A stretch of DNA of 64,000 nucleotides from Candidatus Bathyarchaeia archaeon (GTDB lineage: Archaea; Thermoproteota; Bathyarchaeia; Bathyarchaeales; Bathyarchaeaceae), in the NCBI GenBank assembly GCA_035283685.1, contig DATETJ010000003.1, forward strand, positions 842-64,841. The letters are read 5' to 3'. The notes under the pieces were generated by a model. That model was not told the DNA's origin. It did not search any database and saw only the letters and a program-made list of their open reading frames with translations. The position numbers were made by a program, and so were the translations under genes. Shown here in pieces: positions 1-64,000 of this stretch (the stretch's first letter is position 1; each line of letters opens with the position of its first letter).

Positions 1-192
1 GGTCGAGTCGAGTTTAAGATCGGAAAGATCCAGTTTAAGGGCAACGCTCGAATTGCTAAAGGTGGGGAGGCTTTTGAATTGGGAAAACATGCTCTCTACC
101 TTAAATATTATGGCAATGCAGACGAAGACACAATTAACGACTGGTTCTCAGAGTCAACAATAATTGAGATTTCAACGATTGATATGCTGTAA
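1..192 (+). CDS. hypothetical protein, 3' fragment (ORF enters from upstream of window)
   Basis: Frame 1 is open from base 1 to TAA 190-192 (...KYYGNADEDTINDWFSESTIIEISTIDML*). It is absent from the ORF track because it has no start in the window. No family recognised. Confidence 0.3.
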   Translation, partial: GRVEFKIGKIQFKGNARIAKGGEAFELGKHALYLKYYGNADEDTINDWFSESTIIEISTIDML

Positions 193-299
193 AGGTGAGA
201 TTCACTACGAATCCCCTACTAGAATTTCTATCCCAAACCCAAACAGAAGGCGCGCGCTTGCAAAGTTTTCGCTAGTTAGCTAAAAATAGAAAGACCTGG

Positions 300-560
300 T
301 CAAATTTTGCGCTGTTTGGTAACCTTATCTGACTCGGAAATTTCCTCTTCTCTCAACAGGGTCTCGCTTAATAATCTAATTAGCTCACTTACGATTTTTT
401 TCAATACAGGTTTATCACACGTTTCAAGATCAAAAGTTCCATCCGGCGTCTTAGCTTGCGCATAGTTTTGCATGATGAACTGCTGTATTATTCTTTCAAT
501 ATAACCCGATTTTTCCTGTTTAATTTCCTCTCTTATATCTCCTAAATCTATTCTACTCAT
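300..560 (-). CDS. hypothetical small acidic protein
   Basis: 86-aa track ORF with no competing ORF and no recognisable motif. Confidence 0.4.
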   Translation of the reverse strand: MSRIDLGDIREEIKQEKSGYIERIIQQFIMQNYAQAKTPDGTFDLETCDKPVLKKIVSELIRLLSETLLREEEISESDKVTKQRKI

Positions 561-630
561 TTTTCTTCACACCTATGAATTCATAACGCACCAGCAATAA
601 AACTAACGCTAGCTAGCTTTTTTTGTGTCT

Positions 631-779
631 CCGTCGTCGTTATTTTGCGTCGTCGTCGTCTCGTCGTCGTTTCCCCTGTGTGTGTGATCGAAATTCTATG
701 CACACACACAGTTTGACTGACTATCTGACTGACACTCTCTCTGAGTCACGTAGAGAGTGACACACAGAGAGAGACACAC
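631..779. repeat. low-complexity tri-/dinucleotide tracts with nested inverted repeats
   Basis: (CGT)n runs at 631-670. CTGTGTGTGTG 676-686 is complementary to CACACACACAG 701-711. GACTGAC occurs twice. CACTCTCT 733-740 pairs with AGAGAGTG 752-759. (AG)n/(AC)n runs continue to 779. The cluster lies in a divergent intergenic region. Confidence 0.8.
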
Positions 780-862
780 GCAAGATAGACAAAAATATAT
801 GAGCAACAGATGAAGAAAGCTGTTTAGAGCCGAACTCTAGGAAATAGACCAAGTGAAGCAAA

Positions 863-1279
863 TTGGCTGAAGATAGGTTAAACAGACTTAATCTATTTGA
901 AGCGGTGGTTTTTGCCCTCTATGGTAATTGGCTGATTTCTCTCCTTGTTGACAAAATAAGTTTTTCAAAATTCCCAGCTTCTTTCAACGTGTTTGGAGAG
1001 TGGTATCAGGCTGTCTGTGTTGGGCTTGCATTTTTCTGTCTGATAATTCTTTTTGCATTTTCAATATTTGCACCTAATTCCGTGAGAAATTGGTCTGTTT
1101 TTGTTATATATACTGGTCACGTTGTTGGGATATATGCAGCGTTCTCCGTTGAGGGTTGGACTCGTTCCAATTTAGTTTTCTTTTTTATTGGTCTTGCCCT
1201 CTTTTGGACAACCTTTGTCATCGAACTTAGAAGGATACGACTGAGTAGGGAAAGAGTCAATGCTCCCCCGCCTACCTGA
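863..1279 (+). CDS. small integral membrane protein (hypothetical)
   Basis: 138-aa ORF with a TTG start and about 4 hydrophobic helices (LFEAVVFALYGNWLISLLV, VCVGLAFFCLIILFAFSIF, VFVIYTGHVVGIYAAF, LVFFFIGLALFWTTFVI). Confidence 0.5.
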   Translation: MAEDRLNRLNLFEAVVFALYGNWLISLLVDKISFSKFPASFNVFGEWYQAVCVGLAFFCLIILFAFSIFAPNSVRNWSVFVIYTGHVVGIYAAFSVEGWTRSNLVFFFIGLALFWTTFVIELRRIRLSRERVNAPPPT

Positions 1280-1441
1280 GAACTTCGACTTTTTTCTCAA
1301 CCCAGAATTTTTGTCTTAATGTGGAGCGCCACAGAAAAAGACAAAATCGAAGCAGGCAGAGGTTGATTTCGGGAAGTGGAAAGGCAAGTTATGAGTTCTT
1401 TAGGTGTGAAGACCTAACTTCCCCATGGCGTGTGTGAGAAG

Positions 1442-2152
1442 TCAGACCAAAATAGATACTTTTTTGACATAATTGTTCCAGACAAATGTTATTACGAGAC
1501 TCAGGTAGAAAGAAAATCCATGAGCAACAACGTTGACTCCAACGCCAACGCTCAAGAATATTTCAGGTGAAAGAAAAATCTGAACAAGTAGCGAAATCAA
1601 AACTAAAAGATTGAATAGGACCATGAGTTTCGTGGATTTTTCTTGGGTTTTGAATTTTTCCCAATTCAAAATACTTAGACCATTGATAAGTGAGAACCCC
1701 AATAAGACTCCCTGAACAGCATAAACAACCCCAGAAGCTCCAAGTGATGGTTGAGAAGTCAAGAAGACCCAAAAGATATTTGATGCAACTGCTGACCCAA
1801 AAGCGCAGACCAAGAAAAATGACTGGATTCTTCTTTTAGTTTCGGATGTCAGACTGCTGTTGCAGACCGCGAACAGAAGCGTATATGCGAAAAGCCCGAC
1901 CATGTTATAAGCAAGATGTATCGGACTCGAATGAACAAAAATAGAAGTCACGATGCCCCAAGGTGTTGCTCGGGACAACTCGAGAATGGAATTTGTAGGA
2001 GGATAAATTGAAAAGCTTATGTAAAGTGCTATACTGGAGACTAGGAGAAAAATACACGCTGAGAGAATTCTTCTGAAATCAAAAACAGTTCTCGAAAATG
2101 CCTGAATGCTCACTCTCAATTTCAGATTATTCTTTTTCACGATTGCAATCAC
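1442..2152 (-). CDS. rhomboid-family intramembrane serine protease
   Basis: Has the TM2 H..N motif (IFVHSSPIHLAYNMVGLF), the catalytic GxSG (LGASGVVYAVQG) and the TM6 His (VVAHGFSFYL). Multi-TM throughout. Confidence 0.75.
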   Translation of the reverse strand: MIAIVKKNNLKLRVSIQAFSRTVFDFRRILSACIFLLVSSIALYISFSIYPPTNSILELSRATPWGIVTSIFVHSSPIHLAYNMVGLFAYTLLFAVCNSSLTSETKRRIQSFFLVCAFGSAVASNIFWVFLTSQPSLGASGVVYAVQGVLLGFSLINGLSILNWEKFKTQEKSTKLMVLFNLLVLISLLVQIFLSPEIFLSVGVGVNVVAHGFSFYLSLVITFVWNNYVKKVSILV

Positions 2153-2226
2153 ATTGTTTGTAGATTTATTCTTTTAGAGCGCGCTAGGTAAACTGAGGAT
2201 TATCTGTCGGATTCAACTGAGAGAGA

Positions 2227-3258
2227 TTAGTCTTTATGCTTTTGTATCTCAGAAAGAGAGTTGATAGTTTCTTTTCGCAATGCAGCCTCAATAAATTCTG
2301 ACTTTACTATTCCCAGAATATCCAAGTTATCTTGAAAGAGTCTCTTTTGGGCATCCTTGAGTTTTTGAAGGTCTTTTTTCTCTTCTTTTGTTTCTTTCGG
2401 TTCTTTCGTTTTCTTCTCGCTGATGCGTGCATGAGACAAACGATGTCTTATTTCCGAAAAGCGCTTTTGTCGGTCTTTGTTTTCTGGAAGCACGAAAATT
2501 GCTTCGAATGCTTTGCCATTCAAATCAAAAGCGATTTTGTAGGCATTCATAAAGCTGTCATCGAAATTGCCCTCGACAAAAGAATCAAGAGATAAACGAA
2601 GATAATGCATAAGCAAGTCAACATCGTTGCGGGTATTTTCATCCGAAATCCTCTTTAGAAATTCATCCTTGATATTTCGTATGAATTTTCCTCTATCACT
2701 TATTCCGAGTTCTCTGTGTAGAATTAGAGTCCTCCATGACATGTTTGAGCCAATTATTGATGTGATACTGAAGAGGAGCATCGTTAATCCGAAAAACATG
2801 TCTGAAGTACGTCCCTCTACCGTTTGCGACAATCCCAATGTCAAAAGCAAGCCAACGAAAAAGATCGAGAAAGTTGGAATCATTGGAAAGTCTCCAAGTC
2901 TTTTTCTTGTGAATAAGTGAACCACTAAAGGTATGGAAACCAAGGAAGCAGCACCCAACCCATACACTGCAAGGTAAACATCAGTAATAGGCACATGTCG
3001 AGCTACCCAATACAACAATGATATTGCTTGGACAGAAAAACACGAAAACATGTAGAAGACATATGTGATGCTCAATGTAGTAGTTAACAGCATTTGCCCT
3101 ATCAACATCATGCAGACAGTAATGGCAATAGAAATGAACAGTAGGTCAAATCTAAAAATCAGCAAAACATTCACTACAATGAACGCTACTGAAAACAAGG
3201 CGAGGTAAGCGTTTACGTTATTGAGAAGGTTTTTTCTTAGACGGGTGAACACATCCAA
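2227..3258 (-). CDS. polytopic membrane protein with C-terminal helical HEPN-like domain
   Basis: The N-terminal ~175 aa hold 5-6 TM helices. The C-terminal soluble part is all-helical and carries an Rx4H string (EIRHRLSHA), followed by a Lys/Glu-rich tail. Confidence 0.45.
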   Translation of the reverse strand: MDVFTRLRKNLLNNVNAYLALFSVAFIVVNVLLIFRFDLLFISIAITVCMMLIGQMLLTTTLSITYVFYMFSCFSVQAISLLYWVARHVPITDVYLAVYGLGAASLVSIPLVVHLFTRKRLGDFPMIPTFSIFFVGLLLTLGLSQTVEGRTSDMFFGLTMLLFSITSIIGSNMSWRTLILHRELGISDRGKFIRNIKDEFLKRISDENTRNDVDLLMHYLRLSLDSFVEGNFDDSFMNAYKIAFDLNGKAFEAIFVLPENKDRQKRFSEIRHRLSHARISEKKTKEPKETKEEKKDLQKLKDAQKRLFQDNLDILGIVKSEFIEAALRKETINSLSEIQKHKD

Positions 3259-3431
3259 TTCATTTTTCCCTCAGGCTATAAGCGTATTAGCTTAGACTAT
3301 CGGATTCGTTCCAGCTCCTGAACCCAAAACGAATCTCGATTGAATACTACCTGCCTGTTCTTTGTGTCAACATAAGGTTTTCCACGAGTCATCATACAAT
3401 TCCCCAAACAGACCTATGCATAATGCCGGAA

Positions 3432-3680
3432 GCTTGTTGTTGACACCTAGAGTAGTTGGGCATCAGCATCCATACAGTCAGGAGTCCGCAAACATGGAAG
3501 TAGTAGTCAACGTACACGCGGCGCAGACTACTACTTCTAAACCTGAAGCACCTCGGCATTACTACAATTTCTATGCAGAAGCTAACGACTCGTAAAAATT
3601 CAGATCGCTATAAACAGTCTGCGCCTGCAAGTTCAACTACAACGGTCCAAGCACAGCCAGCAACACAACCATGTCGGCTT
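3432..3680 (+). repeat. noncoding dispersed repeat, copy A
   Basis: Colinear with 5887-6130. It contains a 51-nt block (3491-3541) identical to 5946-5996, with a 12-bp-stem hairpin at 3497-3537. Confidence 0.8.
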
Positions 3681-4688
3681 TCACGCTATCGCGGCTCTTC
3701 TCAGCACTGCTAAGTCGCCCTCCTCAGGTGAAAGGTCGGTGGGAACAAACAAGTGCCCATTGTAGTAATCCATGCTGCTTATTTCAGGTAAATTGAGCCT
3801 AAACGGATCTTTCTCTTCAGGCTTGTTGCTGACGCCCTTAACGCTATGGTAGTTTCCAGCAATCGTTCTTATCGTGCCTGACTTCCTGTAAATCATTCTC
3901 ACGACGTGATTCATCCGGTCCCCCACGAAGATATTTCCTTCCTCGTCAAGCGACAGGGATATTGGTCCGTCGAATCGCGCCGCTGGATCACTGCCAAAGG
4001 TAGCTTTCAGGGCGTCTCCATCGTCTCCTTCATAACCTGCCTTTCCGGTTCCTGCTAAGGTATTGACCACACGACGTTTCAGGTCAATCAACCTAACCGC
4101 GAAATTCCTGCTATCCAGAACGTAGATGTTACCACCAGGTCCTCTCCTTATGTCGTAGATCCAGCTGAATTTTGCTTCACCAAAATCTACTGCGCCAGAC
4201 TGGAAACCAGATGTGCCATCACCAAGGGTTAACACAGGCTTACCTGTGCCGTCAAACCTCCAAATCTTGCAACCTTTGACCTCGTTCACCCACACTAAGC
4301 ATTCATCGTCCACCACACAGTTGCCAGCATCTTTCATCCCTAATCTGGAACCATCAACGAACAATTCGGCTTTCTTTCTTTCAACATCAATGCGATAAAG
4401 GCGGGCGTCGCCGAAGTTTGAGACTGTAAGGGTGCCATCGGGCAGATTGTCTATGTACATGGGATAATTCAGTTCTGCAACGATGTTAGGCGTGCCCTCA
4501 AAAACTTGACGCGCCGCCACTGTCCACTCGAGTCGATCATCTTCTCCTATGAGACCTAGGAAGTGCTTTTGATGAAAAATTGCATAGTGATTTCCAGCCC
4601 TGTCATGAAAACCGAAATGCGGCAACCCATCCTTCAAGAAGTCCCCTGCTCCGAAGTGAACTATCCTTTCAACGACCCAGTCAGCCAA
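3681..4688 (-). CDS. NHL-repeat beta-propeller protein
   Basis: Shows recurrent NHL-like blades (GNIYVLDSRNFAVRLID, GNIFVGDRMNHVVRMI, GTLTVSNFGDARLYRID). Confidence 0.7.
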   Translation of the reverse strand: MADWVVERIVHFGAGDFLKDGLPHFGFHDRAGNHYAIFHQKHFLGLIGEDDRLEWTVAARQVFEGTPNIVAELNYPMYIDNLPDGTLTVSNFGDARLYRIDVERKKAELFVDGSRLGMKDAGNCVVDDECLVWVNEVKGCKIWRFDGTGKPVLTLGDGTSGFQSGAVDFGEAKFSWIYDIRRGPGGNIYVLDSRNFAVRLIDLKRRVVNTLAGTGKAGYEGDDGDALKATFGSDPAARFDGPISLSLDEEGNIFVGDRMNHVVRMIYRKSGTIRTIAGNYHSVKGVSNKPEEKDPFRLNLPEISSMDYYNGHLFVPTDLSPEEGDLAVLRRAAIA

Positions 4689-4744
4689 AACCGCATCTCC
4701 AAGCCCTCATTAATCCACGCCAGCATATTTAGTTTGATGAACAT

Positions 4745-4935
4745 TACTCCTTCGGACGCCCTCAAACATGAGGCGCAAACCACTGCTTCCAAACAGAAAC
4801 CACTTCAGTGTAATCACCTGACCTAAGCGAAAGTTAATAACATCTGAAACACTCAGACCCGCATTCCAACATCCAAGAAGTTGCTGTAACAAAGCACTAC
4901 ACCAGTCAACACCGCTGAAAAACACAAAACAGCGC
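4745..4935 (+). repeat. noncoding dispersed repeat, copy B (degenerate; lacks the 5' half of the hairpin)
   Basis: Aligns with 5990-6140. The shared 19-nt core AAGTTAATAACATCTGAAA sits at 4830-4848. Confidence 0.7.
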
Positions 4936-4995
4936 CTGTTTCTTTCTGGAAAACTTTATTTCAGTTGAAGCATAAACTGCATTTAGGTTCAAGCA

Positions 4996-5220
4996 ATGGT
5001 CGAAGTCAAGAATCTGAAACTCACAGTTGTCTTAAGGAAAGAAGAAGAGGGAGGTTACTCAGCCCAGTGCCTGGAGCTCCCAGGAGCCATCAGCCAGGGA
5101 GAAACAAGAAAAGAAACCCTCACCAACATCCGAGAAGCCATAGAAGGCTACTTGGAAGCATTCCCAGAAGAGCTGGAACATCTCAAGCGAAAGAGAGAGT
5201 TGGTGCAAATAACTGTCTGA
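4996..5220 (+). CDS. hicB: HicB-family antitoxin (UPF0150-type)
   Basis: 74 aa. The string EEGGYSAQCLELPGAISQGETRKETLTNIREAIEGYLE is typical of the HicB N-terminal fold. An adjacent hicA-like ORF overlaps its stop codon. Confidence 0.8.
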   Translation: MVEVKNLKLTVVLRKEEEGGYSAQCLELPGAISQGETRKETLTNIREAIEGYLEAFPEELEHLKRKRELVQITV

Positions 5221-5440
5221 GAAGCTACCAACCCTTTCTTGGCGAAAAATAATCAAGGCACTCAACAAAGCTGATTTCAAGGTCGTTCATCAAAGAGGCA
5301 GCCACATATTTCTGACGGATGGTAAGCACAAGGTCACAGTTCCACGACATGAAGCAGTAAAGAAAGGTACCCTTCTTTCGATAATGGCTCAAGCAGGACT
5401 AACAAAAGAAGAATTTCTGAAACTTTTGAGAAAAAAGTGA
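5213..5440 (+). CDS. hicA: HicA-family mRNA interferase toxin; no ATG/GTG/TTG start (possible CTG 5213, or an inactivated gene)
   Basis: Not in the ORF track. The frame is open from the stop at 5210-5212 to TGA 5438-5440 and translates as LSEKLPTLSWRKIIKALNKADFKVVHQRGSHIFLTDGKHKVTVPRHEAVKKGTLLSIMAQAGLTKEEFLKLLRKK. This carries the HicA hallmark GSH...VP.H...KGTL. Confidence 0.65.
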   Translation: MSEKLPTLSWRKIIKALNKADFKVVHQRGSHIFLTDGKHKVTVPRHEAVKKGTLLSIMAQAGLTKEEFLKLLRKK

Positions 5441-5528
5441 ACCAAAAAGAAAACTGACCTCTCCCGTAATATTGAAAGATTGGATTCATAACATCCGACT
5501 TGGATAGAATACTCAAGAGGGAAATCCT

Positions 5529-5744
5529 GTGGAGGCAACAGTAGAAAACATAGAAAAACTCGACGTAACATACGACAAAGAACGAGACATACTCTACATA
5601 AGCTTCGGCAAACCAACAGAAGCCGACGAATCCAAACTAACCCAAAACGACATAGTAGTAAGATACAAACACGGAAAAGTCATAGGCCTCACAGTCATAA
5701 GCTTCTCAAAAAGACTACCCTCAGAACACCAAACAGCGCAGTAA
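5529..5744 (+). CDS. DUF2283-family small protein
   Basis: GTG start. The motif LDVTYDKERDILYISFG is characteristic of DUF2283. Confidence 0.65.
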   Translation: MEATVENIEKLDVTYDKERDILYISFGKPTEADESKLTQNDIVVRYKHGKVIGLTVISFSKRLPSEHQTAQ

Positions 5745-5886
5745 ACGAAACCACGTCTCCAAGCAACCTTCTCCTAACCAATAAGGAACGAACCCTACTT
5801 CAAGAAATAAGCAGTCTACTTGAGGAAATCATCAAAACCATAGACCATAAAAGAACCCAAACAGACCACCAGAGAAAAGCGCTCAA

Positions 5887-6525
5887 ACTTTGTTGATGAC
5901 ACTAAGAGCAGTTGGGCATCAACGCCCACACAGCCAGCCGCCTACAACATGGAAGTAGTAGTCAACGTACACGCGGCGCAGACTACTACTTCTAAAGCAG
6001 AAACCCACCTCGGTGTTATTACTGATTCTAAGCGGAAGTTAATAACATCTGAAAAGAAACCCACCTCCGACATCGAAGAAGTTGTTGTGGCAAACCCTTC
6101 AACGTCAACAACAACTTCAAAACAGCCACAGCCCTTAACACATGACATTGGGAGGCGTTGATGTCACCCGGAACACACTGATGATGACGTCCGTACAGCT
6201 TCAGCCACACCCATACGTGATGATGATGAAACCATAGCGAAAGTCAACTTCATCACGCACACAATCACAACACTGGCAGAAGAAGGCCTTAAGGGTATGT
6301 CACCTTCTTCTTCGACACAGTCTTCACAGCCGCAGCGCTCAACATACTCAAAGCCACGCATACCAACATTAAACGTCACGCATGCCAACATTGAACGTCA
6401 CGCTAAAACACGAGCCAACAGTGCCAGAAACACCATACAGAACCATGAACAGGGCCTAAAAAGCAAACTGAAAAGTGGAACTTTCACGCTGAAAAAAATT
6501 TTCAGCACTCATACTAATAGACCCC
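5887..6525 (+). repeat. noncoding dispersed repeat, copy C (longest; left arm of the inverted pair)
   Basis: Hairpins at 5952-5992 and 6078-6120. Core motif at 6036-6054. A 22-bp tandem unit is present about 2.5 times at 6355-6423. It is colinear with the reverse complement of 16431-16905. Confidence 0.85.
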
Positions 6526-6547
6526 AACCCTGACGCCATGAATCCGC

Positions 6548-7687
6548 CTACGCCTCACGCTTAAGCAGATGCCCCAACATAACCGCGAACTCATCCAAAC
6601 GGTCTATGCTAATATTCTCACCTATCACGTGACCCACATGCCCAGGACCCATAATCACAGTCTTGATGCCAGCCATATGATACAGGTACATGGAATCAGT
6701 TCTTCCCAAACCAATACGCAGTTGAGGTTGATACCCAACAACGCGTTCACACGACTTCACAGCCAGCTTAACCACGTCTTCCTCTTTATCAACGAGGTAA
6801 GGCAACTGCACATTTGAACTGAACTCACATTTCACTTTGACATCCTGCAAGTTCTCAAGCGCGGACCGAATCGTCTGAATTATCGCCTGAGGATCCTCAT
6901 TTGGCAGAATCCTTCTCTCACAAGTTATCCTGCACTCGCTTGGAACAATGTTTATGGCTCTGCCGCCTTCGATCAGAGCCACGTTAACAGGCATTTCTCC
7001 CACAAAATCACCCATCTTAAATTTGCCCAACGGAATCTGCCTCAACGCCGCTATTACATTGACCATGTCGTAAATGGCGTTCTTTCCTTGATGCGGCGTC
7101 GACGAATGCGCTTCTTTTCCAATCGTCGTAACTGTGAAAGAGACTCGCCCAGTGCATCCGAGGCTCACTGTCCACTTGTCGTTCCGAACTGTGGGCTCAA
7201 TGTTTACGCCATAGTCAGCAGTAAACCCACGATTATTAGAGAGAAAATACGGCATACCCAGCAGTCTCTTTCCACCTAGTTGGATTCCATTATCCTCGTA
7301 GTTCACGAACTGAACAATCAACTTGGCAAACCGCGAACTGTCCAAACACGAAAGCGCAGCCAAAGTAGCAGCAATCCCTCCCTTCGCATCAGAGGCTCCA
7401 AGCCCAATCAGCCGAGTGCCTTTCCGCTTGGGCACCAACGCGTCACCCCATTCAATCGAGGGCGGCACAGTGTCAAAATGCGTGTTCAAGAGGAAGACTT
7501 TATCTCCATTGAACGTTCTTTCAGCTGTAACGTTGAAAAGATCGTCAAGCGTAACCTGAAAGCCCAGCGCCTCAAGCTGTGCAGACAGGAAATGGGCGCA
7601 GTCTTGCATGCCCTTTTCAACTTTGTCCAACGTGACTTGATATGTGGGAAACTCGATCAGTTGCTTCAAAATTTCAACAGCGTTCAT
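6548..7687 (-). CDS. M20-family metallohydrolase (ArgE/DapE/LysK-like deacylase)
   Basis: 379 aa with LLNTHFDTVP (metal His/Asp), GLGASDAKGG and a C-terminal HVIGENISI. Confidence 0.75.
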   Translation of the reverse strand: MNAVEILKQLIEFPTYQVTLDKVEKGMQDCAHFLSAQLEALGFQVTLDDLFNVTAERTFNGDKVFLLNTHFDTVPPSIEWGDALVPKRKGTRLIGLGASDAKGGIAATLAALSCLDSSRFAKLIVQFVNYEDNGIQLGGKRLLGMPYFLSNNRGFTADYGVNIEPTVRNDKWTVSLGCTGRVSFTVTTIGKEAHSSTPHQGKNAIYDMVNVIAALRQIPLGKFKMGDFVGEMPVNVALIEGGRAINIVPSECRITCERRILPNEDPQAIIQTIRSALENLQDVKVKCEFSSNVQLPYLVDKEEDVVKLAVKSCERVVGYQPQLRIGLGRTDSMYLYHMAGIKTVIMGPGHVGHVIGENISIDRLDEFAVMLGHLLKREA

Positions 7688-7840
7688 ATTCTTGGCAACC
7701 TACTCGTGGCTTTGAACTTCAGAGGTATCCTGTTGAGTGCAGATAAAATCTTGCAATGGGATGCCGAACCCGTCTGGAATGATTTTAATATGGGATCAGC
7801 CATATCATCTGCTTCCAAATTCATGGGAGCATGCACATTC

Positions 7841-9013
7841 ATGTCTGGAAAACCTCTAGTCTCAATTGTTACAGCGGGCATGTCCAAGTTTGGGCGATTC
7901 GACGGCGTTTACGGCAGAGAACTCTTTGTTGAAGCGGCGAAGGACGCCTATGAAAAATGTCCAAATCTCGATCCAAAAAGAGACATCAAAGCGTTGATTG
8001 TGGGCCAAATGGGCGAATCTTTTGAGCATCAAGGGCACACGGGTCCAACTGTGGCAGACTGGATTGGGTTGACGCCGATCCCCACAATGAGAACTGAAGC
8101 TGCCTGCAGTTCATCTGCAGTTGCCATACGAGCAGGAGTCATGGCAGTCATGTCAGGCCTTTACGACGTGGTGATGGTAGGCGGCGTCGAAAAAATGACC
8201 CACAGGAAAACCTCAGATGTCACTGAGTATCTCGCCATGGCTTGCGACTTCCCATTTGAGCAGTGGCAAGGCGCAACTTTTCCAGGTTTATTCGCTATGG
8301 TTGGCCAAGCGCACATGCACAAGTATGGCACAACTGAAAAGCAGATGGCGTTAGTCGCCGTTAAGAATCATCGCCACGGCGCAATGAACCCAAAAGCACA
8401 CATGCAAAAAGAAATCTGCCTGGAAGACGCATTGTCTTCAAGGGTTGTGGCTTGGCCTCTGAAACTGTACGACTGTTCACTCATAACCGACGGAGCCAGC
8501 TGCCTAGTCTTGACCAAGCCTGAAATAGCGAAGAGATTCACTGACACGCCAGTTCACATAATCGGCTCAGGACACGCCAGCGACACGATTGGCTTGTATG
8601 AACGCGAGAACCTAACAAACCTTGACGCCGGTCGACTAGCTGGAGAGGAAGCCTACAAAATGGCAGGCATCAAGCCCGAAGACATTGACGTAGCCGAAGT
8701 TCACGACTGCTTCACAATCGCTGAGATCGTCGCGTACGAAGACCTAGGCTTCTGCCCGCGCGGCAAAGGCGGATGCCTAGTCGAGGACGGACAAACAGGG
8801 TTAGATGGCAAGGTTGCAGTTAACACGAGCGGTGGACTAAAAGCTAAAGGGCATCCTGTGGGCGCAACGGGCACGGCGCAAGCCTACGAAATCTACCTAC
8901 AATTAACCGAGCAAGCGGGGAAACGACAGGTGAAAGGAGCTGAAATCGGCTTAACCCACAACATCGGAGGCTTGGGCGCAACGGGAGTAGTTAACGTTTA
9001 CAAGAGGGGATGA
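7841..9013 (+). CDS. thiolase (acetyl-CoA C-acetyltransferase, archaeal type)
   Basis: The track ORF starts at 7280, but its first ~187 codons lie antisense to the M20 gene. In-frame ATGs at 7823 and 7841 give MSGKPLVSIVTAGMSKFGR. The protein has a catalytic-Cys context (RTEAACSSSAVAI) and C-terminal GHPVGATG and NIGGLG motifs. Confidence 0.8.
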   Translation: MSGKPLVSIVTAGMSKFGRFDGVYGRELFVEAAKDAYEKCPNLDPKRDIKALIVGQMGESFEHQGHTGPTVADWIGLTPIPTMRTEAACSSSAVAIRAGVMAVMSGLYDVVMVGGVEKMTHRKTSDVTEYLAMACDFPFEQWQGATFPGLFAMVGQAHMHKYGTTEKQMALVAVKNHRHGAMNPKAHMQKEICLEDALSSRVVAWPLKLYDCSLITDGASCLVLTKPEIAKRFTDTPVHIIGSGHASDTIGLYERENLTNLDAGRLAGEEAYKMAGIKPEDIDVAEVHDCFTIAEIVAYEDLGFCPRGKGGCLVEDGQTGLDGKVAVNTSGGLKAKGHPVGATGTAQAYEIYLQLTEQAGKRQVKGAEIGLTHNIGGLGATGVVNVYKRG

Positions 9014-9020
9014 AAAGCAG

Positions 9021-9446
9021 ATGTCTGAAGTTCGACCTTTCACGATAGAGAGCTTCTACAAGTTTGTGGGCGAAGGCAAACTGATGGCAGCCAAATGCAT
9101 CAATTGCGGAGCCGTGACTCTGCCGCCCCGACCCGCATGCTCAAAATGCTTGTCCCAAAATTTGAAATGGATTCCCGTGGACGAAGAGTGCAAACTGTTA
9201 ACATACACCATGATTCACGTGTCGCCCAAAGAATTCGAATCAAAGGTTCCCTATGCCCTCGGCATCGTCAAGTTCGATGACGGAAGTCAGCTCCTAGGCA
9301 TGATTCGAGACATCGAACCGAACAAGATTCAAATCGGCATGACACTCAAAGTGGACTTCGAAAAGACTTCGACATCGCCCTCAGCCCCTGCACAAACACA
9401 ACCGCAATGGCCACAATGGCCAAGGTACTTTTTCAAACCAGCGTAA
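9021..9446 (+). CDS. DUF35 OB-fold/zinc-ribbon protein (thiolase/HMG-CoA synthase scaffold family)
   Basis: Zinc ribbon CINCGAVTLPPRPACSKCLS followed by an OB-fold region. It lies immediately downstream of the thiolase. Confidence 0.8.
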   Translation: MSEVRPFTIESFYKFVGEGKLMAAKCINCGAVTLPPRPACSKCLSQNLKWIPVDEECKLLTYTMIHVSPKEFESKVPYALGIVKFDDGSQLLGMIRDIEPNKIQIGMTLKVDFEKTSTSPSAPAQTQPQWPQWPRYFFKPA

Positions 9447-9545
9447 ACAACAGTGGCATTCGGAGAAACACCACAAACTATATTATGCTGTTGGCATTCC
9501 TCTGTGCCGCAGAAATGCTTCGCGTCTGAAAAGCGGTGAAATGCA

Positions 9546-10241
9546 GTGAACGTAAAAGCCGTGGTGTTTGACCTTGACGGCACAATCGTCAGCTTCAACT
9601 TAGACTACAAATCAGCACGCGCAGACGTAATACAATTCTTCACTAGCCAGGGATTTCCGCAGTCAATTTTCTCGATGAACGAAAGCGTGTTTGAAATGCT
9701 GAAGAAAGCCGAAATCTACTTGCAGAACCACCGTGTAGGCGCTAAGGACCTTTCGAAGCTTAAAAAAGACGTTTGGAGTATCATGGAAAAGTACGAGATG
9801 GAAAGCGCCAAATCCACACAGCTGTTGCCTGGGATAATTGAAACGCTTCAGGCTTTGAAAAAAATGAGGCTTAAGCTGGGGCTCTTCACTGTAAACAGCC
9901 AGAGAGCAACTGAACACATTTTGTCAACGTTTCGGTTGAAGCCTTTCTTCCGAACAGTTGTAACCCGAGATTCAGTGGACTTTGTGAAGCCTAACCCGAT
10001 TCACTTAGAGACTGTCTTGAAAGCATTGAAAGTCAAGCCAGAAGAAACCATAGTTATAGGCGACAGTGTACTCGACATGAAGGCAGCACAAGGACTCGAT
10101 GTTTTCGCCGTTGGTACGTCAACAGGCTTTGCTACGCCAGAGCAACTGACCCGGGCAGGAGCCAACTGCCTGATCTCATCGCCGCTAGATATCATCCCTC
10201 TTGTGGAAAAACTCGACCAAACTGAATCAGCAACAGACTGA
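9546..10241 (+). CDS. HAD-superfamily phosphatase
   Basis: HAD motif I VVFDLDGTIV, motif II LGLFTVNS and motif IV VIGDSVLDM. Confidence 0.75.
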   Translation: MNVKAVVFDLDGTIVSFNLDYKSARADVIQFFTSQGFPQSIFSMNESVFEMLKKAEIYLQNHRVGAKDLSKLKKDVWSIMEKYEMESAKSTQLLPGIIETLQALKKMRLKLGLFTVNSQRATEHILSTFRLKPFFRTVVTRDSVDFVKPNPIHLETVLKALKVKPEETIVIGDSVLDMKAAQGLDVFAVGTSTGFATPEQLTRAGANCLISSPLDIIPLVEKLDQTESATD

Positions 10242-10262
10242 CTCCATACCTAGTGATGGATT

Positions 10263-10961
10263 TTGAAGCTGTACCTGCTCTGTGATGGATTCGTCACTTT
10301 AGACAAGAGTTTCCTAGTTTACATGAAGTACATGGCACAGCCTTACGAGGCAGCCATAAAATCCCTCCTTATTATGGCTGAAAGTGAAAACATACTAGTT
10401 GACACTGGAATAGGCGAGCCGCCAGAAAAGTACCGAAAATTCTATGCAGTAAAAAGGGAGCCTGAGCACAACCTGAAAGCCCAACTAGCCCAGCAAAAGA
10501 TGAAACCTGAAGACATAGGCATTGTGATAAACACGCATCTTCATTTTGACCATTGCGGCAATAACGCCCTTTTTCCGAACGCCAAATTCATTGTTCAAGC
10601 CGACGAATTCAGGTATGCTCAACAGCCGGAGAGATTTCAAGAAGCAGCTTACATCAAAGAGCTTTTCAACATCAAAGCCCATTACAGACTCGTTCAAGGC
10701 GGGCTTAATGTCACAGAGGACGTCTTCTTGCTTCCAACTCCAGGTCATTCTATTGGACACCAGTCAGTTGTCGTCAAGTCGGGTGAAAGGAACTATGTTT
10801 TCTGCGGCGACGCCGCGCCCGTTAAAGAAAGTCTGGAGAAGAGGAACATACCCGGCGTGCTCTACTCTTCCCATGAAGCCCTCATGTCAATTGACCGCTT
10901 GAAGGCAATAAGCAATTCAATGTACATTTACTCTCACGACAACGAACAACTAATGCTTTAG
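10263..10961 (+). CDS. MBL-fold metallohydrolase (lactonase-like)
   Basis: HLHFDHCGN zinc motif and TPGHSIGH. The N-terminus MKLYLLCDG is typical of AHL-lactonase-like proteins. TTG start. Confidence 0.7.
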   Translation: MKLYLLCDGFVTLDKSFLVYMKYMAQPYEAAIKSLLIMAESENILVDTGIGEPPEKYRKFYAVKREPEHNLKAQLAQQKMKPEDIGIVINTHLHFDHCGNNALFPNAKFIVQADEFRYAQQPERFQEAAYIKELFNIKAHYRLVQGGLNVTEDVFLLPTPGHSIGHQSVVVKSGERNYVFCGDAAPVKESLEKRNIPGVLYSSHEALMSIDRLKAISNSMYIYSHDNEQLML

Positions 10962-10964
10962 AAA

Positions 10965-11056
10965 TGGAGCCCCGGGCGGGATTCGAACCCGCGACCTACA
11001 GCTTTCTTGAGCCTATGTATACAAGGCTATTGCTCTACCGGCTGAGCTACCGAGGC
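10965..11056 (-). tRNA. tRNA-Thr(TGT) with a 16-nt canonical (37/38) intron
   Basis: The reverse complement reads GCCTCGG-TA-GCTCAGCCGGTAGAGC-A-ATAGC-CTTGTA[TACATAGGCTCAAGAA]A-GCTGT-AGGTC-GCGGGTTCGAATCCCGC-CCGGGGC-T-CCA. A CTTG/CAAG 4-bp helix flanked by 3-nt bulges gives a BHB. Confidence 0.85.
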
Positions 11057-11119
11057 ACACTCATCAACAACAAGCAACCTAATATTTTAAAATTTGGTGA
11101 CGAGAAAAAAACAAGTTCT

Positions 11120-11225
11120 TGGTGCCGGGGGCGGGATTCGAGCCCGCGACTTCTGGACTGGGCGTTTGCCCCTTTGTTCTCCAGATTATGAGTCTGGCGC
11201 CCAAACCAAGCTAGGCTACCCCGGC
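11120..11225 (-). tRNA. tRNA-Met(CAT), elongator-type or Ile2-type, with a ~28-nt non-canonical intron 3' of the anticodon stem
   Basis: The reverse complement reads GCCGGGG-TA-GCCT..GGGC-G-CCAGA-CTCATAA-TCTGG-[33 nt where 5 are expected]-GCGGGCTCGAATCCCGC-CCCCGGC-A-CCA. G1-C72 argues against an initiator. Confidence 0.65.
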
Positions 11226-11378
11226 AAACGTGCCATAGCTCTAGCGCGAGCGTTAATTTGAGGCTTTCTAATGCCGCCTAGGTTATATTTTGGTTTTGGA
11301 CTGCGTGTAGTTTGTCTTCATTCACACACGCTTATTATCAGCGACAGAAGAAAGACGCATCAGAATGGTGATTCGAAC

Positions 11379-11843
11379 ATGGAAATAGAAGACATAATGA
11401 TAAACAAAGTGGTTACGATAGATCCAAACGCCACTATTAGAGATGCTGCCAAACTCATGAACAAGCATGAAATTGGGTGCCTTATAGCGATCAAGAAGGG
11501 AAAAGCCTTGGGCATAATGACTGAAAGAGACTTGCTGAAGAGAATTGTGGAACAAGGCTTGAACCCACAAAAAACTAAGGTTCACCAGATAATGTCCAAA
11601 CGCCTAGTCGTAGGCGCACCGCATATGGAGATTGCAGACGCCGTTAGACTGATGCTGCAGAAGAAAATCAAGAAACTGCCCATCGTCGAAGAGGGCACGA
11701 TAATCGGTTTGATAACACTGACTGACATCGCGCGGACAGCGCGCATTGAACCTCAAATGGTAGGCGTCATCAAAGAACTTCAAAAGTCAGGTTGGCTGCC
11801 ACCCAAGCACATGAAAAAAGTATTAGACTTCTATGTAGTTTAA
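11379..11843 (+). CDS. CBS-domain pair protein
   Basis: The in-frame ATG at 11379 gives MEIEDIMINKVVTIDPNATIRDAAKLMNKHEIGCLIAI...GIMTERDLLKRIV plus a second CBS repeat (KKLPIVEEGTIIGLITLTDI). The upstream part of the track ORF (from 11271) looks noncoding. Confidence 0.7.
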   Translation: MEIEDIMINKVVTIDPNATIRDAAKLMNKHEIGCLIAIKKGKALGIMTERDLLKRIVEQGLNPQKTKVHQIMSKRLVVGAPHMEIADAVRLMLQKKIKKLPIVEEGTIIGLITLTDIARTARIEPQMVGVIKELQKSGWLPPKHMKKVLDFYVV

Positions 11844-11846
11844 GAA

Positions 11847-12560
11847 TCAGTGTTTTTCAAGCCGTTTAACTGTGTCACGTGTTCCAACGTACACCACGTC
11901 AGCAAGGCCTATGAACAATCCAGTTTCAACTACGCCAGAAACACACTTAAGCCTAGTGTCAAGCTCCTTTGGATCCTCGATTTTCTTCATCCACACATCC
12001 AAAAGAAAATTCCCATTGTCAGTCACAACGGGTCCGACTTTGCCCGTTCCCATGCGGAGAACAGGTTTACCTCTAAACTCGCGAATCTTTGACATGACCG
12101 TAGCTACGGCGAATGGTAAGACTTCAACCGGCACAGGATGATTAACTCCAAGACGCTTGACAAGCTTGGTTTCATCAATAACTATCACCTTCTGCTTGGA
12201 AGCCAAGGCGACTATTTTCTCTCTCGCCAAAGCGCCGCCCATACCTTTTATCATGTTCAAGTCTGGGTCAACTTGGTCAGCTCCATCTATCGTTAGATCA
12301 AGTTGCGGATGCTCATCCAAAGTTGTTACTTGTATGCCGCAGTCCACAGCCAGTGAGAATGCTTGATGCGACGTTGGCACTCCGAGAATGCACCATTTCC
12401 TTTGACGAACAAGCTTGCCTATTTCATGTATAGCATAGGCTGCAGTGCTTCCGCTGCCAAGTCCAATGACCTGATTATTCTTGACGTGTTTAACGGCTTC
12501 TCTGGCAGCGCGCTTCTTGGCATCTTCAACCCAACCTGTGCTGCTAGCTTTCGCCTTCAA
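11847..12560 (-). CDS. rpiA: ribose-5-phosphate isomerase A
   Basis: GLGSGSTAAYAI, TIDGADQVD and IKGMGGALAREKIVA. Confidence 0.85.
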   Translation of the reverse strand: MKAKASSTGWVEDAKKRAAREAVKHVKNNQVIGLGSGSTAAYAIHEIGKLVRQRKWCILGVPTSHQAFSLAVDCGIQVTTLDEHPQLDLTIDGADQVDPDLNMIKGMGGALAREKIVALASKQKVIVIDETKLVKRLGVNHPVPVEVLPFAVATVMSKIREFRGKPVLRMGTGKVGPVVTDNGNFLLDVWMKKIEDPKELDTRLKCVSGVVETGLFIGLADVVYVGTRDTVKRLEKH

Positions 12561-13272
12561 CTTCCATCTGTCCTAGTCTTTCAAGAACCTTCTCAACTTC
12601 AGCCCTAATCTCTTCAATTCGTTTTTGAGCGTCGCTCCTAGGCGTTGGCGCTAGTGTAGGCTTTTTGCGAGGCTTCTTCTTATCTTTCTCCTTTTCTTTC
12701 TCGGGTTCTTCCATCGATTCCAAGCCACGCGTTGGCAGTTCAACTTTGGTAGTTGCAGCCTCTTCCTCAGCCGCCTTTATTTCCAACCGCGTTCTAAGTT
12801 CATCCACCTTCTGACCTAGCTCATCGAAGCGCTCGCTGAACAGCTTAACCAAGTCGTCCTGCATCGATTCAAGTTCATGCAATGCCACAACAGATTCGCT
12901 CTTTGAAATGCTGTCCCGAATAGTAAGCATTCGATCTTTGTAGTGTTCGCCGATTTTCTCCCTTTCTTCCTCCGTTATCTTGCCTTCAGCTTGGGCTTCA
13001 TACAAACGTCGAATGGCAAAGCTCAATATCTCTCGCTCAAGGTCAAGCATCTTGAGCTTTTCCTTAGCCTCTTTAGCTTCCTCTGTTGTGACTGTGTGCT
13101 GCGACGTTAGTGAAAATCGCTTTGTCCACGCTTCTGTCGGGGAAACAGCTGCTGGCTCAGGCGCAACTTTCTTTTTGGCTTTTCCCATTCTCGTGGCATA
13201 AAACACGACGAGAGCGGTTGCAACTGCTCCACCCACTGCTAGAGCATAAAATAGCCACTCGGAATCTGCCAC
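12544..13272 (-). CDS. membrane-anchored coiled-coil protein (hypothetical)
   Basis: An N-terminal TM helix (WLFYALAVGGAVATALVVFYA) is followed by Glu/Lys-rich heptad-like sequence. Confidence 0.5.
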   Translation of the reverse strand: MADSEWLFYALAVGGAVATALVVFYATRMGKAKKKVAPEPAAVSPTEAWTKRFSLTSQHTVTTEEAKEAKEKLKMLDLEREILSFAIRRLYEAQAEGKITEEEREKIGEHYKDRMLTIRDSISKSESVVALHELESMQDDLVKLFSERFDELGQKVDELRTRLEIKAAEEEAATTKVELPTRGLESMEEPEKEKEKDKKKPRKKPTLAPTPRSDAQKRIEEIRAEVEKVLERLGQMEVEGES

Positions 13273-13329
13273 GAGGTTCCCTCAACTGACATCAACGTTT
13301 TTCATCGTAGGTGGTATATAAAATTGATA

Positions 13330-14091
13330 TCACGCTTTCAACGTGGCGACAAACAACTCAGCAGAGCGACCTGAACTCGAGCAGCAGATTCCAGGCAAGT
13401 GCTCAACCTTAACTTTTGAAAACGCTTTCTTGGTTGCTTGCTCAATCTGTTTAGAGTCAAAACCTAGGTGGACGTCGCCCATCTCGTCTCTGAATTCGGC
13501 GAAAGTGTGAGTGCATAGGTCAACTATCACAGCTTTTCCAGCCTTGTTCAGGACTTGCCGAACACTCTTGAAAACCTTGTTTATGTCTGGGCAGTGGTGC
13601 AGCATAAGGGTCGAGAACACAGCGTCGAATCGCTTTGGAATTGTCGCGTATTTCCGAGCCATGTCCGTGCTTCCTTGGATGTTTTCAGCTATTCCAAAAA
13701 ATGGGATGATATGCTCTTTTTTCTTTTTTAGAGCCAATAGCATGGCAGGTGTGGGGTCCATGGCGTAGAACGAGGCATGAGGCATAAGCTTCCTGACTTT
13801 TGAAGCCAATTTTACTGTGAAGAAGCCTGAGCCAGCTCCCATGTCCAGAATCTGGGCGGTTGGCTTGAGTTTTGGAGTGGAGTTTAGGCGAGTTACGATG
13901 GAGTCCACTATCCTTTCAATCCCTTCCTTGCCGAAGTATCCTAGAACGATTTTGTCTCTTCTTTCAGCCTCTTTCTCGGTAAAATGGCCGATCTCTTGAA
14001 CAAGAATGCTGACGTTTTCGGCATTTAGTTCACGCAACAGATCAGTCAGTTTAGCTGTGTGTAGGTATTGTTCAAGAGTGAGCTGAGGCAT
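13330..14091 (-). CDS. class I SAM-dependent methyltransferase
   Basis: Motif I ILDMGAGSGFFT, with a downstream FDAVFSTLMLHH. Confidence 0.7.
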   Translation of the reverse strand: MPQLTLEQYLHTAKLTDLLRELNAENVSILVQEIGHFTEKEAERRDKIVLGYFGKEGIERIVDSIVTRLNSTPKLKPTAQILDMGAGSGFFTVKLASKVRKLMPHASFYAMDPTPAMLLALKKKKEHIIPFFGIAENIQGSTDMARKYATIPKRFDAVFSTLMLHHCPDINKVFKSVRQVLNKAGKAVIVDLCTHTFAEFRDEMGDVHLGFDSKQIEQATKKAFSKVKVEHLPGICCSSSGRSAELFVATLKA

Positions 14092-14093
14092 GG

Positions 14094-15389
14094 TTACTCC
14101 TCTCTAGGTTTCTTTCTGCCCAGTCGAATCTTGGCGGTCAATATCTTCTCTGTGGCAAACAGCCTAGCGGCTACGAAGAGTATCACGACTGTGAATATAG
14201 CCACGTATCCAATGCCTAAGGCAGCAGTGAAATAATCACCTGTTATGGTTGCTCGAGCTGCCAACATTGGGTGCGTGAACGGTAACGCTAGCAGAAATAT
14301 TCTGAATCCTAGAGGAAGTGTGTTGATGTCGGCAAACATTAGCACTAGCATGGGAATGAGCAGCGGGGTGTACACGAAGCCAAGCAAGGATTGAGCTCCA
14401 CGCACATCTTCGGCGAAGACTGAAACCACAACAGCTAATGCCAGCGCTGCGAGCAGTGCAACGAAAACCGAGAGCCCAAGAATAATATAGCTTAGAAGAC
14501 TAGGTGCCATGCCAACTGCGGCGAGGTCGATGGGCTGCTGTGCTACTGCTCCGAAAGTGAATGAACCCATGTAATAAATTACGCCCAGAACTGTGGTTAC
14601 AGCGCCGATTGCTGCAACAACCGTTGATCCTGCAAGCTTCCCCATCAGCAACGTGAAGCGACTCAGGGGCAAACTCATCAGCGTTTCCAAGGTTTTTTCT
14701 TCTTTCTCGGTTGCCACCGATGTTGCTGCCAACTGCATGGCCAAGATGATTAACATGAACAGAGCTAGAGGCAATCCTAATGACTGCGATTGAGCAAATG
14801 CGAACAGAGCTGATGGGTTCACGTCGGCTGGTTTTCCTTTGATAATGGAGTTTTCTGATACATTGATGGGGTCCAGGACAGTCTGTGGGTTGGAGAACTC
14901 TTTCTGAACAATTTCGTGTATCAGTTTCTGTTCAAATGAGTCTACCAAGCTCTGGGTAATCGTGAGAGTGAGCGACTCGGTGATTCCGCCTCCTCTGAAG
15001 ACCCCGTAGACTCTCAAAAAGCCTTGCTCGCCTTCAGTGATGTTTTTGCTAAAGCCGTCCGGGATGATCAGCACTGAGGTTACATTCGATGCTTGAGCCG
15101 CTTCGGCAATCTCGTCCATGTTTCGCGCTTCAATAGACTCAACTTTCACGTTTGGTATCGATCTCAAGAAGTCTGTCAAATTCCGGGCTACAGGCCCTTC
15201 GTCGAAGTCTGCAACTGCGATTGGCACAGTTCGTATGCTTTCTTGCATGGCTTCGGTTGAGGTGCGCAGCATAAACCCCATTAGTGGGAAGATGAGAAGA
15301 GGAGCCAAAACCATGCCTAGCAGTATTCGTGGGTCGCGCACCATCTCTTTGACTTCTTTCAAGATTATGTTGACCAATGCGCTAGGCAA
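14094..15389 (-). CDS. ABC-2 type transporter permease
   Basis: Has an N-terminal TM helix, a large extracytoplasmic loop and a C-terminal 5-TM bundle. The track ORF (to 15470) overlaps the ATPase by 89 nt. The in-frame TTG at 15389 gives LPSALVNIILKEVKEMVRDPRIL and overlaps the ATPase stop by only 8 nt. Confidence 0.7.
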   Translation of the reverse strand: MPSALVNIILKEVKEMVRDPRILLGMVLAPLLIFPLMGFMLRTSTEAMQESIRTVPIAVADFDEGPVARNLTDFLRSIPNVKVESIEARNMDEIAEAAQASNVTSVLIIPDGFSKNITEGEQGFLRVYGVFRGGGITESLTLTITQSLVDSFEQKLIHEIVQKEFSNPQTVLDPINVSENSIIKGKPADVNPSALFAFAQSQSLGLPLALFMLIILAMQLAATSVATEKEEKTLETLMSLPLSRFTLLMGKLAGSTVVAAIGAVTTVLGVIYYMGSFTFGAVAQQPIDLAAVGMAPSLLSYIILGLSVFVALLAALALAVVVSVFAEDVRGAQSLLGFVYTPLLIPMLVLMFADINTLPLGFRIFLLALPFTHPMLAARATITGDYFTAALGIGYVAIFTVVILFVAARLFATEKILTAKIRLGRKKPREE

Positions 15390-16113
15390 GACCTGCCACC
15401 TCCACAAACACTTCCTCCAAATTCGCCGCCTTATGCTTAGATTTGAGCTCCGATGGCGAACCTTCGACAATGATTTTGCCCTTGTTCACCAGTGCCACTT
15501 GATCGCAGAGCTGTTCAACCTCGAGCATGTTGTGGCTGGAAAGCAGAACTGTGACCTTGTGCTCCTTGGAGTATCGTTTGATTATTTCTCGAACGTGGTA
15601 AGCGTGTAACACGTCCAAGCCGCCGGTCGGCTCATCCAACATGGCAAGTTTGGGTTTGTTCATTAATGCACGTGCTACGAGTAGTCGTCGCTTCATGCCT
15701 TTGCTGTAAGTTTTCACTCTATCCTTTAACCTGTCTCCGAGACCTGAGATCTTAGCTGCATCTTCAACCATTCGCGTCAGATCATCATTGCTCTGACTGT
15801 TGAATTTGCCCATGAACTGCAGGTACTCGTAACCTGAAAGGTTCTTGTAAGCACCAGCCTCCTCAGGCAAATAAGTAATGAGCTTTCGAACTTCAGAAGC
15901 TTCGTGAACAACGTCTCGACCAAAGACTCGTGCTGAGCCGTGAGTTGGCAAAATCAGCGTCGAAATAATCCTGAGCGCAGTTGTTTTTCCTGCGCCGTTT
16001 GGTCCAATCAACCCGTATATTCTGCCTTCTTCAACCCGGAATGTCAAACTGTCTAGTGCGAGGATGTCTCCGAGGCGTTTTGTCAAGCCGGAGGCTTCGA
16101 CAGCGTTAGTCAT
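15382..16113 (-). CDS. ABC transporter ATP-binding protein
   Basis: Walker A GPNGAGKTT, signature-like YSKGMKRR, Walker B LAMLDEPTGGLD and H-loop SSH. Confidence 0.85.
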   Translation of the reverse strand: MTNAVEASGLTKRLGDILALDSLTFRVEEGRIYGLIGPNGAGKTTALRIISTLILPTHGSARVFGRDVVHEASEVRKLITYLPEEAGAYKNLSGYEYLQFMGKFNSQSNDDLTRMVEDAAKISGLGDRLKDRVKTYSKGMKRRLLVARALMNKPKLAMLDEPTGGLDVLHAYHVREIIKRYSKEHKVTVLLSSHNMLEVEQLCDQVALVNKGKIIVEGSPSELKSKHKAANLEEVFVEVAGLA

Positions 16114-16214
16114 GTCTTATTCCACTTTTCTCGAAAGAAACTCCTCGAGGCTTATAGGATTTTGCCAAACAGGCATGATGTTAGTCTATTTAGGGCTGAG
16201 TTGCTCTTCGCGTG

Positions 16215-16372
16215 TGGTGGGGCCGGCAGGAGTTGAACCTGCGACCTACGGGTTTCTCCTTTTTTTGACCGCTCCAGAACTTCTTCATTCTCACGGTCGT
16301 GAGTCCGCAAACCCGTATTCTTGTGGCTTGCTTTCTGGAGCCCGTCGTCATCCCTGGCTAGACTACGACCCC
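16215..16372 (-). tRNA. tRNA-Trp(CCA) with an 81-nt intron at 37/38 (intron 16254-16334)
   Basis: The reverse complement reads GGGGTCG-TA-GTCT..-G-ACGGG-CTCCAG[81 nt]A-CCCGT-AGGTC-GCAGGTTCAACTCCTGC-CGGCCCC-A-CCA. A CTCC/GGAG helix with AGA and AAA bulges gives a BHB. Confidence 0.85.
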
Positions 16373-16430
16373 ACCATTGGCTAGCCACCTTCAAGACAAG
16401 GCATGATCAAAATATAACCATTGTTCTCTG

Positions 16431-16905
16431 CTGGTCTATTAGTATGAGCTGGAGAAAAAATTTTTGAGGTTAGGGTTGAGCCTGTTCTGTTTGTGTTTTG
16501 GGCTGGGTTTTGTTTTCAGTTGGTGTCTTGTGCTCTGTTTTTCGTGGTTTAGCGTGTGTTTCTATGTTGGTTAGCGTGGAGTTGCAACATAGTTAGCGTG
16601 AAGTTAGCGATGTTGTTGATGTATAGTCTTTGGTGGGGGTGCGGCTGAAGCTGTGTGGACATCGTCGTCAGAGTGTTCCGGGTGACATCAACAAGGTTTG
16701 AGCGTTGTTTCTATGGGTCTGTTTGGGTTTTTGTATGGTGGTCTTGGCTCTGTTCGATCCTTGTTTTGCGTCAGGTTTAGGTATGGCTTCGTCAACGGTG
16801 GCGTTGTGGAGCTGGTTTCTGTTTCAGATGTTATTAACTTCCTGTTAGAGCAGTTAATAATAATGTATGTGGGCGTTGTGTTTTGGGTTCTGTTATGTGT
16901 TGTCT
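16431..16905 (-). repeat. noncoding dispersed repeat, copy D (right arm, inverted relative to copy C)
   Basis: Identical islands: 16822-16842 is the reverse complement of 6034-6054; 16673-16692 of 6157-6176; 16433-16448 of 6508-6523. The TTAGCGTG motif sits at 16549, 16571, 16593 and 16604 (22/22/11-bp spacing). Confidence 0.85.
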
Positions 16906-17110
16906 AGCTTGGAGTTTCATGTTGGTTAGCGCACTTTTCAACATATCTTAACGCACTTTTCCATGTTGGTTTCCGTGTTGTTTGTGGTGATCTAACGATG
17001 AACCTAACGAGGGTTTTTCCATAGGTGGTGCGGGGGAGGGGTGGGACTTGGGCCACCGATGTTTTCGTTCGAGGATTTCGCAAAGTGGAAGCTTCTCTTT
17101 CGGTTTAGCG

Positions 17111-17122
17111 AAAAGTATATTT
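17111..17122 (+). promoter_or_regulatory. TATA box of the 5S rRNA gene
   Basis: AAAAGTATATTT is centred about 26 nt upstream of the predicted 5S 5' end. Confidence 0.55.
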
Positions 17123-17142
17123 GCTTATTCCAAGCTGCTTAG

Positions 17143-17271
17143 GTGGGGTTGCCGGCCATAGGGCGTGGGACCCACCCGATCCCTTTCCGAACTCGGCAGT
17201 TAAACCGCGCTCCGTTTTCGGTTCTAGTGTGGTCTTCGGCCATGCGAAGCCGAGAAAGCTGGCTGCCCCAC
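17143..17271 (+). rRNA. 5S ribosomal RNA (stand-alone)
   Basis: Terminal helix GTGGGGTTGCCGGC pairs with GCTGGCTGCCCCAC. Internal CCCACCCGATCCCTTTCCGAACTCGGCAGTTAAAC and GCGAAGCCGAG match conserved 5S loop/helix strings. Confidence 0.8.
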
Positions 17272-17415
17272 TCAATCTAGGCTAGGCCTCCGTGGAATCA
17301 CGAAACATTTTAATTGCTCTTCACCGTCTTTTCAGCATCTAACATCAAAAAGACTGAGGGAAAATCCTCAAGATTTATTACAAAGAACGTGCAGTTCAAA
17401 AGGAGTGAAACCTGA

Positions 17416-18543
17416 TTGATATCGCTTCCATCATTAGCCCTCCAATTGGGGCTTCCTCAGGATCTCGCTGGCTGGATTTTTCAATTCGTATTCATGGCCA
17501 TATTCGTAGTCTTCATGTTCTATGGACAGCGCATCCAAATGATGATCATGGTGCGCGAGGTCGAAGGCTCACTTTTCAAACTTAAATTCATGCGAGACGA
17601 AGCTCGAAAAACCGCCATAACCAACATCAAAGAGATAGGCAAACTTGAAGGAGATCCAACCGGGCAGATTGACAGATTCCTCGAATACTTCGCCATCCCG
17701 CCAGTAGACCTTGATCCTTCAGGCGTCATTTGGCGGCTTGAACACATGCTCGACGTCCGAGACGTTCGTTTCAAAGACGACGTGAAACTAATGGCGCCAA
17801 AAGCTGTTGAAACGGAGATCAACAACCTTGAAATGATGCTTGAAGCTGCACTCGCCTTGAACATCATCTACCGAGTAATTCGCCACTTCTATCTGCTGGG
17901 CAAGAAAACACTAAGCCTCTACGTCATAATGCAGCTCCAAATGGTTCTACCACTTATCATGCGCGAAGCAGAAGCCTACGCCGCCGCTCAAAAAGCCTTC
18001 ATGCTCGGACAGCCAATAGGTGACGGTGCAGGCGCCCTAGTCGCCGCCAAGCTCATGCAAGGCTACGAAAAGACCAAAGTGGAAAAAGACATGATACTAG
18101 CTCAAGTGCCGATTGAAGGACGAAACGCCTATGTGCTAAAGGCTGAAGGCCCAGGCGGAAACGTAGGCAAACCAGGCGAAGCAATTAAACAAGTGATCGA
18201 GCAGAACGAGGGCAAGATCAGCCTAGCCATCCTCATCGACGCAGGCTTGAAGCTTGAAGGCGAAAAAACAGGCGAGGTCGCTGAAGGAATCGGCGCGGCT
18301 ATCGGTGGTCCAGAAGTTGACAAATACAAGGTGGAAGAAGCAGCGCTGAAGCACAAGGTGCCAGTGAACGCAATAATAATCAGGGAAGATATAGGTGATG
18401 CGGTTTCCCCTATGAGAAAGGAAATCGTTGACGCTATTGATGGCGCCATTGAACGTGTAAAACGGCTTCTGTTGGAGCGAACGAAACCCGGTGACTCAGT
18501 TATAATTGCTGGAATTGGCAACACAATCGGTATCGGTCAATAA
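17416..18543 (+). CDS. conserved archaeal membrane-anchored protein (DUF1512-like)
   Basis: 375 aa. An N-terminal TM helix (WIFQFVFMAIFVVFMFYG) is followed by a soluble domain. The resemblance to DUF1512 is from memory only. Confidence 0.4.
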   Translation: MISLPSLALQLGLPQDLAGWIFQFVFMAIFVVFMFYGQRIQMMIMVREVEGSLFKLKFMRDEARKTAITNIKEIGKLEGDPTGQIDRFLEYFAIPPVDLDPSGVIWRLEHMLDVRDVRFKDDVKLMAPKAVETEINNLEMMLEAALALNIIYRVIRHFYLLGKKTLSLYVIMQLQMVLPLIMREAEAYAAAQKAFMLGQPIGDGAGALVAAKLMQGYEKTKVEKDMILAQVPIEGRNAYVLKAEGPGGNVGKPGEAIKQVIEQNEGKISLAILIDAGLKLEGEKTGEVAEGIGAAIGGPEVDKYKVEEAALKHKVPVNAIIIREDIGDAVSPMRKEIVDAIDGAIERVKRLLLERTKPGDSVIIAGIGNTIGIGQ

Positions 18544-18556
18544 TGAGGAAGGAATC

Positions 18557-18976
18557 ATGAATCAAGCAGTTTCTCCGACAAGAAGGCTTTCGCCTGCTCT
18601 GATTGCAGTCGTCATGATCGCGCTACTGCTGTCACTGGTGTCAATTTACCTAGGATTAAATGAGTATTTGGTTGGCGATTCGAGCACAGCCAGCTTCTAC
18701 ATGAGCATTGGAATGGTGACATTGGCACTAAGCACTTACATGCTGTACCAGACTCGAAGACGCATGATTAGACTCATCAGCTTGGAAATGCAGCCTCTAT
18801 CCTCCACCGTGCAGTGTCAAAAATGCGGTTTCAAAAACGTGCGCGAGTTTCAGCGAGGCGACTTCGTGTTCAAGGAAACCGAAGAAAAATGCCCCAAAGA
18901 CGAAACGAAGATGAAGATCTCTTCGATTTACCGCGAAGTTAAGGACAAGGAAAAAGCCAAGGAATCAAGCTATTAA
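18557..18976 (+). CDS. membrane protein with C-terminal zinc-ribbon-like motif
   Basis: ATG at 18557 is preceded by GAGGAAGGA. Two TM helices are followed by CQKCGFKN...CPKDETKM. The track start at 18506 overlaps the upstream gene. Confidence 0.5.
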   Translation: MNQAVSPTRRLSPALIAVVMIALLLSLVSIYLGLNEYLVGDSSTASFYMSIGMVTLALSTYMLYQTRRRMIRLISLEMQPLSSTVQCQKCGFKNVREFQRGDFVFKETEEKCPKDETKMKISSIYREVKDKEKAKESSY

Positions 18977-19890
18977 GTCAAAACCTCGCATCCGTTCTTT
19001 GTAACTAGAACAGTGTGCTCTGCTTGAGCCACTGGTTTTCCGCTAACTTCAATGAACACTGGATAGGCCATCAGCGTTTTCGAGGCCAAAAGCTCGGAGA
19101 AAGCCGACTTGTGCTTGTCCAGCGGCACTACGCTCTGGAGCCAACGCTCAGCAAAAGGCAGGGTGCGAAAATTCTCTAGAATAAAGTCGCAGAGCTTCTT
19201 GGCAAATTCACTCTTGAGTTTTTTCTGCTTCACAAAGCGAAATATGTGGGCTTCCTTGCCGGTTTCAACTCTTCCAGCCGCGCTTTTCACGGTGACGAAT
19301 GGTTCAATGGCGTAGACTTCGTTAGATGCGATTCGGCTTGTTGAAATATGAGTGACATTAGGCAATGACCGCCCAGCATGTATCAGATACCGCGCCACTT
19401 GATGCCCAGTCAAGTTGGCAATTGGCTTGAGTCCATGGGATTCTATGTTCCTCTGGATTGCGCTCCCAAACTGCGAAGTAAACAGTCCGGGGCGAATTGT
19501 TTTGACACCCGTGTCTAACGCGTCTTCAGCAGCTGATACAAGATTGTCGAATTCGCGGTTGAAGCACACTGTTACCGCTGTGTCTGCGATGTAGCCGTCC
19601 ACGTGGACGCCTATGTCAACTTTTACCAACGAGCCTAGCGGCACGGTTCGCTTGTCATTTGGGGGAGATGTGTAATGAGCTGCGAGTTCGTTTATGGAAA
19701 CGTTGCATGGGAAAGCTGGTTTTCCACCTTTTTCTCGTATAGAAGCTTCAGTTTTCTCGCATATGCTAATGATGGGCATGCCTTCCCTGACCGCGTGTCT
19801 CATGAGTTCTCGGACTTCTGCGGCGATTTTCCCAGCTTGACGGTATTTCGCTATTACCTCTGCTGAGAGACTCATGACTTCACGACGCAT
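18973..19890 (-). CDS. map: methionine aminopeptidase, type 2 (archaeal)
   Basis: About 300 aa with a pita-bread fold pattern: VKVDIGVHVDGYIADTAVTV, LTGHQVARY, AIEPFVT and a C-terminal AQAEHTVLVT. Confidence 0.85.
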   Translation of the reverse strand: MRREVMSLSAEVIAKYRQAGKIAAEVRELMRHAVREGMPIISICEKTEASIREKGGKPAFPCNVSINELAAHYTSPPNDKRTVPLGSLVKVDIGVHVDGYIADTAVTVCFNREFDNLVSAAEDALDTGVKTIRPGLFTSQFGSAIQRNIESHGLKPIANLTGHQVARYLIHAGRSLPNVTHISTSRIASNEVYAIEPFVTVKSAAGRVETGKEAHIFRFVKQKKLKSEFAKKLCDFILENFRTLPFAERWLQSVVPLDKHKSAFSELLASKTLMAYPVFIEVSGKPVAQAEHTVLVTKNGCEVLT

Positions 19891-19933
19891 GCATCATAAG
19901 CTTAGCTTGAGATAAAAAACTTGCACTTTCGCC

Positions 19934-20515
19934 TCAAGTTTCTGGCTTTTTGGGACGCGGCGGAGAAACAATTTCCGAAGCAACAGTTGCGAAGTCGTCT
20001 CCGCCCATGTGAAAGACAGGTTTGACTTTTTCGACATCGAATGTTTCGGTGAAAATTCCCTTGTTGACGTATGCGGATATGACTTCGCCCACGAATAAGG
20101 TGTGGTCTCCTGTCTTGATTTTTTCAACTACCTTGCATTCCAAGTGTGCCACGCATTCCTTGATTATTGGTGATCGCACCCTCTTGGCTGGGAGGGGCGT
20201 CAGTGGCGCCTCTTTGAATTTGTCACAAGCGCTTCCAGAGATGCGTCCGCAGAACAAGGTTTCTTTCACAATGTCCATGGTGGGCACATTAACCACAAAC
20301 TCTCCCGTCTCCTCGATCATTTTATGCGAGAAACGCCGTGGCGCAATGCTGATGACCACCATGGGCGGCTTGAAAGAGGTAGGCGTGGACCAAGCCAAGG
20401 TTATAATGTTTGCTTTTCCCGCTTTGTTCGAACACGTCACAAGTACCGTGTGCCGCGGATGCAGAAGCCGACATGCATAATCAAAATCAACTTCAACTTT
20501 TCTGGGTTCAGGCAT
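19934..20515 (-). CDS. flavin reductase-like (FMN-binding split-barrel) protein
   Basis: HPRHTVLVTCSNKAGKANIITLAWSTPTSFKPPMVVISI...GEFVVNVP. Confidence 0.7.
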   Translation of the reverse strand: MPEPRKVEVDFDYACRLLHPRHTVLVTCSNKAGKANIITLAWSTPTSFKPPMVVISIAPRRFSHKMIEETGEFVVNVPTMDIVKETLFCGRISGSACDKFKEAPLTPLPAKRVRSPIIKECVAHLECKVVEKIKTGDHTLFVGEVISAYVNKGIFTETFDVEKVKPVFHMGGDDFATVASEIVSPPRPKKPET

Positions 20516-20761
20516 GTTACCTCACCATGAGGAAGCTTTAGGTTTCCTGACTTCAGTATTTAAGATTCGCCGTAAACAAAATTTAAGTACAAGCCATCGT
20601 CATGGATTTGCATGGTGACTGCCCTGGACTGGCGTTAGTTACGGCAGGAATTCGCAACGCTCTGGCAGCAGTCGCCGTCAGCGTTTATTCACTCAACAAG
20701 GATAGTTTTTTCAACTCAACCCTTATATCAACTTCAACCGATTTGGAGGCAGAATGAAAAT

Positions 20762-21877
20762 ATGGCACCTGATCCATTAGCCAAGACCATAATTGATCCT
20801 TTTGGCACAACTGTAATCGAAGATTACGAGCGACTCTACGAAGAATTCGGCATCAAACCGCTCAAGCCATTATTGAACCAAATTCAGGATCCAAGCGCTG
20901 GAATGCGCAGAGGCGTAATCTTTGGACACAGAGATTTCGAACGCATTTTGGACGCGATGAGGAATGGTCAAGAATTTGCGGTTATGAGCGGCATAAAACC
21001 CACGGGCGAATTTCACTTGGGCACATTGCAGACCGCGCGTGAAGTCATATATTTTCAGCAGCACGGCGCCAAGGCTTTCTACTGCATTGCAGACATTGAA
21101 GCCTACGAGGACAACCGCATACCGTTTGAACGCAGCCAAAAATACGCCGTGGGCAATGTAGCCGACCTGCTGGCTCTTGGTTTCGACCCGAAAAAAGGAT
21201 TCATCTACCAGCAGTCTAAGGAGCAACGCGTAAAGGATCTTGCCATAACCTTCGGAAGAGGCGTCACTCTGGCCACTATGAAGGCAATCTACGGCGAACG
21301 CCATATGGGTCTGTATCTCTCCGCGCTTATCCAAGCTGGCGACATCTTGCTGCCCCAGTTGAAGGATTTCGGCGGACCTAAACCCACAGTTGTGCCCGTG
21401 GGCGTTGATCAAGATCCACATTTACGTTTGACTCGAGACCTAGCCTTCAAATTCCGTCGCAGACACAACTTCGTCATGCCATCTTCAACCTATCACAAGT
21501 TGATCAAGGCGTTAGACGGTTCACCCAAGATGAGCAAGCGCAGCCCTATGACGTATTTTACCTTGGAGGAAAGTCTAGAAGTCATATCAAGGAAGATTTC
21601 AATGTCGTTTACAGGTGGACGACCAACTGCCGAGGAACAAAGGCGGCTGGGTGCAAACCCTGACATCTGCCCCATATACGACTTGTACCTGTTTCACTTT
21701 TTTGAACGCGACGAGGATGTTGCCAGACTCTACAATCAAGAGTGCAAAGGTGGCAAGATTCTGTGCGGCGAGAACAAGCAGCGACTCATGAAGTTGATCA
21801 CTGACTTCGTAAAAGAGCACCAACGCAAGAGGCGACAGTACATAGACAAGGCTAGAGAAATCTTGAATGTTGAATAA
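20762..21877 (+). CDS. trpS: tryptophan--tRNA ligase (archaeal type)
   Basis: Class I motifs GIKPTGEFHLGT (HIGH-like) and KMSKRSP (KMSKS), plus VPVGVDQDPHLRLTRD. Confidence 0.85.
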   Translation: MAPDPLAKTIIDPFGTTVIEDYERLYEEFGIKPLKPLLNQIQDPSAGMRRGVIFGHRDFERILDAMRNGQEFAVMSGIKPTGEFHLGTLQTAREVIYFQQHGAKAFYCIADIEAYEDNRIPFERSQKYAVGNVADLLALGFDPKKGFIYQQSKEQRVKDLAITFGRGVTLATMKAIYGERHMGLYLSALIQAGDILLPQLKDFGGPKPTVVPVGVDQDPHLRLTRDLAFKFRRRHNFVMPSSTYHKLIKALDGSPKMSKRSPMTYFTLEESLEVISRKISMSFTGGRPTAEEQRRLGANPDICPIYDLYLFHFFERDEDVARLYNQECKGGKILCGENKQRLMKLITDFVKEHQRKRRQYIDKAREILNVE

Positions 21878-22093
21878 GTATTGCCGAATGGGTAAGAATA
21901 AATAAGCTGGCTACGTTACTGATCTGATGTGACAGTGATGCCCTGCCAATTTCCCGTGTAAATTCTGTTCTGGTTAGCTTGGGGCATCCCTCAGCGGTAG
22001 AAACTTCTATACGATGTCGTCACATCACTATACTGCGTTATCACATTTCAACGTCCACAGTAGACAGATCAAGATTATGGAGCGAAACAAGCG

Positions 22094-23602
22094 ATGGTTG
22101 AGCTTAGAGAAAATGAGCAAAAGACATTGCTGGCTTTACAGAAGCTGAATGGAAAAGCAAGCGTTGATCGCACAATAGAGGTCAGCGGGTTAGCCCACGC
22201 CGCCGTAATGCGAGCCGCGCTAACTCTCAGCGAAAAGAAACTTGTTAAAGTGCATGAACAGAAGCAGAAGGTCGTTGAACTTACAGAAGAAGGAAAACAA
22301 CATGCGCAATATGGACTGCCCGAACGCCGCATAATCAACGCGATAATCGAATCAAACGGAACGGCGCCGATCGGGAATATTGCCCAGAAGGCGCAGCTTG
22401 ACGAGAAACTAGTGCCAATAGCGCTTGGATGGCTGCATCGAAAAGGCTGGGCAACTGTCGAAGGAAAACAAACCCTGAAAACACAGAAGAAGGACATCCC
22501 CCGAGAAGCTGATGAAAAGCTTCTTTCCATGCTAAGAGACAAAACCTCGGTGACAGTTGACGAACTGCATAGGGACATGCAAGACGCTGTCTCCGTCTTG
22601 AAGGGACGGAAGCTGCTGGAAGTTCCTGAAACAACCGTGCGGCAACTCGAACTCACCAACGCTGGGCGGCAACTGGTCAGAAAAGGAGTGGAGCTGATTT
22701 CGGAGGTTAGCCAACTCACGCCTGAACTCATCATTAGCCAAAAGTGGCGAGAAGTCAAACTTAGAAAGTTCGATGTTTCGGCAGCTGGACCCGAACTCTA
22801 TCCAGCCAAGGCTCATCCGCTACAACAGGTAATTCAGAAAGCGCGGGAGATCTTTCTTGAACTGGGTTTCACTGAAATCCGTGGACCGCTTGTGGAGACG
22901 GCATTCTGGAACTTCGACGCCTTGTTCCAGCCGCAAGATCATCCAGCCCGCGAGATGATGGACACATTCTATTTGGCAAACCCCAAAGCAGGCGCGTTAC
23001 CGAAGAAAAGCGTCGTTAACGCAGTCGCTAGAACTCATGAAAACGGTTGGACGACAGGATCGAAAGGCTGGGGCTACAAGTGGAGTCCAGAAGAGGCAAA
23101 GCGACTAGTGATGAGGACGCATACGACAGCTGAGACAATTAAGTATCTCTCGAAGCACAAGAAACCGCCTATCAAAGTCTTCTCAGTAGACAGAGTCTAC
23201 CGTAACGAACAACTGACCTTCAAGAACACGGCTGAATTCCACCAGATCGAGGGCATAGTGGTCGATAAAGGCGTGACCTTACGCGACCTGATGGGCACCT
23301 TGAAAACGTTCTACTCCAGATTCGGCTTGAAGAAAGTCAGGTTCTGGCCTTGTTACTTTCCATACACAGAACCTTCAGCAGAGGCAACGGTTTTCGTTCC
23401 AAAACTGAAGCGCTGGATCGAGCTTTGCGGCATGGGCATGTTCCGCCCTGAAGTGCTGGCGCCAATGGGCATTAAATACCCTGTGTTGGCTTGGGGAGGC
23501 GGCTTGGAACGACTCGCAATGCTTGAGTTAGGCATCGAAGACATACGGCAACTATATGGCAATAATCTCAGTTGGATTAGGAGGACACCGTTATGCCAGT
23601 GA
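22094..23602 (+). CDS. pheS: phenylalanine--tRNA ligase alpha subunit (archaeal/eukaryal type)
   Basis: N-terminal winged-helix repeats followed by a class II core: FQPQDHPAREMMDTFY, RTHTTA and GMGMFRPEVL...AWGGGLERL. Confidence 0.9.
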   Translation: MVELRENEQKTLLALQKLNGKASVDRTIEVSGLAHAAVMRAALTLSEKKLVKVHEQKQKVVELTEEGKQHAQYGLPERRIINAIIESNGTAPIGNIAQKAQLDEKLVPIALGWLHRKGWATVEGKQTLKTQKKDIPREADEKLLSMLRDKTSVTVDELHRDMQDAVSVLKGRKLLEVPETTVRQLELTNAGRQLVRKGVELISEVSQLTPELIISQKWREVKLRKFDVSAAGPELYPAKAHPLQQVIQKAREIFLELGFTEIRGPLVETAFWNFDALFQPQDHPAREMMDTFYLANPKAGALPKKSVVNAVARTHENGWTTGSKGWGYKWSPEEAKRLVMRTHTTAETIKYLSKHKKPPIKVFSVDRVYRNEQLTFKNTAEFHQIEGIVVDKGVTLRDLMGTLKTFYSRFGLKKVRFWPCYFPYTEPSAEATVFVPKLKRWIELCGMGMFRPEVLAPMGIKYPVLAWGGGLERLAMLELGIEDIRQLYGNNLSWIRRTPLCQ

Positions 23603-25248
23603 TTACATTGCAGCGTGAAAGGTTCAGCAAATTCGTTGGACGAGACGTCACAGTTGAAAAAATGACTGAATGGTTACCTTGGGTTGGCTTTGACTTGGAA
23701 GACGTGGGCTCAGAATACGTGAAAGTTGAGTTCAACCCTAACAGGATCGATCTCTGCAGTTACGCTGGAGTTGCCCGAGCCTTCAAAGGCCTGATGGGAT
23801 GGGAAACTGGTCTGCCCAAATACAAGATTCTCGACGGAAAGATCAAGTTGACAGTTTCCAAAGCTGTGGGCAAAGTTCGACCTTACATGTTGGCTGCGGT
23901 TGTTCGCAACATACGACTTGATGAGGAAGCTGTCGTCGATCTTATGGAAATGCAGGAAGACTTGCATTGGGGCATTGGCAGAAATCGTAAAAAAGCCTCA
24001 ATTGGCGTGCACAACTTGGACGTTGTCAACCCACCCTTCAAGTATACAGCTGTCAAACCGGACAAGGCGAAGTTCGTGCCTCTGGATCACAGAGAAGAGA
24101 TGGCTTTGAGAGACATCTTGGAGAAACATGAGAAGGGCATGGCCTATAAGCATCTTGTCGACTGGGCGCCCAAGTATCCCCTGCTTATCGATAAGGAAGG
24201 AAAGGTTCTATCCATGCCGCCGGTAATCAACGGTGAGCTAACACGCGTTACGAACAAGACAACAAATCTGTTCCTAGATGTGACTGGCACGGACTACGCC
24301 GCTGTAGAACGTAGCCTAAACATCCTAGCCACTGCCTTGTCAGACATGGGCGGAACCTTGGAAAAGGTTCACGTAAAGTGTCCAGACCGCACCATTGTTT
24401 CACCTAGCTTAGCTCCTCAACGAATGAAGCTCAGAGTGGATTATGCAAACCAGCTTCTAGGACTTGCATTGTCTGAGGCAGAGGTTATCGAGAGTTTAAG
24501 AAAATGCAGGTTGGATGCTAGAGTCGCAGGCAAAGGGGTCGTGGAAGTCGCTGTCCCAGCGTATCGAATCGACGTGTTGCATGAAGTGGACTTGGTTGAG
24601 GAAGTGGCCATCGGGTATGGTTACTACAGACTGAAGCCAACAATTCCGGAAAGATTGACTATTGGCGAGCAGCATCCGGTCCATCGAACCGCAGGTATTG
24701 TGCGGCAGATCATGATTGGTTTGGGATTCACGGAAGTTATGAATTTCACTTTGACGAATGAAGTGGTTCATTATGAGAAAATGCGCCTAGAAGCCGGCAA
24801 TGTGATTAAACTTGCCAATCCAGTTTCGCTGGAATGCACGATATTGCGCCAGAGCCTACTGCCCAACTTGATGAAAAATCTCATGGATAATAAGCATGAG
24901 AGCTTCCCTCAGCGTCTGTTCGAAGTCTCAGACGTTGGACAGATAAACCAACGTGCAGAAACCAGAGTTGAGAGAAGGCTCCACATTGCTGGAGTTTCAT
25001 CGCATTCAACGGCCAACTTCACGGAAATCAAGTCCACGGTTGAAGCCCTGCTACACAATATGGGAGTGAAGCGCTGGGAAATCAAGCCGACAAACCACCC
25101 CAGCTTCATAGAGGGCAGAACAGCCATCATCCAGCTAAAACGTAGGGCGATGGGCATACTGGGCGAGATACACCCCGCGGTGTTAAACAACTTCGAACTG
25201 GAGAAACCAACAAATGCCTTCGAAATCGACCTTGAAGCACTGTTCTAA
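23593..25248 (+). CDS. pheT: phenylalanine--tRNA ligase beta subunit (archaeal type)
   Basis: 551 aa. It overlaps pheS by 10 nt and has the B3/4 and B5 pattern (YRIDVLHEVDLVEEVAIGYGY). Confidence 0.9.
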   Translation: MPVITLQRERFSKFVGRDVTVEKMTEWLPWVGFDLEDVGSEYVKVEFNPNRIDLCSYAGVARAFKGLMGWETGLPKYKILDGKIKLTVSKAVGKVRPYMLAAVVRNIRLDEEAVVDLMEMQEDLHWGIGRNRKKASIGVHNLDVVNPPFKYTAVKPDKAKFVPLDHREEMALRDILEKHEKGMAYKHLVDWAPKYPLLIDKEGKVLSMPPVINGELTRVTNKTTNLFLDVTGTDYAAVERSLNILATALSDMGGTLEKVHVKCPDRTIVSPSLAPQRMKLRVDYANQLLGLALSEAEVIESLRKCRLDARVAGKGVVEVAVPAYRIDVLHEVDLVEEVAIGYGYYRLKPTIPERLTIGEQHPVHRTAGIVRQIMIGLGFTEVMNFTLTNEVVHYEKMRLEAGNVIKLANPVSLECTILRQSLLPNLMKNLMDNKHESFPQRLFEVSDVGQINQRAETRVERRLHIAGVSSHSTANFTEIKSTVEALLHNMGVKRWEIKPTNHPSFIEGRTAIIQLKRRAMGILGEIHPAVLNNFELEKPTNAFEIDLEALF

Positions 25249-25990
25249 AGAAGGGTCAAACGTAAAACCTGAAGAAGATGCCGTCGGTCAAGCGATGCTA
25301 GCCTTCTATGAGAAGAGAAAAAGCTTCGAGGTCATAGAAAGAGAGGACGGTTACTTTGAAGTAACCAACACAAGAATGTATTTCGAGGATTTTGAACACT
25401 GGGCGGAACATGAAAAGAAAGCAATGAACTGGGTTAGAGGCAGAGTGCTTGACATCGGCTGCGGGGCTGGCAGGCACTCACTGCACCTTCAAAGCAAGGG
25501 TCTAAACGTGGTCGCAATCGACAGGTCGCCCTTGGCTATAAAGGTCAGCCAGCTTAGAGGTGTGAAAAAAGCAAAGGTCATGGCGCTTGAAGATATAGAA
25601 TTCAAGCCCAACGCTTTTGAAACGGTTCTTATGCTGGGAGGCAACTTCGCCCTGTTGGGCAATCCCAAAAAAGCGCTCAGAGTACTCAGGAAGCTTCATC
25701 GGATGACTTCTGACGATGCTGTAATCATTGCTGAAGCCGTCGACCCATATGTCACAGACAATCCTGCACAACTGAAGTATTATGCTTTGAACAAGAGGAG
25801 GGGGAAACTGCCAGGACAATGGAGAATACGTATAAGATTCCACAATTTTGTGACGAAATGGTTTGACCTACTGCACAACTCCAAGAAGGAGATGGAAGAA
25901 ATACTCAGCGACACTGGATGGACGATTAAGTGGTTCATCGATTCAGGCAACCCGTATATTGCTATAATCGAAAAAGTGAAGAAAAAATAG
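25214..25990 (+). CDS. class I SAM-dependent methyltransferase
   Basis: VLDIGCGAGRHSL motif I. The start is uncertain because the track start overlaps pheT by 35 nt. Confidence 0.65.
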   Translation: MPSKSTLKHCSKEGSNVKPEEDAVGQAMLAFYEKRKSFEVIEREDGYFEVTNTRMYFEDFEHWAEHEKKAMNWVRGRVLDIGCGAGRHSLHLQSKGLNVVAIDRSPLAIKVSQLRGVKKAKVMALEDIEFKPNAFETVLMLGGNFALLGNPKKALRVLRKLHRMTSDDAVIIAEAVDPYVTDNPAQLKYYALNKRRGKLPGQWRIRIRFHNFVTKWFDLLHNSKKEMEEILSDTGWTIKWFIDSGNPYIAIIEKVKKK

Positions 25991-26026
25991 CCCAAATCAT
26001 AAGAATCGTCAAAAGAGGCGTTGTCA

Positions 26027-26848
26027 ATGGAGCTCCCTGAATTAACTGTTCTGAGCCTGCAAATGGCAAAAGAAACCGTGGGAAGACGAATTGCAGAAGT
26101 CGAGATAGCGAATCCCAAGTGCTTGAACATGCCCTTAGAGCAGTTTAAGAAAACTGTAGTTGGGAAAGTCATTAAATCGGTTGAGAGTAGAGGCAAGTGG
26201 CTTTTCATCAAACTTAGCGCTGATCACGTTCTCCTGTTTAACCCTGGAATGGGTGCAGACGTGATTCACTTTAAGCCAGCCGACAAGTTGCCTGAGAAAT
26301 ATCAGATAAAACTCGTGTTGATTGACAAGACAGGCTTTACCATACGTGTCTGGTGGTTCTGTTACCTGCACCTTATGCGCGAGGATAAGCTCGGTGAACA
26401 CAAACTGGCTGGAAAACTGGGCGTGAACCCTCTTGACAAGAGTTTCACACTAGACTATTTCAAACAATTACTGGCGAAGAAAGGTGGCAATATCAAGACT
26501 TTCCTGCTCGACCAAAAGAATATTGCGGGCATCGGAAACGTCTACGTTCAAGACATGCTTTTCGAAGCAAGGCTACATCCTCAACGAAAGACTTCGTCAC
26601 TGACCAGCAAAGAGACAGAGGCCTTGTACAAGTCAATGAGATCTGAGCTTAACGGGAGCATCAGAATGGGCGGATTAGCCTATGAAAAAGACTTTTACGG
26701 CAAAAAAGGCCGTTACGGCGCAGATCAGTTCAAAATTGCATACAAATCAGGGAAGCCGTGCCCTGTTTGCCACACGACGATTCAGAAGATAAAGACGGGT
26801 TCAACCAGCACTTTCATTTGTCCAAAATGCCAACCTTTAGGCAAGTAA
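26027..26848 (+). CDS. Fpg/Nei-family DNA glycosylase/AP lyase
   Basis: MELPELTV N-terminus (family consensus PELPEV), an H2TH region (NIAGIGNVYVQDMLFEARLHP) and a C-terminal zinc finger CPVCHTTIQKIKTGSTSTFICPKCQ. An alternative TTG start lies at 26021. Confidence 0.8.
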   Translation: MELPELTVLSLQMAKETVGRRIAEVEIANPKCLNMPLEQFKKTVVGKVIKSVESRGKWLFIKLSADHVLLFNPGMGADVIHFKPADKLPEKYQIKLVLIDKTGFTIRVWWFCYLHLMREDKLGEHKLAGKLGVNPLDKSFTLDYFKQLLAKKGGNIKTFLLDQKNIAGIGNVYVQDMLFEARLHPQRKTSSLTSKETEALYKSMRSELNGSIRMGGLAYEKDFYGKKGRYGADQFKIAYKSGKPCPVCHTTIQKIKTGSTSTFICPKCQPLGK

Positions 26849-26875
26849 CATAAGGGCAATGTGCACTCAGCCTTC

Positions 26876-27156
26876 AAAAATCTTATTTCCCGGTTTTCGC
26901 TCTTGTTTTTCCAGCGATGACCTTCTGGTGAGCTATCCCACCGCCACCTCGATGCGAGGACTCATGCAAACGGACCCAACCGAAGCCGGATAGTCCCACA
27001 AAGCTATCCTTTGCTCGTGACGAAGGGCTTACCCAGACATGAGACACGGTGGGCGCGGGCGCGAAAATTCCCGTGTCAGAGAGAGCTCAGCAGAGAGGGG
27101 CGCATCGCTCCAACAATGAAGTTGAGTGTTAGTTTCACGGGAAACAACGCCCGCGA
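26876..27156 (-). ncRNA. unclassified GC-rich structured RNA (~280 nt)
   Basis: No ORF of 60 aa or more. Nested perfect helices: 27054-61/27148-55 (CGCGGGCG), 27070-75/27136-41, and 26937-43/27047-53 (CCCACCG/CGGTGGG). The hairpin at 26976-26989 is CCGGC-UUCG-GUUGG on the minus strand only, because on the plus strand its G.U pairs become A.C. On the minus strand, TATAAAAG sits about 25 nt upstream and a T5 run at 26876-80. Confidence 0.55.
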
Positions 27157-27234
27157 CAGAAAAGAGAACTTTTATAGTTAGCCCCAATGCAACTGTAGGA
27201 AGGCAGGCGTTTCACCTTGGACTTGGAGAAACGA

Positions 27235-28302
27235 ATGGATCTTGTGGCAGGGAACACTCAGGAAGTTGTTACCCTGGAAGAGCTACGCGAACTGCTTAAG
27301 AGTGAGGCTAAGCCGAGAGCCTACTGGGGTTACGAAGCAAGTGGACTCATGCACATTGGCATGGGCTTGGTCTGCGGCTCCAAGATCAAAGAGATGGTGA
27401 AGGCAGGCTTCGACTTCACGATTTTCTTGGCTGACTGGCACTCGTGGATAAACAACAAACTGGGCGGCAACATGGACAACATACGCCTTTGCGGCGAATA
27501 CTTCAAAGAATGCTTCACAGCTTTAGGCATTAAACCCGAAAGTGTACGTTACACATGGACTTCAGACTTGGCCAAAAACATTGAATACTGGGAAAAAGTG
27601 GTAAGAATAGCTAAGAGCGCATCCTTGCAGAGAACTTGGCGCGCCCTCCCTATCATGGGTCGTGAGACAAGCCTAACTGACATGGAAACCGCTTGGTTGT
27701 TTTACCCCTGCCTACAAGCAGCAGACATCTTTCAGATGGAACTCCACGTTGCCTGCGCAAGCATCGACCAACGCAAAGCCCACATGCTGGCTCGAGACGC
27801 AGCAGAAAAGCTCGGGTGGAGAAAACCCGTATGTGTGCACACGCCACTCCTCGTAAGCTTGCAGGGCCTGCAGAAAACAGATAAGCAGTTTGATGAGAGC
27901 GCTGAGATCAACGTTAGGATCGGCTCAAAAATGTCCAAAAGCGTTCCCGAGGGCTGCATTTTCGTGCACGATTCGCCCGAAGAAATCGAGACAAAACTCA
28001 AGGCAGCGTTTTGTCCGCCGAAGCAGGCGGAAGGCAATCCGGTTATGGAAATCGCAAAACTCACCATATTCCCGGAAAAGGGAAGCCTAACAGTAACTCG
28101 TCCATCAAAATATGGCGGTTCGGAGACTTTCAACAGCTATGAAAACTTGGAGAAAGCCTACGTTGAAAGAAAAGTGCACCCTCTTGACCTCAAGAAAGGA
28201 GTCGCGGATTCACTAGTAGAAATTCTCAGCCCGGTTAGAGAATACTTCCGAAAACACCCCAAGAATCTCGAAAGAATGAGGCAGATAGAAGTCTCAAGGT
28301 AG
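27235..28302 (+). CDS. tyrS: tyrosine--tRNA ligase (archaeal type)
   Basis: Colinear with remembered M. jannaschii TyrRS: GYEASGLMHIGMG, FLADWHSWIN, DQRKAHMLARD, KMSKS, GNPVMEIAK and HPLDLKKGVADSL. ATG at 27235 is preferred to the track TTG at 27217. Confidence 0.9.
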   Translation: MDLVAGNTQEVVTLEELRELLKSEAKPRAYWGYEASGLMHIGMGLVCGSKIKEMVKAGFDFTIFLADWHSWINNKLGGNMDNIRLCGEYFKECFTALGIKPESVRYTWTSDLAKNIEYWEKVVRIAKSASLQRTWRALPIMGRETSLTDMETAWLFYPCLQAADIFQMELHVACASIDQRKAHMLARDAAEKLGWRKPVCVHTPLLVSLQGLQKTDKQFDESAEINVRIGSKMSKSVPEGCIFVHDSPEEIETKLKAAFCPPKQAEGNPVMEIAKLTIFPEKGSLTVTRPSKYGGSETFNSYENLEKAYVERKVHPLDLKKGVADSLVEILSPVREYFRKHPKNLERMRQIEVSR

Positions 28303-28309
28303 AAAAAGC

Positions 28310-28732
28310 TTGCCAACCGCTTTAGAAAGAAAAGCAGAGATGCTCACCGAACTCATACAGAAACTTGCAGTCGAATCAACTAAAGGCGTGCCCATAATCG
28401 TAGAGGGACAAAAAGACGTCGGCGCACTGCGACAACTGAACATTGAAGGTAAGATTGTCTCTTCAAAGACATCAGGTAAATCCTTCCTGGACATACTGAC
28501 CGAAATTGAGAACCTCAAAGTCAAAGAAGTTGTTCTTCTGTTGGACTTTGACAGACGTGGGGTCGAGTGGACGCATCGCTTGAAGCAGCATTTGGAGAAA
28601 ACGAGAATCAAACCTAACCTAAACTTCTGGAACCAGCTTTATGGGCTCGTGGGACGCGACCTAAAGGACATTGAAGGCTTACCTGCTTACTTGGGTACGC
28701 TCGAAAACAAGAAAGGAAGCCAGAAACGGTGA
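28310..28732 (+). CDS. small Toprim-domain protein (RNase M5/primase-like)
   Basis: VPIIVEGQKDVGAL (Toprim Glu) and VVLLLDFDRRG (DxD). Confidence 0.6.
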   Translation: MPTALERKAEMLTELIQKLAVESTKGVPIIVEGQKDVGALRQLNIEGKIVSSKTSGKSFLDILTEIENLKVKEVVLLLDFDRRGVEWTHRLKQHLEKTRIKPNLNFWNQLYGLVGRDLKDIEGLPAYLGTLENKKGSQKR

Positions 28733-28738
28733 GAGTCT

Positions 28739-29518
28739 CTAGGTGAAAACGCGTCTCATGGTTTCGATGCTTTCAAGCACGTGACTCACTGATTCGCATA
28801 TGACAACGCCCTTGTAGTTGATGCGTTTGAGGGCTTTCGCCACAGCCTCCCAATCGATTTTGCCGTAGCCTACGCCTTTATGTTGATCGTATTTTCCTTC
28901 GTTGTCACTTACGTGCACGTGGACTATTCTGGCTCCGAATTGATCTATGAAGCCGAAGATTTCCTTAGTTGTGTTGGCGTGGCCCACATCAAAAGCTATG
29001 CCCAGATCAGTGTCCCCGCCCAATTCGCTGTAGAACAATGCAACATCCCGCATGCGCTTAACTAGGAAATGGAAAGGCTCCGGCGTGTTCTCCATGGCTA
29101 TGTCGACGCCAAGCTTCTTGCTAACTGCCATTAGACTTCTTACTGAGCGAAGGTTGAGTTGCCAATCAAGATCAGGATAAAACTCGCTTACACCTGACTT
29201 CCAGCCAGAATGAAAAACCCATTGTTTACACTTCAACTGGCGAGCATGGCCTAACGACTTCTCAAGTCTTTTGAGCATTACGCGGCGAAGCACTGGACTG
29301 GGAGAGGCAATGTTGATGTCAACGAAAGGCGCGTGAACCGCAAACTCGAGACCTGTGTCTCGTTGAATCCTGTTCAACGCGTTAACTCGTTTCTGATTAA
29401 GGGAGTGAAGGCCCTCGTCAACTAGCTCTACGCATCGCACATCAAATTCTGTCAAATGCGTAAGCATTGTGGAAAATGGTTCGCCTAAACAAAAGAGCAT
29501 TGACAAGCCAATGTCCAA
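28739..29518 (-). CDS. sugar phosphate isomerase/epimerase (xylose-isomerase-like TIM barrel)
   Basis: AVHAPF, MENTPEP, FDVGHAN and HVHVSDN. Confidence 0.7.
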   Translation of the reverse strand: MDIGLSMLFCLGEPFSTMLTHLTEFDVRCVELVDEGLHSLNQKRVNALNRIQRDTGLEFAVHAPFVDINIASPSPVLRRVMLKRLEKSLGHARQLKCKQWVFHSGWKSGVSEFYPDLDWQLNLRSVRSLMAVSKKLGVDIAMENTPEPFHFLVKRMRDVALFYSELGGDTDLGIAFDVGHANTTKEIFGFIDQFGARIVHVHVSDNEGKYDQHKGVGYGKIDWEAVAKALKRINYKGVVICESVSHVLESIETMRRVFT

Positions 29519-29597
29519 GCAAGGGCACTCCGGAATAAGTGAGAATGCAGTGCTTGCTTTTATTTTTTTGACTCGCTGGCTGCATGGAGCATGAGGC

Positions 29598-29903
29598 TCA
29601 TATCAGTTTCAGTATTCTTGTCTTGCCTGGAAGGCTAGTTTCGTCTTCTAGCTCGTCAAGCTCCATATTCTTGCGGATTGTTTGCTCTATAATCATGGCA
29701 CCTGAACCCAAGCACTCCCGCAAGGCAACATTGAAAGAATCCATCTCCTGCGCAATTTGTTGTTTTTGAACTGCGTGCGTGTTCTCTAGATGGTGGTAGA
29801 TAGTCTTGGTGGCTTCGCGTCCGAGCATTCGAATGAGCACGTTGTCTATGATTATGTTTCGCCTTTCGTTGCTTGTGCCTTGACCAAGTTGGCGGTGAAC
29901 CAT
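29598..29903 (-). CDS. hypothetical protein
   Basis: 101-aa track ORF with no family recognised. Confidence 0.4.
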   Translation of the reverse strand: MVHRQLGQGTSNERRNIIIDNVLIRMLGREATKTIYHHLENTHAVQKQQIAQEMDSFNVALRECLGSGAMIIEQTIRKNMELDELEDETSLPGKTRILKLI

Positions 29904-30013
29904 GCGTTATCGCTCGTGAGTGGGGATACTCAAAGAAAACCGAGTGTATTACGATTTAATAAACCCCTACGTGTCAACGTTCAACACAAATACATCAATT
30001 CATGCAGCAGCCC

Positions 30014-30415
30014 TTAGATCATCTTGGGAGCCAGCCAATTGATGACCTGCACTGGATCTTCACATTGAATCTCTACTTTGATGGGGCCAAGAGGAGACTC
30101 GCCGAAGGGCTGTGAAAACGAAACATGACCAGCGTAGGCAACCTGTTTATTCAGGTAGAACACGATTGAACGCTCACTTGACCCTTTGAACAGTACAACT
30201 CTTGCTGCTGCTCGAATTCGTTCTCGCTTTAGCACGTTGTGGAGTTTAGTCAACCCATCGGTGCCACTTGTTCCAGCGGTTAACAGACTCCCACGCTTTA
30301 GAGGCTTCAAAGCAAACTGCACATTGCTGAACATGTTCTCTACTGCTCGTTTCACTTTAGCTTCGTCTTCAGTTGGGTTAACTTCCACTTCGATTTGGAC
30401 TTCTATTTTCTCCAT
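30014..30415 (-). CDS. UPF0201-like predicted RNA-binding protein
   Basis: 133 aa with N-terminus IEVQIEVEVNPTEDEAKVKRAVENMF. It overlaps the adjacent kinase-like gene, as in the conserved archaeal UPF0200/UPF0201 pair (from memory). Confidence 0.45.
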   Translation of the reverse strand: MEKIEVQIEVEVNPTEDEAKVKRAVENMFSNVQFALKPLKRGSLLTAGTSGTDGLTKLHNVLKRERIRAAARVVLFKGSSERSIVFYLNKQVAYAGHVSFSQPFGESPLGPIKVEIQCEDPVQVINWLAPKMI

Positions 30416-30966
30416 TTTTGAAATGCTGCCTCCACAACCTCGCCAACTTTGGCTTTGAATTCCTCATAGGTTCGCTCATTCACAATCATCCAATCGGCTA
30501 AAGCGATAACGTCGCCTTGACCCACGCTTAATTCGCGCAGGTCACGCTCGCAGAAGACATCCCAGCCTTTGGGATCGTCGCTTCGTTTTCTTCTTGAGAG
30601 ACGTTGAAACCTTGTTTCAGGCGAAGAATGAACTGCAATGAGATTGACGCTCGCAAAATGTTTCTTAAACTCGTTGACTTCATCGAGGCTACGCACGCCA
30701 TCAACAAACACGATTCGGGTCTTGGCGTTTTGGATTTTGGCAATGCATCTTTTCGCAACTGCTGTCGGGCCTTCTTCTTCTCGCATTTTGAGCATGATTT
30801 GGCCAATGTTTTCGGGTGTGGGTTCCAAGCCGCGCTTCTTGGTTTCTTCCCTTATCTCGTCGCCCATTATCACAACTGCGTATGCCTTGCTCTCTGCGAT
30901 GTTTCTGACGGTAGCCTTCCCCGCGCCTGGCATTCCCACTACCCCAATGATGTGTTTCTTATCCAT
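30403..30966 (-). CDS. P-loop nucleotide kinase-like protein (UPF0200/dephospho-CoA-kinase-related)
   Basis: The internal ATG at 30966 gives MDKKHIIGVVGMPGAGKATV (Walker A). The track start is at 31029. Confidence 0.6.
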   Translation of the reverse strand: MDKKHIIGVVGMPGAGKATVRNIAESKAYAVVIMGDEIREETKKRGLEPTPENIGQIMLKMREEEGPTAVAKRCIAKIQNAKTRIVFVDGVRSLDEVNEFKKHFASVNLIAVHSSPETRFQRLSRRKRSDDPKGWDVFCERDLRELSVGQGDVIALADWMIVNERTYEEFKAKVGEVVEAAFQKWRK

Positions 30967-31086
30967 TTGCACCAAGACTCGTAGACCCATATCGCCAATG
31001 AGATTTTTAAAGCCACTTGTGAGGTTCAAGACTGAGACACGTTTAAAAGCAGTGGGAAAGTAAAAGGGAAAGAGGGCTACAATTTC

Positions 31087-31650
31087 ATGTCGGAAATGAT
31101 TCGCTGCTTTATAGCTTTCGACATCAACAATCCATCAGTGCTAACGAAGTTCACCGAAGTTCAAGACCTACTTGCCAAAACGGGTGCCGATTTGAAGCTT
31201 GTTGAACCTCAGAACGTTCACATAACGGTTCGTTTTCTAGGCGACATCCACGGAGACATGGTTGACCAGGTTCATGAAGGTATGAAACAAATTACTTTCT
31301 CAGCCTTCGACTGTGACATCCACGGCTTAGGCGCCTTTCCAAACATGCATCACGCGCGTGTCGTCTGGGCAGGAATGGGAAAAGGATCAGATGAACTCAG
31401 AAGCGTGACAAGTCAACTGGAATCGAAGCTTCGAAGTTTGGGATTCAGACCGGATCCGAAAGGGTTCAGCCCTCACTTGACACTGGCAAGAGTGAAAACC
31501 GGACGCAACAAGAATGAACTCGCCCGAAGTGTACAGGAGCTGACGGACTTTGATTTCGGCGTAGTAAGAGCAGATTGCCTAAAGTTGAAGAAGAGTGTTC
31601 TCACGCCTAGAGGTCCGATTTATTCAACATTGCGCGATGTCTGCCACTAA
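31087..31650 (+). CDS. thpR: RNA 2',3'-cyclic phosphodiesterase (2H family; ThpR/LigT)
   Basis: Two HxT motifs: HITVRFLG and HLTLARV. Confidence 0.85.
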   Translation: MSEMIRCFIAFDINNPSVLTKFTEVQDLLAKTGADLKLVEPQNVHITVRFLGDIHGDMVDQVHEGMKQITFSAFDCDIHGLGAFPNMHHARVVWAGMGKGSDELRSVTSQLESKLRSLGFRPDPKGFSPHLTLARVKTGRNKNELARSVQELTDFDFGVVRADCLKLKKSVLTPRGPIYSTLRDVCH

Positions 31651-31660
31651 AGGGTTGGAA

Positions 31661-33103
31661 ATGGCTTCAGCTTCAATCATTGAAAGAGTCCTAGCTGACA
31701 TAGCGAAGAGGATAACACCTTCGGAGAACGAGAGAAGAAAAGTTTTGTCCTTAGCGGATACTCTTGTAAGACGCGTTAAGACAGCGGCTGATAAGGCAAA
31801 GGTTGAAGCCCGTGTGAGAATTGAAGGCTCAGTTGCGAAGGACACTTGGCTTAGAGATGAGCCTGACATCGACATTTTCATGCAACTGCCCACCTCGACG
31901 CCTCGGAAGGCTCTTGGAACAGTGTGTTTAAACATCGCCAAAGAGGCAACAAAAGGCTCGAAGCAGGTTGAACGTTTTGCCGAGCATCCCTACCTTGAAG
32001 CCTTCGTTGATTCAATCCGTGTAAACATAGTTCCCTGCTATGAAGCAAAACCCGGCGAATGGCTGAGCGCAACCGATCGCACGCCTTATCACACCGATTT
32101 TGTGAAACCTCGGTTGAATAACGAGTTGCGGCGTGAAATCCGTTTAGTGAAGCGGTTTATGAAGGGCGTCGGCGCCTACGGTGCAGAAATCAAGGTTGGA
32201 GGTTTCAGCGGCTATTTATGCGAGCTTCTAACACTTCATTACAGCACCTTTGCCAACGTCTTGAAAACTGCGGCAAATTGGAGAAAGCCATGGGTAGTCG
32301 ATTACCAAAGTTACTACAAGGGAAAGGAAGAGGATCTTCCAAAGATCTTCATGGAGCCGTTGATTGTTGTCGACCCCGTTGATAAGGGGAGAAACGTTGC
32401 ATCTGCAGTTCGCCTCGAGCGACTAATCGAGTTTGTTACGGCTAGTCGACAGTTTCTTCAGCATCCTACTAGGGAGTTTTTCCTCCCAAAACCCATGAAA
32501 CCTCTGGGTGAAAAGCAGCTTGTCGCAAGGATGAAACAAAGCGCCACGGCACTTGTGTTCGTGGGAATTGGCGAGGTCGGAGCGGTTCCAGACATTCTGT
32601 GGGGTCAGCTCTACAAGACGCAACGATCACTTCGCAAAATGCTTGAACAGAACGATTTCCACGTGATCAACGATGCAGTTTGGAGCAACGAAGCCAGCTT
32701 GAGCGTTCTGCTGTTTGAGGTGGAACATCGCTTTCTGCCGCTGACGAGGAAGCATTTGGGACCGCCAGTGGAGAAGAGAGTTGAATGCGAACGTTTTCTG
32801 CAAAAACATCTTGGACGGTCGACAACAGTTTCTGGACCCCGTTTAGAAGATGAGCGATGGGTTGTCGAGATCAAACGAAAGCACACTGACATCGTCAAAC
32901 TGTTGGAAACGGAACTGAGACAAGGTGGAAGGCATGTGGGAGTGGCAGAACTGGTTTCAAAGGCAGTTGCGAAAAAAGTCAACATCTTCGTGAATCAAGA
33001 AATCGTAGACACGTACAGAAGGAACGGCGACTTCGCTGAGTTCCTGACTCAGCATGTTGATGGAAAACCTGGATGGCTCGTTGAAGCTGGAAAGAATCAG
33101 TAG
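31661..33103 (+). CDS. cca: CCA-adding tRNA nucleotidyltransferase (archaeal class I)
   Basis: RIEGSVAKDTWLRDEPDIDIF (GS...DxD) and AEIKVGGFSGYLCELL. An alternative ATG lies at 31637; the track start at 31595 overlaps thpR. Confidence 0.85.
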   Translation: MASASIIERVLADIAKRITPSENERRKVLSLADTLVRRVKTAADKAKVEARVRIEGSVAKDTWLRDEPDIDIFMQLPTSTPRKALGTVCLNIAKEATKGSKQVERFAEHPYLEAFVDSIRVNIVPCYEAKPGEWLSATDRTPYHTDFVKPRLNNELRREIRLVKRFMKGVGAYGAEIKVGGFSGYLCELLTLHYSTFANVLKTAANWRKPWVVDYQSYYKGKEEDLPKIFMEPLIVVDPVDKGRNVASAVRLERLIEFVTASRQFLQHPTREFFLPKPMKPLGEKQLVARMKQSATALVFVGIGEVGAVPDILWGQLYKTQRSLRKMLEQNDFHVINDAVWSNEASLSVLLFEVEHRFLPLTRKHLGPPVEKRVECERFLQKHLGRSTTVSGPRLEDERWVVEIKRKHTDIVKLLETELRQGGRHVGVAELVSKAVAKKVNIFVNQEIVDTYRRNGDFAEFLTQHVDGKPGWLVEAGKNQ

Positions 33104-33150
33104 ATATTGCATAATGCCAAGTTTTGCTCTCTTGTCAAGGAGTTGGATAG

Positions 33151-33924
33151 GTGAAAACGCGGTACAATCTTCCCGAAGGCATGCGATATGCCACATTACA
33201 CGAAAGAAAGATGTTCTATCAAAACGAGTTCGACGTTGTCAAGTTAAGTGGATGGTTTAAGACATGGAGTCCTGAAGACAGTGTTGAGTTTGCAGTGATT
33301 ATTGGAAGGCATACGCGCATTTTTCCCAAGGAATTCGAGGAAGATGCTTCCACAACGATAATTATCGACGAATACAGGGACCTAGCAGATGTCAAAAAGC
33401 AGATTTTGGAGTTTCTTCCCGAATCTGCCTATTATGACAGAAATGTCTATGGCAAGACGAAGCGCATCATGGGACAGGAACTAGCGTTCGATCTGGATCC
33501 AGAAAACCTCACCTGTCCGGTTCATGGAACCTTAGCTGAGAAAATGAAGAGGCGTCAAGGTTTAGCCTTCTGCGAAATCGAGTTGAATATGGTGAAGGAA
33601 GAGGCAATCAAGCTGTACGAAGAATTGGCAAAGCAGTTCTCGCAGATGCGCATGATTTATTCGGGCAGAGGATTCCACATACACGTGTTTGACGTTGAAA
33701 CCTTCACATGGACGCGTCGTCGGAGACGAGCTTTGGCCTTGAGACTTAAGGAAAAGGGGTTCTTGATTGACGAGTGGGTTACCACTGGTGGCATGCGGTT
33801 GATACGGTTACCTTACAGCCTGCATGGCATGGTTTCTAGGATTGTGATTCCCGTTGACGTTGACGAGTTGAGCGGATTTAACCCGGTCAGCGATCAACGA
33901 TGTCTGCCCAAGTTTCTCGGGTAG
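33151..33924 (+). CDS. priS: DNA primase small (catalytic) subunit, AEP family
   Basis: AEP motif I LAFDLDPEN, motif II YSGRGFHIHV and motif III region MRLIRLPYSLHG. GTG start. At 257 aa it is short for PriS. Confidence 0.75.
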   Translation: MKTRYNLPEGMRYATLHERKMFYQNEFDVVKLSGWFKTWSPEDSVEFAVIIGRHTRIFPKEFEEDASTTIIIDEYRDLADVKKQILEFLPESAYYDRNVYGKTKRIMGQELAFDLDPENLTCPVHGTLAEKMKRRQGLAFCEIELNMVKEEAIKLYEELAKQFSQMRMIYSGRGFHIHVFDVETFTWTRRRRRALALRLKEKGFLIDEWVTTGGMRLIRLPYSLHGMVSRIVIPVDVDELSGFNPVSDQRCLPKFLG

Positions 33925-33928
33925 CTGT

Positions 33929-34024
33929 TCACTTTTTCTTTTTGGCTGCTTTTTTCTTTACTTCCTTAGCTGTTTTCTCCTTCTTTTTGTAGTAATAGTA
34001 TTTCTTCTTTTTCTGTTCTGCCAT
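33929..34024 (-). CDS. possible 31-aa Lys/Tyr-rich micro-protein
   Basis: ATG at 34024 to TGA at 33929-31 encodes MAEQKKKKYYYYKKKEKTAKEVKKKAAKKKK. It is below the track cutoff and lies 51 nt downstream of the MFS gene on the same strand. Confidence 0.2.
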   Translation of the reverse strand: MAEQKKKKYYYYKKKEKTAKEVKKKAAKKKK

Positions 34025-34075
34025 GGTTTTCACTCTGATTGCTCTATTTCTGAAATCGAGTGGATAAGAAACTTG

Positions 34076-35278
34076 CTATCCAGCCAAGATTTCGGCTTTT
34101 GGGCGTTTTTCTTTGAATGGTTTTGTCAAGGCTGCGAGGGAAAGGAGAGGTGAAGCTACAATGATCACGTAGAATGGTACAACTAGTGACTGCTCATATA
34201 GCACGCCGCCGATGTATGGGGCAATTGCTGCGGAGAGTGTAGCTGACATTTGAGCTAGCGAGATCCATCTGCCTCTGGAAGCCTGAGGTGCAATTGAGCC
34301 CACGGATGCGCCCATGAGCGACCAGAGCATGTATGATGCACCGTTTAGGAAAGATGCAAATGCTAAAGCGAAAAAATTGGTGAAATATATGAATAAGCCG
34401 AATGAGAAGCCTCCAATGAGCAGTGCGACTGCGGCGGCCACCATCTTGCCCAGCTTGTCGCCGGCTTTACCTAGAAGAATTGAGAAGAGAGCTGAACCTA
34501 GGAACGCAACGGAGCCCATCACTCCTATTTCAAAGCTTTCAAGAGCATAAACATCTTGAAAAAATTGCACCACAAGAGGTCTGACTAGGTTTAGAAAGAA
34601 AAAAACGAGTCCAAAGAACATCGACAAGAGAGTTATTCTTCGGGCGTGAGAAGAGCCGAAGTTGATCTGTTCCTGCTGAGTTGAGGATCGTTCTGCGCGT
34701 TGGCTGCGGATGAAGAGAAGGATTATTGTTGCGGCAGCGTAGAGAGCGAAAGACAGGGTTAGCACAGTTGAGATTCCCACGGTTGTCGAAAGGTATCCGC
34801 CTAGTCCTGGAGAGAAGATAAAGCCTGTCGACCATGATGCGCTCATCAAAGTGTATGTGAGTGTCACTCTGTCTTTTCTTGCAGAGGTCATGACGTAGGC
34901 GCTTGTTGCGGGTCCGCTGAGGAAGAAGCCGTACAATCCCATGACTGGGATAAGTTGAGTCCAGTGGGTTGCGGCTGAGAACATTAGTGGGACTGGTACC
35001 CAGAGGAGCCAGCCTAGAAACATGACTTTTTTTCGGTCGTAGCGGTCTGCTAGAATGCCTCCTGGGATTATGGTCAATGCAGTGCTCAGGATGAAAATTG
35101 AGAAAAGAAAGCCAACATCGGTTGAAGAAGCGCCTAAGCCTCGGATATAAATGGGCAGAATGTAAGCGTATAGGCCGTCGCCGACGGCGCCTACAAAGTT
35201 TGAGACAAAGATCAGTTTTAGGTCTCGACTAAGCGTTCCTGACGGCAAAGCGAGGCTGTAGACGATGGATCGAATCAT
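34076..35278 (-). CDS. MFS transporter
   Basis: 400 aa with about 12 TM helices and the loop 2-3 signature GGILADRYDRKKV. Confidence 0.8.
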   Translation of the reverse strand: MIRSIVYSLALPSGTLSRDLKLIFVSNFVGAVGDGLYAYILPIYIRGLGASSTDVGFLFSIFILSTALTIIPGGILADRYDRKKVMFLGWLLWVPVPLMFSAATHWTQLIPVMGLYGFFLSGPATSAYVMTSARKDRVTLTYTLMSASWSTGFIFSPGLGGYLSTTVGISTVLTLSFALYAAATIILLFIRSQRAERSSTQQEQINFGSSHARRITLLSMFFGLVFFFLNLVRPLVVQFFQDVYALESFEIGVMGSVAFLGSALFSILLGKAGDKLGKMVAAAVALLIGGFSFGLFIYFTNFFALAFASFLNGASYMLWSLMGASVGSIAPQASRGRWISLAQMSATLSAAIAPYIGGVLYEQSLVVPFYVIIVASPLLSLAALTKPFKEKRPKAEILAG

Positions 35279-35407
35279 TCAATGCACTTGCGGCTAAACT
35301 AGAAAGGCAACTTATAGTTAAGTGTCTCTAGCCTGGAGAGCGGTCTGCTGATCTCCTTCTTGGTTCATGTTTTCGAAGCAGTTTTTTTGGGTTCTTTGAA
35401 TTCGCAG

Positions 35408-35887
35408 CTAAAGTCCTTTCCAGCCCATGGAGGGTGGTTCAATGCCCATCTGCCAAAGGAGCGCTATCAATTCGCCTCTGTGATGAACTTCCTCTTCGAA
35501 TACGTGAATTAGAATGTCTTCCGCTGTCACCTTGACTGTTCCGTCGTCGCCTTTGAGCGTGTACTTCTTGTTGAGCCCGTCATCCGGCAGTGAGTAAAAG
35601 TAATCCGCAACTCGTTTTTCCACAAATTCCATGTAAGCTCTGACTTCCTCAAAGGACCTATATTCGCTGAACTTCTTCTTGGAATGAAGGGATTTTTTCT
35701 GCAGGCAATCTAGCCAGTAGTCTATCGCGCCCAAAGTATGGATGAAAATATTTCTGATTGAGTGAAAGCTCGCTTCTCTGTTCATGGTGAACTCTTTCCA
35801 AGACAGCCTAGTTAACGTCTCAAAATATCTGTGTCTCACGCTCTCATTGTATTCGAAAAGTTTTCTCATGTCAACCACTATATACAC
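35408..35887 (-). CDS. DinB-superfamily protein
   Basis: Helical-bundle His pattern: IRNIFIHTLGAIDYW and EEEVHHRGELIALLWQMG. Confidence 0.65.
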   Translation of the reverse strand: MYIVVDMRKLFEYNESVRHRYFETLTRLSWKEFTMNREASFHSIRNIFIHTLGAIDYWLDCLQKKSLHSKKKFSEYRSFEEVRAYMEFVEKRVADYFYSLPDDGLNKKYTLKGDDGTVKVTAEDILIHVFEEEVHHRGELIALLWQMGIEPPSMGWKGL

Positions 35888-36243
35888 CCCAACTATGGAT
35901 TAGGATGGGCGGGTGTTAAAAAGCGCTTTCTCAAGCGGGCAGTCTTAGCATGATCTAATGAGAAAGAGATGCCGTTCAAAAAGCATCGACGCTGGCTTCT
36001 GCTATTGTCGCTGCAAGTGGCTTTGGCAGCAATCTCCGCGTGTCTGTAAGTGTGTGCCTTTTCTTTACTTCGATGTGAGTTCATTAGAGTTGCGCCAGAG
36101 CCTATCCCGTTTTGTGCTCGCTTTGGTTGTGAACGATTTTGTGGTGGTGTCGCAGCGGTTTGGGGTTTTGGCGACTAGTTCCGAAAGTCGTATAAACAGG
36201 ATGGCGCAGAATCTTCGAGATATCCCAAGAGAGAGGAGAGAGA

Positions 36244-36720
36244 ATGTCAAAAAGCAATTCTTCGAGTTTCTTTGTCGGGTCATTGATAACTAGTCTTGTG
36301 GGCGCTTTTCTGCTGGTTCTTGAAGATTTTGCGGGTTGGTATAACTATGGATACTACGCGGAAAGTTGGGGTTGGATCGGTCTGAGTATTGACACGCCAT
36401 TAGCCGTTGCATTAATACTTGTCGTTGTTCTAGCTTTGCTTTACACTTCCTTTATCTCGGTTAAAGGATTGCAGTTAAAGGGAGAGATCAACAAGCGAAC
36501 AATTAGATCTGGCTTAATAGCTTCTTCACTTGCGTTTGTAATCGTCTTGGTAGGAGCCATTACGTTTGTAGTGAGCATCCTAGAAAGCGAACCTTCCGAA
36601 TGGTGGTTTGGAGCCGGATTCTACGGTGGCTTGTTAGGCTCAGGACTCACTGCCCTGCTGTTTTTCTTTCAACATCGATCCCCAGTTGAAGCTAATGCCA
36701 GTGGCTCAACACGGCCGTAA
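36244..36720 (+). CDS. integral membrane protein (hypothetical)
   Basis: 158 aa with 4 hydrophobic helices. Confidence 0.5.
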   Translation: MSKSNSSSFFVGSLITSLVGAFLLVLEDFAGWYNYGYYAESWGWIGLSIDTPLAVALILVVVLALLYTSFISVKGLQLKGEINKRTIRSGLIASSLAFVIVLVGAITFVVSILESEPSEWWFGAGFYGGLLGSGLTALLFFFQHRSPVEANASGSTRP

Positions 36721-36828
36721 ATGACGAAACGGATCACTCAATGCACTTGCAGCCAAACTGGAAAACCGCCCTAAAGTTAATCTTCTCTGCTCTGTGAGAC
36801 CGGCTGATGTCTGCTGATTTCTCTTTTG

Positions 36829-37605
36829 TCAGAGTTTACCTTTGGCTTGCATGGTGCGCAAAGCCATGAAGTATGCGAAGGCGCCCAATAGGGCAAAGGG
36901 GATGCTTGCAAGCAACATATTTGCCAAGAACCAAGGTTGCACAGGTAAACCGCCAAAAGCGAATTGACGGATGGCTTCTGCTGCTAGGCTGAGCGGATTT
37001 GCAGCGGCTAAGCTCACAAGCACGGGTGGCAAGTAATTCTGGATCACGTCGATTGGGTAGAAAACAGTGCTGAAAGTCAGTAGCGATGCTTGAACGATTT
37101 GTTGGAAGGCGAAGAAGTATTCTCCATGAGTGGATGCAAAAGCTGCTAGTGTAGCTGCAATGCCGGCGAGTCCCATGGCAAGGACAAAGAGAAACGGTAG
37201 CAGAATGAATATGGTTGACACTGCTTGTGCTGGAAGGACAAGAAGGGCGATTATGAGGAGTGAGCTGGAGTAGACTAGAGCGGCGAGTCCTCCTGCAAGT
37301 AGGTAAGCTATGACTAGTCCTTGGGTGCTTATGGGCAGAGACAGGTAGTATTGGATTACGTTTTCTCTCATGGCTAACCATATGCGTCTGCCCGTGTCTA
37401 GGGAAGCGGCGAACAGTCCCATAACGACGACTGCTGGAACGAAGAATTCGAAATAGTTGAAGTCCATTAATCTTCGGTAAACCAGAGCTACAACGAGCAT
37501 GTCTGATAAGTTAAGGCTTAGCAGTATAGCCATCAGCCATTTTGTTCTGAAGAAGTAGGAGAAGTCGTTGCGCGCAACCTGCAGTATGCGTTGGATTTCG
37601 CTCAT
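36829..37605 (-). CDS. ABC-2 type transporter permease
   Basis: 258 aa with 6 TM helices. It is coupled by a 4-nt overlap to the upstream permease. Confidence 0.75.
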   Translation of the reverse strand: MSEIQRILQVARNDFSYFFRTKWLMAILLSLNLSDMLVVALVYRRLMDFNYFEFFVPAVVVMGLFAASLDTGRRIWLAMRENVIQYYLSLPISTQGLVIAYLLAGGLAALVYSSSLLIIALLVLPAQAVSTIFILLPFLFVLAMGLAGIAATLAAFASTHGEYFFAFQQIVQASLLTFSTVFYPIDVIQNYLPPVLVSLAAANPLSLAAEAIRQFAFGGLPVQPWFLANMLLASIPFALLGAFAYFMALRTMQAKGKL

Positions 37606-38363
37606 CCGCTTTTGACGCCCTCAACAAGTCGTTGAAGTAGAAATGCACCTAAGCCGAGAGTGCTGACTGCTAGAGCTGTGAGCACGGCTGCCGCGTACAC
37701 TGGGTTTAGCAGTAGACTGGGGTCGAATCCTAGGAAAAGCCGCACCAAGTCGGCTCCGTAGGTGAGCGGACTTAGCAGGGCGGCGGTGGCATATTGCGGG
37801 GGCAGAAAGATGAGGGGATACAGCACGGTGCTGAAACGAATTATTAGGGCACCTACCGCAGCTGTGATTGCAGCATAGATGTCGGCTGAGCGAAAAGCTA
37901 TGAAGGACAGAGCGAGCATTAGTCCTGCCACGCCGAAGCCTAGCCAAAACAATGTTGCCACAACGGCTACCGCTGAAATCGCTGTAAAGTTTCCAATTAG
38001 CAACAAAGTCACTAAAAGGGGAACCGACAGCAACAGGGCTAGTTCCACTCCGCCTTGAAAAGTTATTGCTAGAAATAACGTGCGGCGCGGGATGGGGAGA
38101 CTGAGCAAGTAGGGCAATCGTCCCTCATGAGCGTGCTCGACAAAGTGGCGACCAGTGTGTGATCCGATTTCAAATGTCATCATGACCACAAAGCCAACGG
38201 CGTAGAACTGGAGATAGTTAGTTATTCCAGTGACTAGCCTCGAGATTAACGCGCCGTACACGGCAAGCTGCAAGCCGAAGAGCAACCACTCGATAATTAT
38301 CCATACGGGAGGATTCAACTCATGTTTCAAGTCGAACCAGATTATACGTGTGACGTTACCCAA
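37602..38363 (-). CDS. ABC-2 type transporter permease
   Basis: 253 aa with 6 TM helices. It overlaps the ATPase gene by 8 nt. Confidence 0.75.
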   Translation of the reverse strand: MGNVTRIIWFDLKHELNPPVWIIIEWLLFGLQLAVYGALISRLVTGITNYLQFYAVGFVVMMTFEIGSHTGRHFVEHAHEGRLPYLLSLPIPRRTLFLAITFQGGVELALLLSVPLLVTLLLIGNFTAISAVAVVATLFWLGFGVAGLMLALSFIAFRSADIYAAITAAVGALIIRFSTVLYPLIFLPPQYATAALLSPLTYGADLVRLFLGFDPSLLLNPVYAAAVLTALAVSTLGLGAFLLQRLVEGVKSG

Positions 38364-39312
38364 CTGTTGGTGTTGCCTCCAGAGCGCGACCTGTGAAGTG
38401 CAGAAAGACGTCGTCTAGGGATGGTTCGGTCACTCTTACCGACACTACGCGTACGTTCTTTTTGTAGCATAGTCTGGTCATTTTTGGGACCCACGACTCT
38501 GCCATTGACACGTAGGCGCGAAACTGATTCTCTTCGGTGGACGCAACTTTCACCGTGCCTTCTATTTTCTCCAGCGCTTCTAGCAAGCCAGTTTTGTCTG
38601 AGGCTTCAACTTGCAGTTCAACTATGTCGCCCCCGGCAATCTTGTCTTTCAAGCTACGTACGGTGTCGCATACAACGCTTTTTCCCTGATCCAGAACTGT
38701 GACTCGGTCGGCTAGGTATTCTGCTTCGCGGACTTCGTTTGTGGCTACGAGTATGGTTGTGCCTTCTTCCCTTAGTTTTCGTATGTGCTCCCATATTGTG
38801 CGCTTGCCACGGAGGTCGACTTGGCTGCTTGGTTCATCGAAAATGGCGAATGGCGGACGTTGAATCAACACTTTGGCAACTTCCAATCGTTTTCCTTGTC
38901 CACCTGACAAATGCATGAAAAGCTTGTTTCGCGCATCCCATAGTTCCAATTCCTTCAGAATTTGTTCGATCATGGGTTCTCGTTTGCTCTTTGGAACTCC
39001 GCATATGGTGGCGTGAAATCGCAGTATTTCTGGTGGTTTGTGGCGCCAAAAACCACGAGCCTCTTGAAAAGAGATGCCTAGGATTTGGCGGACACGAGTT
39101 GGCTGCGTTATAACGTCCAAGCCCTTGACGCGTGCCACGCCTGACGTTGGCTTGAGCACCGTGGCTAGAATGAGAAGAAGAGTGGTCTTTCCTGAACCGT
39201 TTGGACCTAGCAGAACCATGATTTCTTTTTCGTCGACAGTGAAGTCTAACCCTTTGAGTGCCGTTGCTTTGCCGTACTTTTTCACGAGGTTCTCTGTCTC
39301 TACTGCAAGCAT
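38356..39312 (-). CDS. ABC transporter ATP-binding protein (DrrA-like)
   Basis: Walker A GPNGSGKTT, signature LSGGQGKR, Walker B FAIFDEPSSQVD and a C-terminal accessory domain. Confidence 0.85.
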   Translation of the reverse strand: MLAVETENLVKKYGKATALKGLDFTVDEKEIMVLLGPNGSGKTTLLLILATVLKPTSGVARVKGLDVITQPTRVRQILGISFQEARGFWRHKPPEILRFHATICGVPKSKREPMIEQILKELELWDARNKLFMHLSGGQGKRLEVAKVLIQRPPFAIFDEPSSQVDLRGKRTIWEHIRKLREEGTTILVATNEVREAEYLADRVTVLDQGKSVVCDTVRSLKDKIAGGDIVELQVEASDKTGLLEALEKIEGTVKVASTEENQFRAYVSMAESWVPKMTRLCYKKNVRVVSVRVTEPSLDDVFLHFTGRALEATPTVG

Positions 39313-39536
39313 TAGTTGAGGCTCCAGTTCAAGATGCAGTCTCCATAGGTATGCAGACTAATATAAAAACCGTAAGACAGAATCCTCGTGGATGGGGCGT
39401 ACTATAGAGAATTGTTACATTAGCTTATTATAGAAGATGTGTTCAGAACCAAGTGTGCGGGCTGAAGCAAGACTCAATGCTTATCCATTGACTTCCTCTC
39501 ACAATTTCACCCTACCCGACCCGCACACTATGCAAG

Positions 39537-39875
39537 TTACATTCTTCGGGGCGGATGAGCCAGAGCGTAACGCCACTTTGCAGCATCCCTAGCCATCAAG
39601 AACCCTCTCGACGTCAGCCTGTATCTCGCCAACTCTTGGCTCTCCACGGGGCTTGTGGCTCTAATGGCACCAGAAACCACCAAATGGTGCAGATACTTGT
39701 TTACTTGGTCAAGGCTTAGGTTGGCGTCTCGCATGATGCGGGTTTTAGTTTTTCCTTTAGGGTCACTGTTTATCGAATCAAAAATATCGCTGATAATGCT
39801 GGTTCTATCCCGATACTTGAAGCCTGAGAGAAGCATCTTTCCAAAGAGCCAGTTAAAAGTTGAGCAGGCGTACAT
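39537..39875 (-). CDS. winged-helix DNA-binding protein
   Basis: DRTSIISDIFDSINSDPKGKTKTRIMRDANLSLDQVNKYLHHLVVSGAI resembles small archaeal wHTH regulators. The start is uncertain. Confidence 0.5.
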   Translation of the reverse strand: MYACSTFNWLFGKMLLSGFKYRDRTSIISDIFDSINSDPKGKTKTRIMRDANLSLDQVNKYLHHLVVSGAIRATSPVESQELARYRLTSRGFLMARDAAKWRYALAHPPRRM

Positions 39876-40211
39876 ACCTATCGCTTTCCTATATCTGTAG
39901 CACTAGGAAAATAATTCTTTCGATAACTGCTCATCGCGAAAGCGCCTATGCATGATTCGTCTATAGAGAATTCCATCATCAAGGTTTTATAGAACCTTGC
40001 CAGCCGCTGACATTGGCGTGGGCAAAGTCTATCATGAGAGTGCCGGTTCGGCAGGCGTTATTTCTCTCTCACTCGATGAAGCTGCTCGATGAAAAATCAA
40101 AGTGATTGAGTAATCTGATAGACGCCCAGAACGCCATGAGGTCGCTGAGATCAGCCTAGGCAGGCGAAGATATCTCCCGCTATCCCGAATTTCTTTCGGA
40201 TGCAGATATCC

Positions 40212-40220
40212 TTTTATATT
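40212..40220 (+). promoter_or_regulatory. TATA box upstream of the integrase
   Basis: TTTTATATT lies about 35 nt upstream of ATG 40253. Confidence 0.45.
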
Positions 40221-40252
40221 CAGAGGGAACTAAAGAGTTAGCCGATTAAGAG

Positions 40253-41434
40253 ATGAGTGCTCAAGAGTTTCTGGATTACATTGCGAAAAGCAAGGCCAAG
40301 AACACTAACAAGTCCTATCGGAATGCTGTCAGAAAATTTGCAGAGTGGTATAAAGGCACGTACTCGGTTGAGCAGCTAAATGAGATTCTGCAAGAGAGAA
40401 AAGACTCAATGCAGGGCAAGGGTCCCCAAGAAAAACGAAGATTCGAAAGGCTAGTCGAGGAATGGCACAGAACACAGCTCAACAGCGGGGCCAGCATCAA
40501 CTCCGCAAGAAACCGCTACGTTGCTGTAACACAGTTTTTCAAGTTCTTTGATCTAGACCTGAACACAGCTGTTATCCCGAGCGAGGTAAAGAAAACCATG
40601 ATCTCAGAGAAAGATTATCCGCTTACGGTTGAAGACCTCAGGGCGATGCATAAAGTTGCTGACCTTCGGGGCAGAACCATTCTGCTTATGGCAAAAGATC
40701 TGGGACAGCGCCTTAGCGACTTCAAAATGATCAAGGTTGAACAGCTGCCGAACTTGGACTCTGAACCGCCAATTCCGTTCAGCATCGAAACGGGTAAAGA
40801 GCATGTTCAGACGAAGGGCTTCTTGTCCGCAGAGACCGTTCAAGCTCTAAAAACCTATCTCGAGACACTACGGAAGAGAAAGAAGCCTTCCCCGTTTCTT
40901 TGGCCGTCGAATGGAAAACACCCGCTTGATGAGGACAGCTTTGGAGTATGGCTGAAGAATTTGGCTGAAAAGGCTGGAATCAAGACCGGTAATCAGAAGT
41001 TGACTTTTCACTGTTTCAGACGTTTGCTCATGCGGGCCGCTATCGAAACAGGCGTTGGCTTAACAGCGGCCAAATTGATGGTTGGAAAAGCTGTTGAAAA
41101 AAGTGACGAAACATACATTGCGAAAGCTAGGCTGGATAAGGTATTCACAAAACTCAGCAAATACCTCAACGTAACGGGTACAGTCGAAGAGAGAAAACCA
41201 CTGCAAGACTTGATAGTTCAACAAGAGAAAGAAATATCGAGCCTCCGGAAACGTATCGAGGCAATTGTGGAGCAAATAAAGGAATACGAAGAGACCTTTG
41301 ATTCAGTTGTAAGAGAATTCGCAACTCTGATTTTGGTGCTTGCTGAACGACTTGGTGATGAAACAACGCTCCGAATGCTGCATGAGGCAAAAGAAAGGCT
41401 TGACCAGAAACTTGTGGAGAAAGTGCAAGAGTGA
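40253..41434 (+). CDS. tyrosine recombinase/integrase with a ~100-aa C-terminal coiled-coil extension
   Basis: N-terminal SAM-like domain (NTNKSYRNAVRKFAEWY). Catalytic pattern: Arg in DLGQRLSDF, HxxR in FHCFRRLL, and Tyr in SDETYIAKA. A heptad-rich tail follows (QEKEISSLRKRIEAIVEQIKEYEE...). Confidence 0.8.
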   Translation: MSAQEFLDYIAKSKAKNTNKSYRNAVRKFAEWYKGTYSVEQLNEILQERKDSMQGKGPQEKRRFERLVEEWHRTQLNSGASINSARNRYVAVTQFFKFFDLDLNTAVIPSEVKKTMISEKDYPLTVEDLRAMHKVADLRGRTILLMAKDLGQRLSDFKMIKVEQLPNLDSEPPIPFSIETGKEHVQTKGFLSAETVQALKTYLETLRKRKKPSPFLWPSNGKHPLDEDSFGVWLKNLAEKAGIKTGNQKLTFHCFRRLLMRAAIETGVGLTAAKLMVGKAVEKSDETYIAKARLDKVFTKLSKYLNVTGTVEERKPLQDLIVQQEKEISSLRKRIEAIVEQIKEYEETFDSVVREFATLILVLAERLGDETTLRMLHEAKERLDQKLVEKVQE

Positions 41435-41578
41435 TTTTGCCAATATGAAGCACGGCTACGAATAGTCCTGATAGAAGAGTACAGAATATTTGATGGCAAG
41501 CTTTATCGCCGCTAGCAATAGCGACGATGGTCGAGCTAAAAGAGAACTCGAAAATCCCTTCAAACTGCAGTATCTGGA

Positions 41579-42007
41579 GTGGGAGTGATTGGAAACGTGA
41601 CGCTTGAGATGACTTGCGAATGGTCGGAAAAGGGTGCCAGCGTCTTAGACTTGGATATGCGCTATTCAAATGTGGAATGGGGCGGCCTAGTCAAAGACTG
41701 CTACCAGCTGACACTCACCAGTTTTGGCGCCACAAAAGAGCGCATCAACCAGATTAAGCAACTCCAAGTCTACGATAATATAGTCTTGGGCAGCCCGTGT
41801 ATGCTACCGTTCAAAGACGAATGCTTTGATCTGGTCTTTGCTATGAACGCGGCTTTGCCATCTGACACAAAAGGCACATGGGCCATGATAAATGAGTGCA
41901 GGCGGGTTGCGATAGAAAAATACTATGCGCGGTCTCCATACCCATCGCTTGCAGTCATCGTCGGCTTCGTCAAAACAAGAAAATGCAGGATAATTTCAAT
42001 ATCATAG
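41579..42007 (+). pseudogene. possible SAM-methyltransferase remnant
   Basis: GTG-start ORF with LGSPCMLPFKDECFDLVFAMNA (post-motif II/III-like) but no intact GxGxG. The upstream frames are broken. Confidence 0.25.
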
Positions 42008-42533
42008 ACGAACGAGATGACGGTTAGGGACATGCATGGTATTGAGATGGGAGTGGCGAAGCCATCGCCACAACGTACAGGAAGATGAAGCTGCATGAAT
42101 TTCAGAGATTCACTAGATAGAGTTTTGGACAAATTGCTTTGTGGGAATTGCGGACCAGAATATGAAAGAATCGCAGGCCTATTCTGCCCTATGTGGTGCT
42201 ATCGGCGACGATTCAGAAATGAGATGTATTGGGCTCTTCATTTGAACGTGATTGTAGCGTTTCTCCTAAGATTCTGAATTCTGGGAGATGAACAAAGCTC
42301 TTCTTAGCTAGCTATGTTAATGCTAGCGCTCGTGCATGCGGTTCTCTGCTGGAGTCATCTAGCCGGAGTTACGAATGAAGGTCAAGTCTACTGTCGCAAA
42401 CACGGAGGCACGTGGATTCAAGGTCTGAAATGCTACAGTTGCCCAGATAATCAGCTTCGCAAGAAAGGAGGCGGTAAAGAGGTCCATTAGAGATGGTGCG
42501 GGCTCAGGGGTGGATTAGCTCGCGCTTAGCACA

Positions 42534-42542
42534 ACTTATAAG
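42534..42542 (+). promoter_or_regulatory. TATA box ACTTATAAG upstream of hsdR
   Basis: The same 9-mer as at 45334-45342. It lies about 30 nt upstream of ATG 42569. Confidence 0.5.
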
Positions 42543-42568
42543 ATCATAAGAGTTCTATCGTTTACTTA

Positions 42569-45307
42569 ATGTCAAACGAGGAATTCTCAGGTTCAATGGG
42601 CGAAAAACGCACCAGAGAAAAATACATTGATCCTGAGATATCGAAGAGAAAATGGATTCCAAAATACGTTGAAGAAGAAGTCAATTCCGTCAAGTCCGAT
42701 TTTGTCGACAAAAAACTTGTGTTCTATGATGGCCACCCTGAGAAAGGTGTTGACAGATTCATAGACTATGTATTGCTCGATGAAGATTATTCGGTTTTAG
42801 CCATCATCGAAGCAAAAGATTTTTCCAAAAATGAGGAAAAGGGACGAATTCAAGCTAGAACATACGCAAAAGACATTGAAAAACAAACCACTAAGAAAGT
42901 GCCTATTTTTCTTACGAATGGCAAAATCTGGCGTTTCATTGATGAAGATGGAATAGAGCGCAAGGTCAGTGGTGTCTTTAGTCAAGAGGATCTCAGGCGA
43001 AGAGGAGATCTCTATGGCAAAAAGAGAAATCCATCTGACGCAAAATTTGAATCACGGATAATTGATCGATCTAAGAACAGATACTTGGTTCAGAAGTTAA
43101 GTGAACACTTCTCAGAAGGACATAGAAAAGCTCTTGTTGAGATGGCCACGGGCACTGGGAAAACAAGAGTTGCGATGGCGATTATTGATCGCCTTATAAA
43201 TTCCAATATGGTTCGAAACGCTTTGTTCATTGCCGATCGAACTGCTCTTGTGAACCAGGCAGAATCAAGCGGATTTCAACAGTTTTTTACCGAGCCAGTT
43301 GTAGATCTTCGTAAGGGTTTTTCTACTACTGGGAGATTGTATGTTTCCACAGTGCAAACACTGATGAGTGGCAAGCCAAGGCTAGCTGAACAGTTTAGTC
43401 CTGGTTTTTTTGACATAATTGTTTTTGATGAAGCTCATAGATCCTATTATGACAAGAATAATTTCATTGACGAATATTTCGATGCCATCAAAATAGGACT
43501 TACTGCCACACCTAGAGAACACGAAACAAAAAACACTTACGACCTATTTGGGTGTGAGCAAGGTAAGCCAACAGTAGAGTATTCCTATGATGAAGCCATT
43601 ATCGACAAGATTCTAGTTCCGTACAAAGCGGAAATAATAGACACTGAGAGATTGTCTCTCGGCATCAAAGGCTCGACATTGACGGAAGCTTTGAAGGATC
43701 AACTCAGACGGCAGGAAGTCAATCCAGAGCAAGCCGAATATGCTGGTTCAGATTTTGATCGGGTGTTCATGGACGACAAGACCAATGAAGTGATAATTAG
43801 AGAATTTATGAATAGTTGTTACAAATCTGATGAAGGCAAGCCTTGTAAATCTATATTCTTTTGTGCGAGTCAGAGACACGCCCAACACATGAAAAGAATC
43901 TTTGGAATCATTGTTCCGAATCTCAGCAATGACGTTCAGGTTATTACGTCTGAAATGTATCGGGCAGACGATGAGGTAAAACGGTTTGGCTTAACATCTG
44001 AGCCAAGGATTGCTTTGTCTGTTGGCATGCTAGATACGGGCATAGATGTTCCAGAAGTGTGCAACCTAGTCTTCGTTAAGCCAGTTTTTTCCCATATCCG
44101 GTTCTGGCAAATGGTAGGAAGAGGAACAAGAAACCGAGAAGCCTGTAAGCATCCTATTTGGTTGCCGAATAGAGAGAAGAATGATTTTCTAATTCTTGAT
44201 TTCAAGATAGGAGGGCATTCTAATGTCTATTATCATCAGTTCGAAGAAACAAAAGAAAAATCCGCTGCTAAAGATGTTATTACTCGGATATTCGAAAACA
44301 GAGTGAAACTCTTACAAAAATCCCTTGATGAAGATCAAAAGAAAATCATCTCAAACAAGATTATAGCATCTATAGACGAGTTGGATAAAGAATCCTTCAT
44401 TCTGCGGGAGAAACTGCCAACACTTGAAAAAATAAAAGGAGAATCATTTAATCTCCAGAATTATGTCAATGAACTAATGAGAGAGATAGCACCTCTAATG
44501 ATCTTTAATCAGGGCAGGAATGCGAATATTTCCTCTTTCATACTTCAGACAGAAAAACTGTTTGGCTATGTTTTAGACAGAAAGAAAGACCTGATAGAAA
44601 ACGTCAGACACTATGTTCAGGAGATGTGCGAGAATATTCTCCGAAAAGATAATCTAACGGAAATAAGGAAAAACAGAGACATTATAATACGTGTACTGCA
44701 AGAGGATTTCTGGGAAGACCTAACATTCAATGACGTTGAGTTCTTAGTGGTACAAATCGCACCATTAATGAAATATTATGAACCAGAGCCAACGAAAATC
44801 GTCCAGGTGGATGCTCCTGACATTGTCTTGCTCAGAGAAAAATACCTAATGGAAATCAAGGAAGATGAAGAGTTGAAGAAATTCCTGAACGTAAATCCTA
44901 TTATCAGGAAGATTCGTGATGGTGAAGGAATAACGCCACCTGAATTGGCGGAATTGGAGTTCGAGCTGTCTTCATTGAGACCTGGTCTCACAGTTGATAA
45001 TGTTCAAAAGTATCAGAATATTGATTTTCTGTCGTTTCTGCATAAAATAATGGGTCTTACAGAGAAATCCGATCCAAAAGAACTAATCGAATATGAGTTT
45101 GACCAATATGTCCTTGCCAAAACAGAATACAATTCTAAGCAATTGGCATTTCTAGCCGTGTTGAAAAAGGTCTTTGCCAATAGAAAACGCATCGGACTCC
45201 CGGATCTGGCAAATCCACCTTTATCCAATGAGCGTCCTCTTGATTTTTTCAAGATAGAGGAATTGAAACTCATTATTGAAAAATGTAATCGAATCAAGAT
45301 GCGATAA
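42569..45307 (+). CDS. hsdR: Type I restriction enzyme R subunit (COG4096/EcoEI-like)
   Basis: N-terminal PD-(D/E)xK (IDYVLLDEDYSVLAIIEAKD). SF2 motifs MATGTGKTRVAM, FDEAHRS and LTATP. C-terminal EcoEI-R-like tail. Confidence 0.85.
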   Translation: MSNEEFSGSMGEKRTREKYIDPEISKRKWIPKYVEEEVNSVKSDFVDKKLVFYDGHPEKGVDRFIDYVLLDEDYSVLAIIEAKDFSKNEEKGRIQARTYAKDIEKQTTKKVPIFLTNGKIWRFIDEDGIERKVSGVFSQEDLRRRGDLYGKKRNPSDAKFESRIIDRSKNRYLVQKLSEHFSEGHRKALVEMATGTGKTRVAMAIIDRLINSNMVRNALFIADRTALVNQAESSGFQQFFTEPVVDLRKGFSTTGRLYVSTVQTLMSGKPRLAEQFSPGFFDIIVFDEAHRSYYDKNNFIDEYFDAIKIGLTATPREHETKNTYDLFGCEQGKPTVEYSYDEAIIDKILVPYKAEIIDTERLSLGIKGSTLTEALKDQLRRQEVNPEQAEYAGSDFDRVFMDDKTNEVIIREFMNSCYKSDEGKPCKSIFFCASQRHAQHMKRIFGIIVPNLSNDVQVITSEMYRADDEVKRFGLTSEPRIALSVGMLDTGIDVPEVCNLVFVKPVFSHIRFWQMVGRGTRNREACKHPIWLPNREKNDFLILDFKIGGHSNVYYHQFEETKEKSAAKDVITRIFENRVKLLQKSLDEDQKKIISNKIIASIDELDKESFILREKLPTLEKIKGESFNLQNYVNELMREIAPLMIFNQGRNANISSFILQTEKLFGYVLDRKKDLIENVRHYVQEMCENILRKDNLTEIRKNRDIIIRVLQEDFWEDLTFNDVEFLVVQIAPLMKYYEPEPTKIVQVDAPDIVLLREKYLMEIKEDEELKKFLNVNPIIRKIRDGEGITPPELAELEFELSSLRPGLTVDNVQKYQNIDFLSFLHKIMGLTEKSDPKELIEYEFDQYVLAKTEYNSKQLAFLAVLKKVFANRKRIGLPDLANPPLSNERPLDFFKIEELKLIIEKCNRIKMR

Positions 45308-45308
45308 T

Positions 45309-45330
45309 TATGTAAACCTTGGTTTACATA
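45309..45330. promoter_or_regulatory. perfect 10-bp inverted repeat (putative operator)
   Basis: TATGTAAACC-tt-GGTTTACATA, sitting 3 nt upstream of TATA ACTTATAAG (45334-45342) and about 36 nt upstream of the RHH gene ATG. Confidence 0.5.
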
Positions 45331-45365
45331 AATACTTATAAGTTGAGCTGCACTTAGGCTTACGC

Positions 45366-45743
45366 ATGGAATATCGAACAGTCTCTGCTAAACTTCCGAG
45401 TAATGAACTTACCTTATTCAGAGCACATTGTGAAAAGAAGGGGGTGTCTCCAGCTTACCTGATCAGGGAGTTAATCCTGAAAGAAATGAGAATCACAGTT
45501 CCACATGCGGTCGCAGGCAGAAACATAATCAATTACGATAGAAACAAAGATTCCTTTACATGGTCCGTTGAACTTGACACTGGAAAAACTGTCGAGGTTC
45601 TGAGAAACGTTTCACCAGTTTTTGTTGAAAATCTGAATGACATTATCACACTCGGCATGGGAGAAAGAACGTCTTTTCTTCGAAAGAAGAGAGAAGATTC
45701 TGTCCCTGTTCCAAGTAATATTCTAAGGAGAAAAAGACAATGA
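45366..45743 (+). CDS. ribbon-helix-helix (CopG/Arc-like) protein embedded in the R-M locus
   Basis: VSAKLPSNELTLFRAHCEKKGVSPAYLIRELILKEM follows the beta-alpha-alpha RHH pattern. Its stop overlaps the hsdS start (ATGA). Confidence 0.6.
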   Translation: MEYRTVSAKLPSNELTLFRAHCEKKGVSPAYLIRELILKEMRITVPHAVAGRNIINYDRNKDSFTWSVELDTGKTVEVLRNVSPVFVENLNDIITLGMGERTSFLRKKREDSVPVPSNILRRKRQ

Positions 45744-46930
45744 AACTGCCAAACGGGGGGCAAGAGGTAAAGATCCAAGAAATTGCAAGGGTTGATTCAG
45801 GTCAAGGAGCCCCACAAGGCGAAGAATGGTACGTTGGAAATGAAGTCTTCGTGAAAGCAGGTGATCTGAATTCTCTAACTGAAGGTAAATACGTGGGAGA
45901 GCACTGCAAAAGGGTGAACGATAACGCAGTTACCCAGTACAAGTTAAGAAAATATCCTAAGAACTCTATAGTATTTCCAAAGAGTGGAATGTCTGTTAAA
46001 ACTGACAATATTGCACTACTGAAATATGACTCATATGTAGTCAATCATCTTGCGATAATACAGGTGAACGGCAATGATGAAGATCTGGTAAAATATCTTT
46101 ACTATTCACTGAAAGAGGCCAAAATATCGAAACTATCCCTAAATGATAGCTACCCGTCAATTAGACTTAGCGACATAAAGAGATACAGGGTTGTTATTCC
46201 ACCTCATCCTCAATTGAGAAAAATGGTTGCAATTCTTGAAAGGGCAGATCAACTGAAACAATGGAGAAAGGAATCTGATAAGTTATCTGAGGATTATCCC
46301 AATAGTGTTTTCTTGGAGATGTTTGGAGATCCAAAGAACAATCCAAAACACTGGGATGTTATCAAGATTAACGATGCCATTGAATATTCCCAGTATGGGA
46401 CCTCAGTCAAATCTAATTCAGATGGAAGAGGTTATCCAGTTGTTGGAATGGGCAACATTACATATGATGGTCGTCTTGATCTTTCAAATCACTCTTATGT
46501 AGAACTACCAAGGGAAGAATTCGAGAAACTAAAACTCCACAAGGATGATGTAATTTTCAATAGGACAAATTCCACTGAACTAGTTGGCAAAACTGCATGT
46601 TGGGATATGGATCTTGACGCAGTCCTGGCGTCTTATCTTGTGAAGCTGAAACTAAGAGAGAACATAAACCCTGTATTCTTTACACACTTGCTGAATACCC
46701 GATTCTTCAAGCAACTATTCTCTATACGCTGTAGAAAGGCCGTAAACCAGTCAAATATCAGTCCAACTCTCTTGAAGAAATTCAGTATGTATTTGCCCCC
46801 TGTTGAGCTTCAGAACAAGTTTGCTTCCACAGCCAACCAAGTTGAACAAATGAGAGCTCATCAAAGAAAATCACAAAAACAGATTGATAACCTATTCAAT
46901 GCTTTGGTGCAAAAAGTGTTTAGAGGTTAG
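45740..46930 (+). CDS. hsdS: Type I R-M specificity subunit
   Basis: Two target-recognition halves are separated by conserved helical spacers (LRKMVAILERADQLKQ...; LQNKFASTANQVEQMRAHQRKSQKQIDNLFNALVQKVF). Confidence 0.85.
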   Translation: MKLPNGGQEVKIQEIARVDSGQGAPQGEEWYVGNEVFVKAGDLNSLTEGKYVGEHCKRVNDNAVTQYKLRKYPKNSIVFPKSGMSVKTDNIALLKYDSYVVNHLAIIQVNGNDEDLVKYLYYSLKEAKISKLSLNDSYPSIRLSDIKRYRVVIPPHPQLRKMVAILERADQLKQWRKESDKLSEDYPNSVFLEMFGDPKNNPKHWDVIKINDAIEYSQYGTSVKSNSDGRGYPVVGMGNITYDGRLDLSNHSYVELPREEFEKLKLHKDDVIFNRTNSTELVGKTACWDMDLDAVLASYLVKLKLRENINPVFFTHLLNTRFFKQLFSIRCRKAVNQSNISPTLLKKFSMYLPPVELQNKFASTANQVEQMRAHQRKSQKQIDNLFNALVQKVFRG

Positions 46931-46935
46931 TTAGC

Positions 46936-48423
46936 ATGCTAGATACAGAACTGAAATCGAAAATAAACCAATTATGGGATAAATTTTGGAGCGGAGGAAT
47001 ATCGGATCCTCTTGTTGCCATTACTCAGATGTCGTATCTGATTTTCATGAGGAGACTGGAAGATGAAGATATCGGCAGGGAACAAAATGCTCAACTAAGC
47101 GGAGAGCATTATGAATCCGTCTTCAAGGTTAATGATGATTGCAGGTGGTCGGAATGGACGAATCTTCCTTCTAACCAAATCTTAGACCATGTTAGAGACA
47201 AAGTGTTTCCATTCCTTAGAACACTTGGTGGAGAAGACTCCCTATATGCTCAATATATGAAACATGCTGTGTTCACTATCCCAACGCCTTCCCTTCTTAT
47301 TGAAGCTGTGAAAATAATCAATGATATGCATATCAAGGAACAAAACAGGGATGCAAAAGGAGATCTATACGAATATCTACTTTCAGAATTGAAAACCGCC
47401 GGAAAAAACGGGCAGTTCAGAACACCGAGACACATAATAAAGATGATGGTTTCCCTAGTAGATCCAGAGATCGGCGATAGTATTTGCGATCCTGCTTGTG
47501 GAACTGCGGGTTTCTTGATTGTTGCTTATGAACATATCCTGAGAAATAACACTTCAAAGGAATTCATCAAAACAGATGAGTTAGGAAACGAATACGGGTC
47601 TAAAGGAGATAAACTGGAAAAAAGACAGTGGAATCTGCTGTTAGAACATACTTTCTATGGATATGATTTTGACACGACAATGCTAAGAATATCACTTATG
47701 AACATGATGATGCATGGAATTGAAAGACCTAACATAAGAGAACAGAACACGCTTTCCAGTAGATATAACCAAGAAAAGAATCGCTATGACGTAGTTTTGG
47801 CGAATCCACCATTCAAGGGAAGTATCAACGAATCGGAGATTAGTAGAGAATTTTCAATCACAACTAAGAAGACAGAGATTCTTTTCCTTGAACTGATGTA
47901 CAACATCCTCTCAGGTGGCGGAAGATGTGCAGTTATTGTGCCAGACGGAGTGTTATTCGGTAATTCTAGAGCACACAAAAAGATTAAGGGAAAATTACTT
48001 GAGGAATGTCGCATGGATGCAGTCATATCAATGCCTTCAGGCGTATTCAAACCCTATGCAGGGGTATCTACGGCGGTTCTAGTCTTTACAAAAGGAGAAC
48101 CCACTAAGAGAGTGTGGTTCTATGATATGAAAGCTGACGGCTACAGTCTTGATGATAAGAGAACTTTCCTAGACGGAAAGGGCGATATTCCCGATATATT
48201 GAGTAAATTCAGCAAAAGAGATCTCGAGCGATTCGAAGATAGAAAAGCCAGCTGCTTCTTTGTTCCCATTGAAGAAATAAAGGAAAATGGTTATGACCTA
48301 AGCGTTTCAAGATACAGAGAACTTGAGTACGAAGAAGTTGTCTACGAAAACCCTGAAGTAATCAAACAGAAAATTCTAGAGCTGGAAAACAAGATTGTTG
48401 AAACCTTACGAACCATTTCTTGA
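46936..48423 (+). CDS. hsdM: Type I R-M N6-adenine DNA methyltransferase subunit
   Basis: FRTPRHI, DPACGTAGFL (motif I) and LANPPFKG (motif IV). Confidence 0.9.
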   Translation: MLDTELKSKINQLWDKFWSGGISDPLVAITQMSYLIFMRRLEDEDIGREQNAQLSGEHYESVFKVNDDCRWSEWTNLPSNQILDHVRDKVFPFLRTLGGEDSLYAQYMKHAVFTIPTPSLLIEAVKIINDMHIKEQNRDAKGDLYEYLLSELKTAGKNGQFRTPRHIIKMMVSLVDPEIGDSICDPACGTAGFLIVAYEHILRNNTSKEFIKTDELGNEYGSKGDKLEKRQWNLLLEHTFYGYDFDTTMLRISLMNMMMHGIERPNIREQNTLSSRYNQEKNRYDVVLANPPFKGSINESEISREFSITTKKTEILFLELMYNILSGGGRCAVIVPDGVLFGNSRAHKKIKGKLLEECRMDAVISMPSGVFKPYAGVSTAVLVFTKGEPTKRVWFYDMKADGYSLDDKRTFLDGKGDIPDILSKFSKRDLERFEDRKASCFFVPIEEIKENGYDLSVSRYRELEYEEVVYENPEVIKQKILELENKIVETLRTIS

Positions 48424-48623
48424 GCAGTCTCGGGCGCATTTCCCATTGACCTTATGATTTAAGGAATAAGCACTTTCTTGTTTGTGGCTTGGTCCTGCTG
48501 TTACGCCTGTTGGCTTCATCGAAGGCTCGATTTGCCCAGTCACCCCAGCTTTCACTATTTCCTGGCAAAGATTCTCGAATTGCTGATTTTGTCAAGTCTT
48601 TCGACCTGGATTATTGAAAGCAA

Positions 48624-49346
48624 TCATATATCTCTGACATGTTTAAAATCTATACAATTTTTATGATAGTAACTATTTATGGTCGACTTTATTGCGGGAG
48701 AACTTGTCAAAATATGAACTGAATCAGAAGTGCAGAATATCGTACTATCATACCCAGTTGCCCATAAAACTGCATCAGCAACAATTTGTCTATCGTCCTC
48801 GTCTTCGATGCAGACAAGCGAGTCAATAAAGCCTTGATCTTTTGATATGGGTATAAGAGGTTTCTGCGTTTTTGTCTCCAAGACAGCACCTATTTTGGAT
48901 TCTACTTCTCTTCTGGTTGCACGATATTCACTTACAATAACTTCTTCATTTCGTGTTATCACGATTTCAAGGAACTGTTTAATGAAAATCCCTTGGTTTT
49001 CATTATACCCTTGAAACATGGCTTCACGGAATTTTCTAAGGTCTTTTATTTTGTTCCTGCTTAGCACAATGTTCAAGTCTCTGCCAAATTCGGACATAAA
49101 GCTCTTGAAATTCTCAATTTCTGAAATAACACTTTCGCTTGTGTGCCTCATGTGAGATGCATTGAAAATGCGAACGCAATCATTATGAAAAAAATCAAAG
49201 TGCACACCATAATTGATATAGACGCATGTGTCAAGAAAGCAAATCCTACTTGCAGGGTTTTTTGTAGGATTTCCAGACATTCGAAATTGTCCCCAAAAAG
49301 TCTTCTTCTTTCCCGTAGACTGTTCTGAAAAATTGCGACCTTTCAT
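48624..49346 (-). CDS. PIN-like nuclease domain protein (putative toxin)
   Basis: Acidic quartet pattern: CFLDTCVYI, SESVISEIE, DEDDRQIVADAVLWA and IFCTSDSVHIL. An alternative start at 49280 gives MSGNPTK. Confidence 0.5.
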   Translation of the reverse strand: MKGRNFSEQSTGKKKTFWGQFRMSGNPTKNPASRICFLDTCVYINYGVHFDFFHNDCVRIFNASHMRHTSESVISEIENFKSFMSEFGRDLNIVLSRNKIKDLRKFREAMFQGYNENQGIFIKQFLEIVITRNEEVIVSEYRATRREVESKIGAVLETKTQKPLIPISKDQGFIDSLVCIEDEDDRQIVADAVLWATGYDSTIFCTSDSVHILTSSPAIKSTINSYYHKNCIDFKHVRDI

Positions 49347-50367
49347 GAGGCGTTAGCAGCAACCCATTTTTTGCGAGCGTCTCATACAAGCTATCCAAGC
49401 AATTGCTAATCCATGAATCCGCATTTGAAAGAATAGCCTCTTGTTTTTTTCTTACTTTATCTGCGCATACGCCTGTTAAGGTTTTCAATGAAATCTTAAG
49501 AGCAATGGGTTTCCAGACTGCTTTTTCATACATGTCCTTCAAGAGCTTCAAGCAATTCAAAAACCATGCTCTCTCAAGATCCACTTTAACCAGATAATCC
49601 TCTAACAAATCGATATATCGATTAGTATAATCATAAAAACATGAAAAATCTGACGAATCAGCAATTTCAAGAACTAACCTAGAAAGGTTTTTTGCGAAGT
49701 GTCTGTAATGGCTAAATTCATTTGTTTCTAGACTGAATTTCAGAAGTGTCTGTTGAATAATGCCTTTTGTTTTGGGTTCAAATTTCTTGACTAACTCGAA
49801 ATTTCTTTCTATTGCGAGGTTGTTGTAGTAGAGCGGCTTATACTTTTCAGGTGCTCTTGTTCGGTAGAATTCCTCAAGAAAGGTGTTGAGCTTTGTATAA
49901 AAGATCTTTCTAACAGTTTCATCCATGATTCTCGAATATTTCGATTGTACGGGAGCGAATAATTTCTCTGCGTTCTTAATTTGGTCGCAAGTTGGTTCTG
50001 ATGAGAAGGTCATCTCATTTATTGGGATTGTAGTATCTGCGTTATGAACATACCCACCATAGAGATACCAGCTTCTTGTTAGGGGTATATCAAGTTCCTC
50101 AGCAACAATGAAAATTATTTTTTGCAGTTTCACTCTATTTTGAGAAAAATCTTGCTGAGAACTTGTATGTAAAATCCTCAAAATATCCCTCAGGATCATT
50201 TTAATTATAGCTGCCTCATCCTGAGGTTCTATTTTCAAAGCTGCCACCAAAATTCTTACTTGACTTATATGGATACTATATAAAAGAGTTTTCTGAAGTG
50301 CAAATACGTCTCTGGGCAAAGAGCAAAACCATATCTGAGACCTTGATGTTGCGATGATAAAGTACAA
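49246..50367 (-). CDS. hypothetical protein with a Panacea/DUF4065-like N-terminal region (putative antitoxin/sensor)
   Basis: RVKLQKIIFIVAEELDIPLTRSWYLYGGYVH resembles the KLQKLLY...GP core of SocA/Panacea domains. The remaining ~250 aa are unassigned and the start is uncertain. Confidence 0.4.
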   Translation of the reverse strand: MYFIIATSRSQIWFCSLPRDVFALQKTLLYSIHISQVRILVAALKIEPQDEAAIIKMILRDILRILHTSSQQDFSQNRVKLQKIIFIVAEELDIPLTRSWYLYGGYVHNADTTIPINEMTFSSEPTCDQIKNAEKLFAPVQSKYSRIMDETVRKIFYTKLNTFLEEFYRTRAPEKYKPLYYNNLAIERNFELVKKFEPKTKGIIQQTLLKFSLETNEFSHYRHFAKNLSRLVLEIADSSDFSCFYDYTNRYIDLLEDYLVKVDLERAWFLNCLKLLKDMYEKAVWKPIALKISLKTLTGVCADKVRKKQEAILSNADSWISNCLDSLYETLAKNGLLLTPHERSQFFRTVYGKEEDFLGTISNVWKSYKKPCK

Positions 50368-50564
50368 AGAAGGAAAATTGATTCTTCATTTTGTCAAGAG
50401 ATGGAAGAAGCGACCTGAGTGCAATACTGAGTAGCTTCCATGTGACTACTGGCTCATTATGTAGGCTAAGTCCACTGAAGCACGCGTAACTGAAACAATA
50501 GTACGCGCTTGACGAACCTGCCCTCGGAAGCCTCGGTCGGCGCGGGCGACGTGCATCGTTGCGT

Positions 50565-50768
50565 TTATCCTCTGTGAGCAGAGCCACGTTGATCCGTGCC
50601 TCTTTCTACGATTTTCACCCCAAAATCCGGTTCTGACGTTGGAGCGTTATTGACGATTGTCTTGGAAATGACTCCGCCACAGTGCGGACAAAAGCCCTTG
50701 GATGCTGGTGGGCAGTTTGGGTACGGAATGCTATTCCCGCACTTGGGACAATTCATTGATCTTGTCAC
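50565..50768 (-). CDS. zinc-ribbon protein
   Basis: CPKCGNSIPYPNC...CPHCGG. Confidence 0.45.
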   Translation of the reverse strand: MTRSMNCPKCGNSIPYPNCPPASKGFCPHCGGVISKTIVNNAPTSEPDFGVKIVERGTDQRGSAHRG

Positions 50769-50938
50769 CTCCTCACTTCAATCAAATCAGTTGTCTGAGC
50801 ATTTAAGCCTTTTTTAGAGTTATTTCACCAAAATAAAGCATATTTGTTAATAAAATTTAACAACAATGGAAAATTAAGCCGCGTTCGACTCTTAAGCCTT
50901 AAATTCCAAAAATAACAAATATTCCTTGGTGTCTGGAT

Positions 50939-51493
50939 GTGAAACCGAAAAATATTGCTGCGCTGTTCGCGGTGAGTCTTTCACGAAAAACGGGTTCGGT
51001 TTCAAGAGAGCTGTGGCCAGTCAGACTCATGCCGGGAATAAAGGGCGACGTCAGAATAGAGCCGAAGAACGGCGCCCGAGGCACGAGAAAGCACCAAGAC
51101 GGCTTGAAAGCGCGAACCAAAGTCATCTATGTTCAGGATAGAAAAGCAGGACTAAACGCGATCATGAAAAGTGCGCTCACTCACTATGGACAGACAAGTA
51201 GACTCGTTCTAGGAGCCCAGTTAATTGTCGAAGGCAAGACAGTTCAAACCTGGCTTCAGCCATGGACCAGTGATTTCGTGAAGAATTTCAGTGCATTAGA
51301 GAAAACCACAGCACAATTGTCAATGCTTAGAAATAATGGGGGCTCAAGATCGCAGCTTGCCTTTTTTGAAAAACTCCAGGGAATGTACGACGTCGATCTC
51401 TCGATGAAAACCGCTGTCAAGACCCGAGCCACCTACGCCATGATGCACGATGAATTTAAGAACTTTGCACGCGGCTTTGACGTCTGGCTTTAG
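50939..51493 (+). CDS. hypothetical protein
   Basis: 184-aa track ORF with a GTG start. The real start may be ATG at about 51029 or 51163. No family recognised. Confidence 0.35.
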   Translation: MKPKNIAALFAVSLSRKTGSVSRELWPVRLMPGIKGDVRIEPKNGARGTRKHQDGLKARTKVIYVQDRKAGLNAIMKSALTHYGQTSRLVLGAQLIVEGKTVQTWLQPWTSDFVKNFSALEKTTAQLSMLRNNGGSRSQLAFFEKLQGMYDVDLSMKTAVKTRATYAMMHDEFKNFARGFDVWL

Positions 51494-51550
51494 ATTCTCT
51501 TTTTCTCAAAGACCCTTACTACGAGGCTAGCTCCGTAGTTACTGCTGACG

Positions 51551-52900
51551 ATGGTCTTAAAATCTCTGCACTCCTTATTAGTGCGTAGCGGACGTCCGTT
51601 GGCGAGTGGATTCATGACAGTTGTTGATGAGCGAACTCAAAAGAAACTCCAAGAAATACTTGAAGCCATAGATAAGCGCAAAGAGACTTTCGAGAGTGCT
51701 ATCATAGGGCTAGCTCTGTCCAAAAACAAGGAAAATGAATGGCGAGTATGCTTCGGAATAATAGATTTTCAAAGAAAAGGCGAGACTCCGATACACGAGA
51801 CAAAATATGACTATGGGGAGTTCGTCCTCATAAGGAAGACGGAAAAGATACAAGCTGCTCTTGACCTTGCTAGCTCGATCTTCGAGAAGCAAACACTGAA
51901 GTTTGGCGACTATCCAGAGATTCCTTTAAAAGCTTCCATGGGCGAAGTGAGGTTTCTTTCAAGCCGTACCCGATATGGCCGATTTTCAAGCGAATGGCCG
52001 ATGCTCTATGCCTACGCTCGCATAGATGATAGTGCAAAGGGAGCAATGCCTTCTGATTCCTTGTCGAAATTAGGGTTACCTTTATTTCCAAGCGGTGTGG
52101 AGGCAGTAGACTCACTCCTAGAGTTGAACCTTCCAGAAGACTGGCACACCATAGAAAGCGAAATCGAGTTTCGAGTACCAGATTACCGAGCGCGTATAAG
52201 GTATTTGCGACTCGCCGGGAAGAAAATAACTCTGGAAGTAGAGACTGGAAGTATCGCTCAGACCGACTTGCGAGCAAAGTTCTACTGTAAGGGCATAGAC
52301 CGAAGCTATACTTCAGATGACATCCCCATAGAAAACGGACAAGCTGTATTCACGGCAGATGAAGAACCCTTTCTCGTTGAGGCTCACATTCTCTCAGCCC
52401 AAGAGGGAGATAGCATAGATGGCAAGAAGTTCGACTACAGATATCCGTCAAGGGAAGAACAGGTAGTAATAGAGGATAGCGAGGAACGACTTCTTGACAT
52501 GATCAGCAGAGGAGAAAACGAACACGTAGAGTTCAAGAAAGAACTCGACTCCAGAGAGTTCTTGGAAACAGTAGCAGCATTTGCCAACACGTATGGTGGA
52601 TCCATTTTCCTTGGAGTTGATGACAATTGCCGGATCTGCGGTTTCAAGGAAGACGCTGAAGACAAGATTGTGGACATGATAGCTGATAGTTGTGATCCTT
52701 CGATCGATGTGCAGATTCACCAAGAAGTTCTACACGAAATACCCGTCACTATCGTGGAGATTCCTGAGGGTACAAACAAGCCCTACGTTTTGAACAACAG
52801 GGGAATATTCATTAGAAGAGGAGCTTCGGACAGACAGATTAAGAGAACCGAGTTGGACGATGTCTACGCGAAGAAGCAACAGCGACCTTCGTCTTGGTGA
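51551..52900 (+). CDS. protein with a C-terminal AlbA_2 (Schlafen-type) domain and an unassigned ~300-aa N-terminal region
   Basis: GENEHVEFKKELDS...VAAFANTYGGSIFLGVDDNCRICG...PVTIVEIPEGTNKPYVL is the AlbA_2 signature. Confidence 0.6.
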   Translation: MVLKSLHSLLVRSGRPLASGFMTVVDERTQKKLQEILEAIDKRKETFESAIIGLALSKNKENEWRVCFGIIDFQRKGETPIHETKYDYGEFVLIRKTEKIQAALDLASSIFEKQTLKFGDYPEIPLKASMGEVRFLSSRTRYGRFSSEWPMLYAYARIDDSAKGAMPSDSLSKLGLPLFPSGVEAVDSLLELNLPEDWHTIESEIEFRVPDYRARIRYLRLAGKKITLEVETGSIAQTDLRAKFYCKGIDRSYTSDDIPIENGQAVFTADEEPFLVEAHILSAQEGDSIDGKKFDYRYPSREEQVVIEDSEERLLDMISRGENEHVEFKKELDSREFLETVAAFANTYGGSIFLGVDDNCRICGFKEDAEDKIVDMIADSCDPSIDVQIHQEVLHEIPVTIVEIPEGTNKPYVLNNRGIFIRRGASDRQIKRTELDDVYAKKQQRPSSW

Positions 52901-53236
52901 AAATGGGTCAAAACCTAGGCTGAGGACGGGAGAAAAGCGTTCCTTAAAGGATCAAGAAGTAGCTTCAAGGCGAGCTTAAAGGCTCCATTGCTACCTTTAA
53001 AAGGGACTTGCTAGGGAGCGAAAAGCAGCACAAAGAGGCTTTCATTTTTGCAATGAACGCAGCAAATCGTGGCGTTTTAAAATGAACTCGGCAATTGTGT
53101 AAGCCCCATGGACGTCTTGGCTGAAGGCTTTGGTTTTTGTTATAACCAAAGCAAAAAATGGAAGCTCATAGCACAATTTTTGTCATGGAGTTGCTAACCA
53201 TATCGTCATTAATTTGTTTGACCATATTCCATTTAC

Positions 53237-53599
53237 ATGGAATCCATGGAATCGGAGTTTAAGCTCTTCGAATTGAATGTTCAGAAGGTCGGCACGATTT
53301 ACTTCCCATCGCGTGTCCGGCGCGCTTTTGGCTGCAAGGTCAACTGTTTGACGAATGGTTCTGTGGCTGTGATTTTTTCTCAGGACTTGGAACAGGGCGA
53401 AGTTATTTCAAGCATTGAGGTAATTTTGGCAAATCTTCGACTGATGAAGAGGAAAAGTCAAACACAGAAGATGCTTGAAGGGGAGATTTGGAACTTGTTC
53501 AACGAATATAACATGGTAGCGAAAGCGGAAGACCTGTCACGATTGATTTTAACTCTAAACGAGACTTCAAAAGAAAAGAGAGGGCTAACTAAAACTTGA
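53237..53599 (+). CDS. AbrB/SpoVT-like DNA-binding protein
   Basis: VGTIYFPSRVRRAFGCKVNCLTNGSVAVIF is a swapped-hairpin-like motif. Confidence 0.4.
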   Translation: MESMESEFKLFELNVQKVGTIYFPSRVRRAFGCKVNCLTNGSVAVIFSQDLEQGEVISSIEVILANLRLMKRKSQTQKMLEGEIWNLFNEYNMVAKAEDLSRLILTLNETSKEKRGLTKT

Positions 53600-53735
53600 C
53601 AGAAAAAATGGGCCGCCCGCTGGCGCCCACAACAGACGACAACCCTCCCGTTCTCAAGAGAGCTTTTAGGGGTCTGCGGTCTTCTCTCTGTTCTTTCTCC
53701 AAAAAAGATTTTCGGTTAACCTGAAGGAGAAGACC

Positions 53736-53987
53736 ATGACTAGCCTGCACGAACTTCATTTCGGAGATTGGCGCCGGTTCCCGAAACATTTTGAGGCTCA
53801 CTTAAGTCACCCCAGGTTTGGCGTTGGCACAGCGTTTGCAGCGTACTGGACATTTGCCGACCTGGTTCCATGCCTCAAAAGAGAGGTCCAAAACAACGGT
53901 GGCAAACTCGAGCTCGAGGGCTGGACCATTAGATTTGGAAATCCACCGATGTTCATCCACAAAATTCGGTACGAGGCTAGGAGGTAA
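53736..53987 (+). CDS. hypothetical protein (first gene of the replication operon)
   Basis: 83-aa ORF. AGGAGG lies just before the downstream GTG. Confidence 0.4.
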   Translation: MTSLHELHFGDWRRFPKHFEAHLSHPRFGVGTAFAAYWTFADLVPCLKREVQNNGGKLELEGWTIRFGNPPMFIHKIRYEARR

Positions 53988-53991
53988 AGAG

Positions 53992-54495
53992 GTGAGTCGA
54001 AACGCAGCCGGTGACAAGAAAGACGCAAAAACGCCTCAAGTTGACGTTTCGAAGCTATCAGATTTTGAGATTTCAGTGTTAATTATCGACAGAGACACAG
54101 CCCAGTTCAGGATGAATGCGATTGATGAGTTGCTCGCTAAGGTAGGAGAGGCTAAGGGCTTCACGGAAGCCGCAAAGAAGGAGCTCAATGCGTTGTACAA
54201 AGGTAGCAGGTTGCTCGCAAGGGTTGTTGAAGAATCGAATAGGCTTACCATCCTTCCTGTACAGACATTACAAATCAAAGTCGACGTTCAACCGATCAAG
54301 AATTTTCTAGAACCGAGAATTCTTCAGCCGCTCAAACAAAAGCACGGCATAAACTATCGCCTTGAAGCAAAGGAGGGCTTCCTTTATGCCATTGTCCTTG
54401 AGGGTCAAGTTGATGCCAAAATGAAAGATGAACTTACAGCTCCCGTTTTGTGGGCACTTGAAAAGGCCAGCGAGAAAACCACGCAAAAACAGTGA
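53992..54495 (+). CDS. hypothetical protein
   Basis: The in-frame GTG at 53992 is preceded by AGGAGGTAAAGAG. The track start at 53818 overlaps the previous ORF. The stop overlaps the replicase start (GTGA). Confidence 0.45.
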   Translation: MSRNAAGDKKDAKTPQVDVSKLSDFEISVLIIDRDTAQFRMNAIDELLAKVGEAKGFTEAAKKELNALYKGSRLLARVVEESNRLTILPVQTLQIKVDVQPIKNFLEPRILQPLKQKHGINYRLEAKEGFLYAIVLEGQVDAKMKDELTAPVLWALEKASEKTTQKQ

Positions 54496-57257
54496 GGATT
54501 GCCATGAACACAGAGCGGCAGGCTGAACGAGATATCAAGGGGGTTGCCAGTGAGTATTGGCGACTCGGCTTGAACATTGTGCCGGTCAAAGGAAAAACGC
54601 CTCTAATCAAGTGGGCAGAGCTTCAGTCTTCTCAGCAGTCAAGTGATGATTTCATTAATCTGCCATGGAATCAAGCTGACGGCTTTGCTCTAATAGGTGG
54701 CGCCAAGAGGATTGACGGACTGTACCTGGGTGCCATTGATTACGACGTCAAGAATGTTTCTGAGAATGCGAAGGAGTTGGGAAAGAAGTTCCTGAAAGAC
54801 CTTCTAGCCACAAGGATTGAGAAGACGCCTTCAGGTGGCGAGCACTGGGTTTTCTATTCGAGAAAGCAGCCCGGCACAGTGAGCAGTTTTCACGATTCAC
54901 TAGCTCTCGAGCTTTTAGGGAAGGACAAGCTCATCGTCATGGCTCCCAGCAATGGTTATACTCGTATGAACGACAATGAGCCGACCGTTTTAGAGGACCT
55001 TGAGAGCACGTTTTACGACGGGTTGTACCACATCGGTGTTGGGAAATCGCGAGAGGCTACAAAAACCGCAGCACCTAGGAAAAGGCGCCGGAAAACCAAG
55101 GCGCGCATGTGCTGTGAAGTGGCTCTAGAGAAGGATCGCCGCATTTCTCATTTGATGCGACTGGCCATTGCCAGCGAATACAAGCGGCTCGGTTTGTCTG
55201 AGGTCGATGTTGTTGAGCTTTTTGGACATCAGGCTGACTTTGACCGGGACAAGTGCTTGACGCAAGTGGCAAGCGCGAATCCTGCCAGGACCGCTTCATG
55301 CGTTTCTATCAAGAGTTGGGGTTATTGTCTCCCTGAATGCCCCAAGACGCCCGGCGTTGGAGGTGGCACGAAGGGCGACGAAGAGGGCAGAGAAAGCCAA
55401 GCAGACGCTATGATCAAACTTGCCCAAGCCGAAAGTGTCTCACTGTTTCACGATGAGAGGCGAGAGCCCTACATCCGGATCCGAAAGGGCGAGGCGCTGG
55501 TCACCATGAGGCTTCGAAGCAAGGAGACGAAGACCTGGCTGAGTAGCCTTCTTTGGCGAGACAGAGAGAAAGCGCCCAGCGGCGAGGCATTATCATCAGC
55601 TCTCAACGTCCTTGAAGCTTTGGCAAACGATGGGGAGAAGCATCAGCTTTACAACCGAGTAGCACCAGGAGAAGACGGAAGCATATGGCTAGATCTCTGC
55701 GATGATCAATGGCGTGCAATCCACGTCACTAGGGCAGGCTGGGAGGTCGTGAATCACCCGCCTATCCTCTTCCGCCGCTACAGCCACCAGCAACCAATCC
55801 CCATTCCAATACACGGATCGCTGAAGCATATAGGAAGCATCTTGGACTATGCCAACATCAAGCATTTAGGAGACCAGCTTCTCTATGTCGTGGCTGTCAT
55901 CACAAATCTTATTCCAGGCATCCCGCATGTGGTGATAATTCTTTTCGGACCCCAAGGCAGCGGCAAGACGTGGGCGTTACGGATCATTCGGCTCCTCATC
56001 GACCCTAGCCAACTCGATCTTCTCTCGCTTCCAACGCGGTATGTTGAGCTTGTCCAGAACCTGGACCATAGCTGGTGTTCGTTTTTCGATAACATCGGGA
56101 GCCTTCCACCATGGCAGAGCAACGTGTTCTGTCGAGCCGTCACCGGAGGAGGAGTCAGCAAACGCCAACTCTACACCGATGACGATGACATAATCTACCA
56201 GTACCACCGTTGTGTTGGGCTAACCGACATCAATATCGCCGCGGAGCGAGGAGACCTCCTTCAGCGCAGCGTTCTACTAGGCCTCGAGGCTATACCCAAA
56301 GACCATCGCAAGACGGAGAGCGAGCTCAGAGCCAGGTTCGCCCAAGATCAACCGAAGATTCTTGCAGGTATGTTAGACGTGTTGGTTAAGGCTTTGAATC
56401 TTTATCCCACGGTCAAACTTGAATCACTCAATAGAATGGCGGACTACACTATCTGGGGACACGCGATAACCCAGGCGTTGGGTCTCAAGCCGGAGTGCTT
56501 CATCAATGCATACGAAGAGAATATCAACGCTCAAAATCTGGAAGCCGTTCGCGCCAACCCAATATCTGATGCCCTCATTAGTCTGATGGAGACGAACAAG
56601 CTGACGGGTTGGAGCGGAACCGTTTCCCAACTTTTCAGCGAGCTCGAGGAGAAGGCAAAAGATCTCAAGATTAGCACTCGACAGAAAGCTTGGCCCAAGA
56701 AACCGCACGTGCTGTCGCGAATTCTGAATGAGTTGGCCCCGTCCCTGTCCGCAGTGGGCCTGGAGATTGAAAGAGATAGAACTGGGAGCGCCAGATTAAT
56801 TCACATAAATGCCGTACCAGGCGTCACAAGCGTCGCAAGACAGTCCGACTGGGGCAAGGGCAGTGACTTGAAGGCTTACTTGAGTGACGCTAGTGACGCT
56901 TCGGCAGGTAGTTTTGAAAGTTTATCTGGCAATCAGGTAGAGATGCCAACTCAGCCCAAAAACAAAGAACCGGAAAAACTCGCACAAACACCGTCACAAG
57001 CGTCACAAGCGTCATCGGTCCGAGAATTCTTCGCTTGGCTGCAATCAGAGTTTCAGAAAGGCAACAACCCGATTCTGAGCCTCGTGCCGCTGGACCCAGT
57101 TCAAAAGGGGACTTGCCCTCTTTGCCAGAAGCATGACGTCAATTTGGTTTGGCAGCTTCAGTTTGTTGACGGAAGCCGCTATGATGGACTCTGCGTCGAC
57201 TGTGGGGGCCGAATTCAAGATCTGGTCAGAGAATTCGAGGAGAGAAGTAATGCATGA
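54492..57257 (+). CDS. bifunctional primase-polymerase / SF3-type helicase replicase (pRN1 ORF904-like)
   Basis: Prim-pol N-domain (NIVPVKGKTPLIKWAELQ, AIDYDVK, PSGGEHWVFYS), Walker A ILFGPQGSGKTW and C-terminal Cys pairs (CPLCQKH...CVDCGG). 921 aa. Confidence 0.8.
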   Translation: MRIAMNTERQAERDIKGVASEYWRLGLNIVPVKGKTPLIKWAELQSSQQSSDDFINLPWNQADGFALIGGAKRIDGLYLGAIDYDVKNVSENAKELGKKFLKDLLATRIEKTPSGGEHWVFYSRKQPGTVSSFHDSLALELLGKDKLIVMAPSNGYTRMNDNEPTVLEDLESTFYDGLYHIGVGKSREATKTAAPRKRRRKTKARMCCEVALEKDRRISHLMRLAIASEYKRLGLSEVDVVELFGHQADFDRDKCLTQVASANPARTASCVSIKSWGYCLPECPKTPGVGGGTKGDEEGRESQADAMIKLAQAESVSLFHDERREPYIRIRKGEALVTMRLRSKETKTWLSSLLWRDREKAPSGEALSSALNVLEALANDGEKHQLYNRVAPGEDGSIWLDLCDDQWRAIHVTRAGWEVVNHPPILFRRYSHQQPIPIPIHGSLKHIGSILDYANIKHLGDQLLYVVAVITNLIPGIPHVVIILFGPQGSGKTWALRIIRLLIDPSQLDLLSLPTRYVELVQNLDHSWCSFFDNIGSLPPWQSNVFCRAVTGGGVSKRQLYTDDDDIIYQYHRCVGLTDINIAAERGDLLQRSVLLGLEAIPKDHRKTESELRARFAQDQPKILAGMLDVLVKALNLYPTVKLESLNRMADYTIWGHAITQALGLKPECFINAYEENINAQNLEAVRANPISDALISLMETNKLTGWSGTVSQLFSELEEKAKDLKISTRQKAWPKKPHVLSRILNELAPSLSAVGLEIERDRTGSARLIHINAVPGVTSVARQSDWGKGSDLKAYLSDASDASAGSFESLSGNQVEMPTQPKNKEPEKLAQTPSQASQASSVREFFAWLQSEFQKGNNPILSLVPLDPVQKGTCPLCQKHDVNLVWQLQFVDGSRYDGLCVDCGGRIQDLVREFEERSNA

Positions 57258-57496
57258 ATGAACGAACCCGAAGGATGTTGGAAACTGAGAAACCTAGAAC
57301 CTATGGAAAGTGCCCAATATGCAGCACAGACCTGCCAAGCGGGGACGTATTTCGCACAGCAGTTCTGCAAGGCACACTCATCATTTCCAATGGCAGAATA
57401 TTCCACGCTGCCTGTCTTGAGCATGAAATGGGTCCTGACAGAATGAGAGAGCTACGTCGACGCTTGAGTCTACCTGAACAGGATGTGGGAAAATGA
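57254..57496 (+). CDS. small zinc-binding protein
   Basis: CPICSTD...HAACLEHE. Its ATG overlaps the replicase stop (ATGA). Confidence 0.45.
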   Translation: MNERTRRMLETEKPRTYGKCPICSTDLPSGDVFRTAVLQGTLIISNGRIFHAACLEHEMGPDRMRELRRRLSLPEQDVGK

Positions 57497-57786
57497 AGGT
57501 CAAAAGCAAAGCAGAGATGGCCGCAGATCTCAACCGATTTCTGCTAGTCGAAAACGTGTCCTGGGAGAAATTGCCGAAAAAGGACCTAGCCGAGCAGCTG
57601 AATCGTTTCCTCTTGATCCAAGTGTCTTGGGAACGGTTGTCGCAAAAAGACTTGATCAAGGTCTGCTCGGCGTTTCAGCGGCTTCGGCAAGACGTTGACG
57701 AAATTCTCGCGCTACTGGATCAGGCGCCCTTTTCGACTGAGAGTCCTCAAAAAACAATAGAGAAGATGGTTCAATATGTTATTTAA
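57493..57786 (+). CDS. hypothetical protein with an internal ~21-aa duplication
   Basis: AADLNRFLLVENVSWEKLPKKDL is repeated as AEQLNRFLLIQVSWERLSQKDL. It has an ATGA overlap with the previous gene. Confidence 0.45.
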   Translation: MKVKSKAEMAADLNRFLLVENVSWEKLPKKDLAEQLNRFLLIQVSWERLSQKDLIKVCSAFQRLRQDVDEILALLDQAPFSTESPQKTIEKMVQYVI

Positions 57787-58045
57787 TCGCGTACATACGT
57801 CAAAAGCAGGGTCTCTAGACAACCGATTTGAGACCAAAAGCTCAGCTCTAGCGAGATTAAAAATCTTGACTCTGCATGAACCAAGGCTTGAGAAGGTTCA
57901 TTCATGTTTTTTTTATAGTCATGGAGATGGTAAAACTTGCCAGAAAGTCAGAAAGTAGAGGAGTGTATGAATTCATACACTTTGTCTGAGGAACACGCTA
58001 AACGACTCCTTAAACCCAACGGCAGTAGAAAAAATTGGAGTCTCG

Positions 58046-58270
58046 GTGCTTTGCCGAGTCTCTACTAAAGGCGGCGCTGGAACATACCTCTATCTTCCAC
58101 ACATTTTCTCTGAAACCTACAACATTCTCCCAGGGAGCGTTGTCGAAGTCTACTTCAGAAGGGTTTTCAAAAAGGTCTGGACTGATGAGGAAGAACCAAA
58201 GACGGACATCATAGACCTATCGAAGGAGCGCGGTCGTCCTAGAAAGAAGAAGGGAAAAGAGAATGAATGA
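58046..58270 (+). CDS. AbrB/SpoVT-like small DNA-binding protein
   Basis: GAGTYLYLPHIFSETYNILPGSVVEVYF followed by a basic tail RGRPRKKKGK. GTG start. Confidence 0.4.
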   Translation: MLCRVSTKGGAGTYLYLPHIFSETYNILPGSVVEVYFRRVFKKVWTDEEEPKTDIIDLSKERGRPRKKKGKENE

Positions 58271-58540
58271 ATTTGTTGAGAGTGTCTGAATAAATGCAGA
58301 CGTCACAAGTTGCCCTAAGAAAACAGAAGGAAAAAAGCGATATCCTCGCTGCCCTGGAGCTCAAAGAAGGGCTCAAAGGCTCAGTGGTTTGGGATCGAGT
58401 AAACTGTGGAAAGCATTGCTGCTAGAGATATTGGGAATTCAATGACACTTGGAAACCATTAGACTTTCAAAAGACATTTCTTTCTACTGGTATAGCAAAC
58501 CATAAACCCATTGAAAGAGTAAGTCTGAAAAGGAGTCAGA

Positions 58541-58990
58541 ATGACAAATACTGAAAACTTACATGAATGCTTTCTCAAGGAATGTGAAATTGCTCAAGAC
58601 ATTATTTCAAGAATGGCAAGCAATTCTTTCTTGATAAAGGGATGGGCGATTACGTTGGTTGTAGCATCTCTGCTTATTCAGGGAGTTTCTTATCATCACT
58701 ATGTTGCATTCTTGCCTTGGATTATTTTCTGGATTTATGATGCCTATTTTCTCAGAATGGAAAGACTGTATCGAAAGCTGTATGGTTGGTTGATAAAGAA
58801 CAGAGCTAGTAACAATGATGAATTTTTGTTAGACATGTCTAAAGATAGCTTGGAGAAGAGATTTGGAAAGGAAGTTCCTCATACAGTTCGAGTCATGTTC
58901 TTTAAAACACTTATTGCTTTCTATGGACTGTTGCTAATAATCATTGTTGTTTCGATATATGTTGACCTTAGTGCCATTCAATTTAAGTAA
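58541..58990 (+). CDS. small 3-TM membrane protein (candidate effector partner of the TIR-like gene)
   Basis: TM helices FLIKGWAITLVVASLLIQGV, YVAFLPWIIFWIYDAYFL and TLIAFYGLLLIIIVVSIYV. AAAGGAG lies upstream of the ATG. Confidence 0.6.
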   Translation: MTNTENLHECFLKECEIAQDIISRMASNSFLIKGWAITLVVASLLIQGVSYHHYVAFLPWIIFWIYDAYFLRMERLYRKLYGWLIKNRASNNDEFLLDMSKDSLEKRFGKEVPHTVRVMFFKTLIAFYGLLLIIIVVSIYVDLSAIQFK

Positions 58991-59023
58991 GACTTGAGAC
59001 TGATATTTGAGAAAGTGATATAG

Positions 59024-59515
59024 ATGGTTAGAAGAGTTTTCTTCAGTTTTCATTATGAGAGAGACATTTGGAGAGTTAGTCAGGTCAGAAATAGCTGGGT
59101 AACCAAACCCGACATAGAAGAAGCTGGTTATATCGATAAAGCTGGTTGGGAAAGCCTAGAGAGAGAAGGAGAAGAAGCAATAAAACGTTGGATTATGAGA
59201 CAGTTAGACGGTACTTCGGTTACTGTGGTTCTGATAGGAGGAGAGACATCCAAAAGACGATGGGTGGGTTATGAAATAGACCAGAGTTCTCGCAAAGGAA
59301 ATGGGATGCTTGGAATATACATTCACAACGTAAAAGACCAGAATAGTCTCACAGACACTAAGGGTAGCAATCCATTCGATAATCGGTATATAGAACAGAA
59401 TGGTCAGAAAACATACTTGTCACAATTGTATCCAACATATGATTGGGTCAATGATAATGGCTATGATAACTTTGGTGATTGGGTAGAGAAAGCTGCTCAA
59501 AAGGCTGGAAGATAG
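59024..59515 (+). CDS. TIR-like domain protein (MTH538/DUF1863, ThsB-type)
   Basis: MVRRVFFSFHYERDIWRVSQVRNSW, TSVTVVLIGGETSKRRWVGYEIDQS and GMLGIYIHNVKD are family-typical strings. Confidence 0.75.
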   Translation: MVRRVFFSFHYERDIWRVSQVRNSWVTKPDIEEAGYIDKAGWESLEREGEEAIKRWIMRQLDGTSVTVVLIGGETSKRRWVGYEIDQSSRKGNGMLGIYIHNVKDQNSLTDTKGSNPFDNRYIEQNGQKTYLSQLYPTYDWVNDNGYDNFGDWVEKAAQKAGR

Positions 59516-59662
59516 AAAAAAGAAAGGATTAGAGTTTATTTCTTCTTTATCAAGACTACTTTACCATCTACGCTGGGTGAACTGATGAGCTACTCAAAGC
59601 AAGAGCTGGAGACTATGCTTCGCAAGGTTGACGCTGAAATCTTGGGACAAGAAGACGCCAAG

Positions 59663-59893
59663 GGCGAGTCTTTTTCCACTTCACGGAGAGTATCCTCGTA
59701 GTAAACGACTCGGCGCGCCTCACAGCCTTAGCCCCCTTGGCGGTACATTGCCAACTTGCTTTTAAACAACCTGGCAGCGCGTTGCCAGTGGCCAGCGCCG
59801 GATCCAGACTGAAATCAATGAGTCAGCAGAGACCTGCACGTCGACGTGGCAAGTGATTCATACCGGATTACTACGAGTATCCCAAGACTCGCC
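59663..59893. repeat. large imperfect inverted repeat enclosing short palindromes
   Basis: GGCGAGTCTT 59663-72 pairs with AAGACTCGCC 59884-93. CTCGTAGTA 59695-703 pairs with TACTACGAG 59869-77. Internal palindromes: CTGGCA..TGCCAG 59771-88 and CACGTCGACGTG 59837-48. Confidence 0.75.
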
Positions 59894-60139
59894 TTGAAAC
59901 GTTTCAACAACCCTAAAGCGAGTCCCTCGAGTTCCGCAAACAGGCCCTGATTGGCGCCCCTCAAACGGGTCCTACGAAGCCTTTTGAGGCTCGAATCAGC
60001 AGCAGCGGGATCCTCATAGTAGTTTGGAGGCGCCCTTCCTCTCTCTCCATAGTCCCTGAAGTCTCTGGGCGCTTAACCGCTTTGTGAATGATTGTTCTGG
60101 AAGAATCTTCTATGGACCCGGAAGACTCGTGCCCAGCGA

Positions 60140-60470
60140 GTCCTCAGAGCTTTTGCAAAGCCATTGAAAGCATTTCTAAAGCTTACAAGAGACCTCTTTG
60201 CGGCTTTAGAGTGCCTTTTTCCCTTTTGTGCGGCGTTCACCCTTTATGCAAAGCTTTTCAAAGCTTGGTCGTTTTTGATAGGCAATGGAAGGCTAGAATG
60301 AGCAACAAGACTCTTTGAAAGCCCTTTAAAGCCTTTAGTAGCTTTTGATAGGCAGGTTTCTAATCAACCTTTCAAAACCCTTTAATGTCCTTCAAGGGCG
60401 CCCTTTCGTAGCCTTTGCGCTGACCTTTCAAAGAGCCTTTGTCCTCCTTTGCAGAAGTCTTTAATTGCTT
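60140..60470. repeat. helically phased CCTTT/CTTT(N)AAAG iteron array
   Basis: At least 18 (G/C)CTTT motifs, many spaced 9-12 bp apart (for example 60311, 60322, 60331, 60341; 60401, 60411, 60423, 60435, 60446, 60457). TTTTGATAGGCA occurs twice (60273, 60343). Confidence 0.8.
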
Positions 60471-60578
60471 ATTCCTAACCTAGACTCAGGGCGTTGTCGG
60501 GAGTCGCCGACGAAAAACTAGGGAGTCTCTTGAGTTTCATGGGAAATCTAGGATCTCTCAGTCCCATCAGATACTTAA

Positions 60579-60627
60579 ACAAATTACCGTAATTTGTGCT
60601 ATTATTTGTTAAACCTAATTAACAAAT
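60579..60627. promoter_or_regulatory. two adjacent perfect 9-bp palindromes sharing an ACAAAT half-site, in an AT-rich tract
   Basis: ACAAATTAC-c-GTAATTTGT at 60579-97, and ATTTGTTAA-acctaa-TTAACAAAT at 60604-27. Confidence 0.7.
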
Positions 60628-61088
60628 ATCTTCATATATTTTTTATGTTGATGGTCTTGTGCTGACATTATGAATCTTAACCCATGTAAGACTATGGCAT
60701 TAAGACCATAATGCTAGTTGAGGGATACCACGCTAAACGCCTTTTGGTATTGACCTTAAGTCATGTTGTTATGGCTAGACTGTGCATGACAACAGCTTAA
60801 CGCTGTGCATAAGCGAGACGTTATGGTTAGCGTAGCGTCTCAGAGACGCTGTTAAGAGGCGGTTGAAGCGAAATAAAGCGTCTAGAATTTACCATAGTAG
60901 CGACTCGTTTCTGTTGTCGTGCATACGCACTATAAAGTCTGTCAGCTATCCTAGTAGCGACACAGACAGTTCTACCGAGAAGGCTTTTTGTGTGAAAGGG
61001 TGAACGGATAGCAGAACCGACACAACAGAACGAACTGTGAAAACTGCCGATTGCAGTAATAGGCTTCTCAAACCAACTGCCCCAAGAA

Positions 61089-61388
61089 GTGGGACAAATG
61101 CACTACGTTTCAAGCTGCAAACTATGCGACTACATGATGGATTCTGAGAACGTGCAGTCGATCAAGACCAAGATTCTAGACCACCTGTCCAAGAGCCACA
61201 ATGAAGACGTTGTGGACTTTGCAACAGAGATAACCCTTAATGAATTGTCTGTTTGGGCAACAACGACAAGACTGACAGGCGGAGACGCTGAGATGTTCAG
61301 GCTGCTCAAGCAAGACAAACACTATTATCACGCTATACGCCACAGAAACCAGACCATCAAGAGTCGCCAATCCCCTGTTTTTGGATAG
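61089..61388 (+). CDS. hypothetical protein
   Basis: 99-aa ORF with a GTG start. Contains a CKLCDY...H..SH possible zinc motif. Confidence 0.4.
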   Translation: MGQMHYVSSCKLCDYMMDSENVQSIKTKILDHLSKSHNEDVVDFATEITLNELSVWATTTRLTGGDAEMFRLLKQDKHYYHAIRHRNQTIKSRQSPVFG

Positions 61389-61471
61389 GCAGTTGGGAGA
61401 ATATGCCGTATTCTGCATACAGCGAAATCAGCACACAGAGTTAGACTCCCAAAAGAAAATGGTGATACATT

Positions 61472-61963
61472 TTGGTTCAGCAAACCAAGGCAGTTAAAGC
61501 CGTTGCTCAAACTGAGACTGTTCAGGTGGTTCCTGAAGAGCTGACCCTTCTGCGTGGATTCCGAGATATTGTCCACGAAAGATGGGCTTACATGCTCGGC
61601 AGGAAACTCAAGCAATCAGAGATGACAGAGAAAACAGAGAAAGAGCGCAAGGTCGTTGCGACAGCACGCAAAGACCTTAAAGACAGCATTACGAAGATCA
61701 TTGAGAACGCCGACATGAAAGGCTACGTTGCGAAACAGGAAAGCATCAAGAAAGCAAACGAAGCCCTAGCCGAAGTGGCTAAGCCACTACGTGAGCCAAT
61801 CAGCGTATTGGCGAAGGGTGTCAAATACATGGACACAGTTGCAATTCCTGACGCTCTCAACGAGCTGGGTAAACCTGTTCAGCCGAAGTTCTCTCTGGGC
61901 AAATGGCTTGACGACGCCTTAGTAGCGCAGAAAAACGAGAAGAAAAAGAAGAGGGCTGCATAA
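61472..61963 (+). CDS. hypothetical Lys-rich helical protein
   Basis: 163-aa ORF with a basic tail KNEKKKKRAA. Confidence 0.45.
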   Translation: MVQQTKAVKAVAQTETVQVVPEELTLLRGFRDIVHERWAYMLGRKLKQSEMTEKTEKERKVVATARKDLKDSITKIIENADMKGYVAKQESIKKANEALAEVAKPLREPISVLAKGVKYMDTVAIPDALNELGKPVQPKFSLGKWLDDALVAQKNEKKKKRAA

Positions 61964-61997
61964 GCTCTCTTCTCACAGGTCTTCTTATCATCACCCA

Positions 61998-62038
61998 TTT
62001 TTTCCTTTTGCCATAGTCAGTCGGTTTGCCCGACTGAC
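61998..62038 (+). terminator. oligo-T run plus 9-bp-stem hairpin
   Basis: T6 at 61998-62003, then GTCAGTCGG-tttgc-CCGACTGAC at 62016-38, about 35-75 nt after the stop at 61963. Confidence 0.4.
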
Positions 62039-62130
62039 GGCCTAGGGGAAAGGCTACTCTGCGGTTAGCTGTTCAATTCGCTGGCAGTTAAAGTACGGGT
62101 TTGAGAAAAAGAAAGTGGGCTTCTCCGTAA

Positions 62131-62255
62131 CTTGAGAGCAACATCTCTAATCCATTTCGAAGTGGGGTTGAGAAACTCCAGCAGTTATCTACCGCATCGA
62201 GTATGGATTTTAGATTCGATGTGTTGCCTCTCAAGTGGAGACAAGCCTTTTTTTT
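62131..62255 (+). ncRNA. ~105-nt extended imperfect hairpin followed by a T8 run (candidate small RNA or DNA cruciform)
   Basis: CTTGAGAGCAACA 62131-43 pairs with TGTTGC(C)TCTCAAG 62222-35. Inner pairs: AATCCAT/ATGGATT, TCGA/TCGA and TGGGG/CTCCA. T8 at 62248-55. Confidence 0.4.
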
Positions 62256-62746
62256 AAACCCTTATGGCGTTTGCCAGCGGGAGCACTGAATCGAAGTGCA
62301 AAGAAAAGGGCGAGAAAGCCCGTTTTAGCCTATACAATGAAACCTACTCACAAGAGGGTTTCGATGACGTAGCAAGTCGCATGTTTCTAGGATAACAAGT
62401 CCAACCGCAAGGTTGGATGGAAACACCCCAGCGACGCAGAGATAAGACGATACCCGCAGAATTTTACAGAAGCCTGGCTACACCACTACTCTTCCTTGCA
62501 GGCTTATGCCTGCTCAATAGAGCAAGATGGCGGGAAACTACGCTGAGGATACATTACAGTGAAGCGTAGGCTAGGAAGCTCAGGCCACTACGAAACCCTC
62601 TAGAACTACACTGTTTCACCTGTGGGATGGTAGGCGGCGAATGCAGCGAGCCCGCTGCAGCCGAACCCCAGCGTTCTCGGGCACGAGAGCTTGAGCCGAC
62701 CTTGCCCACAGGGCAGTAGGAAATCTGGGGTGCGTGAACTTGTGGT

Positions 62747-63418
62747 TTGAAAGATACTCACGTTTTCCCTCTTTCTTCTTTTGGGGGTGTAAAATTGGCT
62801 GAACTACAGTTATTGCTGGATCGCATTAAACCGAAACCGCAGAGAAAAATCAGGTACAAGCGAAGCAACGACGAGCCTGGTCCAGAAATGATGGCTCTTC
62901 TAACAAGGATGAATGACCGCAGGTGGAAAGCTGAAGCACTTGAGTTGCTGCGGGATTTCATACGCGTTACTGCATGGGACGTTTGGATGGCTCGACACAT
63001 CAGAGAATGCGAGCTATGCTACGCAGAAACCACGATTTCAATAGAAAGATACCGTTCAAGAGGGCTGCCTTGGTTTCTTTTCCAAGATGATGAATGGGAA
63101 GACGAAGACGACAGCCCTCTAGAAAGCCCTCTAGAAGTCCACCAACGATTCAAAGAATTCCCACGGATCAGAGATTACTACATTCCTTCGTACTGGGAAG
63201 AAGCAGAAGCTTTCAGAGCAGGACGACCAATATCCCACTCGGGCACAGATGACTTCATCAAAGCAAGGCTGGCATGGGGAGAAAGAATCAGTAGGCAAAA
63301 CTTGGTTCTCGCCTGCAACTTCTACAAACGACTGAATTCATGGAACCTGACCGGTGGTCGACCAAGCTACGATTTCGAAGAATGGTTTTTTCCAGGAGCG
63401 CCAATAATGCCAATCTAG
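62747..63418 (+). CDS. hypothetical protein
   Basis: 223-aa ORF with a TTG start. An internal MMALLTRMND start is possible. Confidence 0.45.
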   Translation: MKDTHVFPLSSFGGVKLAELQLLLDRIKPKPQRKIRYKRSNDEPGPEMMALLTRMNDRRWKAEALELLRDFIRVTAWDVWMARHIRECELCYAETTISIERYRSRGLPWFLFQDDEWEDEDDSPLESPLEVHQRFKEFPRIRDYYIPSYWEEAEAFRAGRPISHSGTDDFIKARLAWGERISRQNLVLACNFYKRLNSWNLTGGRPSYDFEEWFFPGAPIMPI

Positions 63419-63473
63419 TTCCTTTCTTTTTCGGGGTGAATTCCAACTGAATCATCTGGAACGAAGGCAGCTT

Positions 63474-63758
63474 TTGAAAATCTGCGATAAATACGAGATA
63501 GACCCACAGGAAATCGATAATGAAATTTCATACTGGGAGAACAAAAGCCACCTAATGAGCATAGTCAGAGAGTTGCGGCTAAGCGGCGACGTGTTTGCGA
63601 TAGAAAATTGGGCAGAAAGATACAATCAATACCGAGAGCAGCATCCTATCGAGTATTATCTATCAAGCCAAACAGCTCTGCCCAAGCCCTCAGAAATTGC
63701 ACCAGTGACAGATGGAAAATTCTCGCTCAGGGAATTTATAGCTCGTCAAGCAGGCTGA
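63474..63758 (+). CDS. hypothetical protein
   Basis: 94-aa ORF with a TTG start. Confidence 0.4.
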   Translation: MKICDKYEIDPQEIDNEISYWENKSHLMSIVRELRLSGDVFAIENWAERYNQYREQHPIEYYLSSQTALPKPSEIAPVTDGKFSLREFIARQAG

Positions 63759-63763
63759 ACCCG

Positions 63764-64000
63764 ATGACAGAAGAAATACCAGAAACAATAGTCTTCATCA
63801 TCAAGCATTCCAGAAGAATGCTTTTGGAGGCTTTTTCAGAATGGCTGGAAACCAACAAGGAAGCCATAGGCGAGAAATCGTACGACAGCTTGAACAGCAC
63901 TCGCCGCGGGGGCGATTGGAGAGATTGCGACACGATAGGCGGAATCATGGGCACCGCAATGTGGCTGTTCAACATGGTAGCCAATCTGGGAGTGCTTGCT
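63764..64000 (+). CDS. hypothetical protein, 5' fragment (runs off the window)
   Basis: ATG at 63764, 5 nt after the previous stop. The frame is open to the window end (MTEEIPETIVFIIKHSRRMLLEAFSEWLETNKEAIGEK...). Preferred over the antisense track ORF 63736..63984. Confidence 0.4.
   Translation, partial: MTEEIPETIVFIIKHSRRMLLEAFSEWLETNKEAIGEKSYDSLNSTRRGGDWRDCDTIGGIMGTAMWLFNMVANLGVLA

Follow-up and report, generated by a model that had tools for sequence, protein, structure and literature searches.

Among described intergenic repeats, the pneumococcal BOX and SPRITE elements and the enterobacterial REP-BIME elements are mosaics. The IS200/IS605-derived PATE lack terminal inverted repeats, carry strand-specific hairpins near their ends, measure 0.4-0.7 kb, and occur in archaea. 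Integron attC arrays, including those reported in archaeal MAGs, are made of hairpin repeats that separate small accessory genes, many of them toxin-antitoxin (TA) genes. BOX, RUP and SPRITE repeats bunch together and insert into one another, and archaeal MITEs are listed for Sulfolobus (SM1-4), Halobacterium, and Haloquadratum (review PMC10969869).

The 64-kb stretch of Bathyarchaeia DNA analysed here (the window) contains four related repeats, A to D, of which A and B are two copies of a previously undescribed, noncoding, hairpin-rich element of ~0.65 kb that occupies more than 100 intergenic sites in Bathyarchaeia. The reading we favour, and consider reasonably probable, is that A to D are members of a Bathyarchaeia family of dispersed noncoding repeats that is non-autonomous, marks variable junctions and is BOX-, BIME- or SPRITE-like in kind.

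Repeats in the window

An earlier note on this DNA had described A and B as colinear inverted repeats with islands of perfect identity. The three islands that it quoted (6034-6054, 6157-6176 and 6508-6523 in A) are indeed exact reverse complements of their counterparts in B; each occurs a single time on each strand of the window, and their order is shared. The two copies are inverted as described but not strictly colinear, since A has additional 5' modules (M4p, M2) and additional hairpins (h5, h6). The likeness is significant beyond these short islands: self-BLAST aligned A and B in inverted orientation, at E-values from 3e-7 to 7e-14, over 56 nt (87.5% identity, E 2e-13), 91 nt (74.7%, E 6e-13), 185 nt (64.9%, E 7e-14) and 53 nt (77.4%, E 3e-7). 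Two partial copies in direct orientation were confirmed, with refined limits (Table 1); A aligns with C (3434-3598) at 79% over 167 nt (E 3e-35) and with D (4766-4893) at 75% over 130 nt (E 3e-16). A family profile made from 37 related copies (nhmmer) was matched over its whole length at 5889-6531 (E 1e-162; copy A), in part at 3433-3676 (E 7e-37; copy C) and 4760-4890 (E 3e-16; copy D), and in pieces between 16430 and 16984 (copy B region), with no matches elsewhere in the 64 kb.

The modules of copy A follow in the order M4p, M2, M3, h4, M4, h5, h6, M5a, M5b, and its positions 5890 and 6517 are start and end points common to other copies. Its M2 is 96% identical to 3491-3547 in copy C, and 59 distinct copies of this module occur at other loci. 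Module M1 lies upstream of copy A, but is internal in copy B. The A+C content is 0.63 on the plus strand of A and 0.72 on the minus strand of B. Copy C extends as far as the convergent NHL gene's stop codon, and copy D is situated between the divergent NHL and hicB genes.

Table 1. Positions of the repeats, their modules and adjacent genes in the window.
Feature	Position	Strand	Remarks
Copy C	3390-3676	+	5' part of the element: M1, M4p, M2, degenerate M3, optional module
Copy D	4760-4918	+	Fragment: M2 without 5' arm, M3, degenerate h4
Antitoxin gene remnant	5745-5845	+	RelB/Phd-like; outside canonical element
M1	5846-5889	+	Upstream of copy A, outside canonical element
Copy A	5890-6537	+	Canonical full-length element (nhmmer); A+C-rich strand on +
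M4p	5890-5945	+	TTGTTGATGACAC...CATCAAC hairpin, then CACACAGCC; 5' boundaries aligned in ~30 copies
M2	5946-6001	+	Hairpin GAAGTAGTAGTC-N16-GACTACTACTTC
M3	6008-6062	+	TCGGTGTTATTAC..TCTAAGCGGAAGTTAATAACATCTGAAA; conserved as sequence; 5' boundary of short variants
h4	6070-6130	+	Hairpin GAAGTTGTTGTGG...CAACAACAACTTC
M4	6157-6216	+	GTTGATGTCACCCGGAACA...ACAGCTTCAGCC; source of the metagenome scan motif
h5 + h6	6217-6330	+	h5 GTGATGATGATGAA...TTCATCAC; h6 AGAAGAAGG...CCTTCTTCT; both missing in copy B
M5a	6340-6420	+	Two to three tandem 22-nt units, CACGCATNCCAACATTRAACGT
M5b	6421-6537	+	GCTGAAAAAAATTTTCAGC palindrome, then CTCATACTAATAGACC
M20 peptidase gene	6548-7687	-	Stop codon 24 nt from CTCATACTAATAGACC island and ~10 nt from outer edge of copy A
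tRNA-Trp(CCA)	16218-16372	-	Intron-containing; TATA-like box ~16405-16415, just beyond the insertion
664-nt insertion	16429-17092	-	Copy B, extra M5-like fragment and tRNA T-arm-like fragment
Copy B	16433-16866	-	Core of short variant: M3, M1-type spacer, M4, M5; without M4p, M2, h5, h6
M5-like fragment	~16878-16984		In the insertion; from self-comparison and family profile
tRNA T-arm-like fragment	17040-17057		In the insertion
5S rRNA gene	17148-17267	+	

Distribution and architecture of the family

A metagenome scan with a 23-base degenerate motif from M4 matched at least 116 loci, several of them sharing single long Bathyarchaeia contigs (among the matches listed, at least four on one 880-kb contig and three on one 250-kb contig); no DNA matches were found in plasmids or phages. 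In the module maps of ~110 loci the order is fixed, the modules are optional, and their combinations vary. The elements range from 0.43 to 0.85 kb, with a full length of ~0.63-0.66 kb, and 37 copies are near full-length; many are truncated or interrupted by genes, and copies are also piled up in tandem or nested in one another, in the same orientation. A+C makes up 63-72% of one strand, which carries about six hairpins formed from triplet runs. The element opens with TTGTTGATGACAC... and closes with ...CTCATACTAAC, and terminal inverted repeats are absent from the ~30 left ends and 27 right ends aligned. There is no conserved ORF, and indels are not multiples of three.

The inverted pair and the 9.9-kb block

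The block between A and B holds the genes reported earlier (M20, thiolase-DUF35, HAD, MBL, CBS, rpiA, an ABC-2 pair and three tRNA genes), in addition to a hypothetical gene (12544-13272) and a methyltransferase (13330-14091), and Pfam scans agreed that no transposase is present. While the sequence observation of the earlier note and its remark on accessory-gene junctions hold, none of the three interpretations it gave to the pair (substrates for inversion, relics of a composite unit, paired loci) is supported. A and B are not a functional bracket, and that they face each other across the block in inverted orientation is incidental.

Homologous inversion of the 6.5-16.4 kb segment is very improbable: a single orientation, at 100% identity, is seen in all contigs that span a junction (eight for A; four for B, plus three from a DUF1512 look-up), a recombinase gene is lacking, and the identity between the arms is patchy, even though their inverted orientation is real and they share an exact island of 21 nt and a 56-nt stretch of 88% identity. 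A B-type element does stand beside M20 in relatives L027, L090 and L116, where the window has the A-type; in L090 and L116, however, neither 5S nor the DUF1512 gene lies beyond it, and in L147 and L148 the half from CBS to ABC points, as in the window, towards DUF1512. An origin of the repeats as remnants of a composite mobile unit with the block as its cargo is hardly credible. The block is indeed flanked by repeats, and its flanks vary between relatives, but it consists of ordinary core genes of ordinary composition, ~76% identical in nucleotides to those of relatives, a divergence that matches the surrounding genes. It is split in L020, L147 and L148 and differently flanked in L027, where it is syntenic but without the tRNA-Trp/B/5S flank. 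Neither arm contains an ORF, B was inserted separately into the spacer between tRNA-Trp and 5S, and the same block with the same repeats was not seen at another genomic location in another genome. As for paired regulatory or ncRNA loci, the arms are two of at least 116 dispersed copies, and therefore essentially the case that the earlier note had set against its own readings: a genome-wide repeat without positional relationship.

Copy B as an insertion

Compared with the empty site of a relative, at least one copy is an insertion. In L149 window position 16428 is joined to 17098, with a single TTCTC, whereas in the window the 664-nt insertion is flanked by TTCTC as a direct repeat (16424-16428 and 17093-17097); this doubling in the filled and single state in the empty site is seen in one pair, and a microhomology-mediated deletion would give the same picture. 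The ancestral arrangement has the 5S and tRNA-Trp genes divergent, with a spacer of 114 nt. The homology limits of copy B are sharp, at 16433/16439 and 16860-16866 (115 instances), and it is 81.5% identical over 432 nt to L027 and 82.5% over 440 nt to L116. The ends of the 664-nt unit show no terminal inverted match. On the side of copy A, L023 and L025 have no element after M20. We propose that the element entered its sites by insertion; the 5-nt direct repeat would then reflect either a staggered-cut event catalysed in trans or microhomology recombination.

No transposase or integrase family recurs among 250 ORFs that flank elements or are TnpB-sized (0.78 Mb; Pfam). The copies inside one genome are 65-80% identical, none of them nearly identical to another, and being thus old they give no sign of recent transposition. 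Several features would suit, by analogy, a non-autonomous HUH-type single-strand transposon derivative (an IS200/IS605 PATE, or IS91/Helitron-like) recognised via subterminal hairpins on one strand: the strong strand asymmetry in the absence of terminal inverted repeats, the hairpin 11 nt before a conserved CTAA-type 3' end, the TTGAT at the 5' boundary that is repeated at the start of M4, and the same-orientation piles of copies. To our knowledge the HUH-type families (IS200/IS605, IS91/Helitron-like) make no direct repeats on insertion, and the 5-nt repeat at the sole datable insertion, the lack of near-identical copies, and the lack of a recurrent Y1/Y2 transposase or TnpB family in the 0.78 Mb make such an origin quite improbable.

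Conservation and RNA structure

Between species, pieces of the element are 78-86% identical, compared with 43-64% (about 48%) at four-fold degenerate sites of neighbouring core genes, and elements are kept at orthologous sites. The 3' two-thirds are best conserved, and (GAT)3G, AGAAGA and CTTCTTCT, which the search pattern did not force, do not vary among 28 diverged copies. Compared with shuffled controls, both strands fold better (z = -2.8 and -2.5). Covariation over 22 pairs in 28 distinct copies scored 0.092 against a shuffled mean of 0.086, with 39 of 500 shuffles as high, and the percentage paired in these copies equals the shuffled value. By module, pairing in the h6 stem reaches 94.8% (28 copies) and its covariation is not significant, changes in the 3' arm of h5 are uncompensated, and the M3 arms show no co-variation in 92 distinct copies aligned. 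Rfam 15 gave no family match at the gathering threshold. Its sole match was sR38 at 6151-6205, with 21.6 bits against a threshold of 50 (E 0.05); identity as a C/D-box sRNA was rejected, the match being sub-threshold, the expected D box position reading TTCA, and the C' box not conserved.

This conservation, far above neutral and with persistence at orthologous sites, is a point in favour of a non-mobile multi-copy family of functional ncRNA genes or cis-regulatory cassettes, its copies made by duplication and kept by purifying selection. M3, which is A/T-rich, conserved in primary sequence, and placed at the sharp 5' limit of the short variants, would be the promoter or operator of an RNA of ~350-450 nt (h4-M4-h5-h6-M5) ending at the M5b hairpin and T run; the invariant motifs, the conserved 3' two-thirds and the folding of both strands would fit as well. 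Yet the tRNA and 5S genes of this genome have TATA boxes (TTATATTT) unlike M3, Rfam matches and covariation are lacking, many copies are truncated or split by genes, and an empty site exists. We consider such genes or cassettes unlikely, albeit the most serious rival to a dispersed repeat family.

Gene ends and accessory-gene junctions

The copies are intergenic, lie mostly at gene 3' ends, and typically occupy the space that separates two convergent genes. The neighbour on the M5 side is a convergent gene 63 times and a co-oriented one 33 times, and in 12 of 14 cases the M5b end is within 50 nt of the convergent stop codon. In 30 of the 37 copies the A run and T run of the A(n)T(m) palindrome total 11-12; the sense strand of the convergent gene has the longer T run (T7 in most copies), while that on the A+C-rich strand is often just 4-5 nt. 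In copy A the T7 run of M5b is on the M20-sense strand, ~45 nt past the M20 stop codon. The family thus probably supplies 3'-end signals, with both the terminator role and the transcribed strand judged from position and T runs. Elements may be retained because the M5b end would give an oligo-T termination signal to both converging transcripts, and the transcript of the upstream gene probably runs on through the A+C-rich strand as a 3' extension studded with hairpins.

The suggestion that the family marks accessory-gene junctions was borne out, with copies coinciding with synteny breakpoints and small genes lying beside or between modules. In L020 an NTP_transf_2 gene is inserted exactly between M20 and M5b, and a DUF2283 cassette shows 92-94% identity between genomes that share 76-80% in their core genes. 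Homology between dispersed copies could turn their sites into junctions for gain and loss of small accessory genes (TA pairs, DUF2283, NTP-transferases).

TA genes cluster near copies in the window and in L020, and the remnant upstream of copy A is genuine (73% over 22 aa to the intact L020 antitoxin, E 4e-5, tblastn); by eye, M1/M4p also have a short nucleotide likeness to the 3' half of the antitoxin. That the repeats are themselves decayed paralogous TA genes is nevertheless scarcely believable. The intact antitoxin and the RelE N-terminus match no element copy (tblastn), the element consensus gave no profile-profile match to a TA family, and most flanking genes are of other kinds than TA (132 families among 136 ORFs). 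Independent decay would not be expected to leave more than 100 copies with a conserved module order, invariant motifs and hairpins in common.

A bolder view, which we hold to be improbable, is that the element organises archaeal genomes as a module of a new kind, whose strand-specific array of triplet-stem hairpins, acting as DNA or RNA, would be a landing pad for the exchange of small accessory-gene cassettes (TA pairs, DUF2283, nucleotidyltransferases) among loci and genomes, or whose transcript would be a new class of large hairpin-array RNA. A landing pad, if real, would be a functional analogue of the integron attC and BIME systems without recognisable integrase or transposase.

Comparison with known systems

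The large bacterial ncRNAs OLE, ROOL and GOLLD (~600 nt) are similar to the element in length, conserved noncoding nature and wealth of hairpins, but the element is archaeal, has many truncated copies per genome, and lacks Rfam match and covariation. With attC arrays it shares repeated hairpin-forming sequences that separate small accessory genes; it is, however, five to ten times longer, its neighbouring genes are not co-oriented, and most copies flank housekeeping genes. Pfam scans of the window and of ORFs near elements revealed no IntI or other integrase, and M2 and M3, read by eye, lack the R''/L''-L'/R' core with GTTRRRY.

PATE resemble the element in size, in having no terminal inverted repeats, and in the hairpins at the ends (M4p at the 5' end; 11 nt from the 3' end), and differ from it by the direct repeat at its sole datable insertion and its internal multi-module architecture; no TnpA(Y1)/TnpB partner was found in the window or among recurrent families in the 0.78 Mb. 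Like archaeal MITEs, the element is noncoding, non-autonomous and multi-copy; relatives differ in its insertion, and a 5-bp target duplication is possible in one case. It has no terminal inverted repeats, a cognate IS was not found in the 0.78 Mb, and its copies are old and diverged, yet conserved above neutral.

In kind the element is like BOX, SPRITE and REP-BIME, which are likewise multi-copy, extragenic, palindrome-rich, clustered and nested, assembled from modules in variable combinations, and often found at gene 3' ends, with terminator-like parts in SPRITE. No RAYT-like partner gene was seen, and searches of plasmids, phages and Rfam gave no homology to the described bacterial families, so that its relation to REP/BIME/BOX-type repeats is one of kind only. 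Unlike them, it resides in an archaeal host, is much longer (~650 nt at full length), combines a strong A+C/G+T strand asymmetry with triplet-run hairpin stems, and has as its proposed termination signal an A(n)T(m) palindrome instead of a GC stem and U tract.

Repeat copies in the window and beyond

The two inverted arms noticed earlier in the window, A and B, are borne out: each of the three islands quoted is the perfect reverse complement of its partner at the stated position and is unique per strand in the window; the gene content described for the 9.9-kb housekeeping block between the arms likewise holds. By self-BLAST, 5745-6547 and 16373-17147 aligned, inverted, in five pieces. The best pieces, with E values from 1e-13 to 1e-14, show 87.5% identity across 56 nt, 74.7% across 91 nt, and 64.9% across 185 nt. 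The A region also aligned directly with 3434-3598 (79% over 167 nt; E 3e-35) and 4766-4893 (75% over 130 nt; E 3e-16), i.e., with the partial copies C and D. A profile of the family gave no match in the 64-kb window beyond these four copies. The window sequence itself is also present in Rifle aquifer metagenomes.

Homologous noncoding DNA is present in relatives retrieved via M20 homologs: in locus L027, a 430-nt sequence directly 3' of the M20 stop codon is 81.5% identical to arm B. In JGI metagenomes, the motif GGCTGAAGCTGTN7TCNTCNTN5TGTTCC, built from four instances, matched at least 116 stretches; a single 880-kb contig carries at least four matches and a single 250-kb contig at least three. 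A scan of genome-collection representatives with AAGTTAATAACATCTGAAA returned only nine matches, all unrelated and due to chance, and no element match was found in viral contigs, plasmids, and phages. The limits of homology to B are sharp (window 16433/16439 and 16860-16866; 115 instances), while homology to A spans 5890 to about 6517-6537. There are 37 near full-length copies, with a mean pairwise identity of 66%.

Coordinates of element copies and other features (in the window, unless a metagenome locus, L plus number, is named)
Feature	Position	Strand	Description
Copy A	5890-6537	+	Canonical, full-length
Copy B	16433-16866	-	Short variant: M3, M1-type spacer, M4, M5
Copy C	3390-3676	+	5' part of element
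Copy D	4760-4918	+	Fragment
Small ORF calls	5942-6533	both	Mutually exclusive, within copy A
DUF2283 cassette	5484-5845; L020 12646-13007; L118 915-1130		Regions compared
DUF4258-like toxin	5489-5528		C-terminal remnant, just upstream of DUF2283
RelB/Phd-like antitoxin gene	5745-5845		5' remnant, just downstream of DUF2283; intact in L020
Antitoxin and RelE-like gene	L020 12396-13340		Antitoxin intact, then RelE-like gene truncated after ~35 codons
tRNA-Thr(UGU)	10968-11056	-	Intron; anticodon by eye
TTGCTTGTTGTTGATGAGTGT	11057-11095	-	Between TATA-like box and tRNA-Thr 5' end
tRNA-Met(CAU)	11123-11225	-	Intron; anticodon by eye
tRNA-Trp(CCA)	16218-16372	-	Intron; anticodon by eye
Extra bases relative to L149	16429-17092		664 nt
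T-arm-like fragment	17040-17057		GGTGG..CCAAGTCC..CCACC...GCACCA, in 5' part of 664-nt insertion
T-arm-like sequence	L053 about 7812-7851		Similar; directly abuts another element copy
5S rRNA gene	17148-17267	+	Stand-alone, just beyond arm B, divergently paired with tRNA-Trp
tRNA-Trp and 5S	L149 9504-9855		Divergent neighbours, 114 nt apart, back-to-back TATA-like boxes
h5/h6-only fragment	L147 9735-9881		Immediately downstream of 5S rRNA gene
h5/h6-only fragment	L148 9499-9680		Immediately upstream of 5S rRNA gene
Defence-type cluster	about 40-57 kb		Pfam matches, region level: HsdM, HsdS, ResIII helicase (type I restriction-modification); ThsB TIR-like; Schlafen/AlbA_2; SWI2/SNF2 ATPase
Further ORF-poor gaps (0.75-1.6 kb)	48423-49246; 57786-58541; 59515-61089; 61963-62747		No element-family match; no Rfam match at gathering threshold
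T17 run	L025 about 5111-5127
Gene cluster downstream of M20	L025 5263-12573		DUF4145, solo Cas1, N6/N4 DNA methylase, ParB-like gene; no element

Architecture of the element

Ten modules derived from A were mapped on all loci and follow one conserved order on one strand: (h4) - M4p - M2 - M3 - h4 - M4 - h5 - (h6) - M5a - M5b. Truncated or split copies are frequent, and the h5/h6-only fragments of L147 and L148 indicate that single modules can stand alone. The element is strongly asymmetric: one strand has an A+C fraction of 0.63 (copy A) or 0.72 (copy B), versus 0.51 in the whole window. At other loci the skew reaches 1-2 kb into the flanks; no such skew was seen at four-fold sites of the window genes. 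The A+C-rich strand is a string of discrete hairpins with A+C-rich linkers between them, the 5' arms of the hairpins being triplet runs (GAAGTAGTAGTC, GAAGTTGTTGTTG, GTGATGATGATGAA, and AGAAGAAGG). M3 carries TTAATAAC, M5a consists of two or three tandem 22-nt units, and M5b closes with a palindrome, GCTG-A(n)T(m)-CAGC, and then CTCATACTAAC; of 37 copies, 30 have A and T runs that add up to 11 or 12 nt (n+m). The 5' boundary motif is TTGTTG(A/T)TGACAC; TTGCTTGTTGTTGATGAGTGT, beside tRNA-Thr, resembles it, which may be coincidence.

No conserved ORF was found in the element, and its indels are not multiples of three. A coding reading of the M2 hairpin, with the conserved peptide SSSQRTRGADYYF*, was dropped because most copies have upstream stop codons, as were ORFs on the G+T-rich strand, which are expected merely from a strand poor in A. 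Within copy A, public gene callers (loci L002 and L005) predict 70 aa on one strand versus 75 aa and 68 aa on the opposite strand; the element is thus a source of spurious hypothetical proteins.

Orientation of the block and an empty site

The junction at A is spanned by eight contigs from different samples and the whole block by four, all 100% identical and in one orientation; three DUF1512-bearing contigs have the same orientation. Among the relatives, L027 keeps the M20-to-ABC block, and 67 nt beyond ABC encodes a membrane protein without homolog in the window. L147 and L148 both retain the half running from CBS to ABC, pointing towards DUF1512 as in the window; two or three different genes have been inserted close to tRNA-Trp and 5S, and the half from MBL to M20 does not adjoin the retained one. 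Inversion of the block between its arms, an option of the earlier note, finds no support in the spanning contigs, all of a single orientation, and the relatives' arrangements do not fit it either. Nor do they fit a composite transposon carrying the block. The 9.9-kb block is in all likelihood neither an invertible nor a mobile unit, and we regard every option specific to this pair, that of paired regulatory or ncRNA loci included, as very improbable at best. A dispersed repeat at variable junctions fits the arrangements of the relatives.

One pair of insertion and empty site was obtained. L149 joins window positions 16428 and 17098; the extra bases of the window have TTCTC on both flanks, versus a single TTCTC in L149. 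Hence, either the tRNA-Trp/5S spacer received an insertion that includes arm B, or L149 lost these bases through a microhomology deletion. This spacer is also a hot spot elsewhere among the relatives, where it has acquired either the element or a set of two to three genes. At the other end of the block, a B-type copy adjoins M20 in L027, L090, and L116, and an A-type M5 does so in the window, L020, and L028; the element is absent after M20 in L023 and L025. The gene cluster found downstream of M20 in L025 could represent an integrated element, casposon-like or of another sort.

The tRNA-Trp gene measures 155 nt, with an intron of ~80 nt; in some archaea a C/D-box guide resides within the intron of this tRNA. 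ARAGORN found one of the three tRNAs and mislabelled it Tyr(ATA). The T-arm-like fragment may be a relic of tRNA-linked integration. A general association of the element with tRNAs was rejected, a tRNA being nearby in only 2 of 12 long loci.

Conservation and RNA signals

At four-fold degenerate sites of M20, DUF35, HAD, and MBL, the window is 43-64% (typically ~48%) identical to L020, L027, and L028, whereas element pieces are 78-86% identical between species, and diverged relatives keep elements at orthologous sites, with length changes. The element's sequence conservation thus lies well beyond neutral, through either constraint or homogenisation. The main rival to a dispersed repeat is that ncRNA genes or regulatory cassettes form a family that does not move, in which M3 would serve as promoter; we consider this possible but doubtful. 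We found no evidence of constraint acting on RNA pairing: covariation score and percent paired equalled those of shuffled controls (22 pairs, 28 distinct copies). In h5, the 3' arm variants TTCATCAC, ACTAACAC, and ACCACCAC face an invariant 5' arm. M3 was discarded as a hairpin since its two arms vary independently. Both strands fold better than shuffles and to a similar degree (z about -2.5 to -2.8), so that folding energy could not pick the transcribed strand.

Rfam gave nothing at gathering or E-value thresholds for the window and 12 loci. The single sub-threshold match, a C/D-box in M4, was rejected: the D-box position reads TTCA rather than CUGA, the C' box is unconserved, and the score is low. 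H/ACA and group II intron readings, judged by eye, were dropped without Rfam support, and a scan for bacterial-type promoters and terminators stayed at chance level.

Gene neighbourhoods and cassettes

The M5 side faces a convergent gene in 63 cases and a co-oriented one in 33. At the opposite end, 62 neighbouring genes run with the A+C-rich strand and 45 run against it. The element is positioned at gene 3' ends: in 12 of the 14 cases with a convergent gene as the nearest ORF past M5b, the stop codon of that gene is at most 50 nt away, and the longer T run of M5b, usually T7, is on the sense strand of the convergent gene, an arrangement that M20 and copy A fit. Genes flanking the element are ordinary ones of many kinds (136 ORFs yield 132 Pfam families), and no recurrent transposase, integrase, or TnpB family was found in 250 ORFs (0.78 Mb). 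No terminal inverted repeats of the element were found. An HUH-type PATE origin is conceivable, and we rate it improbable.

Small genes are gained and lost in association with the family. Gaps of 0.8-1.5 kb between modules hold small genes, e.g., HEPN/MNT, DUF433, GYD, and hemerythrin-like, and in L020 an NTP-transferase gene occupies precisely the interval from the M20 stop codon to M5b. The DUF2283 cassette, which always adjoins element modules, is 92-94% identical (~92% nt, 93-94% aa) versus 76-80% for core genes of the same genomes; this level of identity suggests recent horizontal exchange. Derivation of the element from relBE genes was rejected, a protein-level signal being absent.

Interpretation

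We favour, as the probable reading, a non-autonomous family of dispersed intergenic repeats. M5b would act as a bidirectional oligo-T terminator, and the A+C-rich strand would be transcribed as a 3' extension; insertion may proceed via a staggered cut, and homology between copies may drive the turnover of cassettes. Bathyarchaeia are abundant and uncultured, and to our knowledge almost nothing is known of their noncoding DNA. Conserved, ~0.65 kb long, and found at many intergenic sites of each genome, the element accounts for spurious gene calls and for extended gaps that look "empty"; its repeats break assemblies, and it marks synteny breakpoints and sites of accessory-gene gain and loss. A bidirectional terminator role of M5b, if real, would provide an archaeal 3'-end signal open to testing. 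Mobilisation of the element, if it occurs, would imply an unrecognised transposition system, because no known transposase was found to accompany it. Nothing relevant to repeats, MITEs, or sRNAs of Bathyarchaeia turned up in the literature searched. The element belongs to no described repeat family; pneumococcal BOX/SPRITE and enterobacterial BIME (PMC10969869) are like it in kind only.

Follow-up and report, generated by a model that had tools for sequence, protein, structure and literature searches.

The intergenic region between the Fpg/Nei and tyrS genes of this Candidatus Bathyarchaeia archaeon raises the question of which RNA, if any, it encodes, a preliminary description having proposed either a divergent housekeeping RNA or a new one for the GC-rich element at positions 26876-27156 of the window (the whole stretch of DNA analysed, 64,000 nucleotides). 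Our analysis agrees with that proposal in so far as the element is a genuine, highly conserved structural RNA, and departs from it in that the RNA belongs neither to RNase P or SRP RNA nor to a new kind: nearly all defining features of archaeal box H/ACA RNAs are present, so that the kind of RNA is a known one. With a probability of roughly 85%, we read it as a plus-strand guide sRNA of the box H/ACA type that acts in trans, contains two hairpins and has a BRE/TATA promoter of its own as well as an oligo-T terminator. The family is absent from Rfam and, for Bathyarchaeia, apparently undescribed so far; in the literature searched, no link between Bathyarchaeota and H/ACA guides was found.

The gap between the two genes holds no credible gene, as first described: its only ORFs are mechanical ones of 40-57 aa, and the GC content of the RNA interval is 0.55-0.59 versus about 0.45 around it. 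ARAGORN detected neither a tRNA nor a tmRNA, and a cmscan against Rfam 15 (gathering thresholds and E ≤10) assigned the element to no family, either in the window, where the search at E ≤10 was run on a 651-nt stretch, or in 20 homologous loci. The RNA was found in more than 160 Bathyarchaeia contigs (165 matches, 162 loci), with nhmmer E-values down to 1e-39 at loci whose TyrRS proteins are just ~65% identical, and 87 of the 242 consensus positions are conserved at ≥97%. A scan of viral contigs returned no copies of the RNA gene, and in the genome of Bathyarchaeum tardum the 3 kb around tyrS contain none. In some contigs an integrative element breaks up the RNA gene and brings its own copy. 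A covariance model matches positions 26911-27163 with 213 bits, and we estimate that the RNA extends from ~26911/26914 to ~27160-27173; the interval first described thus corresponds to the promoter plus most of the RNA (Table 1).

Table 1. Features of the RNA gene and its flanks (window positions)
Feature	Position	Strand	Basis or remark
Fpg/Nei gene	26021-26848	+	5' flank of the RNA gene
BRE/TATA-like promoter block of the RNA gene, AAAAATCTTATTTCC	26876-26890	+	upstream-region conservation
RNA gene, about 250-260 nt	26911-27173	+	both ends inferred; strand from G.U versus A.C
5' K-turn hairpin Kt1, GC-GAU-GA-(CC UUCU GG U)-GA-GC	26914-26933	+	without pocket
Outer helix A, 5' strand CCCACCG	26937-26943	+	partner 27047-27053; 7 bp, 5 changed on both sides
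Hairpin B, CCTCG-ATG-CGAGG	26947-26959	+	variable side hairpin; covariation
H/ACA hairpin 1 (SL1)	26961-27043	+	covariation, K-turn, rRNA match
SL1 lower stem P1	26961-66 with 27038-43	+	
SL1 guide strands	5' 26967-75; 3' 27028-37	+	
SL1 upper stem P2	26975-81 with 27021-27	+	
SL1 K-turn	G.A pairs 26982-83 + 27019-20; bulge 27016-18	+	nucleotides (nearly) invariant
SL1 apical hairpin	26984-27015	+	
ACA box 1	27044-27046	+	invariant in 36/36 copies
Outer helix A, 3' strand CGGTGGG	27047-27053	+	covariation
Outer helix F, 5' strand CGCGGGC	27054-27060	+	partner 27149-27155; covariation
Linker after helix F 5' strand	27061-69	+	length and sequence vary
H/ACA hairpin 2 (SL2)	27070-27141	+	covariation, K-turn pattern, rRNA match
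SL2 lower stem P1	27070-75 with 27136-41	+	
SL2 guide strands	5' 27076-85 (GAGAGAG core); 3' 27129-35	+	
SL2 upper stem P2	27086-92 with 27120-28	+	
SL2 K-turn	G.A pairs 27093-94 + 27118-19; bulge 27115-17	+	C-NRU-GA-RG opposite CN-GA-G
SL2 apical hairpin	27095-27114	+	
ACA box 2	27144-27146	+	2 nt past SL2 lower stem; two A's ≥97% conserved
Outer helix F, 3' strand GCCCGCG	27149-27155	+	covariation
ANA trinucleotide 3' of helix F	27156-58	+	ACA, AUA, AAA, AGA mixed among copies
TTTTATAG, oligo-T terminator of the RNA and/or tyrS TATA box	27170-27177	+	context-dependent conservation, T-tract statistics
TyrRS (tyrS) gene	27217-28302	+	3' flank of the RNA gene

Comparison of the homologues supports a common secondary structure. 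Compensatory changes occur in 22 of 47 pairs among 36 genome copies; across 103 metagenome copies, 97.1% of the cells are paired and 32 of 52 pairs have changed on both sides, with none of 500 shuffles as good as the real alignment and slid controls paired at 34-48%. All six helices recognised earlier in the single sequence, that is A, B and F (Table 1) together with C (CTCATG/CATGAG), the apical hairpin E (GGATAG/CTATCC) and G (CCCGTG/CACGGG), exist, are conserved and are supported by this covariation. Of 36 copies, 33 show the Kt1 pattern GC-GAU-GA-[3-nt loop or short stem-loop]-GA-GC, and hairpin B is missing or altered in divergent members. The proposed pairing of the 5' and 3' tails turned out to be marginal in the main clade, at −5.0 kcal/mol barely better than a mismatched-locus control (−4.3 ± 0.3 kcal/mol); in the divergent L072 lineage, the terminal helix is real. 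An all-pairs covariation screen for pseudoknots was dominated by shared-ancestry signal and yielded no robust result.

The same alignments overturn the original call for the minus strand. When the paired columns are read as plus strand, they contain 186 G.U/U.G versus 38 A.C/C.A combinations; the consensus fold (−104.8 versus −88.8) and the single-sequence z-score (−2.9 versus −1.5) likewise favor plus over minus. Because of this asymmetry, together with a conserved BRE/TATA-like block upstream and a T-tract downstream, the sequence evidence places transcription on the plus strand. Over 112 distinct upstream regions, an A-rich block lies at −38 to −34 and TTWAW mostly at −31 from the G of GCGATGA, so that transcription would start at about 26911-26914. 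Downstream, 91 of 121 copies have TTTT at a distance of no more than 45 nt. What had been taken for a minus-strand promoter, TATAAAAG, reads TTTTATAG on the plus strand, where TTTTAAGT/TTTTATAG is retained only at loci in which tyrS comes directly after and therefore serves as promoter for tyrS, as oligo-T terminator for the RNA, or as both; the minus-strand terminator had also been wrongly assigned.

To judge whether this RNA has the anatomy of a guide, we compared it with the features compiled by Muller 2008 (PMC2377435), Czekay & Kothe 2021 (PMC7991803) and Majumder 2020 (PMC7075261). An archaeal H/ACA hairpin is defined by pocket strands of 5-11 nt between H1/P1 and H2/P2 and carries, 3' of its lower stem, an ANA (usually ACA) box situated 14-15(16) nt from the target uridine (PMC2377435). 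In our RNA the pocket strands measure 7-9 and 9-10 nt in SL1 and 8-10 and 7-8 nt in SL2, within that range in both hairpins. The spacing agrees as well: between the top of the 3' guide strand and ACA box 1 the distance is exactly 14 nt in all 36 copies, and for ACA box 2 a guide strand plus stem of 12 nt and a 2-nt spacer again give 14 nt to the top of the pocket. In known H/ACA RNAs, sheared G.A pairs in tandem are stacked onto H2 at a height of 5-6 bp over the pocket, and the distal one is 9-10 layers above the base of P2 (PMC7991803, PMC7075261). SL1 contains such a K-turn in G80.A120 and A81.G119 (A1 columns), with U118, G119, A120 and A81 invariant, 6-7 layers below the G.A pairs and the distal pair at layer 8-9, and SL2 in G199.A227 and A200.G226 (A1 columns), with the distal pair at layer 9; in both, the noncanonical side points toward the pocket, as it does in known H/ACA RNAs. 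With 6 bp each, the lower stems (helices C and G) are 1 bp shorter than the ≥7 bp demanded by the RNAMOT descriptor of Muller 2008 (PMC2377435), which is a search aid built on Pyrococcus and Archaeoglobus RNAs and not a proven functional limit. Each of these stems is followed outwards by a further helix, A or F. Among the unpaired parts of the RNA, conservation is highest in precisely the four guide arms, GACGG, UACCCA, GAGAGAG and UAGUUA, and the loops outside them are variable.

Which uridines might these arms select? Since the 1.3 Mb of Bathyarchaeia DNA searched contained no rRNA genes, every uridine of the 5.85-kb plasmid-borne rRNA operon of Halomicrobium was scanned as an archaeal proxy. 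The top site of hairpin 1 in this operon, cuggguu|UA|gaccguc (12 of 14 pairs), is 23S U2586 in E. coli numbering, and that of hairpin 2, uaacua|UGA|cccucuu (12 of 13 pairs), is 23S U1917 in helix 69. On the proxy rRNAs (Halomicrobium and E. coli), the complementarity is bipartite and leaves U-N or U-N-N unpaired; with Halomicrobium rRNA as the target, each duplex has one mismatch beside or within an arm (U.U, A.A, A.C), the mismatched guide positions being A72 opposite 2589, U131 opposite 2585 and A190 opposite 1921 (A1 columns). When the arms are shuffled, 12.8% and 6.5% of trials still give a score of at least 12 at some point of the operon, which makes the real scores only moderately unusual, and the argument rests mainly on the identity of the sites matched and less on the raw score. 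The pairing is retained in essentially every lineage (5-7 pairs per arm), and it is weaker in one clade whose hairpin 2 has gained a G in its 3' guide strand. We therefore predict as targets U2586 (GGGUU-U-AG) in the peptidyl-transferase centre (PTC) for hairpin 1 and U1917, possibly also U1915, in the helix 69 loop for hairpin 2.

A guide with closely similar targets, sR-h45, is known from Haloferax volcanii. The uridines that it modifies are the counterparts of U2586 (Psi2605) and of U1915/U1917 in helix 69 (Psi1940/1942), its 5' stem-loop guiding Psi2605 and its 3' stem-loop Psi1942 (PMC7075261). The order, with the 5' hairpin directed to the PTC uridine and the 3' hairpin to helix 69, is common to sR-h45 and the Bathyarchaeia RNA. 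Both combine two guide hairpins in a single molecule 200-250 nt long; in GGGUUUAG it is the third U (Psi2605 in H. volcanii, U2586 in E. coli) at which the 5' hairpin aims, while the 3' hairpin is directed to the loop of helix 69 (Psi1940/1942 in H. volcanii, 1915/1917 in E. coli), each upper stem has a K-turn with tandem sheared G.A pairs, and an ANA/ACA box follows each hairpin. However, a third K-turn hairpin at the 5' end occurs only in the Bathyarchaeia RNA, and sR-h45 has a 56-nt linker where the Bathyarchaeia RNA has outer helices A (plus hairpin B) and F around the hairpins and ACA boxes. In addition, hairpin 2 can pair through A1916 and leaves UNN unpaired, whereas sR-h45 leaves UNUN, and for this reason the exact helix-69 target may be 1917, 1915 or both. 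The likeness in targets and architecture may reflect either homology or convergence.

The Pyrococcus sRNAs Pab40/Pf7, Pab35 and Pab91 form the same type of RNP under the same structural rules, with 5-6 bp of upper stem beneath the K-turn, an ANA box at 14-15 nt from the target and a 3' guide strand that dominates, and they have helix 69 as a common target, where motif 3 of the three-motif Pab40/Pf7 guides Psi2016; unlike the Bathyarchaeia RNA, they divide the helix-69 and domain-V sites among several sRNAs, have no enclosing outer helices and have lower stems of ≥7 bp (PMC2377435). The eukaryotic snR191 and U19 likewise guide the two conserved helix-69 pseudouridines (PMC7075261), but do so without K-turns and with a separate hairpin for each site, and they leave the PTC site unguided.

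If it behaves like the archaeal H/ACA RNPs studied so far, the RNA would be assembled with L7Ae on each K-turn and with Cbf5, Nop10 and Gar1 docked at the lower stem and ACA box; both pocket strands would then pair with 23S rRNA so as to flank one uridine, which would enter the Cbf5 active site and be isomerised to pseudouridine. Conservation, structure, strand, K-turn/ACA geometry and complementarity are our direct results, and expression, protein binding and modification are predicted. Among the points that speak against a guide, outer helices A and F enclose both ACA boxes, leaving no free hinge or tail, an unusual arrangement that could hinder Cbf5.

An H/ACA-like or multi-K-turn RNP might instead bind the same rRNA regions without modifying them, as a chaperone of rRNA folding or processing, the way snR30/U17, a eukaryotic H/ACA snoRNA that does not modify, acts, or in another L7Ae-dependent role. 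The ACA boxes inside the outer helices would fit such a particle, as would the third K-turn hairpin without a pocket, the short 6-bp lower stems, the mismatches beside the target and the pairing of two distant 23S functional centres by one RNA. However, the 14-nt ACA spacing, the height of the K-turns and the unpaired U between the duplexes are requirements of catalysis, and in Haloferax the same sites are truly pseudouridylated by sR-h45 (PMC7075261), so that we regard a nonmodifying role as improbable.

Much less probable still is a highly divergent RNase P or SRP RNA. The Bathyarchaeia RNA has a compatible size, strong conservation and K-turns; archaeal RNase P and SRP RNAs are housekeeping RNAs that likewise have K-turns, and L7Ae binds those of archaeal RNase P RNA and of Sulfolobus SRP RNA. 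Elements integrate into the gene, as they do into many core RNA genes, and some strings loosely resemble CR-IV/CR-V, for example GAUGAAGACCCGGUUUACC in L072. Yet matches are absent in both directions: Rfam finds RNase P, RNaseP-T and Archaea_SRP (RF01857) neither in the 651-nt stretch at E ≤10 nor in the 20 homologous loci, and when E. coli rnpB is searched in turn by cmsearch with our covariance model, E is ~0.9, whereas Rfam gives rnpB 318 bits. An RNase P RNA (archaeal types A, M and T) should show a P4 pseudoknot of CR-I (GGAAAGUCC) and CR-V (ACAGAA..GGCUUA) and an S-domain inside the C-domain; here the pseudoknot is absent, and two closed domains stand side by side, in contrast to the topology of the Rfam structure line. 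An RNase P identity built on CR-I/CR-IV/CR-V look-alikes, a long-range GGGCUU/GAGCUC pairing and circular permutation was rejected because changes in GGGCUU/GAGCUC are one-sided only, the rnpB cmsearch is nonsignificant and the topology is different. Bathyarchaeota encode the full set of five RNase P proteins, S-domain binders among them (PMC4919917), and this implies that they have a conventional RNase P RNA at another place. An SRP RNA should have a helix 8 with GNAR tetraloop and AGCA/AGG loops, helix 6 and an Alu domain; this identity was rejected because the helix-8 GNAR/AGCA and GGAA..AGCA motifs are absent, and the apical loops are variable. The H/ACA reading, in turn, accounts for every invariant stretch.

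A cis-acting tyrS leader, for example a T-box-like sensor of tRNA whose plus-strand transcript runs on into tyrS, would explain why the RNA is directly upstream of tyrS in the same orientation in most loci, and K-turns and purine-rich loops also occur in T-box stem I; nevertheless, unrelated genes, for DUF2178, beta-propeller or GNAT proteins, intervene in many loci and the RNA is inverted in L075, at odds with the obligatory cis position and leading us to reject this reading on gene context, tyrS is preceded by a separate TATA-like box, Rfam reports no T-box (E ≤10), and by eye the alignment has neither a conserved Tyr specifier codon nor the UGGN of a T-box, which leaves the idea scarcely credible. 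Just as little can be said for a minus-strand RNA divergent from tyrS: the window sequence alone permits its UUCG hairpin and TATAAAAG box, but neither is conserved in such a role, the supposed hairpin at 26976-89 being on the plus strand a part of the hairpin 1 upper stem and K-turn, and, besides the 186:38 asymmetry, K-turns, ACA boxes and rRNA complementarity are restricted to the plus strand. The case counsels caution, as a confident strand call from a single sequence proved wrong and RNase P-like strings misled.

Bathyarchaeia are among the most abundant archaeal groups and are mostly uncultured. With the box H/ACA reading, they gain a predicted guide RNA with named rRNA targets, and ~130 near-full-length copies, in addition to truncated ones, with a covariance-supported structure could seed a model for a family that Rfam 15 lacks. 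It is tempting to speculate further, if only tentatively, that a guide for the PTC and helix 69 is ancient and homologous between Halobacteria (sR-h45) and Bathyarchaeia, predating the split of Euryarchaeota and Thermoproteota, that it has become “caged” in Bathyarchaeia and that its gene serves as an integration attachment site. If so, the cage would consist of an extra closing helix around each guide hairpin and ACA box, with a third L7Ae site at the 5' end, and it may control RNP assembly or RNA stability or may let one particle serve two distant centres of the 23S rRNA. Integrative elements would then disrupt the gene and bring a divergent replacement copy, which would imply strong selection to keep the two modifications. 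The same two-target combination in two distant archaeal phyla suggests that selection on the helix-69 and U2585-adjacent pseudouridines is old and strong.

The interval between the Fpg/Nei glycosylase gene and tyrS encodes a conserved structured RNA (~26911-27173), which we read, with a probability of about 0.85, as a box H/ACA guide RNA. The preliminary description, made from the sequence alone, proposed a structured element here and noted that the interval is GC-rich; its GC content is 0.55-0.59 versus ~0.45 in the flanks, and it holds only short mechanical ORFs. With the intergenic region as query, nhmmer recovered the element in 41 of 80 tyrS loci (E down to 1e-39), flanked by TyrRS proteins of only ~65% identity. 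A metagenome scan with a pattern of the invariant loop nucleotides of the guide RNA found at least 120 additional contigs, and a profile search returned 165 copies, 131 of them near full length, distributed over 162 loci. All six helices proposed earlier were found and are conserved: compensatory changes occur in 22 of the 47 predicted pairs among 36 genome-derived copies, and alignment of 103 metagenome copies to a covariance model gives 97.1% paired cells, with changes on both sides in 32 of 52 pairs. None of 500 shuffles matched the observed pairing and covariation values, just 34-48% of cells pair when the 3' partner is slid by 1-3 columns, and conservation reaches at least 97% at 87 of the 242 consensus positions.

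The earlier assignment of the element to the minus strand (26876-27156) was not borne out, since the plus-strand reading of the paired columns gives 186 G.U/U.G against 38 A.C/C.A combinations, the consensus fold is better on the plus strand (-104.8 versus -88.8), and a promoter block precedes the RNA on that strand. Measured from the invariant GCGATGA, 112 distinct upstream regions show an A-rich block (-38 to -34) and a TTWAW box, mostly at -31. An archaeal BRE/TATA promoter has this spacing, and the predicted start is accordingly at ~26911-26914. At the other end, TTTT occurs within 45 nt 3' of the guide RNA in 91 of 121 copies. The TATAAAAG box previously noted on the minus strand reads TTTTATAG on the plus strand; this box (TTTTAAGT/TTTTATAG, 27170-27177) adjoins the 3' end of the RNA and is kept solely where tyrS comes next, being lost behind intervening genes. 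Given this retention and the TTTT statistics, it is probably the oligo-T terminator of the guide RNA and/or the tyrS TATA box. The UUCG hairpin used for the minus-strand call is not conserved among homologues, and pairing between the 5' and 3' tails is marginal.

The alignment contains three K-turn signatures, Kt1 to Kt3; in Kt2, the bulged-strand U, G, and A are invariant, as is the A of the GA across from them. An invariant ACA lies 3' of the lower helix of domain 1 (guide hairpin 1), and a conserved ACA is found two nt 3' of helix G, the lower stem of domain 2 (guide hairpin 2). In archaeal H/ACA RNAs, 14-15 nt separate the ANA box from the target U, an upper stem of 5-6 bp leads from pocket to K-turn, the interaction is dominated by the 3' guide strand, and UNN may be left unpaired (Muller 2008, PMC2377435). 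The G.A pairs stack immediately on the upper stem, in every case 5-6 positions higher than the pocket (PMC7991803); counted from the P2 base, the distal G.A pair is 9-10 layers up (PMC7075261). Both domains fit this published geometry. Weak points are the lower stems of 6 bp, one mismatch per duplex on proxy rRNA, and the unusual position of both ACA boxes inside the outer helices A and F. The Kt1 hairpin is conserved and has no pseudouridylation pocket; it could provide an extra L7Ae site, protect the 5' end, or be what is left of a former third guide hairpin. In the window, the apical hairpin of hairpin 1 (GGATAG...CTATCC, 26984-27015) exceeds that of nearly all homologues by ~10-12 nt; above the K-turn, it has thus undergone a lineage-specific expansion.

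Positions of the guide-RNA elements, neighboring genes, tRNA genes, and attachment repeats (window coordinates, except for contig L136)
Feature	Position	Strand	Remarks
tRNA gene	10968-11056	-	18-nt insertion in anticodon arm; exceeds 71-position tRNA model
tRNA gene	11123-11225	-	~29-nt insertion 5' of T arm; exceeds 71-position tRNA model
tRNA gene	16218-16372	-	155 nt; exceeds 71-position tRNA model
Fpg/Nei glycosylase gene	26021-26848	+	5' neighbor of guide RNA; Pfam
Kt1, 5'-terminal K-turn/K-loop hairpin	26914-26933	+	GC-GAU-GA-(3-nt loop or short stem-loop)-GA-GC in 33/36 copies
Kt2	domain 1	+	CC-NNU-GA-CG opposite C-A-GA-GG
Kt3	domain 2	+	C-NRU-GA-RG opposite CN-GA-G
Hairpin 1 P1	26961-66 with 27038-43	+	
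Hairpin 1 pocket strands	26967-75 and 27028-37	+	
Hairpin 1 K-turn G.A pairs	26982-83 and 27019-20	+	
Hairpin 1 ACA	27044-46	+	exactly 14 nt from pocket top, 36/36 copies
Hairpin 2 P1	27070-75 with 27136-41	+	
Hairpin 2 pocket strands	27076-85 and 27129-35	+	
Hairpin 2 K-turn G.A pairs	27093-94 and 27118-19	+	
Hairpin 2 ACA	27144-46	+	12 nt + 2-nt spacer = 14 nt from pocket top
tyrS	27217-28302	+	3' neighbor of guide RNA; Pfam
L136 attL	1245-1258		repeat GGCGGGTTTACCCA
L136 attR	5503-5516		repeat GGCGGGTTTACCCA

A search of 1.3 Mb of Bathyarchaeia DNA for rRNA genes gave no hit; as target proxies we therefore used the plasmid-borne rRNA operon of the archaeon Halomicrobium mukohataei and E. 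coli rRNA, scanning the consensus guide arms against every uridine of the 5.85-kb Halomicrobium operon. The arms of hairpin 1 (GACGGAC and UACCCAG) have a single best site, cuggguu|UA|gaccguc (12/14 pairs), at the third U of GGGUUUAG; those of hairpin 2 (GAGAGAG and UAGUUA) have uaacua|UGA|cccucuu (12/13 pairs), at E. coli U1917 in the helix-69 loop. Since 12.8% and 6.5% of trials with shuffled arms, respectively, equal these best scores at some point of the operon, the complementarity score alone is modest evidence; the argument rests on the identity of the sites. The first site is E. coli U2586 when the standard Haloarcula offset, 35 in the PTC region, is applied. This conversion agrees with the UUUA context described in PMC7075261. 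In sR-h45, the double-hairpin H/ACA guide of Haloferax volcanii, the 5' stem-loop makes Psi2605, two positions 3' of the m3U equivalent to H. marismortui 2619, and the 3' stem-loop modifies helix 69 to give Psi1940 and Psi1942 (PMC7075261). The predicted sites correspond to two of these three positions, in the same 5'/3' order. Given an operon with some 1,400 uridines (a rough figure, not a count), it is very unlikely that both best sites fell on sR-h45 positions in this order by chance. Hairpin 2 may modify 1917, 1915, or both. Among the unpaired stretches, conservation is highest in the four guide arms, also in the most divergent copies, and in essentially every lineage these arms retain 5-7 pairs to their targets; in one clade the complementarity of the domain-2 5' arm is longer, and UUGAGAGAG pairs to CCCUCUUAA. 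The loop that separates helix F from helix G is freely variable and not a guide.

The preliminary description had envisaged a divergent member of a housekeeping family or a new RNA and had suggested a cmscan check against Rfam. No Rfam 15 family reached its gathering score at the element in the window, none appeared at E≤10 in a 651-nt search of the locus, and the element in 20 homologous loci was likewise without a match, within a scope that included the archaeal RNase P models, RNaseP-T, archaeal SRP, and T-box. The RNase P and SRP readings found no support. RNase P RNA had been considered on account of several look-alike strings and a possible long-range pairing, none of which stood up to scrutiny. 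This alternative pairing changes on one side only, and the Rfam structure line puts the 3' strand of P4 outside P2, a layout not seen in the guide-RNA helices. E. coli rnpB, which scores 318 bits with Rfam, reaches at best -0.3 bits with the guide-RNA covariance model (E ~0.9, not significant). The full set of five RNase P proteins is encoded in Bathyarchaeota (PMC4919917), so their RNase P RNA is expected to be a conventional one, located elsewhere. ARAGORN found neither a tRNA nor a tmRNA.

The RNA is instead most probably a box H/ACA guide, a known kind of RNA, and the predicted functional counterpart of sR-h45. Its family is absent from Rfam 15, and our literature search found no paper connecting Bathyarchaeota with H/ACA guides. 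By analogy with characterized archaeal H/ACA RNPs, L7Ae would bind the K-turns, Cbf5-Nop10-Gar1 would dock on the ACA box and lower stem of each hairpin, each pocket would pair with the 23S rRNA stretches that flank the target U, and Cbf5 would isomerize this U to pseudouridine. In Pyrococcus, helix 69 is served by motif 3 of Pab40/Pf7 and the domain-V sites by other guides. The Bathyarchaeia RNA differs in its third, pocketless K-turn hairpin, in the enclosing helices A (with side hairpin B) and F, and in the replacement, in some divergent lineages, of the 5' K-turn hairpin by a terminal helix around the whole RNA. The latter is seen in a GC-rich Guaymas lineage (L072, 232-483), where this helix has 10 bp (GGUGGCCCCC...GGGGGCCACC) and box 1 is AUA, followed by an insertion.

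The ancestral gene order is pheT - RNA - tyrS, on one strand throughout. In the window, two genes are inserted 5' of the guide RNA, and the PheRS-beta gene and a methyltransferase gene lie farther upstream; in other loci a DUF2178 protein, a beta-propeller protein, or a GNAT acetyltransferase separates it from tyrS, one locus has it inverted, and about half of the tyrS loci lack it within 3 kb. Despite its ancestral neighbors, the guide RNA is therefore a free-standing gene. The relatives of the window TyrRS are Bathyarchaeia MAGs without exception, and the long tRNA genes, with intron-like insertions in both of those shown in the alignment (of three), fit an archaeal origin. A contig labeled Krumholzibacteriaceae bacterium (DATKLC010000064.1) carries an archaeal tyrS and the guide RNA and is probably a mis-binned Bathyarchaeia contig. 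The window also has a free-standing 5S rRNA gene (17148-17267, plus strand), distant from any 16S or 23S gene, and one Bathyarchaeia MAG (L001) has a DUF3800-X RNA (Rfam RF02984, 75 bits; 4636-4707, plus strand) just 3' of tyrS.

In contig L136 (1168-5516), a 4,258-bp (4.26-kb) insert between exact 14-nt repeats splits the host guide-RNA gene. The repeat corresponds to the junction of upper stem and 3' guide strand in hairpin 1, and a tyrosine integrase ORF crosses its left copy. The insert also encodes a MazF toxin and a full-length, divergent guide-RNA copy of its own (2261-2510, 105 bits), which keeps all four guide arms and has a U in place of the G of K-turn 3. As in L136, contig L124 (1-1242) combines a truncated host copy from the same GGCGGGUUUACCCA start with a divergent full-length copy; no guide-RNA copy was found in the viral contigs scanned. 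Together, the two arrangements indicate that the guide-RNA gene, like tRNA genes, serves as an integration target, and the inserted element seems to make up for the host gene that it disrupts.

Follow-up and report, generated by a model that had tools for sequence, protein, structure and literature searches.

Organization of the restriction-modification locus

The window analysed here (64,000 nucleotides of Candidatus Bathyarchaeia archaeon, GCA_035283685.1 DATETJ010000003.1:842-64841) contains four consecutive genes in the order hsdR, X, hsdS and hsdM, all on the + strand, as read from the ORFs with the R, S and M assignments confirmed by Pfam (Table 1). HsdR combines a nuclease/helicase motor of the ResIII/Helicase_C kind (ResIII, 4.6e-33) with an EcoEI_R_C tail (3.7e-09) and matches the PADLOC model REase_I (2.5e-105), HsdM is composed of HsdM_N (6.6e-15) and N6_Mtase (2.4e-66), and HsdS has two target-recognition domains, with Methylase_S matching in two stretches. 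By these domain signatures the system is Type I and EcoAI/Type IB-like, the NCBIfam model restrict_EcoAI matching HsdR but below its equivalog cut-off. A first-pass annotation had placed a 125-aa ORF, here called gene X, between hsdR and hsdS with its stop overlapping the hsdS ATG, and the ORF coordinates bear this out: the hsdS start lies within the X stop (shared ATGA, 45740-45743) with AGGAG 10 nt upstream, while hsdM begins 5 nt past the end of hsdS and is preceded by GAGGT. The public annotation of the window's own gene X is an N-terminally truncated call.

Table 1. Features of the hsdR-X-hsdS-hsdM locus (positions counted from the first letter of the window)
Feature	Position	Strand	Remarks
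hsdR promoter TATA-box region ACTTATAAG, core TTATAA 42536-42541	42534-42542	+	Most related loci examined also have a TATA box
hsdR, Type I restriction subunit, 912 aa	42569-45307	+	Pfam ResIII, SWI2_SNF2, EcoEI_R_C; PADLOC REase_I
Operator-like element	45308-45331		Hexamers GTAAAC (45312-45317) and GTTTAC (45322-45327), 10 bp centre to centre, inside inverted arms
BRE-like A-rich tract ATAAAT	45328-45333	+	Directly 3' of hexamer 2; family consensus A.AAAA
X promoter TATA box ACTTATAAGT, core TTATAA 45336-45341	45334-45343	+	Family consensus TTWWAWA
Gene X, 125 aa	45366-45743	+	ORF between hsdR and hsdS; RHH-like N-terminus and C-terminal domain
hsdS, specificity subunit, 396 aa	45740-46930	+	Pfam Methylase_S, two stretches
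hsdM, methyltransferase subunit, 495 aa	46936-48423	+	Pfam N6_Mtase, HsdM_N

Gene X encodes a conserved two-domain protein

The X family comprises about 110 clusters at 50% identity, all of approximately 125 aa and of two-domain architecture; the 110 cluster representatives were found among 1.84 billion proteins, and the untruncated ones (about 80) cover nearly the whole profile. Eighty homologues have 43-99% identity to X, and neither NCBIfam nor PADLOC has a model for it. The N-terminal module (approximately residues 2-40) is putatively of the ribbon-helix-helix (RHH) type, as judged from sequence matches and structure prediction. RHH_1 of Pfam aligns to residues 6-39 with E=0.016 (15.6 bits against a cut-off of 20.5), DUF6290 matches 19 of 38 family members (best 7e-4) and RepB-RCR_reg 13 of 38 (best 4e-3), all sub-threshold, the latter two being families that we take to belong to the RHH clan. 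In the AF2 monomer, residues 1-8 form an unstructured segment or unpaired strand, followed by a helix (14-25), a K-G-x-S/T-P turn and a second helix (29-40), with K25-G26 and P29 nearly invariant in the family alignment. The RHH pattern noticed earlier in this ORF is a sub-threshold match in Pfam, where no RHH family reaches its own cut-off. Sequence profile searches of the PDB with the whole family or the N-terminal 45 residues returned noise and no RHH protein, and hhalign comparison with CopG and Arc sequences gave nothing informative.

The C-terminal domain (approximately residues 45-110) has a conserved β-β-β-α architecture, modelled by AF2 as a three-stranded sheet with a long helix and a confident core (pLDDT ~93-96). 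It is conserved as much as the N-terminus, with D62, F64, W66, D71, R101 and S112 invariant in the family alignment. It makes up two thirds of the protein; no fold match to the model was found.

X is linked to Type I loci across distant archaea

The search for the ORF next to hsdS and hsdM in other genomes, proposed beforehand, found it in every related R-M locus, so that lack of conservation, named beforehand as a refuting outcome, was not observed. Of 64 X loci retrieved, 61 have hsdR upstream of X and three have too little upstream sequence, and hsdS/hsdM lie downstream wherever the contig continues, with the exception of one locus (L060) where two other ORFs follow X before the contig ends. 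Sampling in the other direction, from HsdM, gave an X-sized gene (124-128 aa) in the X position in 3 of 3 loci, and its identity was confirmed by sequence in two of these, including cultured Methanobacterium paludis. The gene that follows X is hsdS, hsdM or varied cargo, cargo of 0.2-6.7 kb sometimes lies between hsdR and X, and distant relatives (~29% identity) occur in loci ordered hsdR-X-hsdM-hsdS.

Hosts of the module include Bathyarchaeia, Methanosarcinales, Methanoperedenaceae, Methanobacteriales, Nanoarchaeota, Woesearchaeota and Nanohaloarchaea. The proposed mobility of the archaeal system is consistent with these close relatives in many archaeal phyla, with the low-GC block in which the R-M genes of the window lie and with the integrase that adjoins them. 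Of candidate att sites for the island a 12-bp exact flanking repeat was all that was found, and it is unconvincing.

A conserved operator-like element adjoins the X promoter

The palindrome upstream of X had been described as a perfect repeat with 10-bp arms (45309-45330) and proves slightly longer, with perfect 11-bp arms (TTATGTAAACC and GGTTTACATAA, 45308-45331) around a 2-nt spacer, extending to 14 nt if one mismatch is allowed. Within it the pattern GTNNAC-N4-GTNNAC has its one match in the 64-kb window; at least one match occurred in 39 of 100 shuffles, so this single match is not significant by itself, and its significance derives from conservation across loci. The pattern is perfect in 51 of 56 distinct X upstream regions; 50 of these have it between -51 and -60 relative to the X ATG and the other has it at -74 (L016, whose start is uncertain). 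The remaining regions are 1-2 bases off or have an N3 spacer. In an alignment anchored on the site the GT and AC columns are invariant (2 bits) and the flanks are near 0 bits. There is usually one site per locus, and it remains with X and not with hsdR where cargo intervenes. Most loci have inverted arms, five have direct repeats (GTAGAC..GTAGAC, GTCAAC..GTCAAC) and others have mixed arms. In 51 of 56 loci the hexamers, in either relative orientation, are spaced 10 bp centre to centre, as in RHH-type operators built of short repeated sub-sites about one helical turn apart. By sequence conservation, the palindrome is an operator-like element tied to the X promoter rather than to the end of hsdR.

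X itself probably binds the GTNNAC site. Residue 5 of the putative X strand, predicted to face the DNA, tracks the hexamer core: it is T where the hexamer is GTAAAC, V where it is GTAGAC and S where it is GTCAAC or GTCTAC, and it aligns with Thr6 of CopG, presumably a base-contacting residue. The correlation follows clades, with few independent changes.

Directly downstream of the element, columns +16 to +21 of the anchored alignment form an A-rich tract (1.2-1.8 bits, one position free), a putative BRE given its location immediately 5' of the TATA box, followed by TTWWAWA at +24 to +30 and the X ATG at +53 to +57. The spacing between TATA box and ATG predicts that transcription starts on the ATG or right beside it, suggesting a leaderless X unit. 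On the + strand the 9-mer ACTTATAAG occurs before hsdR (42534-42542) and before X (45334-45342) and nowhere else, with three matches counted in the window against 0.29 expected (three were reached in 1 of 100 shuffles), and the centre of the TATA core lies approximately 30 nt before the hsdR ATG and 27 nt before that of X. The identity of the two 9-mers, noted in the first-pass annotation, holds in the window and is specific to it, the conserved feature being a TATA box at each place: most related loci examined have (A)ATTTATAA approximately 25-27 nt before the hsdR ATG. The further suggestion of separate promoters with an operator at the S-M unit only is upheld by the conserved TATA boxes at leaderless distance from both genes and by the hsdR promoters, 30 of 32 of which lack the cognate hexamer; in the related loci examined no GTNNAC-N4-GTNNAC lies beside the hsdR TATA box. 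A candidate second X site, the GTTTAC 9 nt before the hsdR ATG of the window, has a similar counterpart in 2 of 32 loci and was set aside as chance or lineage-specific. No terminator-like T-run was found between hsdR and X, so read-through transcription from R to M is possible.

Proposed mechanism of regulation by X

We consider it fairly probable, from the comparative evidence, that X autoregulates the X-hsdS-hsdM unit as an RHH-type protein, probably by repression, and travels with the Type I module as its regulator. X would dimerise through its N-terminal module, each GTNNAC hexamer would be read by one dimer, the outer GT/AC bases being two-fold symmetric, and two dimers would sit on one face of the DNA a helical turn apart, with the conserved C-terminal domain probably joining them. 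The proximal hexamer (approximately -44 to -39) would abut the BRE/TATA of the leaderless promoter, and occupancy by X would most likely hinder TFB/TBP, leading to negative autoregulation of the X-hsdS-hsdM transcript together with inserted cargo genes. hsdR would be expressed from its own promoter and would not be regulated by X; its transcript may read through into X, where bound X could then serve as a roadblock too. Overall, the module would limit its own supply of the methyltransferase/specificity core independently of the host. Repression is favored because the BRE and TATA box are near consensus and strongly conserved, so that no activator should be needed. Repression of their own promoters is typical of RHH regulators, archaeal SvtR among them (PMC5569661), and for Type I loci RptR sets an experimental precedent of a repressor (PMC12255303).

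A less likely reading is that X activates from the same site, either always or at low occupancy with repression at high occupancy, recruiting TFB/TBP and producing positive feedback on hsdS-hsdM like the switches of Type II C proteins. The position of the operator (approximately -54 to -39, immediately 5' of the BRE and covering neither the TATA box nor the start site) speaks against repression, and archaeal sites just upstream of BRE/TATA are often activating, as for Ptr2 and for SurR and TrmBL1 in their activating mode. Dual action also has precedent in C proteins (PMC12707154). However, the consensus-like promoter elements seem to need no helper, there is a single hexamer pair where a C-box has two graded sites, most RHH regulators that have been characterised are repressors (PMC5569661), and a purely positive loop on a protective methylase would be a risky design.

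More doubtful still is a role mainly at the protein level, in which X would act through its C-terminal domain on HsdR or the M2S core as antitoxin-like inhibitor, assembly factor or sensor, with DNA binding secondary as in RHH antitoxins. The equal conservation and confident fold of this domain agree with such a role, X is never seen without R, S and M, and an RHH module with a partner-binding C-terminus is typical of antitoxins (PMC2812701), but no toxin-like small gene adjoins X, the coupled downstream gene being hsdS, no fold match points to a partner, and the domain could simply mediate tetramerisation. Similarly improbable is a variant in which the C-terminal domain would sense the state of the enzyme (e.g. 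free HsdR or M2S), feed back on the hsdS-hsdM promoter and block hsdR read-through, as the archaeal means by which a Type I system gets established after entering a new host, a scheme that can be likened to the conditional cooperativity of toxin-antitoxin pairs. If so, X would replace the ClpXP-dependent restriction alleviation of bacterial Type IA/IB systems, which to our knowledge archaea lack.

Finally, it is very improbable, and largely refuted by the comparative data, that the palindrome is an RNA/DNA hairpin (a terminator or stabiliser of hsdR) or a host-factor site to which X is unrelated: although the repeat in the window folds to a 10-bp stem (-8.6 kcal/mol, z = -2.1) and begins one base past the hsdR stop codon, the direct-repeat and mixed variants of relatives cannot pair, which excludes a hairpin and indicates a protein site, the element follows X and not hsdR across intervening cargo, GT..AC alone is invariant with a fixed 10-bp period, an Rfam scan of 42000-49000 found nothing, and a host factor would have to be shared among very distant archaeal phyla, making a cis-encoded factor more plausible.

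Relation to known controllers

The autoregulator proposed here resembles Type II controllers such as C.PvuII, C.AhdI, C.Esp1396I and C.Kpn2I, which travel with a mobile R-M system and control it autogenously, each being a small DNA-binding protein that acts as a dimer on a symmetric operator in the promoter of its own gene (PMC12707154, PMC6237814), features that for X are predicted. In contrast to X, these proteins have an Xre-type HTH and two graded operators and usually share a transcript with the nuclease, which they activate late (PMC12707154, PMC6237814). X was rejected as a member of their family: among the matches listed for X and its family (E up to 10) there is no HTH family (Xre-type, Pfam HTH_3 and relatives), a single hexamer pair of different sequence takes the place of the two adjacent graded symmetric operators of a C-box, and X follows hsdR and precedes hsdS/hsdM or hsdM/hsdS instead of standing ahead of the endonuclease gene, with predicted co-transcription with S-M rather than R. 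As to the earlier suggestion of a C-protein role for an RHH protein, the X-S-M wiring gives no grounds for the specific C-protein logic, in which activation of the nuclease is delayed.

RptR (RMS-proximal transcriptional regulator), described in 2025 from E. coli and other Gammaproteobacteria (PMC12255303), matches the role proposed for X: it is a small regulator encoded within a Type I R-M/defence island, and its gene heads the transcript that it regulates, with a strong genetic link to Type I systems, cargo defence genes within the operon and a 6-bp palindromic unit needed at least twice in its own promoter (PMC12255303), the X site being known from sequence. Its described properties set it apart from X: RptR is a bacterial, 9-kDa, all-helical, four-helix HTH-like dimer acting on TAGCTA repeats placed over the -10 box and heads hsdM-hsdS-...-hsdR (PMC12255303), whereas X is archaeal and RHH-like with an extra β-rich domain, has its two GTNNAC units beside BRE/TATA, and follows hsdR with proposed control of the S-M side only. 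HsdC, a C-protein-family controller of the Type I system MgaS6I of Mycoplasma gallisepticum (PMC9681074; PMC12707154), is also a dedicated regulator gene in a hsd locus and binds the operon's own promoter (PMC9681074), as predicted for X, but is bacterial and of the HTH type (PMC9681074, PMC12707154). SvtR and AvtR of archaeal viruses (PMC5569661), like CopG of pMV158 and ORF56 of pRN1, have the β-α-α arrangement with a G-x-S/T turn that is predicted for X and bind short repeats as cooperative dimers, repressing their own promoters on mobile elements, a likeness in action that for X is proposed. Unlike X they are mostly 45-100 aa long, lack the β-β-β-α domain and are not known to be linked to R-M systems, and X falls below their Pfam thresholds.

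Implications for control of Type I systems

Type I systems have been regarded as controlled mainly after translation, through ClpXP. Dedicated transcription regulators have been described recently and in bacteria only (HsdC, PMC9681074; RptR, PMC12255303). Together with the Type II C proteins these are bacterial functional analogues of X. On sequence grounds X is most likely a built-in expression controller of an R-M system widespread in archaea; if this is true it would be the first such Type I component for archaea, with a different fold and with a different wiring, heading the modification/specificity unit instead of the nuclease unit. The compact, phylum-independent promoter-operator cassette beside BRE/TATA would offer a clean model for interference of a small regulator with archaeal initiation, and the cultured hosts Methanobacterium paludis and Methanosarcina sp. 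Mfa9 make the idea directly testable. The unannotated X family also marks a Type I scaffold that takes up archaeal defence cargo, presumably under the same control; many other defence genes are inserted by archaea into this X-bearing scaffold.

Conservation of X within Type I loci

The gene order of the window, with X (the 125-aa ORF) between hsdR and hsdS, recurs among 64 related loci retrieved via X, of which species-representative genomes supplied 25 and metagenomes 39. In 61 of these loci X is preceded by a relative of the window's hsdR (46-90% identity), the upstream sequence of the remaining three being too short to show the gene. Contigs that extend beyond X have hsdS and hsdM (M 67-84% identity) on its downstream side, with the single exception of L060, which ends after two other ORFs. 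Reverse sampling from HsdM homologues picked irrespective of X (three loci) gave a gene of 124-128 aa between hsdR and hsdS each time, with the identity of X sequence-confirmed in two, including the complete genome of Methanobacterium paludis, whose X lies at about 760731-761108 of CP002772.1. The 64 loci and the reverse sampling together bear out that the ORF is conserved beside hsdS and hsdM in related genomes. Its hosts comprise Bathyarchaeia, Methanosarcinales, Methanoperedenaceae, Methanobacteriales (Methanovirga), Nanoarchaeota, Woesearchaeota and Nanohaloarchaea. Two loci from a Flavobacteriaceae MAG (L009) and an Anaerolineales MAG (L025) have the same archaeal-style BRE/TATA promoter and operator-like site as the others, and are probably archaeal contigs placed in the wrong bin, not true bacterial cases.

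Two remote relatives of X (~29% identity, profile E values of 6e-10 and 3e-7) also occur in Type I loci, in the order hsdR-X-hsdM-hsdS, so that no fewer than two Type I lineages have X as the first gene of their modification/specificity unit. Roughly 30 of the 64 loci match the compactness of the window (R/X gap 57-112 nt; S/M gap ~9 nt where the contig continues), and the others, over half of the set, carry variable cargo of 0.2-6.7 kb at the R/X, X/S or S/M junctions, including SLFN_AlbA_2+HATPase_c_4+HTH, DUF3800, PIN_3 (a weak match), Fic, Bro-N, SWIM, Peptidase_C39, TIR/SEFIR and PDDEXK_3. For defence-type genes the R-X-S-M scaffold is a hot spot of insertion.

Features of the window, and the two remote X relatives in their own loci
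Feature	Position	Strand	Description
tRNA-Tyr	10965-11056	-	92 nt, anticodon 'ata' (ARAGORN, bacterial-mode scan)
12-bp exact repeat ATACTTGAAGCC	39813 and 51656
Tyrosine integrase gene	40253-41434
9-mer ACTTATAAG	42534 and 45334
Lone hexamer GTTTAC	42559-42564		9 nt before hsdR ATG
hsdR	42569-45307	+	EcoAI/Type IB-like Type I, EcoEI_R_C tail (Pfam, NCBIfam, PADLOC)
17-nt near-repeat, copy GTTGGCATGCTAGATAC	44021-44037		within hsdR
Inverted repeat TTATGTAAACC tt GGTTTACATAA	45308-45331		arms 11 + 11 bp
X	45366-45743	+	125 aa
hsdS	45740-46930	+	Type I system (Pfam/NCBIfam/PADLOC)
17-nt near-repeat, copy GTTAGCATGCTAGATAC	46930-46946		across hsdM start codon
hsdM	46936-48423	+	Type I system (Pfam/NCBIfam/PADLOC)
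ORF, 240 aa	48624-49346	-	convergent, just 3' of hsdM
ORF, 373 aa	49246-50367	-	convergent, just 3' of hsdM
Remote X relative, locus L067	1417-1830		137 aa
Remote X relative, locus L068	622-1065		147 aa

X is a two-domain protein with an RHH-like N-terminus

X gave no match in Pfam at normal thresholds, NCBIfam or PADLOC. A search of 5.8 billion clusters returned 80 homologues (43-99% identity, mostly 122-128 aa) from archaeal metagenomes and MAGs; one Bathyarchaeia MAG is ~99% identical to the window itself. Searched exhaustively with a profile, 1.84 billion representatives yielded no more than 110 X clusters, of which ~80, fragments aside, match nearly the full profile length, indicating a small family of fixed architecture. 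Both halves are conserved, with invariant residues including K9, E14, C22, P46, G51, N53, D62, F64, W66, D71, R101 and S112. In the AF2 model an unstructured N-terminal stretch is followed by helices 14-25 and 29-40, then by strands 52-58, 63-69 and 75-82 and a long helix (84-108) in the C-terminal part, which when modelled separately reaches a pLDDT of 93-96 in its core. Neither model found a match among solved and viral structures. X is a genuine protein, conserved and built of two domains.

The ribbon-helix-helix (RHH) assignment made in the first-pass annotation is plausible, not proven. The sequence pattern fits, with a strand (Y/F3...K9), helix A, a K-G-x-S/T-P turn and helix B, but all family matches lie below the curated cut-off, including that of X to RHH_1 (E=0.016, residues 6-39). 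Weak matches recur among 38 family members, to DUF6290 (19 members, best 7e-4), RepB-RCR_reg (13) and RHH_1 (2), all of them families of the RHH clan. PDB sequence-profile searches with X found no RHH protein, and hhalign against CopG and Arc was uninformative. The low confidence at residues 1-8 of the monomer model would be accounted for by the pairing of RHH strands only in the dimer. The public NCBI call of X in the Bathyarchaeia MAG (P0003) is 99 aa long and starts at V27 (GTG), which drops the strand and helix A and leaves the putative DNA-binding part of the RHH-like module invisible in public annotation.

A conserved operator-like site at the X promoter

The inverted repeat upstream of X is perfect, as the first-pass annotation had described it, with arms of 11 bp rather than the 10 given there, and the 9-mer ACTTATAAG does occur twice, upstream of both X and hsdR, where chance would give 0.29 matches per window. 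A perfect GTNNAC-N4-GTNNAC is present in 51 of the 56 distinct regions upstream of X; its start lies 51-60 nt ahead of the ATG in 50 of them and at -74 in one, and the remaining five regions have one- or two-base differences or an N3 spacer. In the motif-anchored alignment GT and AC never vary (2 bits), the cores of the hexamers and the spacer being partly free; the six positions right after hexamer 2 read A.AAAA (1.2-1.8 bits), and two bases further on a TTWWAWA TATA box begins, followed by ~10 positions of ~0-0.2 bits. The TATA centre at ~+27 and the ATG at +53 to +57 of this alignment predict an X start site at or beside the ATG, and the A-tract would occupy the canonical BRE position (-38 to -33) with the hexamers at ~-54 to -39. 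The motif stays with X where cargo parts X from hsdR, is usually single copy per locus and is the only copy in the 64-kb window. The remote relatives repeat this theme upstream, one locus with GTCTAC twice at a 21-bp period and the other with GTATAC and GTATCC, the proximal hexamer lying 5-6 nt upstream of a TATA box in both. Conservation ties the palindrome, as an operator-like site, to the predicted X promoter, and comparative evidence for a pairing of gene and putative site is strong.

The two hexamers form inverted pairs in most loci (GTCAAC/GTTGAC, GTAAAC/GTTTAC, GTCTAC/GTAGAC), direct pairs in five (GTAGAC/GTAGAC in four, GTCAAC/GTCAAC in one) and mixed pairs in others. What stays constant is GT..AC twice with a 10-bp period, the requirement of two two-fold-symmetric dimers on one DNA face. 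The window's repeat is foldable (-8.6 kcal/mol, z = -2.1), but a hairpin reading is rejected in favour of a protein site since foldability is not conserved through the direct and mixed pairs; Rfam has no match at the palindrome region.

CopG contacts DNA through R4, T6 and T8, and an alignment to it would place residues 3, 5, 7 and 9 of X on the side of the strand that faces DNA. Of these, S7 is nearly invariant, K9 does not vary and residue 5 is variable, T5 proteins occurring with GTAAAC/GTTTAC, V5 with GTAGAC (4/4) and S5 with GTCAAC or GTCTAC cores. This pairing is as recognition would predict; however it tracks clades, and is thus a hint, not proof.

A separate palindrome, GTTGTCGAC-ATTTT-GTCGACAAC, is kept in the hsdS/hsdM gap of three Methanosarcinales-type loci (L006 8712, L008 8776, L010 9539), with no TATA box after it.

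Transcription units

A TATA box ((A)ATTTATAA) lies ~25-27 nt before the hsdR ATG in most of 18 related loci examined, and hsdR has its own predicted promoter. The cognate hexamer is absent from 30 of 32 distinct hsdR promoters, upholding the proposal that the operator is confined to the S-M unit. The two exceptions are the window and its closest relative, L029; the window's lone GTTTAC, near the expected hsdR start site, looks incidental given its absence from the other 30. In compact loci 0-27 nt separate the hsdR stop from the first hexamer, and the window has no T-run longer than three before X; hsdR transcription may read through into X.

The X stop and hsdS start codon share an ATGA, confirming the overlap first described. 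AGGAG precedes hsdS and GAGGT precedes hsdM, and no motif of this type was seen upstream of hsdR or X in the window, a pattern that fits leaderless first genes (hsdR, X) and putatively Shine-Dalgarno-led internal genes (hsdS, hsdM). The 17-nt near-repeat shared by hsdR and the hsdM start is probably chance.

Predicted mode of action and relation to known controllers

X dimers would bind both hexamers cooperatively, perhaps in contact through the conserved C-terminal domain, and against the BRE they would limit TFB/TBP access, placing a ceiling on X-hsdS-hsdM and embedded cargo. We somewhat favour such repression because the core promoter of X is consensus-like, because RHH regulators, archaeal viral ones included, typically repress their own promoters (PMC5569661), as RHH antitoxins do (PMC2812701), and because repression is also the action of RptR, the analogue in bacteria (PMC12255303). 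The placement of the hexamers just upstream of the BRE would also suit an activator or dual regulator, which we consider unlikely. The C-terminal domain may have a protein-level role.

The classical view has Type I systems regulated after translation, by ClpXP restriction alleviation (PMC12707154). Dedicated transcription regulators have been described twice, both in bacteria: HsdC of Mycoplasma, an HTH protein of the C family whose gene lies upstream of hsdM-S-R (PMC9681074, PMC12707154), and RptR of Gammaproteobacteria, a four-helix repressor that binds repeated TAGCTA palindromes and whose gene comes first in Type I defence islands (PMC12255303). X would resemble both in outline of action, but its predicted fold, putative operator and operon position place it outside the HsdC, RptR and Type II C-protein families. 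Of the first-pass annotation, the sequence observation holds and the interpretation finds partial support. The literature searched contains no RHH-type or archaeal Type I controller; as read from sequence, the putative X circuit would add a new archaeal form to a circuit type already known.

Genomic context in the window

The R-M system lies in a block of low GC (37-43% across ~42 to 50.5 kb vs 46-51% in the flanks), upstream of which is the tyrosine integrase gene. The 12-bp repeat ATACTTGAAGCC brackets integrase and block and could be an att pair, or may be chance. The two convergent ORFs inside the block, without match in Pfam or PADLOC, could be additional cargo. Elsewhere in the window, the length and odd anticodon of the tRNA-Tyr call suggest that it is perhaps an intron-containing archaeal tRNA misread in bacterial mode.
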